Shown: positions 1 to 38,819 of the stretch, piece by piece
Layout of the letters: every line of letters begins with the position of its first letter
Position numbering within the stretch: position 1 is the stretch's first letter
Source: a phage
Length of the DNA: 38,819 bases
Sequence record: PX655591.1
Direction: 5' to 3' (one strand)
Notes under the pieces: model-generated
Database searches by the model: none
Told to the model about the DNA's origin: nothing
Seen by the model: the letters and a program-made list of their open reading frames with translations, nothing else
Made by a program: the position numbers and the translations under genes

Positions 1-180
1 TAGGCCCTCTTTTAGTCCAGACCAAAGGCCCTACCCGTAGACCTTCGGTCTATACCTCTAGTCTATCATAAGGTTGGACCGGTTGTCAACACTTCAGGTC
101 AACTATAGGTAGAGGCTATTGCTGGAGGTCGGGACGATAGGTAGGGACTATTGGTCTGCCTCCGAGTCTCTATCTGTACA

Positions 181-302
181 ACCATAGGTCAAAACCATAA
201 GTCACAACCCACATCTCACAACCTACAGACTACAGACTACAGTCTAACCAACCATAAGTCACAACCTACAGTCTCAACCATAAGACACCAACACCTACAG
301 TC
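181..302 (+). repeat. Left-end array of short direct repeats (ACCATAAGTCACAACC twice at 194-209 and 251-266; CTACAGA tandem at about 227-247)
   Basis: Repeats read directly from sequence; position matches the short-repeat array near the left end of T7-like genomes. Confidence 0.6.
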
Positions 303-426
303 ATAGACCTACGGTTAATAGACACAAGGCTATAGACTTAAGGTCTAAGACATGTTAGTCAAAGACTATATCCTCTTACACCATGGGGCCGACGATAGCT
401 CAATCAATATTATTTGAAATAACCTA

Positions 427-456
427 TTGACTATAGGTACAGACTATGGCTTAATA
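427..456 (+). promoter_or_regulatory. Candidate host sigma70 early promoter (TTGACT -35 at 427-432, weak -10 near 450-456)
   Basis: Perfect -35-like hexamer with 17-18 nt spacer; position matches T7 A1-A3 early promoters upstream of gene 0.3; -10 is poor. Confidence 0.35.
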
Positions 457-567
457 GCTTCCGTCAACACGACACGGCAACAACCGGATAGTGAAGACGC
501 CGGGTCATCCCGGTTAAGTAGACAGCCTGATAAGTCATACGAAAAACAGGCAGATGACAGAAAGCAG

Positions 568-597
568 TTGACAAGATGTACCGACTTAAAGTAGTAT
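568..597 (+). promoter_or_regulatory. Candidate host sigma70 early promoter (TTGACA 568-573, 18 nt spacer, TAGTAT 592-597)
   Basis: Consensus -35 plus plausible -10, read from sequence, upstream of first gene. Confidence 0.45.
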
Positions 598-821
598 GTA
601 CCACATCGAAACGACAGTGAGTACCAACACTGAAACGGGATAGCACGGCGGCGACAGCCAACGCGAATGCTCTTTAACAATTTGGATAAACTCTTAATGT
701 GCGCCGATAGCGACTAACTACAGGGTCTTTGAGTCTACCGCGAGACGGGCTTGACTTGAGCGACTGAAGGCCCTGACTGATAGTCACTAAAATACATAAA
801 CAACTTTGAGAGGATATAACT

Positions 822-1331
822 ATGGAACGTAACGCTAAAGCATACTATGAGCTGCTGGCCGCAACCGTTGAAGCATTTAACGAGCGCATTCAGTACGACG
901 AAATAGCTGAAGGTGATGACTACCGTGATGCGCTGCATGAAGTCGTAGACGGTAATGTTCCGCACTATTACCACGAGATTTTCACGGTGATGGCTGCTGA
1001 TGGTATTGACCACGAGTTTGAGGACTCTGGGCTGATGCCTGATACCAAGGACGTAACGCGTATACTACAAGCTCGCATCTATGAGGCGCTATATAACGAT
1101 GTATCTAATAGCCGTGATGTGGTATGGTTTGAGGCTGAAGAGGAAGACGAAAGGGCTGAATATCGGGTAGTTGACACTAGAACAGGCGAGATAATTGAGG
1201 CAGCTGTATCACTTTACGAGGCTATTGCATGTGCAAAAGAACTCTATGAGGAAGGTTTTCACATGCAGGTCGAGGACATCAACGATAACGTAGTGTTTGA
1301 CCCTGCGGATGCTGAGGAGGACTGCGAGTGA
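822..1331 (+). CDS. Ocr-like DNA-mimic anti-restriction protein (gene 0.3-like) with C-terminal extension, 169 aa
   Basis: Translation has [43 protein letters not shown], closely matching T7 Ocr as recalled; acidic; RBS GAGAGGA upstream; first gene after early promoters. Confidence 0.85.
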
Positions 1332-1486
1332 TGGTAACTTATGGCCTCTGCCAGTACCACGTCACCACCGCCAGGCTTATGGTCAAGACTGGGCGGTTAA
1401 ACCACGATGAGACTATGCGTCTCCTGAAGGTGGTCTACAAGCGCCGCAAACGTATTCACGACAGCTTGCACGCTGAGGACAAGTAA
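1331..1486 (+). CDS. Small early ORF, 51 aa ([11 protein letters not shown]...), overlapping the Ocr stop (TGATG)
   Basis: Hand translation; translationally coupled; no recognised homolog. Confidence 0.35.
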   Translation: MVTYGLCQYHVTTARLMVKTGRLNHDETMRLLKVVYKRRKRIHDSLHAEDK

Positions 1487-1488
1487 AC

Positions 1489-1614
1489 ATGTACAAGATA
1501 ACTTATAGCAGTGAACAGGCGTTCTACGATGGGTGCTACGAAATGATGAAGCGCGGGGCTTGCTACGTGGCTGATCACCATAGCCTGACCATAACGCTAA
1601 CAGGCGGATACTGA
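1489..1614 (+). CDS. Small early ORF, 41 aa (MYKITYSSEQAFYDGCYEMMKRGACYV...)
   Basis: Hand translation; begins 2 nt after the preceding stop; no recognised homolog. Confidence 0.3.
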   Translation: MYKITYSSEQAFYDGCYEMMKRGACYVADHHSLTITLTGGY

Positions 1615-1684
1615 GTGATAGACGAGAGGTCATCGACTGATAGGTGGCCTCAAAGATTACCACTTGCATTAATAGGAGTTAACT

Positions 1685-1774
1685 ATGAGTGTGGGATATT
1701 GGGTCTGCCTAGCGCCAGTTATCTGGATGGTAGGTTATGGGATATACGATTGCATTAAACGGAAATCACTATGA
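1685..1774 (+). CDS. Small hydrophobic early ORF, 29 aa (MSVGYWVCLAPVIWMVGYGIYDC...)
   Basis: AGGAG RBS about 7 nt upstream; stop overlaps next start (ATGA). Confidence 0.3.
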   Translation: MSVGYWVCLAPVIWMVGYGIYDCIKRKSL

Positions 1775-1968
1775 GTCTTGCACTATTGATAGCCATAGGC
1801 TATGGACTTATCACCTACGTGCTGGTGAGAGACATCAACAAAGCGCGTAAAGTCTACAAATTCAACTATGTACGTCTGGGCCGCTGGACTGTACGTCAAC
1901 CTAACGGACGATTCATGCGCAACCTAGCGAACGTCTGGGATATAGCAACACTTGGGAGCAAACTGTAA
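1771..1968 (+). CDS. Hypothetical early protein, 65 aa, N-terminal hydrophobic helix then basic tail
   Basis: ORF track; N-terminus LALLIAIGYGLITYVLV; coupled to neighbours; sits where T7 has genes 0.4-0.6. Confidence 0.45.
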   Translation: MSLALLIAIGYGLITYVLVRDINKARKVYKFNYVRLGRWTVRQPNGRFMRNLANVWDIATLGSKL

Positions 1969-2294
1969 TGAAAAAGTCTTACGGGATTAATCTGGTACAC
2001 TCTATGGATGCAGACGCGAACATGTTAAGCCTACTGGCTACCGGGTATCGTCACGGAACGTCAAGTCACTCCGCACGTCAACAGCAGGAGCGTGACCGTG
2101 TACTACAGGCACGACTCCGGGCCGAGGGACATAAGTCCGAGCTGATGTGTCTGGCGTATGGTGGCCGACCACTTACCGACGATGGTAAACTTTTAGTCTC
2201 AGGCTGGAAGGCGATAGACCAACGGTCAGCCATCAAGCACACGACCCATGGTGACTTCAGTCATCTCCACGCTAACCCACTGATATGCAAGTGA
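1968..2294 (+). CDS. Hypothetical early protein, 108 aa
   Basis: ORF track; TAATG overlap with upstream ORF; no recognised motif. Confidence 0.5.
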   Translation: MKKSYGINLVHSMDADANMLSLLATGYRHGTSSHSARQQQERDRVLQARLRAEGHKSELMCLAYGGRPLTDDGKLLVSGWKAIDQRSAIKHTTHGDFSHLHANPLICK

Positions 2295-2299
2295 TTCTG

Positions 2300-2322
2300 A
2301 CTTAACTATCACTATAGGACTC
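2300..2322 (+). promoter_or_regulatory. Phage RNAP promoter (ACTTAACTATCACTATAGGACTC), upstream of the RNAP gene
   Basis: One of 11 near-identical 23-mers resembling T7 promoter core CACTATAGG; intergenic. Confidence 0.8.
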
Positions 2323-2391
2323 AAGGTCTAATACTCCAAGTGAAAGACCGAAGAGACTTTAAGTGAAAGACTAATAACAAGGACTTTAAGT

Positions 2392-5073
2392 ATGGGCGTC
2401 ATCTCTATTGACAAACACGACTTCTCTGATGTGTCGAACGCCATTGAGCCGTTTAACCTGCTGGCTGACCACTACGGGCAAGACCTTGCAGTCAAACAGC
2501 TTCAGCTTGAGCATGAGGCATACACTGAAGGCGAGCGACGTTTCATCAAGAACCTTGAGCGCCAGACCGAGCGCGGGGAACTAGCAGACAATCAGGTCGC
2601 CAAGCCTCTTATGCAGACTCTGGTTCCTAAGATTGCGCAAGCCGTCAAGGAGTGGCATGAAGGTCCAGACGGGAAGCTGTCAACCTCTCGTCCGAGCGTA
2701 GCGTTCACCATGTTGAGTACTGAAGAGAAGGCCGTAAAGGACCGCTCTTTGCGTATCTCCTGTGAGTCTGCTGCAGTTATCATACTGAAGGTCATCCTCT
2801 CCAAGCTGGTCAAGCCTGAAGGGATACCGATTACACCGATGGCCTCCGCGATAGGTCGCACACTTGAGGATGAAATCCGATTCGGTCGAATTCGTGACAA
2901 GGAGAAGGAGCATTTCAAGAAGGCGATAGCTGATAACCTGAACAAGAGAGTCGGGGCATCATACAAGAAGGCCTACATGCAAGCGGTTGAGACATCCATG
3001 TTGGAGCAAGGTCAACTGGAAGATGCGTGGGGGACTTGGAGTCCGACCGAGGCTGTCCACGTTGGTATCAAGATGCTTGAGATTGTCATCCAGTCAACAC
3101 AACTGGTCGAGCTTAAGCGTTACGGTGCTGGCAATGCAGCGGCTGACGTTGAGATGGTCCATCTGTCAGACTTCTGGGTCAAGAAGATGGCACAAAGAGG
3201 ATTCAGCCTTGCGGGTATCGCTCCAGTCTACCAGCCTTGCGTAGTTCCACCTAAGCCGTGGACTGGTGTCGTAGGCGGTGGGTACTGGGCCAAAGGTCGC
3301 AGACCACTACCACTGATTCGATTAGGGTCTAAGTCTGCGGTGGCGCGTTATGAAGATGTGTACATGCCTGAAGTCTATGACGCTGTGAATATCATCCAGA
3401 ATACGCCTTGGAAAGTGAACAAGAAGGTGCTGGACGTGGTGAACATGGTCGAGAAGCTGAACAACACGCCTATTGATGACATCCCGCAGATGGAACCACT
3501 GAAGCCTGAGGACTATGCGGGTGAGACCGAAGAGGAACTCAAGGCATGGAAGAAGACTGCTGCTGGTATCTACCGCCGAGAGAAGGCCCGGCAGTCACGC
3601 AGATTGTCACTGAGCTTTATCGTTAACCAAGCGAACAAGTTCTCTCAGTTCAAGGCCATCTGGTTCCCGTACAACATGGACTGGCGTGGTCGCGTCTACG
3701 CTGTGCCGATGTTCAACCCTCAGGGTAACGACATGCAAAAGGGTCTACTGACTCTGGCAGTCGGCAAGCCTATTGGTGCCGATGGCTTCAAATGGCTGAA
3801 GGTCCACGGTGCAAACTGCGCGGGTGTCGATAAAGTCACCTTCGAGGAGCGCATCAAGTGGGTGGAAGACAACCACGACAACATCATGGCTACTGCTAAA
3901 GCACCGATGGATAGCATTGAGTGGTGGGGCAAGTTAGACTCTCCGTTCTGCTTCCTTGCGTTCTGCTTCGAGTATGCTGGCGTAATGCACCACGGATTGT
4001 CTTACTCCTGCTCTCTACCGATAGCATTCGATGGGTCCTGCTCTGGGATTCAGCACTTCAGCGCTATGCTTCGTGACCACATCGGTGGACATGCAGTAAA
4101 CCTAACGCCATCCGGTAAGGTCCAAGACATCTACCGCATCGTGTCTGATCGCATTGAGGAGGAACTTAAAGTCCTGCTGGTTAACGGCACGGATAACGAG
4201 ATGGTCACTCACGAGGACAAGAAAACTGGTGAGATCACCGAACGTCTCAAGCTAGGGACACGAGAGCTGGCCCGGCAGTGGCTGACTTACGGTATGTCAC
4301 GTAAGGTCACTAAGCGTTCAGTAATGACTCTGGCCTACGGGTCGAAAGAGTACGGCTTCGCAGACCAAGTGTACGAGGACATCGTGATGCCAGCGATTGA
4401 CTCAGGGTCTGGCGCTATGTTCACCGAGCCAAGCCAAGCGTCTCGCTTCATGGCTAAGATGATTTGGGAAGCTGTGAGTGTGACCGTAGTTGCTGCTGTT
4501 GACGCGATGAAGTGGCTTCAAGGAGCTGCCAAGCTGCTGGCTGCTGAAGTGAAGGACAAGAAGACTGGAGAAATCCTGAAGCCTTGCCTCCCGGTACACT
4601 GGGTCACACCTGATGGGTTCCCGGTCTGGCAGGAATACCGCAAGAAGGATACCACCCGTCTGAACCTGATGTTCTTAGGGTCATTCAACCTTCAGCCTAC
4701 CGTCAACAGAGGCACGAAGAAAGAGCTGGACAAGCACAAGCAGGAGTCAGGCATTAGCCCGAACTTCGTCCACTCACAAGATGGTAGCCACCTCCGCAAG
4801 ACTGTAGTCCACACTCACCGCAAGTATGGAGTGATGTCATTCGCAGTGATTCATGATAGCTTCGGGACCATCCCTGCTGACGCTGAGTACCTGTTCCGTG
4901 GCGTCCGGGAGACGATGGTAGAGACCTACCGCGACAACGATGTGCTGCTGGACTTCTATGAGCAGTTTGAATGCCAGCTTCACGAGAGCCAGCGCGACAA
5001 GCTGCCAGAGCTTCCGAAGAAAGGTAAACTGAATATAGAAGACATATTGTCTTCCGACTTTGCATTCGCTTAA
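2392..5073 (+). CDS. Single-subunit DNA-directed RNA polymerase (T7 gene 1-like), 893 aa
   Basis: Extensive recalled identity to T7 RNAP (e.g. DGSCSGIQHFSAMLRD, ends SDFAFA). Confidence 0.97.
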   Translation: MGVISIDKHDFSDVSNAIEPFNLLADHYGQDLAVKQLQLEHEAYTEGERRFIKNLERQTERGELADNQVAKPLMQTLVPKIAQAVKEWHEGPDGKLSTSRPSVAFTMLSTEEKAVKDRSLRISCESAAVIILKVILSKLVKPEGIPITPMASAIGRTLEDEIRFGRIRDKEKEHFKKAIADNLNKRVGASYKKAYMQAVETSMLEQGQLEDAWGTWSPTEAVHVGIKMLEIVIQSTQLVELKRYGAGNAAADVEMVHLSDFWVKKMAQRGFSLAGIAPVYQPCVVPPKPWTGVVGGGYWAKGRRPLPLIRLGSKSAVARYEDVYMPEVYDAVNIIQNTPWKVNKKVLDVVNMVEKLNNTPIDDIPQMEPLKPEDYAGETEEELKAWKKTAAGIYRREKARQSRRLSLSFIVNQANKFSQFKAIWFPYNMDWRGRVYAVPMFNPQGNDMQKGLLTLAVGKPIGADGFKWLKVHGANCAGVDKVTFEERIKWVEDNHDNIMATAKAPMDSIEWWGKLDSPFCFLAFCFEYAGVMHHGLSYSCSLPIAFDGSCSGIQHFSAMLRDHIGGHAVNLTPSGKVQDIYRIVSDRIEEELKVLLVNGTDNEMVTHEDKKTGEITERLKLGTRELARQWLTYGMSRKVTKRSVMTLAYGSKEYGFADQVYEDIVMPAIDSGSGAMFTEPSQASRFMAKMIWEAVSVTVVAAVDAMKWLQGAAKLLAAEVKDKKTGEILKPCLPVHWVTPDGFPVWQEYRKKDTTRLNLMFLGSFNLQPTVNRGTKKELDKHKQESGISPNFVHSQDGSHLRKTVVHTHRKYGVMSFAVIHDSFGTIPADAEYLFRGVRETMVETYRDNDVLLDFYEQFECQLHESQRDKLPELPKKGKLNIEDILSSDFAFA

Positions 5074-5089
5074 CAGGAGAGAGAGAGTT

Positions 5090-5290
5090 ATGAAATTCGC
5101 ACACAAGCAGACTGGCGTTAAGGGTGGGACTCAAATCGTGACCGTAACAGAACACAACGGCAAGGGTCTGGTGAAGACCACTGTCATACCTACCGAGATG
5201 TCAAAGCAGCTTAAAGTCCCATTCAAGTGGTTGGTTAAGCAGGTGGAGCAGGCACACGAACAGGCTCTTAAAGAGGCGGCAACAAAATGA
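5090..5290 (+). CDS. Hypothetical protein, 66 aa (MKFAHKQTGVKGG...)
   Basis: Strong RBS GGAGAGAGAGAG upstream of ATG 5090; in-frame with track ORF 5060-5290; no T7 counterpart recalled at this position. Confidence 0.5.
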   Translation: MKFAHKQTGVKGGTQIVTVTEHNGKGLVKTTVIPTEMSKQLKVPFKWLVKQVEQAHEQALKEAATK

Positions 5291-5365
5291 CAGACCTACA
5301 GTTACTGGCCTTGTGGCTAGGAGCACTCGCAGTATTCACTTTAATCCAACGCAGAAGAGGTTAAC
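5288..5365 (+). CDS. Small hydrophobic peptide ORF, 25 aa (MTDLQLLALWLGALAVFTLIQRRRG)
   Basis: Hand translation; ATGA overlap with upstream ORF; very short. Confidence 0.25.
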
Positions 5366-5388
5366 CCTAAACTATCACTATAGGATTA
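5366..5388 (+). promoter_or_regulatory. Phage RNAP promoter (CCTAAACTATCACTATAGGATTA)
   Basis: Conserved 23-mer; position matches T7 phi1.1 promoters near the primary replication origin. Confidence 0.85.
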
Positions 5389-5423
5389 GACTCAAGGTCA
5401 TGACTCAAAGTCGTGGCCTTCAT
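5386..5423 (+). promoter_or_regulatory. RNase III-type processing hairpin (TAGACTCAAGGTCAT...GTGGCCTTCAT)
   Basis: Stem AAGGUCA/UGGCCUU with one G-U pair; same flanks recur at 12381 and 35433 with different loops. Confidence 0.6.
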
Positions 5424-5461
5424 GATTAACCCTAAATAAACACTACTGGAGATTTAACCAT

Positions 5462-5641
5462 ATGTATCAGAACACTATCAACTTCGAGCGCATCCGTGGA
5501 CGTCAGCAGACTGAAGGTTACATTCCGAAGGGCCGCAAGCTGAACAAGACCAAGCGTGGTGGTGGTATCAAAGGCGCTTTCCGTAATGCTGAAGGTAAAG
5601 ACTCTATTGTTAACCAAGAGAAATATTTCGTAGGAGTATAA
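5462..5641 (+). CDS. Gene 1.1-like small basic protein, 59 aa
   Basis: Contains KGRKLNKTKR as in T7 gp1.1 (recalled); position after phi1.1. Confidence 0.7.
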   Translation: MYQNTINFERIRGRQQTEGYIPKGRKLNKTKRGGGIKGAFRNAEGKDSIVNQEKYFVGV

Positions 5642-5645
5642 CCAA

Positions 5646-5933
5646 ATGGGCATGTTCTCAAGAGCACATAGTGGCAACCTGAACACTCTGCGTCAGGCCA
5701 TCAACAACTGGCAGACCGAGACGGAATACAATGCAGAGATCAGCACTTGGTTTGACCCGGTGATGAACAGGACTTGTATCAAAGCGGTAATAGTCCACGC
5801 TCAAACAAGAGAGGTACTCATCGAGAAGGACTTCACGGAGTACCCAAATATCCACGCCGCAGATGTGGAGGCCATTGCGGTAGCCACTTGGTTCAATAAA
5901 CAGTTCAACGACTACACTGGTCGATTCCTTTAA
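5646..5933 (+). CDS. Gene 1.2-like protein (dGTPase inhibitor position), 95 aa
   Basis: Position and size; weak recalled similarity to T7 gp1.2 (MG...SGNL). Confidence 0.55.
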   Translation: MGMFSRAHSGNLNTLRQAINNWQTETEYNAEISTWFDPVMNRTCIKAVIVHAQTREVLIEKDFTEYPNIHAADVEAIAVATWFNKQFNDYTGRFL

Positions 5934-5947
5934 TTCTGGAGACATTA

Positions 5948-6985
5948 ATGATGACAACTATCAAAACAAAACCGCACCGCGCTGTAGATTACTCCGAGCC
6001 TGGTATTAAGAAGGCACTGGAAGCAGCTGGGTCTCTGGAAGCTGAAGTGAAGTATGACGGTGTGCGTCTAAACCTACTGGTCCTGCGTGAAGGTGAGACC
6101 TACTGGCTGAGCCGTGAGTCTAAACCTCTTCCAGCCTTGGAGTGGATGAACTCTGAGTTAGGGAATGCGTGGACCCAAGCTGAGTGGCGATGGTTCCTGC
6201 GTCAAGCTGGCTACGAAGGAGTGGGCTTAATGATTGATGGCGAGGTCATGGTCAAAGGCGTGGACTTCAATACCTCCTCAGGTCTCATCCGAACGAAGTG
6301 GGTAAAGCAAAAGAACTTTGAGTTTTCAACTGGTGAGCACTGGGGTAAGAGCTGGAAGAAAGAGAATCTACCGTTCTGTCTTGACAGGAAGCACATCAAG
6401 GTAGTCGTCTACGGTATCGTGGACCTTAACGTCATCCTCGACCCGAAGGCCGAAGGTCCTATCCATAGCGTCACACGCCTGAAGGCCGAAGCTATCGTAC
6501 CCCTCCTCCAGAAATACTTCCCGGAAATTGACTGGGTTCTGTCTGAGAGTCATACAGTGTTCAACCTTGAGTCTCTTCGTGATTTGTACGAGGAGAAGCG
6601 AGCAGATGGACATGAAGGTCTGGTAGTCAAGGATCCACTGGGCAAATACAAGCGTGGTAAGAAGTCTGGTATGTGGAAGATGAAGCCAAGTGAAGAGGCA
6701 GATGGTCACGTTGTTCGCCCGGTGTGGGGAACAGAAGGTCTAGCCAACGAAGGTATGGTCATCGGCTTTGACGTTATGCTCGAGAACGGGATGGAGGTCT
6801 CCGCAACTAACATTAGTCGTGCCCTTATGTCCGAGTTTACGGAGAACGTTAAGTCAGACCCTGACTACTACAAAGGGTGGGCTTGCCAGATTACCTACAT
6901 GGAGGAGACACCAGATGGCTCATTGCGACACCCCTCGTTCGACCAGTGGCGTGGAACTGAGGATAATCCTACAGTCAAGATTTAA
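5948..6985 (+). CDS. ATP-dependent DNA ligase (gene 1.3-like), 345 aa
   Basis: KxDG adenylation motif (EVKYDGVR) and long recalled identity to T7 ligase (WACQITYMEETPDGSLRHPSF). Confidence 0.95.
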   Translation: MMTTIKTKPHRAVDYSEPGIKKALEAAGSLEAEVKYDGVRLNLLVLREGETYWLSRESKPLPALEWMNSELGNAWTQAEWRWFLRQAGYEGVGLMIDGEVMVKGVDFNTSSGLIRTKWVKQKNFEFSTGEHWGKSWKKENLPFCLDRKHIKVVVYGIVDLNVILDPKAEGPIHSVTRLKAEAIVPLLQKYFPEIDWVLSESHTVFNLESLRDLYEEKRADGHEGLVVKDPLGKYKRGKKSGMWKMKPSEEADGHVVRPVWGTEGLANEGMVIGFDVMLENGMEVSATNISRALMSEFTENVKSDPDYYKGWACQITYMEETPDGSLRHPSFDQWRGTEDNPTVKI

Positions 6986-7014
6986 GGCTACATTAAGAGA
7001 TTCATTATGATATC

Positions 7015-7048
7015 AACCCAGTGGTCTTAGGACTGCTGGGTTTCTTTG
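7015..7048 (+). terminator. Intrinsic terminator after the ligase gene (T7 TE-like): 12-bp stem, UUAG loop, U-rich tail
   Basis: AACCCAGUGGUC-UUAG-GACUGCUGGGUU followed by TTTCTTT, read from sequence; same position as T7 early terminator. Confidence 0.7.
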
Positions 7049-7088
7049 CTTTGTGCTAGCAAGCTATCGTCTGGGCCACCAGCTGGAC

Positions 7089-7111
7089 CCTAAGCTATCA
7101 CTATAGGACTA
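7089..7111 (+). promoter_or_regulatory. Phage RNAP promoter (CCTAAGCTATCACTATAGGACTA)
   Basis: Conserved 23-mer with one substitution; intergenic. Confidence 0.8.
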
Positions 7112-7135
7112 CAACCAACAACCTAAGGAGACGCT

Positions 7136-7396
7136 ATGTCTAAGAACTTAATGTTCAACCGTTATTCCAATACCTTCCACCTGTCCAACAACCCGTTCGC
7201 TTGCATTAAGCGCAACGAGAAGCTCGGATACTTCGGGAAGGCAGTTAAGTTATCACCTACAGTCTTCGCGCTGATTACTCCTGGCAAAGCTGAAGAGGCT
7301 CGCCAGAAGCGTGAGACCAGCGTACCTGTGGTCTACACTAAGTGGCCTCGCGTTCGTCTGTTCGTTGAGTTCGTGAAGGAGGTGGTCAATGTTTAA
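7136..7396 (+). CDS. Gene 1.6-like hypothetical protein, 86 aa
   Basis: ORF with RBS AAGGAG; assigned by position only. Confidence 0.5.
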   Translation: MSKNLMFNRYSNTFHLSNNPFACIKRNEKLGYFGKAVKLSPTVFALITPGKAEEARQKRETSVPVVYTKWPRVRLFVEFVKEVVNV

Positions 7397-7829
7397 GGTT
7401 GGGGATACAGTTGAATATGTTGGACCAGTTGAAGCCTACATGGGGCTCTCAGGTGGCAAGGTGATTATAGTTAGAGGGCCGGCAGTTGGCGTTAAGTGGC
7501 CCCATTTATCTGAACCAGTCATTCACTCCTCTAGAGCCTTAAGTATTACCAATCAGGAGCAGGCTGAGACGCCAACAATAGGTCAGGAAGACAGCGTCCG
7601 TAAGCCGTCCCACTATCAGGTCTTTGACGGTGTTGAATCCATTGAGATTATCGCTCGGTCAATGACTGTCAGCGAGTTCCGTGGTTTCTGCATGGGTAAC
7701 GTCCTGAAGTATCGACTCCGGGCCGGTAAGAAGTCCGAGCTGGCCACTATGGAGAAGGACCTGAACAAAGCAGCCTTCTATCAGGAGCTGTTCGACCTGC
7801 ATAAAGGTAAGTGCTATGCTGCCGAGTGA
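7389..7829 (+). CDS. Gene 1.7-like hypothetical protein, 146 aa
   Basis: RBS GAAGGAGG; assigned by position; C-terminal PSHY...GNVLKYRLRAGKK motif resembles a phage DUF-type domain (uncertain). Confidence 0.5.
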   Translation: MFKVGDTVEYVGPVEAYMGLSGGKVIIVRGPAVGVKWPHLSEPVIHSSRALSITNQEQAETPTIGQEDSVRKPSHYQVFDGVESIEIIARSMTVSEFRGFCMGNVLKYRLRAGKKSELATMEKDLNKAAFYQELFDLHKGKCYAAE

Positions 7830-7911
7830 GTGGTGCCGGGAGATGTATGAGAAGACTCTCAACCCGGACTACATTACGTTATACAACCAATGGAAGGAGC
7901 GCGGTTTATGA
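7816..7911 (+). CDS. Gene 1.8-like small ORF, 31 aa
   Basis: Hand translation; overlaps gene 1.7 end and gene 2 start; start codon uncertain. Confidence 0.3.
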
Positions 7912-8066
7912 CTGAGGTTGAGAAGAAATACATCGTGGAGCTTGAGGGTCGCGTTCAGTCCTTCGAGGTTCCGGTGTACGCAAAGTCTCTTGAAGAGGCT
8001 ACCCTGAAGTCCCAAGAGTATGAGGACGCTGGGTTTGTGGTAGGACGGATTCGTCCTGAGACCTAA
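7908..8066 (+). CDS. Host RNA polymerase inhibitor (gene 2-like), 52 aa
   Basis: [15 protein letters not shown]...GFVVGRIRP matches recalled T7 Gp2 (HSFEVPIYAETLDEA...GFEVTRVRP). Confidence 0.8.
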
Positions 8067-8084
8067 ACTATCACTGTAGGACAG
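8062..8084 (+). promoter_or_regulatory. Phage RNAP promoter variant (CCTAAACTATCACTGTAGGACAG)
   Basis: Conserved 23-mer with A to G at -3; upstream of SSB gene. Confidence 0.6.
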
Positions 8085-8124
8085 ACGTCCAGTTCGTAAC
8101 TTTTAAATTAGGAGATTTACACCA

Positions 8125-8823
8125 ATGGCTAAAGAGCAACTGAAGACTTTCACCACTCCGGTAGCTGGTATCGTTGAGCCTTACGCATGGCTAAACAAAG
8201 CAGACACCAAGTTCAACGAGCGTGGTGAACACAAAGTCAACCTGACATTCGACCTGAGCAACCCGAAGGTCCGTAAGATGATTGATGTCTTGCAGAAGAT
8301 TCACGACGATGCGTATGCGAAAGCACTCGCAGACCACGAGAAGAACCCACCTCAGGTTCAGCGTGGCAAGAAGCCTATTGAACCACGAGAAGGCGACATG
8401 CCGTGGATTGAGAATGGTGATGGTACTGTTACCCTGAAGTTTAAATGCTTTGCGTCTTACCTTAAAGACGGCAAGTCCGAGCCTATCGTATTACGGTTCT
8501 ACGACACTGATGCCAAACTAATCCGTGACGTCCCGAATATTGGCGCTGGGTCTAAGCTGAAGGTCAAGTTTAAAGTCCTGCCGTTCAAGTGGAACGCTGC
8601 GACTGGTGCAAGCGTTAAGCTTCAGCTTGAGTCCTGCCTTCTGGTAGAACTGAAGGAGTGGAAAGGTGATGGTGCTGGTGGAGATGGTGGTTGGGGTGAT
8701 GATGAAGACCTCGGTACTGGCTACAAAGCGTCAACCGATGGCGACTTCGGGTCTGACGACTTCGGTGACGATGGTTCCGAAGGTTGTGACGACTCTGGCT
8801 CTGGTGGCGATTACGACTTCTAA
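8125..8823 (+). CDS. Single-stranded DNA-binding protein (gene 2.5-like), 232 aa
   Basis: Recalled identity to T7 gp2.5 (ASVKLQLES...); acidic Gly/Asp-rich C-terminal tail ending DYDF. Confidence 0.95.
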   Translation: MAKEQLKTFTTPVAGIVEPYAWLNKADTKFNERGEHKVNLTFDLSNPKVRKMIDVLQKIHDDAYAKALADHEKNPPQVQRGKKPIEPREGDMPWIENGDGTVTLKFKCFASYLKDGKSEPIVLRFYDTDAKLIRDVPNIGAGSKLKVKFKVLPFKWNAATGASVKLQLESCLLVELKEWKGDGAGGDGGWGDDEDLGTGYKASTDGDFGSDDFGDDGSEGCDDSGSGGDYDF

Positions 8824-9278
8824 TGGCCCAATGGTCTGCAAAACGGGGGCACTCTGTGGGTGCCTACCGCTCTGGACTTGAAGCCAAGAACCAGCAGTGG
8901 CTGGAACAGAACGGCGTCAAAGCGGAGTACGAAAGCCATTATATCAACTATGTGATTCCGGCTTCCGACCACAAGTATACACCAGACTTTATCCTTCCCA
9001 ACGGCATCATCGTGGAGACCAAAGGTATCTTCGATAGTGATGACCGTAAGAAGCACCTTCTGGTACGAGAGCAGCACCCAGAGTTAGACATCCGGTTCGT
9101 GTTCTCAAGTTCCCGCTCCAAGCTATACAAAGGGTCTCCTACCACGTATGGCGCATGGTGCGAAAAGAACGGCTATAAGTATGCCGATAAATTCATACCG
9201 GTTGAGTGGCTTCGAGAGGCGACTGTACGTCTGCCTTCAGGTATCCTCATCCCCAAGAAGAAAGGAGTTAAGTTATGA
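8823..9278 (+). CDS. Endonuclease I, Holliday junction resolvase (gene 3-like), 151 aa
   Basis: YTPDF...VETKG...DDRKKHLLVREQHPELDIRFVFSS matches recalled T7 endonuclease I. Confidence 0.95.
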   Translation: MAQWSAKRGHSVGAYRSGLEAKNQQWLEQNGVKAEYESHYINYVIPASDHKYTPDFILPNGIIVETKGIFDSDDRKKHLLVREQHPELDIRFVFSSSRSKLYKGSPTTYGAWCEKNGYKYADKFIPVEWLREATVRLPSGILIPKKKGVKL

Positions 9279-9745
9279 CTCAGAAATATAGACTTAAGGC
9301 TAATTTTAATGGGTGGCCAGCAGGTACTATCGTTACAAAATGTACGAAAGACCCGTACCCAACGCCGGGAGCGACTCTGGTAGAAACCTCCCAGCCTGGC
9401 ATCTACAAACACGGAGCGGAAGGTTATGACACTCAGCCTGACGGTATGTGGGGAGCGTGGGTTGTAACTAATCAGCTTGAGGAAATTGTAGAGGATAAAC
9501 CTCAAGTCCTTCCAGCTTCGAGCGTACCGCCTGTGACTGTGAAGCGTGAAGTCCTGACCATCGACAAGATTGGTGTGGGCCAGACGTTCATCGTACATGG
9601 CCAGCCTGACGAAGTGTACGTGAAGATTAGCAACTCTCACGTCTTCAACCATAAGCGTCTCCAGATGCACACCACGGACGCACAACGCTTCACCCAGCAC
9701 CTGAATCTGGTGGTCGTAGAATTGGTGGTGTACAATGGTAAGTAA
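9275..9745 (+). CDS. Hypothetical protein, 156 aa, inserted between endonuclease I and lysozyme
   Basis: RBS AAAGGAG; ATGA overlap with gene 3 stop; no recognisable motif. Confidence 0.6.
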   Translation: MTQKYRLKANFNGWPAGTIVTKCTKDPYPTPGATLVETSQPGIYKHGAEGYDTQPDGMWGAWVVTNQLEEIVEDKPQVLPASSVPPVTVKREVLTIDKIGVGQTFIVHGQPDEVYVKISNSHVFNHKRLQMHTTDAQRFTQHLNLVVVELVVYNGK

Positions 9746-10193
9746 GGTACAGTTCAACCCACGGTCCCGGACTGACGCTATCTTCGTCCACTGTTCGGCT
9801 ACCAAGCCAGAGATGGACATAGGGGTAGAGACCATCCGTATGTGGCACAAGCAGCAAGGCTGGCTGGATGTAGGCTACCACTTTATCATCAAGCGCGATG
9901 GCACTGTGGAAGAGGGGCGCCCGGTCAATGTCGTAGGGTCACATGTTAAGGACTGGAACTCACGGTCTGTAGGCGTCTGCCTTGTAGGTGGAATCAACGC
10001 TAAGGGTCAGTTTGAAGCTAACTTCACTCCAGCCCAGATGAACTCCCTGCGCAACAAGCTGGCTGACCTGAAGTCCCTGTATCCTCAGGCAGAAATCAAA
10101 GCACATCATGACGTAGCACCAAAGGCGTGTCCAAGTTTCGACTTACAGCGCTGGATGTCTACCAACGAACTGGTCACTTCCGACCACGGTTAA
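9735..10193 (+). CDS. N-acetylmuramoyl-L-alanine amidase / T7 lysozyme (gene 3.5-like), 152 aa
   Basis: TDAIFVHCSATKP...GWLDVGYHFIIKRDGTVEEGR...AHHDVAPKACPSFDL...NELVTSD matches recalled T7 lysozyme. Confidence 0.95.
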   Translation: MVSKVQFNPRSRTDAIFVHCSATKPEMDIGVETIRMWHKQQGWLDVGYHFIIKRDGTVEEGRPVNVVGSHVKDWNSRSVGVCLVGGINAKGQFEANFTPAQMNSLRNKLADLKSLYPQAEIKAHHDVAPKACPSFDLQRWMSTNELVTSDHG

Positions 10194-10216
10194 TAAACTC
10201 TAAAGGAGAACACTCA

Positions 10217-10432
10217 ATGATTAAACTTATCGAATTTCTTGGTCGTCTGGTGGTGCGTGGTTATCGTCGTGCTGCGGTTATGGAACGAAAGGTAGCAGAG
10301 AAGACTGCTGAAGGTGCGGCTGATGCTGCTGCTCTGAGTGACAAGCTGACCATCGCGTCACTGGAAGCAGGCATGAAGGCACGTCAAGCTGACACCAAAG
10401 CTGACCAGTTGGCCCAGTTCTTCAAAGCCTAA
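10217..10432 (+). CDS. Hypothetical protein, 71 aa, N-terminal hydrophobic segment plus Ala-rich helical region
   Basis: RBS AAAGGAGAA; in-frame part of track ORF 10127-10432; product unknown. Confidence 0.55.
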   Translation: MIKLIEFLGRLVVRGYRRAAVMERKVAEKTAEGAADAAALSDKLTIASLEAGMKARQADTKADQLAQFFKA

Positions 10433-10450
10433 ACTATCACCTTAGGGATG
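10428..10450 (+). promoter_or_regulatory. Degenerate phage promoter-like 23-mer (CCTAAACTATCACCTTAGGGATG)
   Basis: Shares 5' half and GGGA start region with consensus but has CT for TA at -4/-3; function uncertain. Confidence 0.35.
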
Positions 10451-10497
10451 GGACCATGAGTCCTGTCCCTTTGTTCGCATTTATGATTAAGGAGTGA

Positions 10498-12201
<1,704 letters not shown>

Positions 12202-12212
12202 GGAGGAGTACA

Positions 12213-12377
12213 TTGTTAAGAAAACTTAAAGCCCGCTACCACATGTTCATGTACAAATGGTGGAGCGATGAAGCAACCTGCCTGTCGAACATTCTGGGAG
12301 ACCAAAGGTTCGAATCTAAGGCATGGAAGAAGGCTAACCGTAAGTTCATGTACCACTTCTTGCGTACAGACTTCTAG
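12213..12377 (+). CDS. Hypothetical small protein (gene 4.3/4.5 position), about 54 aa; start uncertain (TTG 12213 or ATG 12243)
   Basis: AAGGAGG RBS at about 12202-12208; within track ORF 12180-12377. Confidence 0.35.
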   Translation: MLRKLKARYHMFMYKWWSDEATCLSNILGDQRFESKAWKKANRKFMYHFLRTDF

Positions 12378-12380
12378 GTC

Positions 12381-12416
12381 TAGACTCAAGGTCATTCACA
12401 TCGAGTGGCCTTTATT
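12381..12416 (+). promoter_or_regulatory. RNase III-type processing hairpin (TAGACTCAAGGTCATTCACATCGAGTGGCCTTTAT)
   Basis: Same conserved flanks and stem as the 5386 and 35433 sites; intergenic before DNA polymerase. Confidence 0.6.
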
Positions 12417-12441
12417 ATTATTAGACTAAACGGAGGAAAAC

Positions 12442-14454
12442 ATGGACTTAAGTAACATATATGGGTCTGACATCGAGACCAACGGTCTCCTTGATACAGT
12501 CTCCCAGTTTCACTGTGGGGTCCTGATTAACGCCGAGTCGAATGAGACCCTTAAGTATGGGGTAGCTCCGATGGTTGGTATCGTCGGTGGCTTCAAAGAG
12601 TATGTGCGTAAAGTGGAAGAGATTGCCGCATCGCCTGATGGTATGCTGGTATTCCACAACGGTATCAACTATGACGTCCCAGCTATTGACAAACTGAAAC
12701 GTCTGTACTTTGGGAAACGTTTTAACTTCCCGAAACACAAGATGATTGATACCTTGGTGCTGGGCCGCTTGATGTATCCAAACATTAAGTTCTCAGACAT
12801 GGGGGCGGTGAAAGCTGGACGTCTTCCACCTAATATGATGGGACGCCAGTCTCTTGAGGCTTGGGGCTATCGTCTCGGTGAGATGAAGGGCGAGTACAAA
12901 CACGATTACGTTGCCAAGTGCAAGGCCGAAGGTATCGAATATAAGGCTGGGGACGAATGGTTGTTCCCGTCTCAGGAGATGCTGGACTATAACGTTCAAG
13001 ACGTTGTGGTCACACTGGCGTTGTTCAAGAAGTTCCTGACTGACAAGTATTACTTCCAGTCTGAAAAGTTCGCTTTCGAGCAGATTTATGCGTTGCGTCT
13101 GGAACATGATGCTGCGTGGACCTGTGCGAAGATGGAACGTAACGGCTATCCGATGAACACAGAGATGGTCGAAGGCTTATATCGTGAACTCACCATCAAA
13201 CGTGCGGAGTTACTGGACAAGCTGCGCTCTACTTTCGGTAGCTGGTATGCACCGAAGGGAGGCAAGGAGTTCTTCAGACATCCACGGACAGGTAAGGATC
13301 TTCCGAAGTATCCGCGAGTCGTGTACCCTAAGGTCGGTGGCATCTTTAAGAAGCCGAAGAACAAAGCCCAACGCTTAGGTCTTGAACCTTGTGAACTCGA
13401 TACGCGAGACACAATGGAAGGAGCACCATTCACTCCAATCACTTACGTTGAGTTTAATCCGGGAAGCGGCGACCACTTAGCGAAAGTCCTGATGGAGCGT
13501 GGCTGGGAGCCTGTGGACTTCACTGACACAGGGAAACCTGTAGTCGATGACGAGACGTTAGAACACGTTAAGTTACCAGACGCAGAGGCTCAGGCTTGCG
13601 TAGAGCTTGTCCGTGAGTATCTGGTGGTCCAGAAGCGCATCGGTCAGGCTGCTGAAGGTAAGAACGCATGGTTGAAACTTGTAGGTCCAGACGGACGTAT
13701 GCACGGTTCAATCAACACATGTGGTGCAGTGACCGGACGTGCGACCCATAGCTCACCAAACATGGCTCAGGTCCCGGCTAACGGTGCTCCATATGGTGAG
13801 ACTTGCCGTGGTGCTTTCGGTGCAGCGTGGAACAAGAAGGATGGTAAGCCAGACCCTTGGATTCAAGTAGGTGTGGATGCTTCAGGTCTTGAGCTTCGTT
13901 GTCTGGGGAACCGAGCTGCTCCGTTTGATGGTGGTGCATATGCGAAGACTGTAGTCGAAGGTGACATCCACTGGGCAAACGCAGTCAACGCTGGGTTAGC
14001 ACCTAACGTCCCACGCGATAAGTCGAGCCACGACCATGATGCTTTCCGTAACAACGCTAAGACGTTCATCTATGCGTTCCTGTATGGTGCAGGGGCCGCT
14101 AAGATTGGACTGATAGTCGGAGGTGGTAAGAAGGAAGGTTCAGCTCTCATGAAGAAATTCATTGAGGGTACACCAGCCATCAAGGACCTCAGGGAAGCTG
14201 TGAGTAATACGTTAATCTCAGACTCTAAGTGGGTAGATGGTGAGAACATCGTGAAGTGGAAACGTCGCTGGCTGAAAGGTCTGGACGGTCGACGCATTCA
14301 CATCCGGTCTCCACACTCAGCACTTAACGCCTTACTTCAGGGGGATGGTGCGGTAGTCTGTAAGCACTGGATTGTTGAGGTAGAGCGTATGCTGGAAGCC
14401 GAAGGATACGTCCACGGCTGGGATGGAGACTTTGCGTACATGGCATGGGTGCAT
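12442..14454 (+). CDS. DNA polymerase (gene 5-like) exon 1, 671 codons, ends ...FAYMAWVH
   Basis: Recalled identity to T7 DNAP including thioredoxin-binding loop KVGGIFKKPKNKAQR; ORF ends exactly before the motif C Asp codon. Confidence 0.95.
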
Positions 14455-15052
14455 TAACATCATGGTGCACATTAAATCTGGTGAACTCGGTGAACTCCTA
14501 ATGGGACAATACCGAGCCAAGCCATAGGGAGGATGTATGAGAGGCAAGAAGTTAATTCTTGAGGCCACTGAGACTGGCTGCATAATCCCTACGTCACATA
14601 AATTGAATCAGGATGGATACTTCCGAAAGAGGACTAACGGTGTCCTTGAGATGTATCATAGAACTGTATGGATTAAAGCTAATGGTCCAATACCTGACGG
14701 TTTCGAAGTAGACCACAAGTGTCGTAATAGAGCTTGTTGCAACGTCGAACATCTACAAGTATTAGACCGGGACTCACACTTAGTCAAGACCAACAAAGAG
14801 CGATACGCTGCTAGGAAGCTAGAAGCACGAGACTACTGGGTAGAGACTGGGTGTACTGGAACGAAGTTAGCCGAAGTGTTCAATGTGTCGTTCTCAGCCG
14901 CCTGTGGGTGGATTAGAGAGTGGAAGGCGTAGAGACTATCCGAAAGGAGTAGGGCCGTGGGTGAGATTCCCACGTAACCCGAAGCGCCAGACAGTCACCT
15001 CAAAGACTGATGATATAGTCCGACACTTCCAGTAATGGGAGAATACAGAAAG
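14455..15052 (+). mobile_element. Group I intron (about 598 nt) in the DNA polymerase gene, carrying an HNH endonuclease ORF
   Basis: Exon 1 ends in U that can pair with G of intron GUGCAC (14465-14470); AGACUAU (14933-14939) pairs with AUAGUC (15015-15020) as P7; G at 15052; downstream exon restores DNAP C-terminus in frame. Confidence 0.8.
14537..14932 (+). CDS. Intron-encoded HNH homing endonuclease, 131 aa
   Basis: HNH motif GPIPDGFEVDHKCRNRACCNVEHLQV; RBS GGGAGGA; ORF stops 1 nt before the P7 core element. Confidence 0.85.
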   Translation: MRGKKLILEATETGCIIPTSHKLNQDGYFRKRTNGVLEMYHRTVWIKANGPIPDGFEVDHKCRNRACCNVEHLQVLDRDSHLVKTNKERYAARKLEARDYWVETGCTGTKLAEVFNVSFSAACGWIREWKA

Positions 15053-15208
15053 GATGAGTTACAGATTGCTTGTCGTACTCAAGAAATAGCAGAACGTACA
15101 GTAGAAATTGCTCAACTTGCTATGCGTAAGGTGGGCGAGTTCTATAACTTTAAATGTGTCCTTGATACCGAAGGTAAGATTGGACCAACGTGGAAGGAGT
15201 GTCACTAA
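15053..15208 (+). CDS. DNA polymerase exon 2, 51 codons plus stop (DELQIACRT...GPTWKECH)
   Basis: Matches recalled T7 DNAP C-terminus DEIQVGCRT...GPNWAICH; no start codon or RBS of its own at the junction. Confidence 0.85.
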   Translation, partial: DELQIACRTQEIAERTVEIAQLAMRKVGEFYNFKCVLDTEGKIGPTWKECH

Positions 15209-15498
15209 TGGCTATGACCAAACGTATGCGAGTTTCATTCTCGCTGGGCTCTGTACTGTCTACTGAAGACGTTGAGCACTTCAAGAAGTCTCTCTGTGAT
15301 TTGAGCCGTAAGGTTCTCAATGGTGAGAAGACCACTGGCTTCGAGCGTAAGATGGTCGAGGTAGGCGTTACAGAGGGTCTGGAAGCTGTGGTAGAGCTTG
15401 TCTTTAAGAAAGGCATTGTTGATGGCCTGAAAGAAGACCTGAGTAATTACGCTGACCAACCCAGCTTCGGAGACTTCCGAGTGGAGTTCAAGCAATGA
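15208..15498 (+). CDS. Gene 5.5-like protein (T7 gp5.5 is an H-NS binder), 96 aa
   Basis: Begins MAMTKR as recalled T7 gp5.5 MAMTKK; TAATG overlap with DNAP stop. Confidence 0.7.
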   Translation: MAMTKRMRVSFSLGSVLSTEDVEHFKKSLCDLSRKVLNGEKTTGFERKMVEVGVTEGLEAVVELVFKKGIVDGLKEDLSNYADQPSFGDFRVEFKQ

Positions 15499-15704
15499 GT
15501 GAATACTTACGGGTCCTTGCGGCCCTTAAGTCCTGCCCGAAGACCTTTCAGTCAAACTATGTGCGCAACAACGCTGCACTTGTGGCTGAGGCTGCGAGTC
15601 GTGGACATCTAAGCTGCCTGTCTATGGATGGGCGTAACAACGGTGCGTGGGAGATTACGGCTGCTGGCACCAAGTTCCTTAACCAACATGGAGGCTGCCT
15701 GTGA
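15495..15704 (+). CDS. Gene 5.7-like protein, 69 aa
   Basis: LKSCPKTFQSNYVRNNAALVAEAASRGH...GAWEITAAGTKFL closely matches recalled T7 gp5.7. Confidence 0.85.
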   Translation: MSEYLRVLAALKSCPKTFQSNYVRNNAALVAEAASRGHLSCLSMDGRNNGAWEITAAGTKFLNQHGGCL

Positions 15705-16567
15705 GCGAAAAGAAGATAGCTCTGGTTCTGGATGGCGACTATCTGGTCTTCTCTTCTATGGCTGCTGCCGAGGACGAGACTGACTGGGGTGATGACATCT
15801 GGACCCTTATCTGCGATCATGATAAGGCTCGTCGTATCCTTGAGAACACCATCGCTGAAATCGTTAAGAAGCGAAAGGCGTGGAAAGACGCTAAGATTGT
15901 GATGTGCTTCACCGATGACGTGAACTGGCGCAAGTCAATATTACCTACCTATAAGGCCAACCGTAAAGGTTCTCGCAAGCCTGTAGGTTACAAGAAGTTC
16001 GTAGCCGAAGTGATGGCTGACCCACGGTTCAACAGCTTCCTGCGTCCTACGCTTGAGGGTGATGACTGTATGGGTATCATCGGGACACGACCTCAGATTG
16101 TAGGCTGTGATCATGCGGTTCTGGTATCCTGCGATAAGGACTTCAAGACCATCCCGAACTGTGAGTTCTTCTGGTTAACCACTGGTGAAATCCTGAGTCA
16201 TACGACTGCTGAGGCAGACTACTGGCACATGGAGCAGACCATCAAGGGTGACACTACAGATGGCTACGGTGGCATTCCGGGGATGGGTGAGGATACCACT
16301 CGTGCGTTCCTTGACGAGCCGTACTACTTCGTGCAGGAGAGCCGTGAACTTAAGACTGGTAAGAACAAAGGCCAGATTAAGACTGAGTGGAAGAAGTATC
16401 CGAAGCGTGAAGATATGACGCTGTGGGACTGCATGGTGACTCTGGCTGAGAAAGCCGGGATGACTGAAGAAGAACTTCTGGTCCAAGCTCAGGTAGCTCG
16501 TATCTGTCGAGCCTCCGACTACAACCCTAAGTCCAAGGAGGTCATCCTGTGGACACCATCCATGTAA
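15701..16567 (+). CDS. 5'-3' exonuclease (gene 6-like), 288 aa, GTG start
   Basis: CDKDFKTIPNCEF...TIKGDTTDGYGGIPG...LWDCM matches recalled T7 gene 6 exonuclease. Confidence 0.95.
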   Translation: MSEKKIALVLDGDYLVFSSMAAAEDETDWGDDIWTLICDHDKARRILENTIAEIVKKRKAWKDAKIVMCFTDDVNWRKSILPTYKANRKGSRKPVGYKKFVAEVMADPRFNSFLRPTLEGDDCMGIIGTRPQIVGCDHAVLVSCDKDFKTIPNCEFFWLTTGEILSHTTAEADYWHMEQTIKGDTTDGYGGIPGMGEDTTRAFLDEPYYFVQESRELKTGKNKGQIKTEWKKYPKREDMTLWDCMVTLAEKAGMTEEELLVQAQVARICRASDYNPKSKEVILWTPSM

Positions 16568-16693
16568 TATACTGGGCCGGACTTCTAGCCATTTACTGCA
16601 TGTACAAGTGGTTCGGGTCGAACAACCGTCCTAAACAATGAGTCTAACCGATAGTCATATCCTATCAATACTACAGTCATCCATAGGTGAAAC

Positions 16694-16716
16694 ACTAAAC
16701 TATCACTATAGGGACT
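16694..16716 (+). promoter_or_regulatory. Phage RNAP promoter (ACTAAACTATCACTATAGGGACT)
   Basis: Conserved 23-mer; position matches T7 phi6.5. Confidence 0.85.
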
Positions 16717-16777
16717 TTAGGACCTAAGATATGACTATAAGATAGACTTTAGTCTTAACTTAAAGAGGAGATTCAAG

Positions 16778-17050
16778 ATGGCTCTTAATGCTATTGAAAA
16801 CGTTGTTAAGCAGTTACAGGAAGAAAGACTTGATGTCCCGAACATCTCCCAGTCTGCCATCCAGTTCCTGCACGTACTGTTCAACGCAAGCTATGCTGAG
16901 AAGATGGGAGCTATCAGTCTCCTCAAGCAGCAAGGCTACAGCGATGCGTTCATTGCCGGGTTCATCAAGGGTCTCCAGTATTGTTCTGACACTCTCGACT
17001 CTGCGATTGCTATGCGTCGTGAGCTGAAAGATACCGTTCAGTTCGATTAA
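16778..17050 (+). CDS. Gene 6.5-like hypothetical protein, 90 aa
   Basis: RBS AAAGAGGAG; assigned by position. Confidence 0.55.
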   Translation: MALNAIENVVKQLQEERLDVPNISQSAIQFLHVLFNASYAEKMGAISLLKQQGYSDAFIAGFIKGLQYCSDTLDSAIAMRRELKDTVQFD

Positions 17051-17064
17051 CTGTAGGAGGGACT

Positions 17065-17289
17065 ATGTGTTTCAGTCCAAAGATTAGCACTCCGAAGCCT
17101 TCGGTCCAAGCACCTGAACCAGCACCTCTGAGTGAGGAAGTTGCGTCAGTTGACATCGGGGCCGAATCGGATGTAGACACCAACGAGACCAAAGGTATCA
17201 AAGACCTTAAGGTTAAGAAGGAGTCTGCGCCTAAAGATAAATCGTCAGTGAGCCGCGCTATGCGAGCCTCTGGCGTAAACATGGGGTAA
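17065..17289 (+). CDS. Gene 6.7-like virion protein, 74 aa
   Basis: N-terminus MCFSPKI.TPK...EPAPL matches recalled T7 gp6.7. Confidence 0.8.
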   Translation: MCFSPKISTPKPSVQAPEPAPLSEEVASVDIGAESDVDTNETKGIKDLKVKKESAPKDKSSVSRAMRASGVNMG

Positions 17290-17293
17290 GACA

Positions 17294-17698
17294 ATGCTAC
17301 CATATCTAAACTCACGCGAAGGTCGCCACATGTGCGCCTGTCGCCTCTGGGAAGACGGGCAGTCTAACTTCAAGTCATTCGAGGACTTCAAGGCTCATAC
17401 ATACCGTATGGCTGACGAGTTCGAAGGTGAAGAGTACACAATCTACGATGTCTCAGGTCAACCAGTAGCGTATCTCTACATGCTGGCTACCGCATCTTGG
17501 CATAGACCGACTCCCGGTCTTGACCTTTCAATCATCGCTATTCGTCGTGACTCGCAGTCCTCCCGCAAGGTTCTTGAGACTGTCAGGCACATCATAGACG
17601 AAGAGTGCAAGCGCTGGGGTCTTGGCTGGTATTCTCGTGTCAAGCATGTTTCCGGGTCGGTAGACATCGTAACAACTAAGGAGATTAACCGTGGGTAA
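17294..17698 (+). CDS. Gene 7-like virion/host-range protein, 134 aa (alternative start ATG 17330, MCACR...)
   Basis: Position between 6.7 and 7.3; start uncertain. Confidence 0.6.
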   Translation: MLPYLNSREGRHMCACRLWEDGQSNFKSFEDFKAHTYRMADEFEGEEYTIYDVSGQPVAYLYMLATASWHRPTPGLDLSIIAIRRDSQSSRKVLETVRHIIDEECKRWGLGWYSRVKHVSGSVDIVTTKEINRG

Positions 17699-17939
17699 AT
17701 CAATCAGTAAGGCTTTCAAGAAAGTAGTGAGCAGTGCGTTAGGGACAGTGGGTCTTGGCGCTGATGACGCGCCTAAGGTTGTTGAGGCTCAGACCCCAGC
17801 AGCACCAGTGGAAGTACCGAACGACAAAGTGGAGGATGTGGACACTGAAACAACCGCATCTGACGAGAAGAAAGTGAAGCGCTCCGGTAAGCGAAGCCTT
17901 CAGGTATCTCGCACCTCTGGTGGCGGTATTTCTATTTAA
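17691..17939 (+). CDS. Gene 7.3-like tail/virion protein, 82 aa, GTG start
   Basis: Ends KRSLQVSRTSGGGISI as recalled T7 gp7.3 (...SLSVARSSGGGINI). Confidence 0.8.
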   Translation: MGKSISKAFKKVVSSALGTVGLGADDAPKVVEAQTPAAPVEVPNDKVEDVDTETTASDEKKVKRSGKRSLQVSRTSGGGISI

Positions 17940-17950
17940 GGAGGTGACGA

Positions 17951-19519
17951 ATGGCTGAACGTGAAGGGTTCGCTGCTGAAGGAGCCAAAGCGGTCTATGA
18001 CCGACTGAAGAACGGTAGACAGCCATATGAGACACGCGCTCAGAACTGTGCTGCTGTCACTATCCCGTCACTGTTTCCTAAGGAGTCCGACAACTCGTCT
18101 ACTGAGTACACAACTCCGTGGCAAGCTGTAGGTGCTCGCTGCTTGAACAACTTGGCTGCAAAGCTGATGTTGGCGTTATTCCCTCAGTCACCATGGATGC
18201 GACTAACAGTCTCAGAATATGAGGCCAAGACCCTGAGTCAGGACTCAGAGGCTGCTGCTCGTGTTGACGAAGGGCTTGCTATGGTAGAGCGTGTGTTGAT
18301 GGCCTACATGGAGACCAACAGTTTCCGTGTCCCATTGTTCGAGGCTTTGAAGCAGCTTATCGTCTCCGGTAACTGTCTGCTCTACATTCCAGAGCCTGAA
18401 CAGGGAACCTACAGTCCTATGCGAATGTACCGCTTAGTGTCCTACGTTGTTCAACGTGACGCTTTCGGTAACATCTTGCAGATTGTGACTCTCGACAAGG
18501 TAGCGTTTAGTGCTCTACCGGAAGACGTGAAGTCTCAACTCAATGCAGACGACTATGAGCCTGACACCGAGCTGGAAGTGTATACGCACATCTACCGTCA
18601 GGACGACGAGTATCTGCGCTACGAGGAAGTGGAAGGCATTGAGGTAGCAGGGACAGCTGGTTCCTACCCGCTTACCGCCTGTCCTTACATCCCGGTACGA
18701 ATGGTTCGATTGGACGGTGAAGACTACGGTCGTTCTTACTGCGAGGAATATCTGGGAGACCTGAACTCGCTGGAGACGATTACAGAAGCTATCACAAAAA
18801 TGGCTAAGGTAGCCTCCAAGGTAGTGGGCCTCGTTAACCCGAACGGAATCACGCAACCTCGACGTCTGAACAAGGCGTCTACAGGTGAGTTCGTGGCTGG
18901 TCGAGTTGAGGACATCAACTTCCTGCAACTGACGAAAGGTCAGGACTTTACGATTGCTAAGTCGGTGGCTGATGCTATCGAGCAACGTTTAGGCTGGGCC
19001 TTCCTTCTTAATAGTGCTGTTCAGCGTAATGCCGAGCGAGTCACTGCTGAAGAGATTCGTTATGTTGCTGGCGAACTGGAGGCGACCTTAGGTGGTGTGT
19101 ACTCAGTACAATCACAAGAGCTTCAGTTACCTATCGTCCGTGTGTTGATGAACCAGCTTCAGTCTGCTGGCATGATTCCTGACCTTCCGAAAGAAGCGGT
19201 AGAACCTACGGTCTCCACTGGTCTGGAAGCGTTAGGCCGTGGTCAAGACTTAGAGAAGCTGACTCAGGCAGTCAACATGATGACAGGGCTACAGCCTCTG
19301 CAACAGGACCCAGACATTAACTTGCCGACACTGAAGCTGCGACTGCTGAACGCCTTAGGCATTGACACCGCTGGTCTACTGCTTACTCAGGACGAGAAGA
19401 TTCAGCGCATGGCTGAACAATCAGCTCAAGGAGCCGTGGTCAACGGTGCGTCTGCTGCTGGTGCTAACATGGGTGCTGCTGTAGGTCAGGGAGCTGGTGA
19501 GGACATGGCTCAAGCCTAA
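17951..19519 (+). CDS. Portal (head-to-tail connector) protein (gene 8-like), 522 aa
   Basis: Extensive recalled identity to T7 gp8 (YETRAQNCA...TIPSLFPK...RMVRLDGEDYGRSY). Confidence 0.97.
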   Translation: MAEREGFAAEGAKAVYDRLKNGRQPYETRAQNCAAVTIPSLFPKESDNSSTEYTTPWQAVGARCLNNLAAKLMLALFPQSPWMRLTVSEYEAKTLSQDSEAAARVDEGLAMVERVLMAYMETNSFRVPLFEALKQLIVSGNCLLYIPEPEQGTYSPMRMYRLVSYVVQRDAFGNILQIVTLDKVAFSALPEDVKSQLNADDYEPDTELEVYTHIYRQDDEYLRYEEVEGIEVAGTAGSYPLTACPYIPVRMVRLDGEDYGRSYCEEYLGDLNSLETITEAITKMAKVASKVVGLVNPNGITQPRRLNKASTGEFVAGRVEDINFLQLTKGQDFTIAKSVADAIEQRLGWAFLLNSAVQRNAERVTAEEIRYVAGELEATLGGVYSVQSQELQLPIVRVLMNQLQSAGMIPDLPKEAVEPTVSTGLEALGRGQDLEKLTQAVNMMTGLQPLQQDPDINLPTLKLRLLNALGIDTAGLLLTQDEKIQRMAEQSAQGAVVNGASAAGANMGAAVGQGAGEDMAQA

Positions 19520-19537
19520 ACTATCACTATAGGAACA
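19515..19537 (+). promoter_or_regulatory. Phage RNAP promoter (CCTAAACTATCACTATAGGAACA)
   Basis: Conserved 23-mer overlapping portal stop; position matches T7 phi9. Confidence 0.85.
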
Positions 19538-19540
19538 ACT

Positions 19541-19632
19541 AGAGCCACTCAAAGTGGGACTTACTGTAGCGCACACAATGACCGTGGGTATTTAGCCTAA
19601 GTCATCCTACAGGTCCCACTTTGAGTGGCTCT
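19541..19632 (+). promoter_or_regulatory. Long hairpin in the gene 9 leader: perfect 20-bp inverted repeat (19541-19560 / 19613-19632) with a 6-bp extension after a 3-nt bulge
   Basis: AGAGCCACTCAAAGTGGGAC and its exact reverse complement; CTGTAG/CTACAG extension; read directly. Confidence 0.75.
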
Positions 19633-19663
19633 ACCTATTAACGACTTAAAGGAGAACGACTCA

Positions 19664-20548
19664 ATGTCACAATCAGTTTATGCCGAGTTCGGCGTTAGCT
19701 CTAATGCAATCACTGGTTCCGTTGAGGACCTGAACGAACACCAGAAGTCTATGCTTGAACAGGACGTAGCTGTTCGTGATGGCGATGACGCTATTACCTT
19801 CAAGCAACTGGAAGCCGAAAACGAAGAGGCGACCGAAGAAGACGAGAACGTCGAAGAGACTGAAGGTGAAGAAGACCACGAGTCCGATGACGAAGAATCT
19901 GAGACCGATGGGGAACAACCTGAGTTCATCGAACTTGGTGATGCACCTAAAGAGCTGACCGAAAGTGTTACAGCTCTGGATGAAAACGAAGCTGCATTCG
20001 ATGATATGGTGTCTTCTGCTGTAGAAGCTGGAAAGGTCACTGCTGATGAAATTACCGCTATCAAGGCTGAATACGCCAAGGACGGTAAGCTGTCTGACGC
20101 ATCCTACGCTAAGTTACAGGAAGCAGGTTACACCAAGCGTTTCGTAGATTCGTTTGTCCGTGGTCAGGAAGCTCTGGCTGAACAGTATGCTGCTGGTGTG
20201 GTTCGCTACGCTGGTGGTGCTGAACAGTTTAACCGCATCCTGTCTCACCTTGAGTCCAACGACCCGTCAACTCGTGAAGCACTGGAAGCTGCTATCGTTC
20301 GTAAGGACATTGCGACTACCAAAGCTCTACTGAATCTGGCTGGCAAGACTCTGGGTAAAGCTGTAGGCGTTAAACCTCAGCGTACCATCACCAATCAGGC
20401 TAAACCTGTTGTCGCACCTAAGGCTCCTCAGACCGAAGCATTCAGCTCCAAGGCTGACATGATTAAGGCTATGAGTGACCCGCGCTACCTGCGAGACGCT
20501 AAGTACACGATGGAAGTTCGCGCTAAGGTAGCTGCCTCGAGCCTGTAG
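19664..20548 (+). CDS. Capsid assembly (scaffolding) protein (gene 9-like), 294 aa
   Basis: YAKLQEAGYTKRFVDSFVRGQEALAEQY...KAMSDPRY matches recalled T7 gp9; RBS AAAGGAGAA; start taken at ATG 19664. Confidence 0.9.
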   Translation: MSQSVYAEFGVSSNAITGSVEDLNEHQKSMLEQDVAVRDGDDAITFKQLEAENEEATEEDENVEETEGEEDHESDDEESETDGEQPEFIELGDAPKELTESVTALDENEAAFDDMVSSAVEAGKVTADEITAIKAEYAKDGKLSDASYAKLQEAGYTKRFVDSFVRGQEALAEQYAAGVVRYAGGAEQFNRILSHLESNDPSTREALEAAIVRKDIATTKALLNLAGKTLGKAVGVKPQRTITNQAKPVVAPKAPQTEAFSSKADMIKAMSDPRYLRDAKYTMEVRAKVAASSL

Positions 20549-20551
20549 TTG

Positions 20552-20574
20552 ACTAAACTATCACTATAGGGAGA
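20552..20574 (+). promoter_or_regulatory. Phage RNAP promoter, best consensus match (ACTAAACTATCACTATAGGGAGA), phi10-like
   Basis: Identical to T7 core CACTATAGGGAGA; followed by GGGAGACC...GTTTCCC 5' stem-loop as in the T7 gene 10 leader. Confidence 0.9.
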
Positions 20575-20674
20575 CCAAGAGATACTCAATGTTTCCCTAT
20601 TACTTCAGTCCATACGGATTGGGCGTACAGTAAGTAATAAACTTTATCTTTCAATTGAATAGGAGAATTATCAT

Positions 20675-21718
20675 ATGGCAAACGTTCCGGGTCAGAAAAT
20701 TGGTACAGACCAAGGTAAAGGCAAATCTAGTTCCGACGCTCTGGCGTTGTTCCTGAAGGTATTTGCTGGTGAAGTCCTGACCGCATTCACTCGCCGCTCT
20801 GTAACTGCTGACAAGCATATTGTCCGTACCATTCAGAACGGTAAGTCTGCTCAGTTCCCGGTCATGGGTCGCACCTCTGGTGTGTATCTGGCTCCGGGTG
20901 AGCGACTGTCCGATAAGCGTAAAGGTATCAAACATACCGAGAAAGTGATTACCATTGATGGTCTGCTGACTGCCGATGTGATGATTTTCGACATTGAAGA
21001 CGCTATGAACCACTATGACGTGGCTGGCGAGTATTCCAACCAGTTAGGTGAAGCGCTGGCTATCGCTGCTGATGGTGCGGTTCTGGCTGAAATGGCTATC
21101 TTGTGTAACCTACCTGCCGCTTCCAACGAGAACATCGCTGGTCTGGGCACTGCGTCCGTACTGGAAGTTGGTAAGAAAGCAGACCTCGACACCCCGGCTA
21201 AACTGGGTGAAGCAATCATCGGTCAACTGACCATTGCTCGTGCTAAGCTGACCTCCAACTACGTTCCTGCTGGCGACCGTTACTTCTACACCACGCCTGA
21301 CAACTACTCTGCAATCCTCGCGGCTCTGATGCCGAACGCTGCTAACTATGCTGCGCTGATTGATCCAGAGACTGGTAACATCCGTAACGTGATGGGCTTC
21401 GTTGTTGTTGAAGTTCCGCATCTGGTACAGGGTGGTGCTGGTGAGACTCGTGGTGAAGATGGTATCACTATCGCTTCCGGTCAGAAACACGCATTCCCGG
21501 CGACTGCTACTGGCGACGTTAAAGTTGCTATGAACAACGTTGTGGGTCTGTTCTCTCACCGTTCTGCTGTTGGTACTGTGAAGCTGCGTGACTTGGCGCT
21601 GGAACGTGACCGTGACGTCGATGCTCAGGGCGACTTGATTGTTGGTAAGTACGCTATGGGTCATGGTGGTCTGCGCCCAGAAGCAGCAGGCGCACTGGTT
21701 TTCAGCCTAGCGGCGTAA
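20675..21718 (+). CDS. Major capsid protein (gene 10A-like), 347 aa
   Basis: Extensive recalled identity to T7 gp10A (HTEKVITIDGLLTADV...AMGHGGLRPEAAGA). Confidence 0.97.
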   Translation: MANVPGQKIGTDQGKGKSSSDALALFLKVFAGEVLTAFTRRSVTADKHIVRTIQNGKSAQFPVMGRTSGVYLAPGERLSDKRKGIKHTEKVITIDGLLTADVMIFDIEDAMNHYDVAGEYSNQLGEALAIAADGAVLAEMAILCNLPAASNENIAGLGTASVLEVGKKADLDTPAKLGEAIIGQLTIARAKLTSNYVPAGDRYFYTTPDNYSAILAALMPNAANYAALIDPETGNIRNVMGFVVVEVPHLVQGGAGETRGEDGITIASGQKHAFPATATGDVKVAMNNVVGLFSHRSAVGTVKLRDLALERDRDVDAQGDLIVGKYAMGHGGLRPEAAGALVFSLAA

Positions 21719-21849
21719 GCACCTTTAGCCAACCTAACGTCGCTACAGTAGCGGCTGCACCTGAAGAGGAGACTCTAACTCCTCAACAGAAAGCTGCGCG
21801 TACTCGTGCTGCGAACAGGGCCGCTAAACTGGCTGAGTCCAACAACTAA
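20675..21849 (+). CDS. Minor capsid protein 10B-like (frameshift product, about 392 aa)
   Basis: Inferred from slippery site and open -1 frame; extension length close to the T7 10B extension. Confidence 0.5.
21697..21703 (+). other. Putative -1 programmed frameshift slippery site G GUU UUC near the end of gene 10A
   Basis: Heptamer read from sequence; the -1 frame stays open for 48 codons to TAA 21847-21849, matching the T7 10A/10B arrangement. Confidence 0.6.
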
Positions 21850-21852
21850 TTG

Positions 21853-21892
21853 AAACCCCTTGGGTGCCTTCGGGTGCTTGAGGGGTTTTTTG
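21853..21892 (+). terminator. Tphi-like terminator for phage RNAP (CCCCTTGGGTGCCTTCGGGTGCTTGAGGGGTTTTTTG)
   Basis: Near-identical ends to T7 Tphi (AACCCCTTGGG...CTTGAGGGGTTTTTTG); directly after capsid gene. Confidence 0.85.
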
Positions 21893-21906
21893 CTTAAGGA
21901 GGGGTT

Positions 21907-22473
21907 ATGCCTCAATATGTACCAATCGGCACTGATGATGATTTAGACGCTATCAATGATATGTTAGGGGCCATCGGTGAACCATCTGTCCTACAGCTGG
22001 ACGAGACCAACGCAGATGTCTCTAATGCTCACCGTATACTACATCGTATCAACCGTCAGGTCCAAGCTAAAGGCTGGAACTTTAACATAGATGAATCAAA
22101 GGTTCTGACTCCAAGTCTGGACACACGGCAAATCGTCTGGCTGCCTTCATACCTTAGGATGCAGACAACCGGTTCAGCTAGTGCCTATAGTAACCGTGGT
22201 GGTTATGTTTACGACCTGATACTGCGTACCGACCTGTTTGATGCACCTATAACCGTGGAGCTTATTGAGATGAAGCAGTTCTACGAGATGCCTGTGGTCT
22301 TCCGAGACTACATCGTGACAAAGGCTAGCCGAGAGTTTAACGCCAAGTTCTTCGGAAGCATGGAGTCAGAAACCTATCTGCGTGAGCAGGAGCAGGAACT
22401 GTATCAGCAGGTCATGGAATACGAGATGGATACAGGTCGCTACAACATGATGTCTGACATCGGTCGAGACTAA
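21907..22473 (+). CDS. Tail tubular protein A (gene 11-like), 188 aa
   Basis: NRGGYVYD...MEYEMD motifs shared with recalled T7 gp11; RBS AAGGAGG. Confidence 0.9.
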   Translation: MPQYVPIGTDDDLDAINDMLGAIGEPSVLQLDETNADVSNAHRILHRINRQVQAKGWNFNIDESKVLTPSLDTRQIVWLPSYLRMQTTGSASAYSNRGGYVYDLILRTDLFDAPITVELIEMKQFYEMPVVFRDYIVTKASREFNAKFFGSMESETYLREQEQELYQQVMEYEMDTGRYNMMSDIGRD

Positions 22474-22484
22474 TAGGAGGAGCT

Positions 22485-24848
22485 ATGCCGCTTTACACTC
22501 AGAGTATAAAAAATCTTAAAGGAGGGATAAGCCAACAGCCTGACATCCTAAGGTTTCAGGACCAAGGTGAAGAGCAGGTTAACGCTTGGTCCTCCGAAAG
22601 TGGTGGACTTCAGAAGAGACCACCTTCAGTCTTCAGGAAGCGTATCTCAACAGCGTCTGGCATCCCTGATAACTCTAAGTTCCACTTGGTGAACCGTGAT
22701 GAGGACGAGCGGTATTACCTCGTGTTTACAGGTACTACCGTACGGGCCTTCACTCTTGATGGGGCCGAGGTGGCTGTAACCGGGCCAGACAACTATTTGT
22801 CCACCAGCAATCCGCAAGAGGACATTAGGGTAGTGACTGTGGCAGACTATACGTTCATCGTTAACCGCTCCAAGGTGGTGACTGCAGGAGCGACCACAGC
22901 ACATCCGGGGTATAACCTTAAGTCTCGAGGTCTCATTAACGTACGAGGAGGACAGTACGGTAAAAAGCTGACGGTCAGTATCAATGGAGGACCTGAGGTC
23001 AACCATGCGCTCCCTAATGGCACTAGCGCCGAAGCTGACCCACCACGGATTGACGCGCAGTTCATTGCTATCAGCCTCCGTAACGCCTTAAGGACAGCAT
23101 ACCCTGACTATACGTTCGAAGTGGGGTCTGGCTATGTGGTATGTACGGCTCCAGAGGGTGGCTCTATAAACCGTATTGATACTAAGGATGGGTACGCCAA
23201 CCAGATTATCAACCCTATTCTCACCTCAGTCCAGACCGTGAGTAAGCTGCCTCTGGCGGCTCCTGACGGATACATCATAAAGATTCAGGGCGAGACAAAC
23301 AGTTCAGCCGATGAGTATTACGTTCGCTATGACGCTGATGCAAAGACTTGGCGCGAGACTGTGGAGCCGGGTACGGTCTTAGGATTTAATAAAGACACGA
23401 TGCCCCACGCCCTGATTAGACAGGCTGATGGTACGTTCAAGTTCGACGTGCTGAACTGGTCTGAGAGAGGGGCAGGTAATGATGACACCAGCCCCATGCC
23501 GAGCTTTGTGGGAGCTAAGATTAACGACGTGTTCTTCTACCGAAACCGATTAGGGTTCCTATCAGGTGAGAACGTCATTATGTCCAGACCGGCTGGCTAC
23601 TTTGCGTTCTTCCCTAAATCTGTGGCAACCATTAGCGATGATGACCCTATTGACGTGGCTGTTAGTCACCCTCGTATCAGTGTCCTGAAGTACGCTGTTC
23701 CGTTCTCTGAGCAATTACTTCTGTGGTCAGACGAGGTACAGTTCGTTATGTCATCCGCTGGGGTCCTGACCTCAAAGTCTATCCAACTTGACGTAGGGTC
23801 TGAGTTCGCGGTGAGTGATAATGCACGGCCGTTTACAGTCGGACGCTCGGTCTTCTTCAGCTCACCCCGCGGGACATTCACCAGCATAAACCGTTACTTT
23901 GCGGTTGCTGACGTATCTGATGTTAAGGACGCTGATGACACGACGGGTCATGTACTGTCCTACATTCCTAATGGAGTATTTGACATCCAAGGGTCCTCGA
24001 CTGAGAATTTCATCTGTGTGGCAACCTCTGGAGCATGGAACAAGCTGTTCATCTATAAGTTCCTCTTCAAGGACGGCGTACAGCTTCAGGCATCATGGTC
24101 TCACTGGGACTTCGGTGAAGGATCAAAGGTGCTGGCCTCAGCATGTATTGGGTCGACCATATATCTGGTTCGCAAGTCTTCTGAAGGTGTGGACCTTGAG
24201 TCTATCTCCTTTACTAAGGACTCCACTGACTTCCCCGATGAACGACTGAGACTTTATGTAGACGGTAAGGTTCTATATACGGTTCCGTCCAATGCGTTCA
24301 ACGCAGATACGTACCAGACCGTACTCAACATGGCTACAGCCTATGGCGTTACCCCAAGTGCTGGAGAGTATGCCGTGATTGAGACCAATGGTCGCTACGA
24401 GGAGTTGCCTGAGCAGGATTTCAATGTTAACCCTGTGGTCCTCCTTACTGGAGACTGGAGTGGTAAGACGCTTATCATCGGTCGTCGCTACACAATGCGC
24501 TACGTCTTCTCTCGGTTCCTCATTAAGCAGGAGGACCAGAACGGGACGCAGACGGTGGACTCCGGGCGCCTACAACTCCGAAGAGCGTGGGTTAACTACG
24601 AGAATACTGGTGCTGTGACCTTCACGGTATCCAACCCTAGCAGGGACTTCACGAACAAACTTAACGGTGGTGACGTTGGGTCCTTAATCCTCGGTGGTGT
24701 GAATGTGGGTGACGGACAGTATCGATTCCCTATGAACGGTAACGCCCTGACCACACGTCTCATCCTTGAGTCGTCTCATCCTACCCCTGTTTCTATCGTT
24801 GGCTGTGGCTGGGAGGCGTCTTACGCTCGTAAGGCTCGCCCTATCTAA
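22485..24848 (+). CDS. Tail tubular protein B (gene 12-like), 787 aa
   Basis: Size and position; RBS AGGAGG. Confidence 0.9.
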   Translation: MPLYTQSIKNLKGGISQQPDILRFQDQGEEQVNAWSSESGGLQKRPPSVFRKRISTASGIPDNSKFHLVNRDEDERYYLVFTGTTVRAFTLDGAEVAVTGPDNYLSTSNPQEDIRVVTVADYTFIVNRSKVVTAGATTAHPGYNLKSRGLINVRGGQYGKKLTVSINGGPEVNHALPNGTSAEADPPRIDAQFIAISLRNALRTAYPDYTFEVGSGYVVCTAPEGGSINRIDTKDGYANQIINPILTSVQTVSKLPLAAPDGYIIKIQGETNSSADEYYVRYDADAKTWRETVEPGTVLGFNKDTMPHALIRQADGTFKFDVLNWSERGAGNDDTSPMPSFVGAKINDVFFYRNRLGFLSGENVIMSRPAGYFAFFPKSVATISDDDPIDVAVSHPRISVLKYAVPFSEQLLLWSDEVQFVMSSAGVLTSKSIQLDVGSEFAVSDNARPFTVGRSVFFSSPRGTFTSINRYFAVADVSDVKDADDTTGHVLSYIPNGVFDIQGSSTENFICVATSGAWNKLFIYKFLFKDGVQLQASWSHWDFGEGSKVLASACIGSTIYLVRKSSEGVDLESISFTKDSTDFPDERLRLYVDGKVLYTVPSNAFNADTYQTVLNMATAYGVTPSAGEYAVIETNGRYEELPEQDFNVNPVVLLTGDWSGKTLIIGRRYTMRYVFSRFLIKQEDQNGTQTVDSGRLQLRRAWVNYENTGAVTFTVSNPSRDFTNKLNGGDVGSLILGGVNVGDGQYRFPMNGNALTTRLILESSHPTPVSIVGCGWEASYARKARPI

Positions 24849-24872
24849 CTTATTGAATGGCCTATAGATTTA

Positions 24873-24895
24873 CCTTAACTATCACTATAGGGACT
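24873..24895 (+). promoter_or_regulatory. Phage RNAP promoter (CCTTAACTATCACTATAGGGACT), phi13-like
   Basis: Conserved 23-mer; intergenic. Confidence 0.85.
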
Positions 24896-24924
24896 ATAGG
24901 CCCTTAAGGTTATAAGGAGACATT

Positions 24925-25395
24925 ATGTATATTCGTAAGGCTACGGAACCAGATGTCCACTACTTTCTGTGGCATCTTTCAGCAGATGATGTTAATGAAT
25001 GCAAAGCAAACTATGGGTCAACCGTGGGTCTCTCTGAAAGACTGCTTAAGCACCTATCTCCGTCATCTGTGGTTTTAACGAACGGTGTAGGCGAAGTGTT
25101 TGCCTATGGTGGAAACCAAGGGGATAACGTATGGTTCTTGACTTCGGGTCTGGTCTACAAGCTGGGGCCTAAAGAGAAGCGAGAGTTCATAAAGTGTATC
25201 TCTGAGTACAGGGACTTAATGTTAGACCAATACGGGACCATCTGGAACTACGTGTGGTCAGGCAATAAGTCTCACATTAAATTCTTGAAGTTGCTTGGCG
25301 CTAAATTCCATGAGGATTGGACTATCAGCCCGGTAACTGGTGAGCGTTTTCAATTATTCACTATCTCTAAGGAGGACGTATGTGTGAACCCATAA
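24925..25395 (+). CDS. Internal virion protein A (gene 13-like), 156 aa
   Basis: Position and size; RBS AAGGAGA. Confidence 0.7.
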   Translation: MYIRKATEPDVHYFLWHLSADDVNECKANYGSTVGLSERLLKHLSPSSVVLTNGVGEVFAYGGNQGDNVWFLTSGLVYKLGPKEKREFIKCISEYRDLMLDQYGTIWNYVWSGNKSHIKFLKLLGAKFHEDWTISPVTGERFQLFTISKEDVCVNP

Positions 25396-25967
25396 GTATC
25401 GGCATGGGTATCATGGCTGTAGCCGGGGCCACTATGTCCGCATCCCAGCAGGCCAAGGCCGAAGGTGCAGCAATTGACGCTCAGAACCGACAGGCTCAGG
25501 AAATGGTTAAGCAGATGAACTACTCTGACGCCAACCTGAGGATGCAGGAGCGAGACCTGAAGGAGCAGCAGATGGCTGAACTGACAGAGATCACGCTCAA
25601 CGGTATCCGCAATCAGGGTATGGTCCGAGCTGCGGTGGCTGAGTCAGGTCTGGAAGGTAACTCTATGGACAGGATTGAACGTCAGGTCGCAGGAGATACA
25701 GTCAAGGAGCGAGTAGGGATTACCGAAAGTTACAACCGCGACTATGCGGCTATCTTCGGGAACCGTATCGCCAACATTGAGAACACAAAGTCTGCTATCC
25801 GTGGTCAAGGTAAAATCATCAAGACCAGCCCACTGGCTCATGCACTTAATGTTGCTAACGCCGGGGCGCAAGGCTACGCCGCTGGTAAGTCAATCTCTGG
25901 AGAGTCCAGCTCTGGTGGTTCTGCACCAATTAGTGCTGCTAAGGGCACACCTACAGGTCATAGCTAA
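25380..25967 (+). CDS. Internal virion protein B (gene 14-like), 195 aa
   Basis: N-terminal MC... and GNSMDRIERQ similar to recalled T7 gp14 (GSSMDRIKR). Confidence 0.85.
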   Translation: MCEPISIGMGIMAVAGATMSASQQAKAEGAAIDAQNRQAQEMVKQMNYSDANLRMQERDLKEQQMAELTEITLNGIRNQGMVRAAVAESGLEGNSMDRIERQVAGDTVKERVGITESYNRDYAAIFGNRIANIENTKSAIRGQGKIIKTSPLAHALNVANAGAQGYAAGKSISGESSSGGSAPISAAKGTPTGHS

Positions 25968-25978
25968 GAGGAGGACTA

Positions 25979-28261
25979 ATGGCTAGTAATATTGAATCAG
26001 CTCTGGCTAATCGGACTATGGGTCGTGGCAGAGCGCCGGGTAAAACTATCGCCGTCAACTATCAAGCAGCCAACGTTCAGGCTCCGACTGGTGACTCTGG
26101 TCTGGCTCGTGCGTTAACAAACTTCGTTGAGTCTGGTACTGGATTGTACAAGCAGTTCAAAGACGAGGAGAAGACCAGAGCTGACGAGCGGTCTAACGAG
26201 ATTATCCGTAAGCTGACACCTCAGCAAAGACGTGAGGCTATCCAGAACGGCACGTTGCTATATCATGATGACCCTTACGCTATGGAAGCACTTCGAGTCA
26301 AGACGGGCCGTAACGCTGCCTTTGCGGTGGATGACGAGATTAACGTTAAGATTCAGAACGGCGAGTTTCGTACACGTCAGGACATGGAAGAGTATCGCCA
26401 CCAGCGACTACAGGATGCCGCTAAGTCCTATGCTGAAGAGGCGGGTATTAACCCTACCGACGAGTTCTTCCAGCGCGGATTCAACGATAACATCACTGAC
26501 CGAAACATAGCTATCTACGGGTCCTTCAATAAGTATTTCAGCAAGCAGTCTGAAGAGACAGCAATGTTGAACACTCGTATTGAGTTGAACTCGTTCCTTA
26601 ACGATGGGGACCTGATGCGTTCGCCTGAGTCTGGAAAGACCTTCATGGCCTACCTTCGTGATGGACTGACGACTGCTGCTATACCTTCGGACCAGAGAGC
26701 ACGAGAGGTCATCGCCCAGACGGTCCGTGACGCAATCCAGAAGTCAGGAGGTTCAAACTTCCTACAGCAAGTCCGTGGCGAGCGTATCACCCTTAACGGT
26801 GTTGACGCTACCATCGAAGAGATTGTAGGACCTGACATCTTCAATGCTGCTATGGTTGAGGCCCAAGGTACTGAGTATAAACTGGTGGCTAAGTATCAGG
26901 AAGACTTGGCGTTAGGCGTTCAGTCTGCGATTCTTCAGGATGACCCAACCATTGGTCTTGCCCAGATTCAGAAACTCAAGGAGCAGAACAACCTGCTTCA
27001 GCCGGGTGAAGAACTCACGCCTCAGCGTCAGATGCTTATTAATGCCGAAGCCAGCTTACTGGAAGCGGTCAAGCGTAAGTCTGCTGAACAGGCGAAGGAG
27101 AACACTAAGTTAATCCAGACTCAGAACAAGCAACTGGTCATCGACCAAGTGTATCAGCGACGTCTGGCTGGGGACAACGTGTCCACCAACTATGAGGACC
27201 TTCCAGTCTCAGATGCTACAGGCGAGTTCAAGCGTTCTGACATGAACAACTATGCGTCTGCCAAGCTACAGCAGATTGACCAGATGGACATCCCTGAGGC
27301 TGCTAAAGATGCTCAGAAGGTGGCATTGTTAAGAGCGGATACTAACAACGGTCCGTTCCGTAATGCCTTCCAGACGCTGACTCAGGACGCTGCTGGCGAG
27401 TGGCAAGCTGCGGTCATCCGTGGACAGTACGACCCAGACAAGATGAAACGCTTCGAGTCTCTTCGTCGTGCCTACACTCAGGACCCTTCAAGTTTTGCTG
27501 CTCTGTATCCTGACCAAGCTCAGTTGTTCTCTACGTTCGACCAGATGGACAAGATGGGTCTTGACCCTCAGACGATGATTGAAGCTGATAAGCAAGCTGC
27601 AAGTCAAAGCCGTGAGATGCGAATGGAGTCAGACAAGGCGTGGCAGGAGTTGAAGAATGACTCCAAGAACACCCAGTTGTCTCGCCTCCCAACGTCTCTG
27701 GACTCAAGTGCTCGTAAGGTCTGGGACTCATGGTACTATCGTACAGGTAACGCTGACGCTGCGACTCAGCAGACTCAACGCTGGCTTAACGAGAACACCG
27801 TAACGTTCCAGTCTGAAGGTTCTGACGGTAAGTCAATCGGCATGGTATCCAAGCACCAGCTTATGGTCGGGGATAACCCTGAGTCGTGGCAGGTAGGTCG
27901 AGACATTATCGACACCGCCCGTAAGCAGATCATTAAGGCCAACCCTTGGGTAGTGAACTCTCAGTTGTCCGTTGTTGAACAGAACGGCTCTATCTTCCTC
28001 CAAGACGCTACAGGGACTATTCGTATTCTCTACGATAAAGAACTTGTAGGTAAACTCTACCGCGAACAACAGCAGAAGGCACAGGATGCCGCATATGCTC
28101 AGGCAGAACGTGACGCTAACAAGCGAGCGCGTATCGTCGGGACTAAAGCTGCTGGTGATAAACGTCGAGCTGACCGAGAGGCCAACATCGAGAAGCGCGG
28201 TGGGATGTACAATGACGTCTCACTGGAGGGTATCGCAAACGCACTAATCGGTAAGGAGTAA
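25979..28261 (+). CDS. Internal virion protein C (gene 15-like), 760 aa
   Basis: Size and position; RBS AGAGGAGG. Confidence 0.85.
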   Translation: MASNIESALANRTMGRGRAPGKTIAVNYQAANVQAPTGDSGLARALTNFVESGTGLYKQFKDEEKTRADERSNEIIRKLTPQQRREAIQNGTLLYHDDPYAMEALRVKTGRNAAFAVDDEINVKIQNGEFRTRQDMEEYRHQRLQDAAKSYAEEAGINPTDEFFQRGFNDNITDRNIAIYGSFNKYFSKQSEETAMLNTRIELNSFLNDGDLMRSPESGKTFMAYLRDGLTTAAIPSDQRAREVIAQTVRDAIQKSGGSNFLQQVRGERITLNGVDATIEEIVGPDIFNAAMVEAQGTEYKLVAKYQEDLALGVQSAILQDDPTIGLAQIQKLKEQNNLLQPGEELTPQRQMLINAEASLLEAVKRKSAEQAKENTKLIQTQNKQLVIDQVYQRRLAGDNVSTNYEDLPVSDATGEFKRSDMNNYASAKLQQIDQMDIPEAAKDAQKVALLRADTNNGPFRNAFQTLTQDAAGEWQAAVIRGQYDPDKMKRFESLRRAYTQDPSSFAALYPDQAQLFSTFDQMDKMGLDPQTMIEADKQAASQSREMRMESDKAWQELKNDSKNTQLSRLPTSLDSSARKVWDSWYYRTGNADAATQQTQRWLNENTVTFQSEGSDGKSIGMVSKHQLMVGDNPESWQVGRDIIDTARKQIIKANPWVVNSQLSVVEQNGSIFLQDATGTIRILYDKELVGKLYREQQQKAQDAAYAQAERDANKRARIVGTKAAGDKRRADREANIEKRGGMYNDVSLEGIANALIGKE

Positions 28262-28263
28262 AC

Positions 28264-28713
28264 ATGAAGAACGGGACAGCCAGTGAGAGACTGGCAGAAC
28301 TGTCAGTAGCTGAAGAGTCTGGCTGTATCCGATTCACAGGCCACTTAGACGGAGAAGGATATGGAAGGATAATGGTAGCTAGGGTTAAGTATATGGCACA
28401 TCGTCTCTCCTACTCCCTAAATAATGGGCCAATACCAGATGGCTATGTTGTTAGGCATAAATGTGATAATCCATCATGCATAAATCCTGAACACCTTGAA
28501 GTAGGAACGCAGGCTGACAACATTGCAGATAAGGTTTCCAGAGGCCGACAGGCAAGAGGGAGTGGAGCAGGCAGAGCTATACTGACAGAGGAATCTGTTA
28601 GGGAGATACTCTCCAGTCCATTAAAAGTATCTGAGCTTTCCACATTATACGGGGTAAGCGTCGTTTCCATACGAAATATATTGAGGAGAAAGACATGGCA
28701 ACACGTGGTGTAA
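28264..28713 (+). CDS. Free-standing HNH homing endonuclease with C-terminal helix-turn-helix-like tail, 149 aa
   Basis: GPIPDGYVVRHKCDNPSCINPEHLEV HNH motif; paralogous to intron ORF (shared ..GPIPDG..V.HKC.N..C.N.EHL); inserted between genes 15 and 16. Confidence 0.85.
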   Translation: MKNGTASERLAELSVAEESGCIRFTGHLDGEGYGRIMVARVKYMAHRLSYSLNNGPIPDGYVVRHKCDNPSCINPEHLEVGTQADNIADKVSRGRQARGSGAGRAILTEESVREILSSPLKVSELSTLYGVSVVSIRNILRRKTWQHVV

Positions 28714-31700
28714 GGAACGCAAATCCGGGCAATATCCGTAAGTCCAAAGACCAATGGGAAGGTGCTATAGGTGATGATGGTGAATTCGTTATCTTCGACA
28801 GCCCTGAATCCGGGGTCCGAGCATTAGCAAAAAACCTTCAAAGCTACGGTCGCCAAGGCTACGACTCAATCGAGAAGATTATCAACCGTTGGGCGCCTCC
28901 GAACGAGAACGACACTCAGTCCTACATCAACTCGGTTGTATCTGCGACTGGTATTCCAGCTACCCAGAGTCTCGACCTCTCTGACCCGGACACACTGTCT
29001 TCTCTGGCGCAAGCTATCGGCTACCACGAGACTGGTTCCCGGTATGACCCTGAGGTCTACAAGACTGGCGTCTCTCGTGCCTTAAGTGGTGCGGGAGGTA
29101 TAAGCCCAAAGACTCCACCAGTAAGCGCGAACGTATTTGACGCACTCACGGAAGGCCTCAAGGCTAAACCTAAAGTATCTCTGGGTGAGAATCTTCCGAC
29201 CGCTGCTGGTCTGAACATTGAGGGTCAAGCGCCTGAAGCTCCCAACGAATCGTTCGGTGAGATGTTCTATAAGGCTACTGGAGAGACCATGCAGGAACGA
29301 GAGGACCGCTCTACGTGGTTCGGTTTCGGTGCTGCTACAGAAGCTGAAGTGAAGAACTCTATGGTCGGCGTGGCTATCCGAGCTGGTCAGACTGAGGACT
29401 CACTTGATGTCATTGGAGATGTGTTCAACCCTACCAGATGGAACAACCATAAGTGGACTCGCGAGGAGCTGGATCAGATTCGTAACGCTGGGGTTCTGCC
29501 TCAGTATTATGGAGTCATTACTGGTGGGTCTCCTCAGAACCTGACCGAGCTTATTAACTTAGCGCTTGAGAACCAGAAGTTGGACCAAGAGAAGGCCAAG
29601 GCTGGGACTGGTGCTCAGTTAGCTGCGGGTGTGATTGGCGCTGGTGTGGACCCTCTGACCTACGTTCCTATTGCTGGGCAGGTAGGTAAAGGTGGGAAGC
29701 TAGTCAACAAGATGTTCACTGTGGCTGCTCAGTCTGGTGCTCTGGCTGGGGCATCCGAGATTGCTCGAACCTCAGTTGCTGGTGGTGACGCTCATGTGGC
29801 TGAGGCAATTATGGGTGGTGCTCTCTTCGGTGGGGGAATGACAGCTATCGGGGACGCTATCGGCAAGGCCTTAGGCAAGTCAACCAACGAGTTCGCTGGG
29901 CCAGCCACACGTCTGGAAGCCCGTGAGACTGCACGTAATGTTGATGGTCAGGACCTGTCTCGTATGCCAATCCGTGAAGGAGAGGAGACTTTTAGTCATC
30001 AAGGCGTTAAGTTCGCTGATGTTCCGAATGAGCCGGGTAGTGTACGACTGGAGGATGGTTCAATCCTGATTGGTGAGAACCCTCTGAACCCTAAGACACG
30101 TCAAGTTTTTGACGAAGTGATTGAGCCTGAACGTGCCGCTGCTGGTGTGAACCTTGGTGGTCTGACTGAGATTGGCTTGAAGCTGCTTCGGTCAGAGAAC
30201 CCTGAGATTCGTGGAGTAGCTGCTGACTTAGTGCGTTCACCGACTGGTATGCAGTCTGGGTCCTCAGGTAAAATCGGGACCACTGCGTCAGACGTATTCG
30301 AGAGACTTCGTGCTGTGGACCATCGGTTCTACAACGACATCGACGATGCGGTTACTGAGGCACTAAAGGACCCGTACTTCCAGACAGCATTCTGGCGAGA
30401 CTCTGGCGCATTCCGTCAGGACATCTACCAGCGTGTGTCTATGGCTATCGAGGATGGTAGCGGAAACCTGAAGGCTGAACTGACTCCGGGAGAACTGAAA
30501 GTCTATGACCTGCTGAAGAACCAGTTTGACGCCAAGCGTGAGATGATGGAGAACCCAGCTATGTTTGGTCGGCCAGACGCTCAGTCTATCTTTCCGGGTA
30601 GCCGCTTCAAGGGAACCTACGTCCCTCATGTGTATAGCAAACAGATGAAGGAGCTGTACATCAAGGAGCTTGGGAGTCCAGAGGCGTTGCAGGAGGCCAT
30701 CAAGAAGTCATGGTTGACCAGCTATGCGTCTCGACCTGAAGTCAAGAAACGCGTGGACGAGGCACTCTTAGAGGCTGACCCTACGTTGACTCCAGAGGGA
30801 CTTGCTGCTGCGGTCGATAAGTACGCCAACGATAAGGCTTACGGTATCTCTCACACCGAGCAGTTCGAACGTTCATCCGTAATGGAAGAGAACATCAACG
30901 GTCTGGTTGGTCTGGAGAACAACAGCTTCCTTGAGGCTCGTAACCTGTTCGATAGTGATATGTCAATCGTCCTGCCTAACGGTCAGACCTTCAGTGTCAA
31001 CAACCTGCGTGAGTGGGACATGGATAAGATTGTCCCTGCTTATAACCGTCGAGTTAATGGTGACATTGCTATCATGGCTGGTACAGGAAAGACCACGAAG
31101 GAAATGAAGGACTTGGTTGAGACCATGATGAACAAGGCTGGGGATGACGGTAAGTTGAAAGGTGAGGTATCTACCTTACGTGACACCTTGAAGATTCTCA
31201 CTGGTCGTGCTCGACGTGATGGTGCTGATGATGCAGCCTTCGCTACCGTGATGCGTACAATGACAGACCTATCGTTCTTCGCTAAGAATGCCTACATGGG
31301 TGTTCAGAACTTAACGGAGATTGGTGGTATGCTGGCTCGCGGCAATGTTCGTGCGCTGCTGCATGGAGTCCCGATGTTCCGTGACCTAGCCTTCCGTAAC
31401 AAGAAGGTAGGGGCCTCAGAGATTAAGGACCTGCACAACGTTATCTTCGGTAAGGAACTGGATGACTCAATCCGTCCGTCAAAGCAGGATGTTATAGACC
31501 GACTACGATCTTACAGCTCCCTGAGTAAACCTACGGCTACGGCTCTAGGCTCTGCCAAGTATTACACTGGTGAACTTGCAGTACGCTCTCCGTTCACTAA
31601 AGTCCTCAACGGTACGACCAACTACCTGTTAGATGCTGGACGTCAAGGCTTCTTGTCTGACATCGTAGAGCATAGCCTGACTGGTAGTAAGCGTAAGTTC

Positions 31701-32591
31701 GATGACCGCTGGCTGAAGACCGCTGGTATCTCTGACGAGCAGTGGAAGGGCATTAAGTCCCTAATCCGTGAGTCAGTGACTCGTGGTCCAGACGGGAAGT
31801 ACACCATCAAGGATAAGAAGGCGTTCAGTCAGGACCCAAGGGCTATGGACCTGTGGCGTATGGGCGACACCATCGCTGATGAAACGTTACTCCGTCCTCA
31901 TAAGCTGTCCAACATGGACGCCAAGGCTTATGGTCCTCTCGCTAAGACTGTCCTTCAGTTTAAGAACTTCGTCATCAAGTCCATCAATGGGCGAACCATG
32001 CGAACCTTCTATAACGCCACGAAGAACAACCGAGCGATGGACGCTGCCCTGTCCACTGTGATGTCTATGGGTCTTGCTGGTATCTACTACATGGCTCAGG
32101 CTCACGTCAAGGCTTACGCTATGCAGGACGGTCGAGACAGAGATTACCTCAAGCAAGCTCTGGACCCAACGATGATTGGCTATGCGGCCCTGTCCCGTAG
32201 TTCACATCTTGGTGGGCCACTTGGGGTAGCTAACATTCTTGGTGGCATCGCTGGATACGAGGACACTAAGATGCTTCGTTCGTCTATCCTCCCGCGTTCA
32301 CCTACAGAGAAGCCTGAACGTGCCATAGCAGATGGTGCGGCTACAAGTGACCCTGTGATGAATGTCGTCGGTAACTTCTTGGAGCAGGTCCCGGCTTTCG
32401 GCTATGCTGCTAACGTTGGTGCCTCGGCGTACAACTTGGCTGGCTACCTCAAGGCTGATACTCGTGTCAATGAGCGAGACTACATGACAGGGATGTATAA
32501 CACGTTCCGAGAACTTGTCCCGAACGACCCGATTACCCAGAAGCTGCTACTTGGGACGTTTGAGGAGCAAGGTATCCACATAAAGGACTAA
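28695..32591 (+). CDS. Internal virion protein D (gene 16-like), 1298 aa, with non-T7 N-terminal domain
   Basis: Middle and C-terminal regions match recalled T7 gp16 (ARETARN...DLVRSPTGMQSG...GTYVPHVY...AYGISH); N-terminal about 120 aa (RNANPGNIR...) lacks the T7 SLT motif. Confidence 0.9.
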   Translation: MATRGVRNANPGNIRKSKDQWEGAIGDDGEFVIFDSPESGVRALAKNLQSYGRQGYDSIEKIINRWAPPNENDTQSYINSVVSATGIPATQSLDLSDPDTLSSLAQAIGYHETGSRYDPEVYKTGVSRALSGAGGISPKTPPVSANVFDALTEGLKAKPKVSLGENLPTAAGLNIEGQAPEAPNESFGEMFYKATGETMQEREDRSTWFGFGAATEAEVKNSMVGVAIRAGQTEDSLDVIGDVFNPTRWNNHKWTREELDQIRNAGVLPQYYGVITGGSPQNLTELINLALENQKLDQEKAKAGTGAQLAAGVIGAGVDPLTYVPIAGQVGKGGKLVNKMFTVAAQSGALAGASEIARTSVAGGDAHVAEAIMGGALFGGGMTAIGDAIGKALGKSTNEFAGPATRLEARETARNVDGQDLSRMPIREGEETFSHQGVKFADVPNEPGSVRLEDGSILIGENPLNPKTRQVFDEVIEPERAAAGVNLGGLTEIGLKLLRSENPEIRGVAADLVRSPTGMQSGSSGKIGTTASDVFERLRAVDHRFYNDIDDAVTEALKDPYFQTAFWRDSGAFRQDIYQRVSMAIEDGSGNLKAELTPGELKVYDLLKNQFDAKREMMENPAMFGRPDAQSIFPGSRFKGTYVPHVYSKQMKELYIKELGSPEALQEAIKKSWLTSYASRPEVKKRVDEALLEADPTLTPEGLAAAVDKYANDKAYGISHTEQFERSSVMEENINGLVGLENNSFLEARNLFDSDMSIVLPNGQTFSVNNLREWDMDKIVPAYNRRVNGDIAIMAGTGKTTKEMKDLVETMMNKAGDDGKLKGEVSTLRDTLKILTGRARRDGADDAAFATVMRTMTDLSFFAKNAYMGVQNLTEIGGMLARGNVRALLHGVPMFRDLAFRNKKVGASEIKDLHNVIFGKELDDSIRPSKQDVIDRLRSYSSLSKPTATALGSAKYYTGELAVRSPFTKVLNGTTNYLLDAGRQGFLSDIVEHSLTGSKRKFDDRWLKTAGISDEQWKGIKSLIRESVTRGPDGKYTIKDKKAFSQDPRAMDLWRMGDTIADETLLRPHKLSNMDAKAYGPLAKTVLQFKNFVIKSINGRTMRTFYNATKNNRAMDAALSTVMSMGLAGIYYMAQAHVKAYAMQDGRDRDYLKQALDPTMIGYAALSRSSHLGGPLGVANILGGIAGYEDTKMLRSSILPRSPTEKPERAIADGAATSDPVMNVVGNFLEQVPAFGYAANVGASAYNLAGYLKADTRVNERDYMTGMYNTFRELVPNDPITQKLLLGTFEEQGIHIKD

Positions 32592-32609
32592 ACTATCACT
32601 ATAGGAAAC
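32587..32609 (+). promoter_or_regulatory. Phage RNAP promoter (ACTAAACTATCACTATAGGAAAC), phi17-like
   Basis: Conserved 23-mer overlapping gp16 stop; followed by GGGAC...GTCCC leader hairpin. Confidence 0.85.
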
Positions 32610-32655
32610 GGGACGCTTGTATAGGTCCCTATTATTTCAACTTTAAGGAGGTCCA

Positions 32656-34956
32656 ATGGCTAGTAAGGTTCTTATTAATTACCCTGTAGGTCAGGACCAG
32701 TATGAAATTCCGTTCCCGTATCTGGCTAGACCTTTTGTCGTAGTGACTCTGGTGAACTCTATGGACCCTTCCATGAACAAGACTCTTGTGGTTGGTAGTG
32801 GCTATCGGTTTATCACAGCCACAGTAATTGAGATTCTTGAGCCAACAGATGGCTTCGACATTGTTCGCATCCAGCGCTACACATCATCAACACGCATTGT
32901 AGACTTCAAGGATGGATCACCTCTTGTTGCTAATGACCTAAATGTTGCTGAGATTCAGTCAATACACATCGCAGAAGAGGGAAGGGACTACGTGCTTGAC
33001 CTAATGGATGAGGCCGCTACTGTTGCCACAAAAGCTGCTGCCGACTCTCAGAAGTACCGTGATGAGGCTGAAGGTTTTAAGAACGACATTAAAGGTGATG
33101 CTGACGCCGTGTTTAACTATAAAGAGGCGGCTTGGGAGGCGATGCTACGAGCTGAGATGGCTGCGTCAACTGCTAACGCTACCCAGATTGTCAGGATTGA
33201 TGACATCGTGTCTCACATCCCGGGCGGTACAACTGGTCAAGCTGACATCTCCACAGCCTTGAATGCGGCGCTTGTGTTGTATGCTGGCACAGGAACAACG
33301 CTACTTGGGACTAAGACATCTCGCTACAGGCAGGATGACACAATAATTGCTCAGTCAGGTGTGACACTTGACTATAATGGAGCTTGGGTAGATGATAACG
33401 TTCAGTCTTCCATCCCAACATCAGGTGGCCGACCGGGTCACACCTTTCAGATTTACGGAGTTGATAGGTTCAAGCTCAGGAACTTCGTGTACAATATGCT
33501 TCCTACAAGAAAGGTTCAATCTGATCCAGACGGTCCACAGCCTACTGTTATGTGGATTGGTGGTCAATACTTAGGGGATGCAACAACAAGTAACATCGAG
33601 GTTAGTGGTATTGACGGGGAAAGTGGAACGCCTCTTGCTGGCGGCTTTCAGATGTGTGGCATGGGGGAGCTTAACGGTCTGTGGTATCATGACTGCAACT
33701 GGGCAAACAACGGATGGCGTTGGGGTTGTAACTTTGAGTATGGACTTATGCCAGAAAGCCCAGTGACAAACCCTAACTTTGAGAACGGCCGCCACCCGTA
33801 TAACCTACTGATTGAGCGTGTAAACGGTCGAAACATTCGCACCTGTGAAGGCTTCTGGCGGTCAGCATCATGTTTTAACGTGTCCTTCAGGGATTGCTTC
33901 AGCTTCAATGTGAGTAACGCTATACGCTACTTCAGTGGGGACCGTGGCATCACTCGCTATAACCAAAAAGTGACATTCAGTAACATGTCTTGCAGAAATA
34001 CGAACTTGGGCCGTCCTGATAATATTGTATGGGCTATCGTTACGAACCGAGATGGCTCAACTGGTGAGGTGCTACCTTCATGGACAAACCAACACCACAA
34101 CTTAGCGTTCATCAACTGCGAGTTCTGGCAAGAGGGACGTTACGGGTCCAGCTGTATGAGACTAGTTGGTAACTTAGGGAAGACTCTGGTAGCGAACTGC
34201 ACCATTAAAGGAGGATTCTTTGGGTTGTGGCAACAAGGCTCTGGTCCTGCTAACTATGACGCAAAGAATAGTCTTCTGGTTATTAACACTGAGTTCATTC
34301 AGAACTACCAGTCTCTGCGTATCGTCGACACCACTGGCTCCATGATTATCCACAGTAGTTTCACAGACCAGCAGTATTCCGCTACGTTTGGTGAGACAGC
34401 TGCAGTTGCGCTCTCCGGTACATCAAACTTTAAGATGTTCGGATGTAATTTGAACCACAGTACGGCGGCTGGTTCGATGGACTGCCCTCTGATGGCCTTG
34501 GTTGGGACTAATAGTAACCTATACCTTCATGCTAATGATTTTATAGTTTACTCTGGTAAGACAGCGATAAGAGGAGCGTCAGACCTATCGCCTGTATATG
34601 GCTCAGCTAATACATGCAACGGAAAGATTATCGACGACGGTCAGCGCATCATTGGGGAGGTAGGAGCCTCAAGCGCTCCAGTTGTTCCCACTGTTACTTC
34701 AAACGTGATTTCTTTCAACCAGTCAGCTGTATTTAATGTTACCAGCGCCATTGTTGTAAACGAGGTTACTGGGGGACGAGAGGGGGATAAGATTACATTC
34801 CGTGGCAGGACTGGAGGTGCGAGTATCACCTTAAGGCATACGGCAGTCACTGGAAACACAAGAATCATCACAAAGTCTGGTACAGATTTAGTGGTAACTG
34901 GTAACTCAGCGTCAGTGACTCTAATGAAGTTCGCTGACGGATGGGTTGAGATGTAA
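32656..34956 (+). CDS. Tail fibre / tailspike (gene 17-like), 766 aa: T7-like N-terminal attachment domain plus unrelated C-terminal receptor-binding domain
   Basis: N-terminal about 150 aa resembles recalled T7 gp17 (IPFPYLAR.FVVVTL...NDLNVAEIQ..HIAEE); remainder not T7-like. Confidence 0.85.
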   Translation: MASKVLINYPVGQDQYEIPFPYLARPFVVVTLVNSMDPSMNKTLVVGSGYRFITATVIEILEPTDGFDIVRIQRYTSSTRIVDFKDGSPLVANDLNVAEIQSIHIAEEGRDYVLDLMDEAATVATKAAADSQKYRDEAEGFKNDIKGDADAVFNYKEAAWEAMLRAEMAASTANATQIVRIDDIVSHIPGGTTGQADISTALNAALVLYAGTGTTLLGTKTSRYRQDDTIIAQSGVTLDYNGAWVDDNVQSSIPTSGGRPGHTFQIYGVDRFKLRNFVYNMLPTRKVQSDPDGPQPTVMWIGGQYLGDATTSNIEVSGIDGESGTPLAGGFQMCGMGELNGLWYHDCNWANNGWRWGCNFEYGLMPESPVTNPNFENGRHPYNLLIERVNGRNIRTCEGFWRSASCFNVSFRDCFSFNVSNAIRYFSGDRGITRYNQKVTFSNMSCRNTNLGRPDNIVWAIVTNRDGSTGEVLPSWTNQHHNLAFINCEFWQEGRYGSSCMRLVGNLGKTLVANCTIKGGFFGLWQQGSGPANYDAKNSLLVINTEFIQNYQSLRIVDTTGSMIIHSSFTDQQYSATFGETAAVALSGTSNFKMFGCNLNHSTAAGSMDCPLMALVGTNSNLYLHANDFIVYSGKTAIRGASDLSPVYGSANTCNGKIIDDGQRIIGEVGASSAPVVPTVTSNVISFNQSAVFNVTSAIVVNEVTGGREGDKITFRGRTGGASITLRHTAVTGNTRIITKSGTDLVVTGNSASVTLMKFADGWVEM

Positions 34957-34973
34957 ATAGAATAGGAGGCCTT

Positions 34974-35168
34974 ATGATTGAGTTAGACTTCAAGAATGAA
35001 GTACTTAAGGCCTCCCCTATCGTTGGAACCGCTGCGGCTGATGGTGCCAGTCGGTTCTTCTTTGGACTAACACTGAACGAATGGTTCTACGTTGCGGCTA
35101 TCGCGTACACCGTTGTCCAGATTGGTGTGCTGGTCTACAAAACGATTAAGGGAGGTGGTAAAACATGA
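34974..35168 (+). CDS. Class II holin (gene 17.5-like), 64 aa
   Basis: FFGLTLNEWFYVAAIAYTVVQIG nearly identical to recalled T7 gp17.5. Confidence 0.9.
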   Translation: MIELDFKNEVLKASPIVGTAAADGASRFFFGLTLNEWFYVAAIAYTVVQIGVLVYKTIKGGGKT

Positions 35169-35428
35169 CGCAGATGGACTTAGAGAAGTTCCTCTTGATG
35201 CTGGATACTGAACGTGCTCGACTCATGCTGCAAGACCTGCGGGATGACACAAAGCGTTCGCCTCAGCTTTACAACGCCATTGAGAAGCTGCTGGCTCGTC
35301 ACAACTTTGTGTTAAGCAAGGTGTCTGTTGACGAGAAGACGCTGGCTGATATGGAGGCCCTGAGCGCAGAGTACGATAAGGTGCTCTCCGCTACGGAGGA
35401 TAATGACACTGGATATGGAGTACAGTAA
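35165..35428 (+). CDS. Terminase small subunit (gene 18-like), 87 aa
   Basis: MLDT...RSPQLYNAIEKLLARH matches recalled T7 gp18. Confidence 0.9.
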   Translation: MTQMDLEKFLLMLDTERARLMLQDLRDDTKRSPQLYNAIEKLLARHNFVLSKVSVDEKTLADMEALSAEYDKVLSATEDNDTGYGVQ

Positions 35429-35432
35429 GCGT

Positions 35433-35468
35433 TAGACTCAAGGTCATTACTATATGTAGTGGCCTTTA
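35433..35468 (+). promoter_or_regulatory. RNase III-type processing hairpin (TAGACTCAAGGTCATTACTATATGTAGTGGCCTTTAT)
   Basis: Third copy of the conserved hairpin; position matches T7 R18.5. Confidence 0.6.
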
Positions 35469-35529
35469 TGGTTAACACTAACCAGTGGAGGAGACTCTAC
35501 GTGAAATCTGATAAACCGGGAGGGCAACT

Positions 35530-35973
35530 ATGCTCGAATTTTTAAAGAGAGCGGCTCCGTGGTTACTTGCAGCAGTGATGTTTGCTGGTGGCTACCACAC
35601 CGCTAACAATAAGTGGGAGGCTAAGGTCAATGAAGAATACACCTCGAACCTTAAGGCATCGGAGGATACAAGGCTTGCTGTCCAAGCTGAAGTCAACAAA
35701 GTGTCCAAACGGTTTCAGGACGAAATATCCTCGCTGGAAGGCAGCACTGATAGGATTATTGCTGACCTTCAGTCTGACAATAAGCGGTTGCGCATCCGAG
35801 TCAAACCAACGAGTGGAACCACGCAAAGTGACGGTCGATGCGTCATTGATGGTTACGCCGAACTTGACGAACGAGATGTTAAACGTCTTATCGCCATCGG
35901 ACTGAAAGGGGACAAATGGATTAAGGCACTTCAAGACACTGTGAGAGCCTTACAGCAAGATAAGGAGAAATAA
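35530..35973 (+). CDS. Rz-like i-spanin (gene 18.5-like), 147 aa
   Basis: MLEFL...EGSTDRIIADLQSDNKRLRIRVK...ALQDT matches recalled T7 gp18.5. Confidence 0.9.
   Translation: MLEFLKRAAPWLLAAVMFAGGYHTANNKWEAKVNEEYTSNLKASEDTRLAVQAEVNKVSKRFQDEISSLEGSTDRIIADLQSDNKRLRIRVKPTSGTTQSDGRCVIDGYAELDERDVKRLIAIGLKGDKWIKALQDTVRALQQDKEK
35630..35905 (+). CDS. Rz1-like o-spanin lipoprotein (gene 18.7-like) embedded in the +1 frame of gene 18.5, 91 aa
   Basis: PRWKAALIGLLLTFSLTISGCASES lipobox and LMVTPNLTNEMLNV match recalled T7 gp18.7; start taken at ATG 35630. Confidence 0.8.
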   Translation: MKNTPRTLRHRRIQGLLSKLKSTKCPNGFRTKYPRWKAALIGLLLTFSLTISGCASESNQRVEPRKVTVDASLMVTPNLTNEMLNVLSPSD

Positions 35974-36359
35974 TGCTAACCGACTTTACGTACTCAGATG
36001 GGAAGTTGTTCAGGAAGGGACGCGAAGTCGGCTCAATGGACAACCACGGGTATCTACGGACTACGGTCAACTACCGTAAGTATCTCGTACACCGTCTAAT
36101 CTACAAGCTACACAACCCTGAGTTCGACCTTGAGTCAGACCTCGTGATTGACCACATCAATCGCGACCGAACAGACAACAGGATTGAAAATCTTCGGGCT
36201 GTGACTAAGGCTGAAAACAACAGGAACAGGGACCTACCGAGAGGCGTGTCTTATTGCAAACAGACCGGGAAGTGGAAGGCTATCCAACCTCGCTGGCTCG
36301 GTCGATTTGATACTGAACAGGAGGCCATAGATGCAGTTAGCGCCGCAAGAGAGGAATGA
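35973..36359 (+). CDS. Free-standing HNH endonuclease with AP2-like DNA-binding domain, 128 aa
   Basis: [31 protein letters not shown] motif; [30 protein letters not shown]2-like; inserted between 18.5 and 19. Confidence 0.8.
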
Positions 36360-38094
36360 GGCAGTAACCAATCGGATGAAAGAAGACTTCGTGTTCTTCT
36401 TATTTGTCCTCTGGAAAGCACTTAGCCTCCCAGTACCAACCAGATGCCAGATAGATATCGCCCGTAAGCTCTCCGCTGGGGACAACAGGCGCTTCATCCT
36501 ACAGGCGTTCCGTGGTATCGGGAAGTCCTTCATTACGTGTGCATTCGTTGTCTGGAAGCTATGGAACAACCCAGACTTGAAGTTCATGATTGTGTCGGCC
36601 TCAAAGGAACGAGCTGATGCTAACTCCACCTTCATCAAGCGAATCATCGACCTCATGCCTCAGCTTCAGGAACTCAAACCTAAGCAGGGACAGCGAGATG
36701 CGGTTATCAGCTTCGACGTTGGACCAGCCAAGCCAGACCACTCACCTTCGGTTAAGTCCGTTGGCATCACTGGCCAGTTGACTGGTAGTCGTGCTGACAT
36801 CCTGATTGCCGATGACGTGGAGGTTCCGAACAACTCAGCGACTCAGGCCGCACGAGACCGTCTGTCAGAGCTTGTGAAAGAGTTCGACGCTATCCTGAAG
36901 CCGGGAGGTACAATCATCTATCTGGGTACTCCTCAGACCGAGATGACCTTGTATCGTGAGCTGGAAGGTCGTGGATATACCACTACTATCTGGCCAGCCC
37001 GCTACCCACGCGATAAGAAGGACTGGCAGTCTTACGGCGACCGTCTGGCTCCTATGCTTCAGGCAGATCTTGAAGAGGACCCTGAGTCCTTCTACTGGCG
37101 TCCGACCGATGAAGTTCGATTCGATGATACGGACCTGAAGGAACGTGAGCTGTCCTATGCTAAAACTGGCTTCGCTCTACAGTTCATGCTTAACCCGAAC
37201 CTGAGTGATGCTGAGAAGTACCCTCTGAAGCTACGTGACCTTATCGTAGCAGACTTGGACCCAGCATCCAGCCCAATGGTCTACCAATGGTTGCCTAACC
37301 CTCAGAACAAGCGTGAGGACGTTCCTAACGTTGGACTTATGGGTGACTCATACCACACGTATCAGACTGTAGGTTCTGCCTTCAGTTCGTACACCCAGAA
37401 GATTCTGGTCATTGACCCTAGTGGTCGTGGTAAGGATGAAACTGGCTATGCTGTACTGTACCAGCTCAACGGCTACATCTTCGCTATGGAAGTTGGTGGT
37501 ATGCGTGGTGGTTATGAGGACTCTACGCTGGAAGCTCTGGCTAAGATTGGTCGTAAGTGGAAGGTCAACGAATACGTCATTGAGGGTAACTTCGGTGATG
37601 GTATGTACCTTGAGCTATTCAAGCCTGTAGCGGCCCGTATCCATCCTGCGGCTGTAACTGAAGTGAAGAGTAAGGGTCAGAAAGAACTACGAATCTGTGA
37701 CGTTCTGGAGCCTATCATGGGGTCTCACCGCCTTATCGTGAACGCTGCTGCTATCGTCCAAGACTATCAGACAGCCTCTGATAAGGATGGTGTTCGTAAC
37801 CCTATCTACTCTCTCTTCTACCAGATGACCCGTATCTCTCGTGAACGGGGAGCCTTGGCACACGATGACCGACTTGATGCTCTGGCTATCGGTGTACAGT
37901 TCTTCGTTGAGTCTATGGCTAAGGATGCCAACAAAGGCGAACGTGAAGTCACTGAGGAGTGGCTGGAGGAACAGATGGAGAACCCACGGAAAGGCTTCGA
38001 GTCCATCCACACTGAGTTCTGGGACAATGGGGTCCGGGTGACTCACGATACGGACTACGAGCTGGGACTCGGGTCGTACGTTACGTTCCACTAG
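36331..38094 (+). CDS. Terminase large subunit (gene 19-like), 587 aa
   Basis: Extensive recalled identity to T7 gp19 ([59 protein letters not shown]); RBS AGGAGG. Confidence 0.97.
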
Positions 38095-38188
38095 CTGAAT
38101 GAATAATTATAGGTGAAAGCTGCATGAATACGCGGTTAGTAACCTATAGTTACTACCAGTCTAACCTACTGTTTTACAAGGAGTTTGG

Positions 38189-38211
38189 ACTTAACTATCA
38201 CTATAGGGAAG
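38189..38211 (+). promoter_or_regulatory. Phage RNAP promoter near the right end (ACTTAACTATCACTATAGGGAAG), phiOR-like
   Basis: Conserved 23-mer after the terminase gene. Confidence 0.8.
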
Positions 38212-38391
38212 ACCCCCGGTTACTTATAGTATTACTGTAGTGAATATACATATGCAGACTTTATGCAAGACCTTAGGAGGCAGACTCCGAGTTCTTACCT
38301 AAGGCTTGCACCGATGGAAGGAGGGTGATAGTAATCATAATCCCTCCAATACAGATAGTCACCGACCATAGATACAGGAGGTATGTAGCAT

Positions 38392-38550
38392 ATGGCAAAG
38401 ACCAAAGCTGTACTTAAAGCTCTGGCGACCAATCGAGCTACATACAGGTTTCTTGCTGCTGTTCTACTTGCTGCTGGCGTTACTGCTGGAAGTCAGTGGG
38501 TCGGGTGGGTCGAGACTCTCGTATGTTCTCTGGTGTCTGAGTGTTATTAA
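38392..38550 (+). CDS. Gene 19.5-like small hydrophobic protein, 52 aa
   Basis: Hand translation (MAKTKAVLKALATNRATYRFLAAVLLAAGV...); RBS CAGGAGG about 9 nt upstream; assigned by position. Confidence 0.4.
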   Translation: MAKTKAVLKALATNRATYRFLAAVLLAAGVTAGSQWVGWVETLVCSLVSECY

Positions 38551-38583
38551 CGCCGTAATGATAACAATCAACGAACGTAAGAC

Positions 38584-38624
38584 CTAAGGTCAGTTCATAG
38601 CTGACGCTACTCTACTGACCTTAG
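38584..38624 (+). repeat. Inverted repeat with 11-bp arms (CTAAGGTCAGT / ACTGACCTTAG) and 19-nt loop
   Basis: Read from sequence; no U-tract follows, so not a classic intrinsic terminator. Confidence 0.6.
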
Positions 38625-38710
38625 CTACTGTAGTCAAGGACTTTAGGTAACACCTTAAGAGAAGCTCACTTAGGGTCATCCTACTTATTGGTCTATCCTA
38701 GTGTCGCCTG

Positions 38711-38751
38711 ACCTACGGTCCTTGACCTACAGTGGCTGTGGCCTACAGTAG
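38711..38751 (+). repeat. Right-end short direct repeats (ACCTACGGT, ACCTACAGT, CCTACAGT)
   Basis: Same CCTACAG family as the left-end array; analogous to T7 end-proximal repeats. Confidence 0.5.
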
Positions 38752-38785
38752 TGACGATGAGTTTTGGACCAAAAGTTTGAGAACA

Positions 38786-38819
38786 CATCTCACAGTTCAA
38801 GAACCTCAAGTCTCCCCCA
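38786..38819 (+). other. Probable true genome left terminus / start of terminal repeat (TCTCACAGTTCAAGAACC...CCCCCA, continuing into window position 1)
   Basis: Window end joined to window start reads TCTCACAGT...CCCCCATAGG, resembling the recalled first bases of the T7 genome (TCTCACAGTGTACGG...CCCCCATAGGGGG). Confidence 0.55.

What the first reader, a model, noticed from the sequence alone, without database searches (positions are those of the whole stretch)
33100..34956. Tail fibre has a T7-like attachment domain fused to an unrelated C-terminal domain
Only the N-terminal about 150 aa resemble T7 gp17. The remaining about 600 aa are unlike the T7 fibre tip and are rich in Asn, Gly, Ser and Thr with periodic hydrophobics, which is compatible with a beta-helical tailspike that might degrade capsule or O-antigen. 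That would point to a different receptor and host range than T7.
Basis: inference. Interest (0 to 1): 0.5.

Follow-up and report, generated by a model that had tools for sequence, protein, structure and literature searches.

The report
Beta-helix tailspike on a K1F-like phage
Gene 17 of this K1F-like phage encodes a tailspike with a T7-type attachment domain and a predicted right-handed beta-helix of the polysaccharide-cutting kind; this is the ordinary way such phages change host, although this beta-helix belongs to a rare family that nobody has characterised.

Summary
One ORF (32656..34956, +, 766 aa) sits at the gene-17 position of a near-complete K1F-like (Kayfunavirus) genome. Only aa 1-~147 resemble T7 gp17 (Pfam PF03906, E 1e-19; full-length T7 gp17 aligns only to aa 14-116). 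The remaining 616 aa match no Pfam, NCBIfam or PHROG family and no PDB sequence.

The domain family is rare: 48 clusters among 1.84 billion representatives, and one phage record among 50,697. Relatives carry other tail adaptors (P22 head-binding, TSP1/Gp66, endosialidase N-terminal extension (PF12218), P2 tail-collar) or signal-peptide-like N-termini. D247, E361, R402, D429 and R434 are kept in 47-48 of 48 members, on successive rungs.

Best reading: a tailspike depolymerase for a capsule or O-antigen. Substrate and chemistry (hydrolase or lyase) are unresolved and activity is untested. This is a new member of a known kind, of modest interest.

Side finding: gp11, gp12 and the gp17 anchor are far more diverged from K1F than the rest of the genome.

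The parts
32589..32609 (+). Phage RNA-polymerase promoter directly upstream of gene 17 (TAAACTATCACTATAGGAAAC), overlapping the gene 16 stop codon
   Evidence: The consensus occurs 8 times in the window, all on the + strand, against 0 expected in 100 shuffles. It lies inside the stretch still ~93% identical to K1F.
32645..32651 (+). Ribosome-binding site AAGGAGG, 4 nt before the ATG
   Evidence: Read directly from the sequence.
32656..34956 (+). Gene 17: tailspike, 766 aa (stop codon included)
   Evidence: ORF list. It lies between gene 16 (28695..32591) and the T7-family holin gene (34974..35168; PF10746). DNA similarity to K1F ends at 32627 and resumes at 34965, so the whole coding sequence is the divergent cassette.
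32656..33096 (+). N-terminal T7/K1F-type virion-attachment (anchor) domain, aa 1-147
   Evidence: PF03906 E 9.7e-20. PDB sequence hits 9vvr, 9lna and T7 gp17 7boz. 50% identity to K1F gp17 aa 4-145. At most 54% identity to any of 50,697 phage records.
33097..33183 (+). Short alpha-helical neck, aa ~148-176 (probably a trimeric coiled coil)
   Evidence: The model has a helix at aa 157-172. Relative P0001 carries an exact 7-residue (one heptad) insertion here. The coiled-coil reading is inference.
33184..34635 (+). Right-handed parallel beta-helix, aa ~177-660
33193..33342 (+). N-terminal cap of the beta-helix, aa 180-229. This is the only stretch with detectable sequence similarity to known beta-helix enzymes
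   Evidence: hhalign of the family against AlgE4 residues 4-49: probability 64%, E 6.5e-5. hmmsearch hits to GH55 5m5z and the AlgE epimerases fall on the same stretch.
33394..34089 (+). Conserved core, aa 247-478, holding the candidate substrate groove and active site. Motifs: D247-N-V-Q, T-R285, N359-F-E361-Y-G, H380-P-Y-N383, R402-x-A-S-C-x-N408, G-D429-R-G-x-x-R434, D466-G-S-T-G-E
   Evidence: Conservation in 48 family members: D247 48/48, G337 48/48, D429 48/48, E361 47, R402 47, R434 47, N359 46, N408 45, N383 44. Most of these residues lie in the turns that follow the equivalent strand of successive rungs (on the DSSP). The active-site role is inference.
34696..34953 (+). C-terminal beta-sandwich domain, aa ~681-766, joined by a low-confidence linker (aa ~651-680)
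21907..24848 (+). Genes 11 and 12 (tail adaptor and nozzle), the expected docking partners of the anchor domain
   Evidence: gp11 is 76.6% and gp12 68.0% identical to K1F, while other proteins are about 87-99% identical (one small ORF 73%). gp12 is at most 70% identical to any phage record. The docking role follows from knowledge of the T7 tail and was not tested here.

Best explanation
Gene 17 encodes the phage's only tailspike. By analogy with T7 and K1F, six homotrimers dock through the N-terminal T7/K1F-type anchor (aa 1-147) at the gp11/gp12 junction of the tail.

A short helical neck leads into a right-handed parallel beta-helix (aa ~177-660), capped by a small C-terminal beta-sandwich (aa ~681-766). 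The beta-helix binds a host surface polysaccharide (capsule or O-antigen) along a groove formed by the turns of successive rungs. It cleaves that polysaccharide, so the virion can tunnel through the layer to the outer membrane.

The most likely catalytic centre is the cluster E361, D429, R402, R434, with N359, N383, N408 and H380 nearby. A carboxylate pair (E361, D429) two rungs apart slightly favours a glycoside hydrolase, but a lyase using Arg with the carboxylates is not excluded.

The host is probably an Enterobacter/Lelliottia-like or related enterobacterium rather than a K1 E. coli.

Shown: gene position, domain boundaries, fold, rarity, modular distribution and residue conservation.
Inferred: trimer, docking, catalysis, substrate and host.
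For: Position and anchor:
- ORF between gene 16 and the holin gene, with its own phage promoter and RBS.
- PF03906 and solved T7/K1F-type anchors match aa 1-147.

Fold:
- AF2 model pLDDT 79.6, pTM 0.79.

Module behaviour typical of tailspike receptor-binding domains:
- The same domain follows a P22 head-binding domain (PF09008), TSP1/Gp66 N-terminal domain (PF18668), endosialidase N-terminal extension (PF12218), P2 tail-collar (PF12571) or T7 anchor (PF03906) in different relatives.
- A Providencia copy carries a P22 head-binding domain (PF09008) and lies next to a P22-type antirepressor gene, as expected for a P22-like prophage tailspike.
- P0002 (65% identical) and P0001/P0056 (95%) belong to T7-like phages; P0002 and P0001 were seen at the gene-17 position, and P0056 lies on a 38,365-nt contig.

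Catalysis rather than mere binding:
- The same polar residues are kept in 47-48 of 48 members at 17-95% identity. These include members with signal-peptide-like N-termini and no phage adaptor.
- Most of them lie on the equivalent turn of successive rungs.

General model: an anchor conserved by genus plus an exchangeable beta-helical, often enzymatic, receptor-binding domain, including in Kayfunavirus (PMC10408124).

Host hint: the named relatives are prophage proteins of Enterobacter ludwigii, E. cloacae, Lelliottia amnigena and Providencia huashanensis, plus Lelliottia phage phD2B. There is no DNA match in 5,426 complete E. coli genomes.
Against: - No activity, substrate or host has been measured for any family member. 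phD2B is only a genome announcement.
- The window protein itself hits no Pfam beta-helix family at E <= 1. Sequence links to known enzymes cover only the N-terminal cap.
- The model is a monomer built from 7 sequences, and several loops have pLDDT below 60.
- Model coordinates could not be inspected, so the spatial clustering of the conserved residues rests on secondary-structure periodicity, not on measured distances.
- At 35% identity, the relatives' hosts say little about substrate.
Confidence: 0.7

Rival explanations
1. Same architecture, but the chemistry is beta-elimination. The spike would be a polysaccharide lyase acting on a uronic-acid-containing capsule, as in the Klebsiella K1 lyases, the K5 lyase and the AlgE-type epimerase/lyases. 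An Arg (R402 or R434) or Tyr/His would serve as base, and Arg, Asn or a carboxylate-bound cation would neutralise the uronate. This is a sub-case of the best explanation rather than a contradiction of it.
For: - The only sequence-level link is to AlgE-type modules and GH55.
- The K1 lyase uses Tyr311, His373 and Arg397 without metal (PMC8822698). The family has near-invariant Arg residues (R402, R434 in 47/48) plus Y362 and H380 in most members.
Against: - hhalign against the K1 lyase gives 1.9% probability.
- The AlgE catalytic motif YG(F/I)DPH(D/E), checked against the true 2pyg sequence, is absent from the window protein, and the hhalign match stops before it.
- Y362 (39/48) and H380 (41/48) are not universal, whereas two carboxylates are (E361 47/48, D429 48/48).
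Confidence: 0.3
2. The beta-helix is a non-catalytic receptor-binding domain. It would recognise a surface glycan or protein without cleaving it, as the beta-helix adhesins do.
Against: - Binding residues normally vary with the ligand. Here the same charged and polar set is fixed across members at 17-40% identity with different adaptors, and in secreted-looking non-phage proteins.
- The domain occupies the place of known depolymerising spikes in P22-like and K1F-like genomes.
Confidence: 0.15
3. It is a T7-type fibre with a diverged shaft and tip that binds LPS core or a porin, without a beta-helix.
For: Only the shared N-terminal domain.
Confidence: 0.01

Closest known systems
Kayfunavirus tailspikes: K1F gp17 endosialidase, and the K1F-type spikes solved as 9vvr and 9lna
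   Same: Same gene position, same phage backbone (most proteins 94-99% identical to K1F), same type of N-terminal anchor (E 1e-36), and the same logic of an anchor plus an exchangeable receptor-destroying domain (PMC10408124).
   Different: The anchor is only ~50% identical. The C-terminal 616 aa are unrelated to the K1F endosialidase, with no significant match beyond aa 147. There is no C-terminal intramolecular-chaperone (peptidase S74) signal in Pfam. At 766 aa it is shorter than the 1064-aa K1F protein.
Klebsiella phage K1-capsule lyases (NTUH-K2044-K1-1 ORF34, 7w1c; K64-1 S2-4, 9k4a)
   Different: 9-15% identity. hhalign probability is 1.9%. The Tyr311/His373/Arg397 catalytic triad cannot be mapped onto this family. 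The adaptors differ.
AlgE4/AlgE6-type mannuronan C5-epimerase A-modules and the alginate epimerase/lyase 8ja4
   Different: These are secreted bacterial enzymes, not virion proteins. Their catalytic YGFDPHE motif is absent here. The epimerase function makes no sense for a phage spike.
P22, Sf6 and HK620 tailspikes (O-antigen endoglycosidases)
   Different: No sequence similarity. Different rung decorations and a different C-terminal domain.
Lelliottia phage phD2B gp49 (AIM51275, annotated 'hypothetical protein')
   Same: The only homologue of the C-terminal 616 aa among 50,697 phage records (34.6% identity over 98%). It is also a podophage (Autographiviridae, Molineuxvirinae).
   Different: No T7-type anchor. 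It lies at the genome end after a second spike-like gene. It is uncharacterised.

Membership tests
T7 gp17-type tail-fibre N-terminal (anchor) domain, Pfam PF03906 | Match to the family model above the curated threshold | tested here: met
   71.3 bits against a cut-off of 25.2, E 9.7e-20, aa 14-117.
T7 gp17-type tail-fibre N-terminal (anchor) domain, Pfam PF03906 | Alignment to solved anchors of T7 and K1F-type spikes | tested here: met
   7boz, 8e4g, 8dsp (T7) E 1e-21. 9vvr and 9lna E 1e-35 to 1e-36.
T7 gp17-type tail-fibre N-terminal (anchor) domain, Pfam PF03906 | Docks as a trimer at the gp11/gp12 interface | not testable with these tools
   Only indirect: gp11, gp12 and the anchor are the three most diverged of the larger proteins relative to K1F.
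T7-type fibre (whole protein: coiled-coil shaft plus C-terminal tip) | Homology to the T7 gp17 shaft and tip (residues ~150-553) | tested here: not met
   The full-length T7 gp17 chain aligns only to aa 14-116. The predicted fold is a beta-helix.
Pectate-lyase-like right-handed parallel beta-helix superfamily | Right-handed parallel beta-helix fold | tested here: met
Pectate-lyase-like right-handed parallel beta-helix superfamily | Significant match to a member family model (PF12708, PF13229 and the like) | tested here: inconclusive
   The window protein has no hit at E <= 1. Among 48 relatives, PF12708 hits 6 (best 1.5e-9) and PF13229 hits 3 (best 5.2e-9). The family profile against AlgE4 gives hhalign 64%, cap only.
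Phage tailspike depolymerases | Virion-anchoring N-terminal module followed by a beta-helix, at the tail-fibre locus | tested here: met
Phage tailspike depolymerases | Receptor-binding module exchanged between unrelated tail types | tested here: met
   Relatives carry PF09008, PF18668, PF12218, PF12571 or PF03906 adaptors.
Phage tailspike depolymerases | Homotrimer | not testable with these tools
   Only monomer prediction was available.
Phage tailspike depolymerases | Cleaves host capsule, EPS or O-antigen | not testable with these tools
   Inferred from the conserved polar set. No experimental data exist for any member.
Metal-independent Tyr/His/Arg beta-helix lyases (K1 lyase type) | Sequence homology, or a conserved Tyr-His-Arg set | tested here: inconclusive
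   hhalign probability 1.9%. Arg residues are near-invariant, but Y362 (39/48) and H380 (41/48) are not. No structural residue mapping was possible.
AlgE-type mannuronan C5-epimerase/lyase A-module | Catalytic motif YG(F/I)DPH(D/E) with a downstream Asp (AlgE4 Y149, D152, H154, D178; residue roles recalled from the literature, sequence verified) | tested here: not met
   The motif is absent from the window protein by direct reading. The hhalign match covers AlgE4 residues 4-49 only.
K1F endosialidase (GH58 with a C-terminal intramolecular chaperone) | Homology to the endosialidase catalytic and chaperone domains | tested here: not met
   No significant BLASTP alignment beyond aa 147. No Pfam endosialidase or S74 hit.

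The most novel reading that the evidence does not exclude
The C-terminal 616 aa may represent an uncharacterised family of beta-helix glycanases with its own catalytic signature (D..NxE(Y/W)G..HPYN..R..GDRGxxR). The family would be shared by tailspikes of at least five tail types and by secreted bacterial proteins, and would merit a new CAZy-type family with a new substrate specificity.

In addition, this phage may have acquired the spike together with a matched gp11/gp12 tail. That would be a whole-tail-module exchange rather than the textbook swap of the C-terminal domain alone.
Probability: 0.35. Interest if true: 0.45.

Novelty: new member of a known kind. Interest (0 to 1): 0.3.

Why it matters
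The spike determines which bacterium this K1F-like phage infects. Replacing the K1 endosialidase with this domain means the phage does not use the K1 capsule, and its host cannot be read from the backbone.

The domain is absent from Pfam, NCBIfam, PHROGs and the PDB at sequence level. A characterised member would therefore annotate about 50 sequence clusters and add a new specificity to the depolymerase toolbox for capsule or O-antigen typing and anti-virulence enzymes.

The conserved residue set gives a direct list for mutagenesis. The parallel divergence of gp11, gp12 and the anchor offers a natural case for studying how spike anchors co-adapt with the tail, which matters for engineering host range by spike swapping.

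Tried and rejected
- Megablast of the gene against 50,697 phage records found no match, not even for the anchor.
- Single-sequence and 7-sequence profile searches of the PDB found nothing for the C-terminal part.
- The precomputed PF13229 hit on relative P0004 was not reproduced for that protein at E <= 1. It did appear for 3 other relatives.
- hhalign against the K1 lyase showed no homology (1.9%), so its catalytic triad could not be transferred.
- Lead: the family's NFEYG...HPYN motif might correspond to the AlgE catalytic YGFDPHE motif. After recovering the true 2pyg sequence, hhalign aligned only the cap. The weak HMMER match (5.4 bits) falls on AlgE residues 212-240, three rungs downstream of the catalytic site. 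I rejected it as evidence for a shared active site.
- The genome-contig scan with the 48-sequence alignment failed for lack of a conserved stretch. With the 7-sequence alignment it returned one locus only.
- The AFDB50 fold library was unavailable.
- The exact protein is not on record in the assembly index.
- E. coli complete genomes gave no DNA match.
- Enterobacter cloacae phage B1, a Kayfunavirus, was checked as a possible identity. Its spike has different domains (PF18668 plus PF12708), so it is not this protein.

Full report
What is there. The finding lies inside one ORF, 32656..34956 on the + strand, 766 aa. It has an AAGGAGG ribosome-binding site 4 nt upstream of the ATG. A phage-polymerase promoter, TAAACTATCACTATAGGAAAC, sits at 32589-32609. 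That consensus occurs 8 times in the window, all on the + strand, against 0 expected. The ORF lies between gene 16 (28695..32591) and the T7-family holin gene (34974..35168; PF10746), which is the gene-17 position. The window as a whole is a nearly complete K1F-like (Kayfunavirus) genome, colinear with K1F from end to end.

Checking the observation. Pfam finds only PF03906, the T7 tail-fibre N-terminal domain, at aa 14-117 (E 9.7e-20). PHROG tail-fibre families match only within aa 1-207. In the PDB sequence library, full-length T7 gp17 (553 aa) aligns only to aa 14-116, and the closer K1F-type spikes 9vvr and 9lna align to aa 1-146. K1F gp17 aligns to aa 6-147 at 50% identity, with no significant match further on. 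The remaining 616 aa have N+G+S+T of 36.3%, against 24.8% in the window's other long ORFs. They also show rung-like hydrophobic motifs every 21-30 residues. The only adjustment is that 33100 marks a domain boundary (about codon 149), not a gene start.

- anchor, aa 1-147
- helical neck, aa ~148-176
- beta-helix, aa ~177-660
- flexible linker, aa ~651-680
- beta-sandwich, aa ~681-766

Sequence relatives. The domain is rare. tblastn against 50,697 phage records finds only Lelliottia phage phD2B gp49, at 34.6% identity and annotated as hypothetical. The word-indexed search of 5.8 billion proteins finds 6 clusters. An exhaustive phmmer scan of 1.84 billion cluster representatives finds 48 proteins with E <= 1e-3, of which 34 have E <= 1e-30. 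Near-identical (95%) and 65%-identical copies, with the same anchor, occur in other T7-like contigs; two of them (P0001, P0002) were seen at the gene-17 position.

More distant relatives carry the domain behind other virion adaptors:
- P22 head-binding domain (PF09008)
- TSP1/Gp66 N-terminal domain (PF18668)
- endosialidase N-terminal extension (PF12218)
- P2 tail-collar (PF12571)
One such copy has a P22 head-binding domain and lies next to a P22-type antirepressor gene in Providencia huashanensis, as expected for a P22-like prophage tailspike. Named members come from Enterobacter ludwigii, E. cloacae and Lelliottia amnigena. The most distant members have signal-peptide-like N-termini and no phage adaptor. 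This is the behaviour expected of an exchangeable tailspike receptor-binding or enzymatic module, as described for Kayfunavirus and other genera in PMC10408124.

Link to known enzyme families. The window protein itself hits no Pfam or NCBIfam model beyond the anchor. Among the 48 relatives, 6 hit PF12708 (best 1.5e-9) and 3 hit PF13229 (best 5.2e-9). A 48-sequence profile hits the PDB only through the N-terminal cap of the helix: GH55 glucanase at 1.5e-6, and the AlgE-type epimerases at 3e-4 to 4e-3. hhalign of the family against the true AlgE4 sequence, which I recovered, gives 64% probability over AlgE4 residues 4-49 only. Against the K1 lyase it gives 1.9%. Superfamily membership therefore rests on fold plus weak cap homology. 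No catalytic motif of a characterised family can be transferred. In particular the AlgE motif YGFDPHE is absent, and the K1 lyase triad Tyr311/His373/Arg397 (PMC8822698) cannot be mapped.

Likely mechanism. A small polar set is essentially fixed across 48 members at 17-95% identity:
- D247, G337 and D429 in 48/48
- E361, R402 and R434 in 47/48
- N359 in 46, N408 in 45, N383 in 44, R502 in 44
- H380 and R285 in 41, and Y362 in 39 (aromatic in 47)
Mapped onto the model's secondary structure, most of these residues sit in the turns that follow the equivalent strand of successive rungs. Such a line of residues would form one continuous edge of the helix. This is an inference from periodicity, because I could not read coordinates. 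Ligand-contact residues of pure binders normally change with specificity, so this degree of fixation points to catalysis, especially as it extends to members that lack any phage adaptor.

How it got there. DNA similarity to K1F (92-94%) stops at 32627, after the promoter and a small hairpin. It resumes at 34965, 9 nt after the stop codon. The whole coding sequence differs, anchor included. Per-protein comparison with K1F shows identities of 94-99% for RNA polymerase, primase/helicase, DNA polymerase, portal, scaffold, capsid, gp13-16, and the small and large terminase subunits. In contrast, gp11 is 76.6%, gp12 is 68.0% and the gp17 anchor is 50%. gp12 has no relative above 70% identity, and the anchor none above 54%, in the phage collection. 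The external tail (adaptor, nozzle and spike anchor) is thus a distinct lineage on a K1F backbone. The anchor probably co-varies with its docking partners. This goes slightly beyond the textbook picture, in which the anchor stays conserved within a genus and only the distal domain is exchanged (PMC10408124).

Comparison and novelty. In function and architecture this is a standard podophage tailspike: the anchor type is known, the beta-helix fold is known and the modular exchange is known. Three things are new:
- The beta-helix belongs to a sequence family with no curated model, no solved structure and no characterised member.
- That family has a recognisable conserved residue signature.
- The tail module has diverged jointly.
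I rate it a new member of a known kind, with interest 0.3. The most novel reading still open is a new glycanase family plus a whole-tail-module exchange. I give that about 0.35 probability and an interest of about 0.45 if true.

Limits. Both models are monomers built from shallow alignments. The trimer, the groove geometry, the activity, the substrate and the host are all untested. The host inference (Enterobacter, Lelliottia or Providencia-like; no DNA match in 5,426 complete E. coli genomes) rests on relatives at about 35% identity and is weak.

Noticed in passing
window 21907-24848 (genes 11, 12) together with 32656-33096 (gp17 anchor): The three external tail components are far more diverged from K1F (gp11 76.6%, gp12 68.0%, anchor 50% aa identity) than most of the proteome (mostly 94-99%; a few small ORFs 73-90%). 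gp12 is at most 70% and the anchor at most 54% identical to anything in 50,697 phage records. This suggests exchange or co-evolution of a whole tail module.
   Followed up: partly
window 35973-36359 (+): A 128-aa HNH_3 homing-type endonuclease ORF (PF13392, E 2e-17) is inserted between the Rz-like gene 18.5 and the large terminase gene. It is absent from K1F at this site. Its 3' end overlaps the terminase ORF start (36331). A similar HNH ORF sits at the same place in metagenomic relative L003.
   Followed up: partly
window 2302, 5368, 8064, 16696, 19517, 20554, 32589, 38191 (+ strand): Eight copies of the phage-polymerase promoter consensus TAAACTATCACTATAGG(G/A), against 0 expected by chance. 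The copy at 32589 drives gene 17 and is followed by a GGGAC...GTCCC hairpin at 32610-32629.
   Followed up: partly
P0001 (relative, 95% identical), neck region matching window aa ~138-145: An exact 7-residue insertion (EGFKNES, a tandem repeat of one heptad) in the helical neck. This is consistent with a coiled-coil segment that tolerates whole-heptad length changes.
   Followed up: no
window 1-170 and 38579-38817: Window 1-170 resembles both ends of K1F (32-738 and 39558-39704), which is the direct terminal repeat. The window's right end stops at the equivalent of K1F 39556, so the right-hand repeat copy is not included.
   Followed up: no
L001 (Lelliottia phage phD2B) 2246-3895 and 3950-5836: phD2B carries two consecutive spike-like genes at its right end. 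The first has a weak PF12708 hit (E 7.5e-4) and the second is the homologue of the window domain. Both are annotated as hypothetical. The phage may have a dual-spike arrangement.
   Followed up: partly
P0042, P0043, P0048, P0050, P0052 (distant relatives): Family members with signal-peptide-like N-termini and no phage adaptor keep D247, E361, R402, D429 and R434. They look like secreted bacterial enzymes of the same family. Their source organisms are unknown.
   Followed up: no
window 9275-9745 (+): A 156-aa ORF between the endonuclease and amidase genes is only 73% identical to its K1F counterpart, amid neighbours at ~95%.
   Followed up: no
L008 (Providencia huashanensis) 2655-7548: The P22-type tailspike copy of the domain lies next to a P22 antirepressor-like gene, and directly beside a LacY-type permease and an IclR regulator. 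The spike probably marks the prophage end.
   Followed up: no

Follow-up and report, generated by a model that had tools for sequence, protein, structure and literature searches.

I-HmuI of Bacillus phage SPO1 is a nicking enzyme. It is encoded by a group I intron, acts as a monomer with a single active site of the type DH...N...N, and ends in a helix-turn-helix. Proteins that have HNH as their N-terminal and AP2 as their C-terminal domain make up a recognized class of homing endonucleases that is present in phages, cyanobacteria and protists (PMC10448857, citing Magnani et al. 2004). In phages, these genes (among them the "IPA-HNH" genes of ICP1 and other phages) are found sporadically and lie beside an essential gene, often terminase (PMC10448857). 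A packaging role has been assigned to terminase-adjacent HNH genes in HK97-like phages (cited in PMC10448857, PMC8861465); gp74 of HK97, an HNH protein encoded beside the terminase genes, is conserved in all relatives and is required for cos cleavage. HNH genes have also been described between the spanin gene (18.5) and the gene for the large terminase subunit, TerL (19). In the Yersinia fPS phages, the product of one such gene, Gp045, was called a homing endonuclease and was judged to be unusual among T7-like late genes (PMC5923468). In Hafnia phage Ca, ORF48 encodes an HNH protein at this same junction, with a BLASTP identity of 97% to the CR44b protein; genomes that had lost the endonuclease gene through a 397-bp deletion dominated small plaques, while complete genomes dominated large ones, a correlation for which the authors established no mechanism (PMC8861465).

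The DNA analysed here, called the window, is a stretch of 38,819 nt from a phage (sequence record PX655591.1). It represents a Kayfunavirus of the T7 family, and its last 24.8 kb match coliphage K1F at ~93% identity across 79% of their length. At the spanin/terminase junction of this K1F-like phage lies what is, with a probability of about 80%, an intact, presumably active, free-standing HNH-AP2 homing endonuclease gene (Table 1). A previous reading of the sequence alone had placed here a 128-aa ORF that starts on the gene 18.5 stop (TAATG), overlaps the start of gene 19 by 29 nt, and contains an HNH motif of 28 residues. Each of these features is present: the spanin TAA (35971-35973) and the endonuclease ATG (35973-35975) share one A, the overlap has the length given, and the motif corresponds to residues 58-85. 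The TerL ATG, with AGGAGG in front of it, is the start annotated in every gene-carrying relative. Given its matches to Pfam HNH_3 and PHROG 99, the ORF is not a chance ORF.

Table 1. Positions of the endonuclease gene, its parts and its neighbors in the window
Feature	Position	Strand	Remarks
HNH-AP2 homing endonuclease gene (main reading), free-standing	35973..36359	+	128 aa, ATG start
N-terminal beta-strand region, residues 1-36	35973..36080	+	equivalent to the I-HmuI N-terminal DNA-binding sheet; putative DNA-binding role, by analogy with I-HmuI
HNH_3 (beta-beta-alpha-metal) nuclease core, residues 37-84	36081..36224	+	D60-H61, N73, N82/N85
Shortened AP2-like domain, predicted DNA-binding, residues 89-127	36237..36353	+	three strands and a helix
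Shine-Dalgarno AAGGAG of the endonuclease gene	35962..35967	+	5 nt 5' of the endonuclease ATG; sequence reading
Replacement Shine-Dalgarno AGGAGG of TerL	36319..36324	+	inside endonuclease codons Q116-E117-A118; 6 nt 5' of the TerL ATG
Endonuclease/TerL overlap	36331..36359	+	29 nt; last endonuclease codons are TerL codons 1-10, in different frames
TerL 5' haplotype, codons 1-19	36331..36387	+	linked to the endonuclease gene; alignment and N-terminal translations
Inner-membrane spanin (gene 18.5), upstream neighbor	35530..35973	+	PHROG 1327 Rz-like spanin, E 2.3e-60
Terminase large subunit TerL (gene 19), downstream neighbor	36331..38094	+	Pfam Terminase-T7_RNaseH-like, E 6e-38; PHROG 38, E 1.4e-130
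Two further HNH_3 ORFs in the genome	14537-14932; 28264-28713		Pfam; 28264-28713 lies between gp15 and gp16

The HNH assignment is firm. Residues 37-84 match the full HNH_3 profile (PF13392, positions 1-46) with 62.8 bits (E 2.2e-17), compared with a Pfam gathering cut-off of 24.8 bits, and PHROG 99 ("HNH endonuclease") covers residues 5-128 (E 1.6e-39). The AP2 segment that had also been proposed in the sequence-only reading does not reach the threshold when the single sequence is searched (PF00847, 18.9 bits, E 0.0019, cut-off 33.3 bits; residues 89-120 against positions 3-42 of the 54 in the profile), and at E<=1 no Pfam family other than HNH_3 and AP2 matches the ORF. It is recovered, however, with a family profile, in a structural model and in a fold search. 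The homologue collection holds 197 sequences at E<=1e-5, many of them with both PF13392 and PF00847, and 55 were aligned to build the profile. In this alignment, the C-terminal segment of the endonuclease lines up with the AP2 domains (PF00847) of the homologues, from which it differs by being ~7 residues short in the hairpin between strands 2 and 3. D60, H61, N69, N73 and N85 are invariant, N82 is nearly so, and A118, within the AP2 helix, is also invariant. The N-terminal two-thirds of the family profile match I-HmuI (1U3E; E 3.9e-10), with I-HmuI residues 25-113 aligned to profile positions 29-113, and its C-terminal positions 93-158 match the plant AP2 proteins WRI1 (E 3.3e-10), TEM1 (1.5e-6), ERF096 (2.9e-5) and AtERF1 (3e-4).

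An AlphaFold2 model built from the alignment (pLDDT 94.5) has N-terminal strands at residues 5-8, 11-14, 17-19, 28-32 and 35-38, a beta-beta-alpha nuclease core (strands 58-61 and 74-77, helix 79-84), and an AP2 part that consists of a three-stranded antiparallel sheet (92-95, 100-104 and 108-112) and one helix (115-127). When this model is compared with the PDB by Foldseek, I-HmuI ranks first (E 2.9e-4, prob 1.00) and the WRI1 AP2-DNA complex 7wq5 ranks second (prob 1.00, rmsd 3.8 over 49 columns). Thus, the domain, profile, model and fold-search results together identify the protein as an HNH-AP2 endonuclease. I-HmuI is its best match among solved structures by both profile and fold, and the enzyme aligns with the I-HmuI motif DH...NLRWVT..N; unlike I-HmuI, it is free-standing and has an AP2 domain at its C-terminus. 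It differs from the other members of the HNH-AP2 family in its AP2 domain, which is shorter by those ~7 residues and sub-threshold in Pfam, and in the overlap of its gene with the terminase start, for which it provides the ribosome binding site (RBS). Between Kayfunavirus copies, pairwise dN/dS is 0.04-0.11, with dS up to 0.5; therefore, the protein is kept by selection and is no decaying remnant. None of the catalytic residues has been lost, and purifying selection acts on the gene.

This gene had been counted as a third, unrelated insertion of the homing-endonuclease type in the genome. Two more HNH_3 ORFs are indeed present (Table 1). The word "unrelated" needs qualification: all three proteins belong to Pfam HNH_3, although over the HNH core the one considered here shares only 24-33% identity with the others. 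Between those two, identity is 50%, and neither has a Pfam match to AP2.

The gene is an insertion that only a few of the close relatives carry. A 1.5-kb probe over the region matched 621 phage records, and the ORF was covered in only 8 of them; most K1F-like phages match this probe as two pieces, with a span that is 355 bp shorter. With a 221-bp probe over the K1F junction, the junction was found uninterrupted in 124 phage records, whereas DNA of the ORF at >=88% identity was present in only 7 (PhiNW-B1, CtuP_B1, two records of BDX03P1, phiYIO1-1, BUCT788 and P7124). K1F itself, the closest relative genome-wide, is without the endonuclease gene, and T7 has a gap of 21 nt and no gene between 18.5 and 19. 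Both the description of the ORF as inserted and the statement that T7 has no gene here, made in the sequence-only reading, are thus borne out. Between fixed anchors, the net difference between a carrier and an empty site is +355 bp. In alignments with empty sites, ~400 bp (roughly 35968-36372) stands in place of a native junction of ~48 bp. The left edge of the insertion is sharp, and the spanin, which ends in QQEKEVTH in phages without the gene, ends here in QQDKEK.

Orthologues that share 66-70% identity with the gene occupy this 18.5/19 junction in coliphage pO91 (annotated as "hypothetical protein"), in Yersinia phages such as fPS-7, fPS-9 and fPS-59 (Helsettvirus; Gp045) and in Morganella phage Lilpapawes (Minipunavirus; gp57). 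The 29-nt overlap with TerL is also annotated in fPS-59, Lilpapawes and pO91; in BUCT788, CtuP_B1 and YIO1-1 the stop codon comes earlier and the overlap is 26 nt. The phages with the 66-70% orthologues belong to different genera and have different hosts, and beyond ~codon 10 their terminase follows their own genus. In all, the gene lies at precisely this junction in four genera or lineages (two sub-lineages of Kayfunavirus, Helsettvirus and Minipunavirus). The fPS gene is present in every isolate sequenced, which taken by itself would speak against homing, but this is uninformative since the isolates are near-clonal. The junction orthologues in the Yersinia fPS phages and in phiYIO1-1 have already been annotated as homing endonucleases; the arrangement is therefore not new, and the window adds one more copy to an established class of selfish genes.

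Other ORFs can occupy this position. A second HNH lineage, with a protein of 145 aa, is present at the junction in Zappy and in CR44b (where it is named "3.8A"). Like the gene in the window, it is a free-standing HNH gene (PHROG 99) between spanin and TerL that overlaps both neighbors and is followed by a TerL with an ATG start. It differs in that the protein is only 35% identical, over the HNH core only, the TerL overlap is 8 nt, and another TerL N-terminus is linked to it. The published BLASTP result assigns the HNH gene of Hafnia phage Ca to the second lineage as well. In Baskent and Bas105, the same junction contains an unrelated ORF of 56 aa. Since three unlike ORFs (the endonuclease, the second HNH lineage and the 56-aa ORF) fill one junction, the 18.5/19 junction is an insertion hot spot, which fits the clustering of homing endonuclease genes beside terminase genes (PMC10448857).

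The flanks of the gene may carry a record of exchange. Before the last spanin codons, K1F and the window are 93-98% identical; identity falls to 66-82% over 36338-36480 and then returns to 97%; the dip relative to HAO1-1 is over by ~36400, and overall the dips extend 60-150 nt downstream of the gene. In an alignment of 17 genomes, three haplotypes of TerL nt ~95-230 assort independently of the presence of the gene; HAO1-1, which is without the gene, shares the downstream haplotype of the window, and BUCT788 and YIO1-1 share that of Zappy. TerL codons 1-19, on the other hand, are perfectly linked with the presence of the gene across the 17 junctions. Such a pattern is compatible with repeated break repair that involves co-conversion tracts of variable length, and ordinary phage mosaicism could also produce it. 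It agrees with the statement that "nuclease genes occupy boundaries of genetic exchange" (PMC10448857). At the nucleotide level the gene is 92% identical to that of BUCT788 and 88% identical to that of P7124, with flanks of 93-97%. The signature of a very recent transfer, a gene much more alike than its flanks, is seen among the carriers only for PhiNW-B1 (98% versus 93-97%); in the others, gene and flanks have diverged to about the same degree.

The domains of the protein, its sporadic presence and its fixed site across lineages all support a homing endonuclease, the type of gene suggested in the sequence-only reading. In a mixed infection with a relative that is without the gene, the enzyme would bind, through its N-terminal sheet together with its AP2 domain, a site of ~15-25 bp that lies at the terminase gene's 5' end or just inside it. 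The single beta-beta-alpha-metal site would then nick or cut the DNA; nicking is plausible because I-HmuI is a nickase. Recombinational repair would copy the ~400-bp cassette, and with it more or less of the terminase sequence downstream, over the ~48-bp native junction, and the carrier genome would be protected, its own junction sequence having been replaced. The TerL gene probably contains or adjoins the cleavage target. Candidates for this target are the replaced ~48 bp, which holds the GC-rich GGCGCGTCAGGCGC, and the adjoining, highly conserved TerL codons 18-42; the sequence alone does not pinpoint a single site. In the literature searched, no demonstration of cleavage, of a target site or of a homing event was found for this lineage. 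A gene retained because it benefits the phage would equally well show purifying selection and an overlap with TerL.

Insertion of the gene goes along with a new translation start for terminase. Where the gene is absent, TerL begins at a TTG (GTG in T7) that overlaps the spanin stop and is served by an AAGGAGG in the last spanin codons. In the window, this AAGGAG element serves the endonuclease instead, and TerL begins at an ATG that is preceded by an AGGAGG within the conserved codons of the AP2 helix. GAGGAGG or GGGAGGG is present at the equivalent place 5' of the TerL ATG in pO91, fPS-59, fPS-53 and Lilpapawes. In the alignment of 17 junctions, all 8 of the 8 carriers examined have the TerL N-terminus MQL(A/T)PQERN..., with the ATG and with AGGAGG in endonuclease codons, whereas 8/8 phages without the gene have LSKDLVARQALMT(A/T)RMKAD, a TTG start and an RBS in the 3' end of the spanin gene. 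Across genera, only the first ~10 TerL codons accompany the gene, after which the sequence is genus-specific; evidently, the poorly conserved TerL N-terminus tolerates exchange. A faint likeness between the 5' end of the endonuclease gene (ATG CTA ACC GAC TTT) and that of TerL in phages without it (TTG AGT AAA GAC TTA) is judged to be chance, because the F-x-Y motif at the N-terminus is kept in distant homologues that have other neighbors.

The gene has no phage promoter of its own and is probably expressed from the late transcript initiated in front of gene 17. The phage promoter CTAAACTATCACTATAGGA is present in 12 copies in the window; the nearest one upstream is at 32582, before gene 17, and the scan of the window gave none between 32582 and 38184. 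Around the gene, scans for sigma-70 promoters and terminators returned matches at chance level only. Translational coupling at the TerL start finds no support in RNA structure: the region 36285-36375 folds no better than shuffled sequence (z = 0.04).

As a tentative proposal, with the odds against it, the gene may resist loss through its fusion to the terminase start: it has taken the RBS of TerL, gives in return a stronger AGGAGG and an ATG, and encodes the first ~10 residues. The second HNH lineage at this junction would be an independent case of the same logic, since in Hafnia phage Ca small plaques accompanied the loss of its 397-bp cassette. If the proposal is true, a deletion would cost the phage its packaging enzyme, the gene may raise terminase output, and a selfish element would be held in place by gene overlap and not by homing alone. 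A stronger version, in which the element is entrenched or partly domesticated and is kept since terminase depends on it rather than for homing, is unlikely. It draws on the 3' end of the gene, which holds the only RBS of TerL, its ATG (for TTG) and its first codons, such that simple loss would cripple packaging; on the start exchange seen in every carrier and in none of the gene-less phages of the alignment; on the conservation of the overlap over four lineages and the low dN/dS; and on the dominance of the deletion genomes of Hafnia phage Ca in small plaques (PMC8861465). However, entrenchment is compatible with active homing, and leaves both the spread to four lineages and the rarity among Kayfunaviruses unexplained. 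The Hafnia gene is only distantly similar (35% identity) and its authors gave no mechanism, and the RNA structure at the TerL start gives no sign of coupling.

Much less probable still is an accessory packaging nuclease like HK97 gp74, which would cut concatemers together with terminase. The gene does lie directly 5' of TerL, with which it is apparently co-transcribed, and the packaging role of terminase-adjacent HNH genes in HK97-like phages offers a precedent. Unlike gp74, however, it is sporadic, being missing from 124 close relatives, from K1F and from T7, phages that all use this terminase for packaging; gp18 and gp19 suffice for packaging of the T7 type. In addition, its HNH_3 and AP2 domains with an I-HmuI-like fold place it in another HNH family than gp74, and it has a predicted sequence-specific DNA-binding domain. 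A packaging factor of the gp74 kind is rejected on these two grounds, absence in most relatives and a different HNH family. Finally, a nuclease-dead remnant that acts only as a sequence-specific DNA binder, for example a regulator, is scarcely credible: elsewhere, DNA-binding domains of endonucleases, AP2 among them, have been recruited as regulators (PMC10448857), but here D60, H61, N73 and N82/N85 are intact and invariant or nearly so, and purifying selection acts on the whole ORF and not on the AP2 part alone.

As a homing endonuclease gene, the ORF is ordinary, and what follows from it in practice is modest. Its sole mildly interesting feature is that terminase has exchanged its translation start, and this exchange may entrench the gene. 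The insertion accounts for the difference between the window and K1F at the 18.5/19 junction. If characterized, this protein of 128 aa would provide a compact HNH enzyme, a nickase or nuclease, that is sequence-specific and has AP2 as its reader domain. In therapeutic cocktails of K1F-like phages, the gene could pass from one phage to another and take flanking markers along. For the Kayfunaviruses, the insertion marks the 5' end of the terminase gene as a recombination hot spot, a point to consider in phylogenies based on terminase, and the start swap neatly illustrates how a selfish gene can enter beside an essential gene, leave it unharmed and possibly become entrenched.

The spanin/terminase large-subunit junction, a hot spot at which different phages carry different insertions, is also occupied by ORFs that are not HNH genes: the 56-aa ORF of Baskent_phicoli_1, and the 56-aa and 140-aa ORFs of Bas105. 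In both phages the 56-aa ORF ends in PKEV(T/K)H*, a repeat of the C-terminal tail of the spanin (EKEVTH*). The 140-aa ORF belongs to PHROG 17779 (category "unknown function").

In some relatives (BUCT788, fPS-53 and Lilpapawes), a further HNH ORF separates gene 18 (small terminase) from gene 18.5 (spanin); in the window these two genes have just a spacer of ~100 nt with a putative RNase III site between them. The terminase large subunit of fPS-53 is annotated as two pieces with a 178-aa ORF in between. This ORF matches PHROG 2081, "HNH endonuclease" (E 3e-39), and from such an arrangement of sequence the terminase gene may be interrupted by an intron or an endonuclease gene, in addition to the endonuclease gene at the junction. 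The window itself contains two other HNH_3 ORFs, the second of which (28264-28713) is squeezed between the genes for internal virion proteins gp15 (25979-28261) and gp16 (28695-32591). Over the core, these two HNH_3 ORFs share 50% identity, and the junction ORF (35973-36359) shares only 24-33% with them.

Features of the window and of relatives' loci (each relative in its own coordinates)
Genome	Feature	Coordinates	Strand	Location	Assignment
Baskent_phicoli_1	56-aa ORF	1374-1544		spanin/terminase junction	no assigned function
Bas105	140-aa and 56-aa ORFs	1002-1424 and 1437-1607		spanin/terminase junction	
BUCT788	HNH ORF	1104-1505		between 18 and 18.5	Pfam HNH_3
fPS-53	HNH ORF	653-907		between 18 and 18.5	Pfam HNH_3
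Lilpapawes	HNH ORF	828-992		between 18 and 18.5	annotation only
Yersinia phage fPS-53	split TerL annotation and 178-aa ORF	2159-2653, 2874-3410, 3376-3684		terminase region	
Window	131-aa endonuclease ORF	14537-14932	+		HNH_3
Window	149-aa endonuclease ORF	28264-28713	+		HNH_3
Window	156-aa ORF	9275-9745	+		PHROG 16385 ("unknown function"), E 3e-96
Window	promoter copies	2295, 5361, 7084, 8057, 10423, 16689, 19510, 20547, 24868, 32582, 38184			consensus CTAAACTATCACTATAGGA
Window	weaker promoter copy	5426			consensus CTAAACTATCACTATAGGA
Window	~50-nt repeat, 3 copies	5386-5435, 12375-12420, 35427-35481		intergenic	
Window	tail-spike/fibre gene, 766 aa	32656-34956	+		

The 156-aa ORF, for which a Pfam search returned no match, lies between the genes for endonuclease I (8823-9278) and amidase/lysozyme (9735-10193), a position in which T7 is not known to have a gene.

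The consensus for the phage RNA polymerase promoter, CTAAACTATCACTATAGGA, occurs 12 times in the window, once in a weaker form; no copy falls anywhere from gene 17 through to the 3' end of gene 19. The ~50-nt intergenic repeats are probably RNase III hairpins. The third copy, 84% identical to the first, is positioned directly upstream of the spanin gene, at the place of the RNase III processing site R18.5 of T7.

K1F gene 17, which encodes the endosialidase, is 3195 nt long, versus a 766-aa product for the tail-spike/fibre gene of the window, and across the whole region only 79% of the query is matched by K1F. Judged from these sequence comparisons, the receptor-binding part of the tail spike/fibre probably differs from that of K1F, which would imply that the phage has a different capsule specificity.
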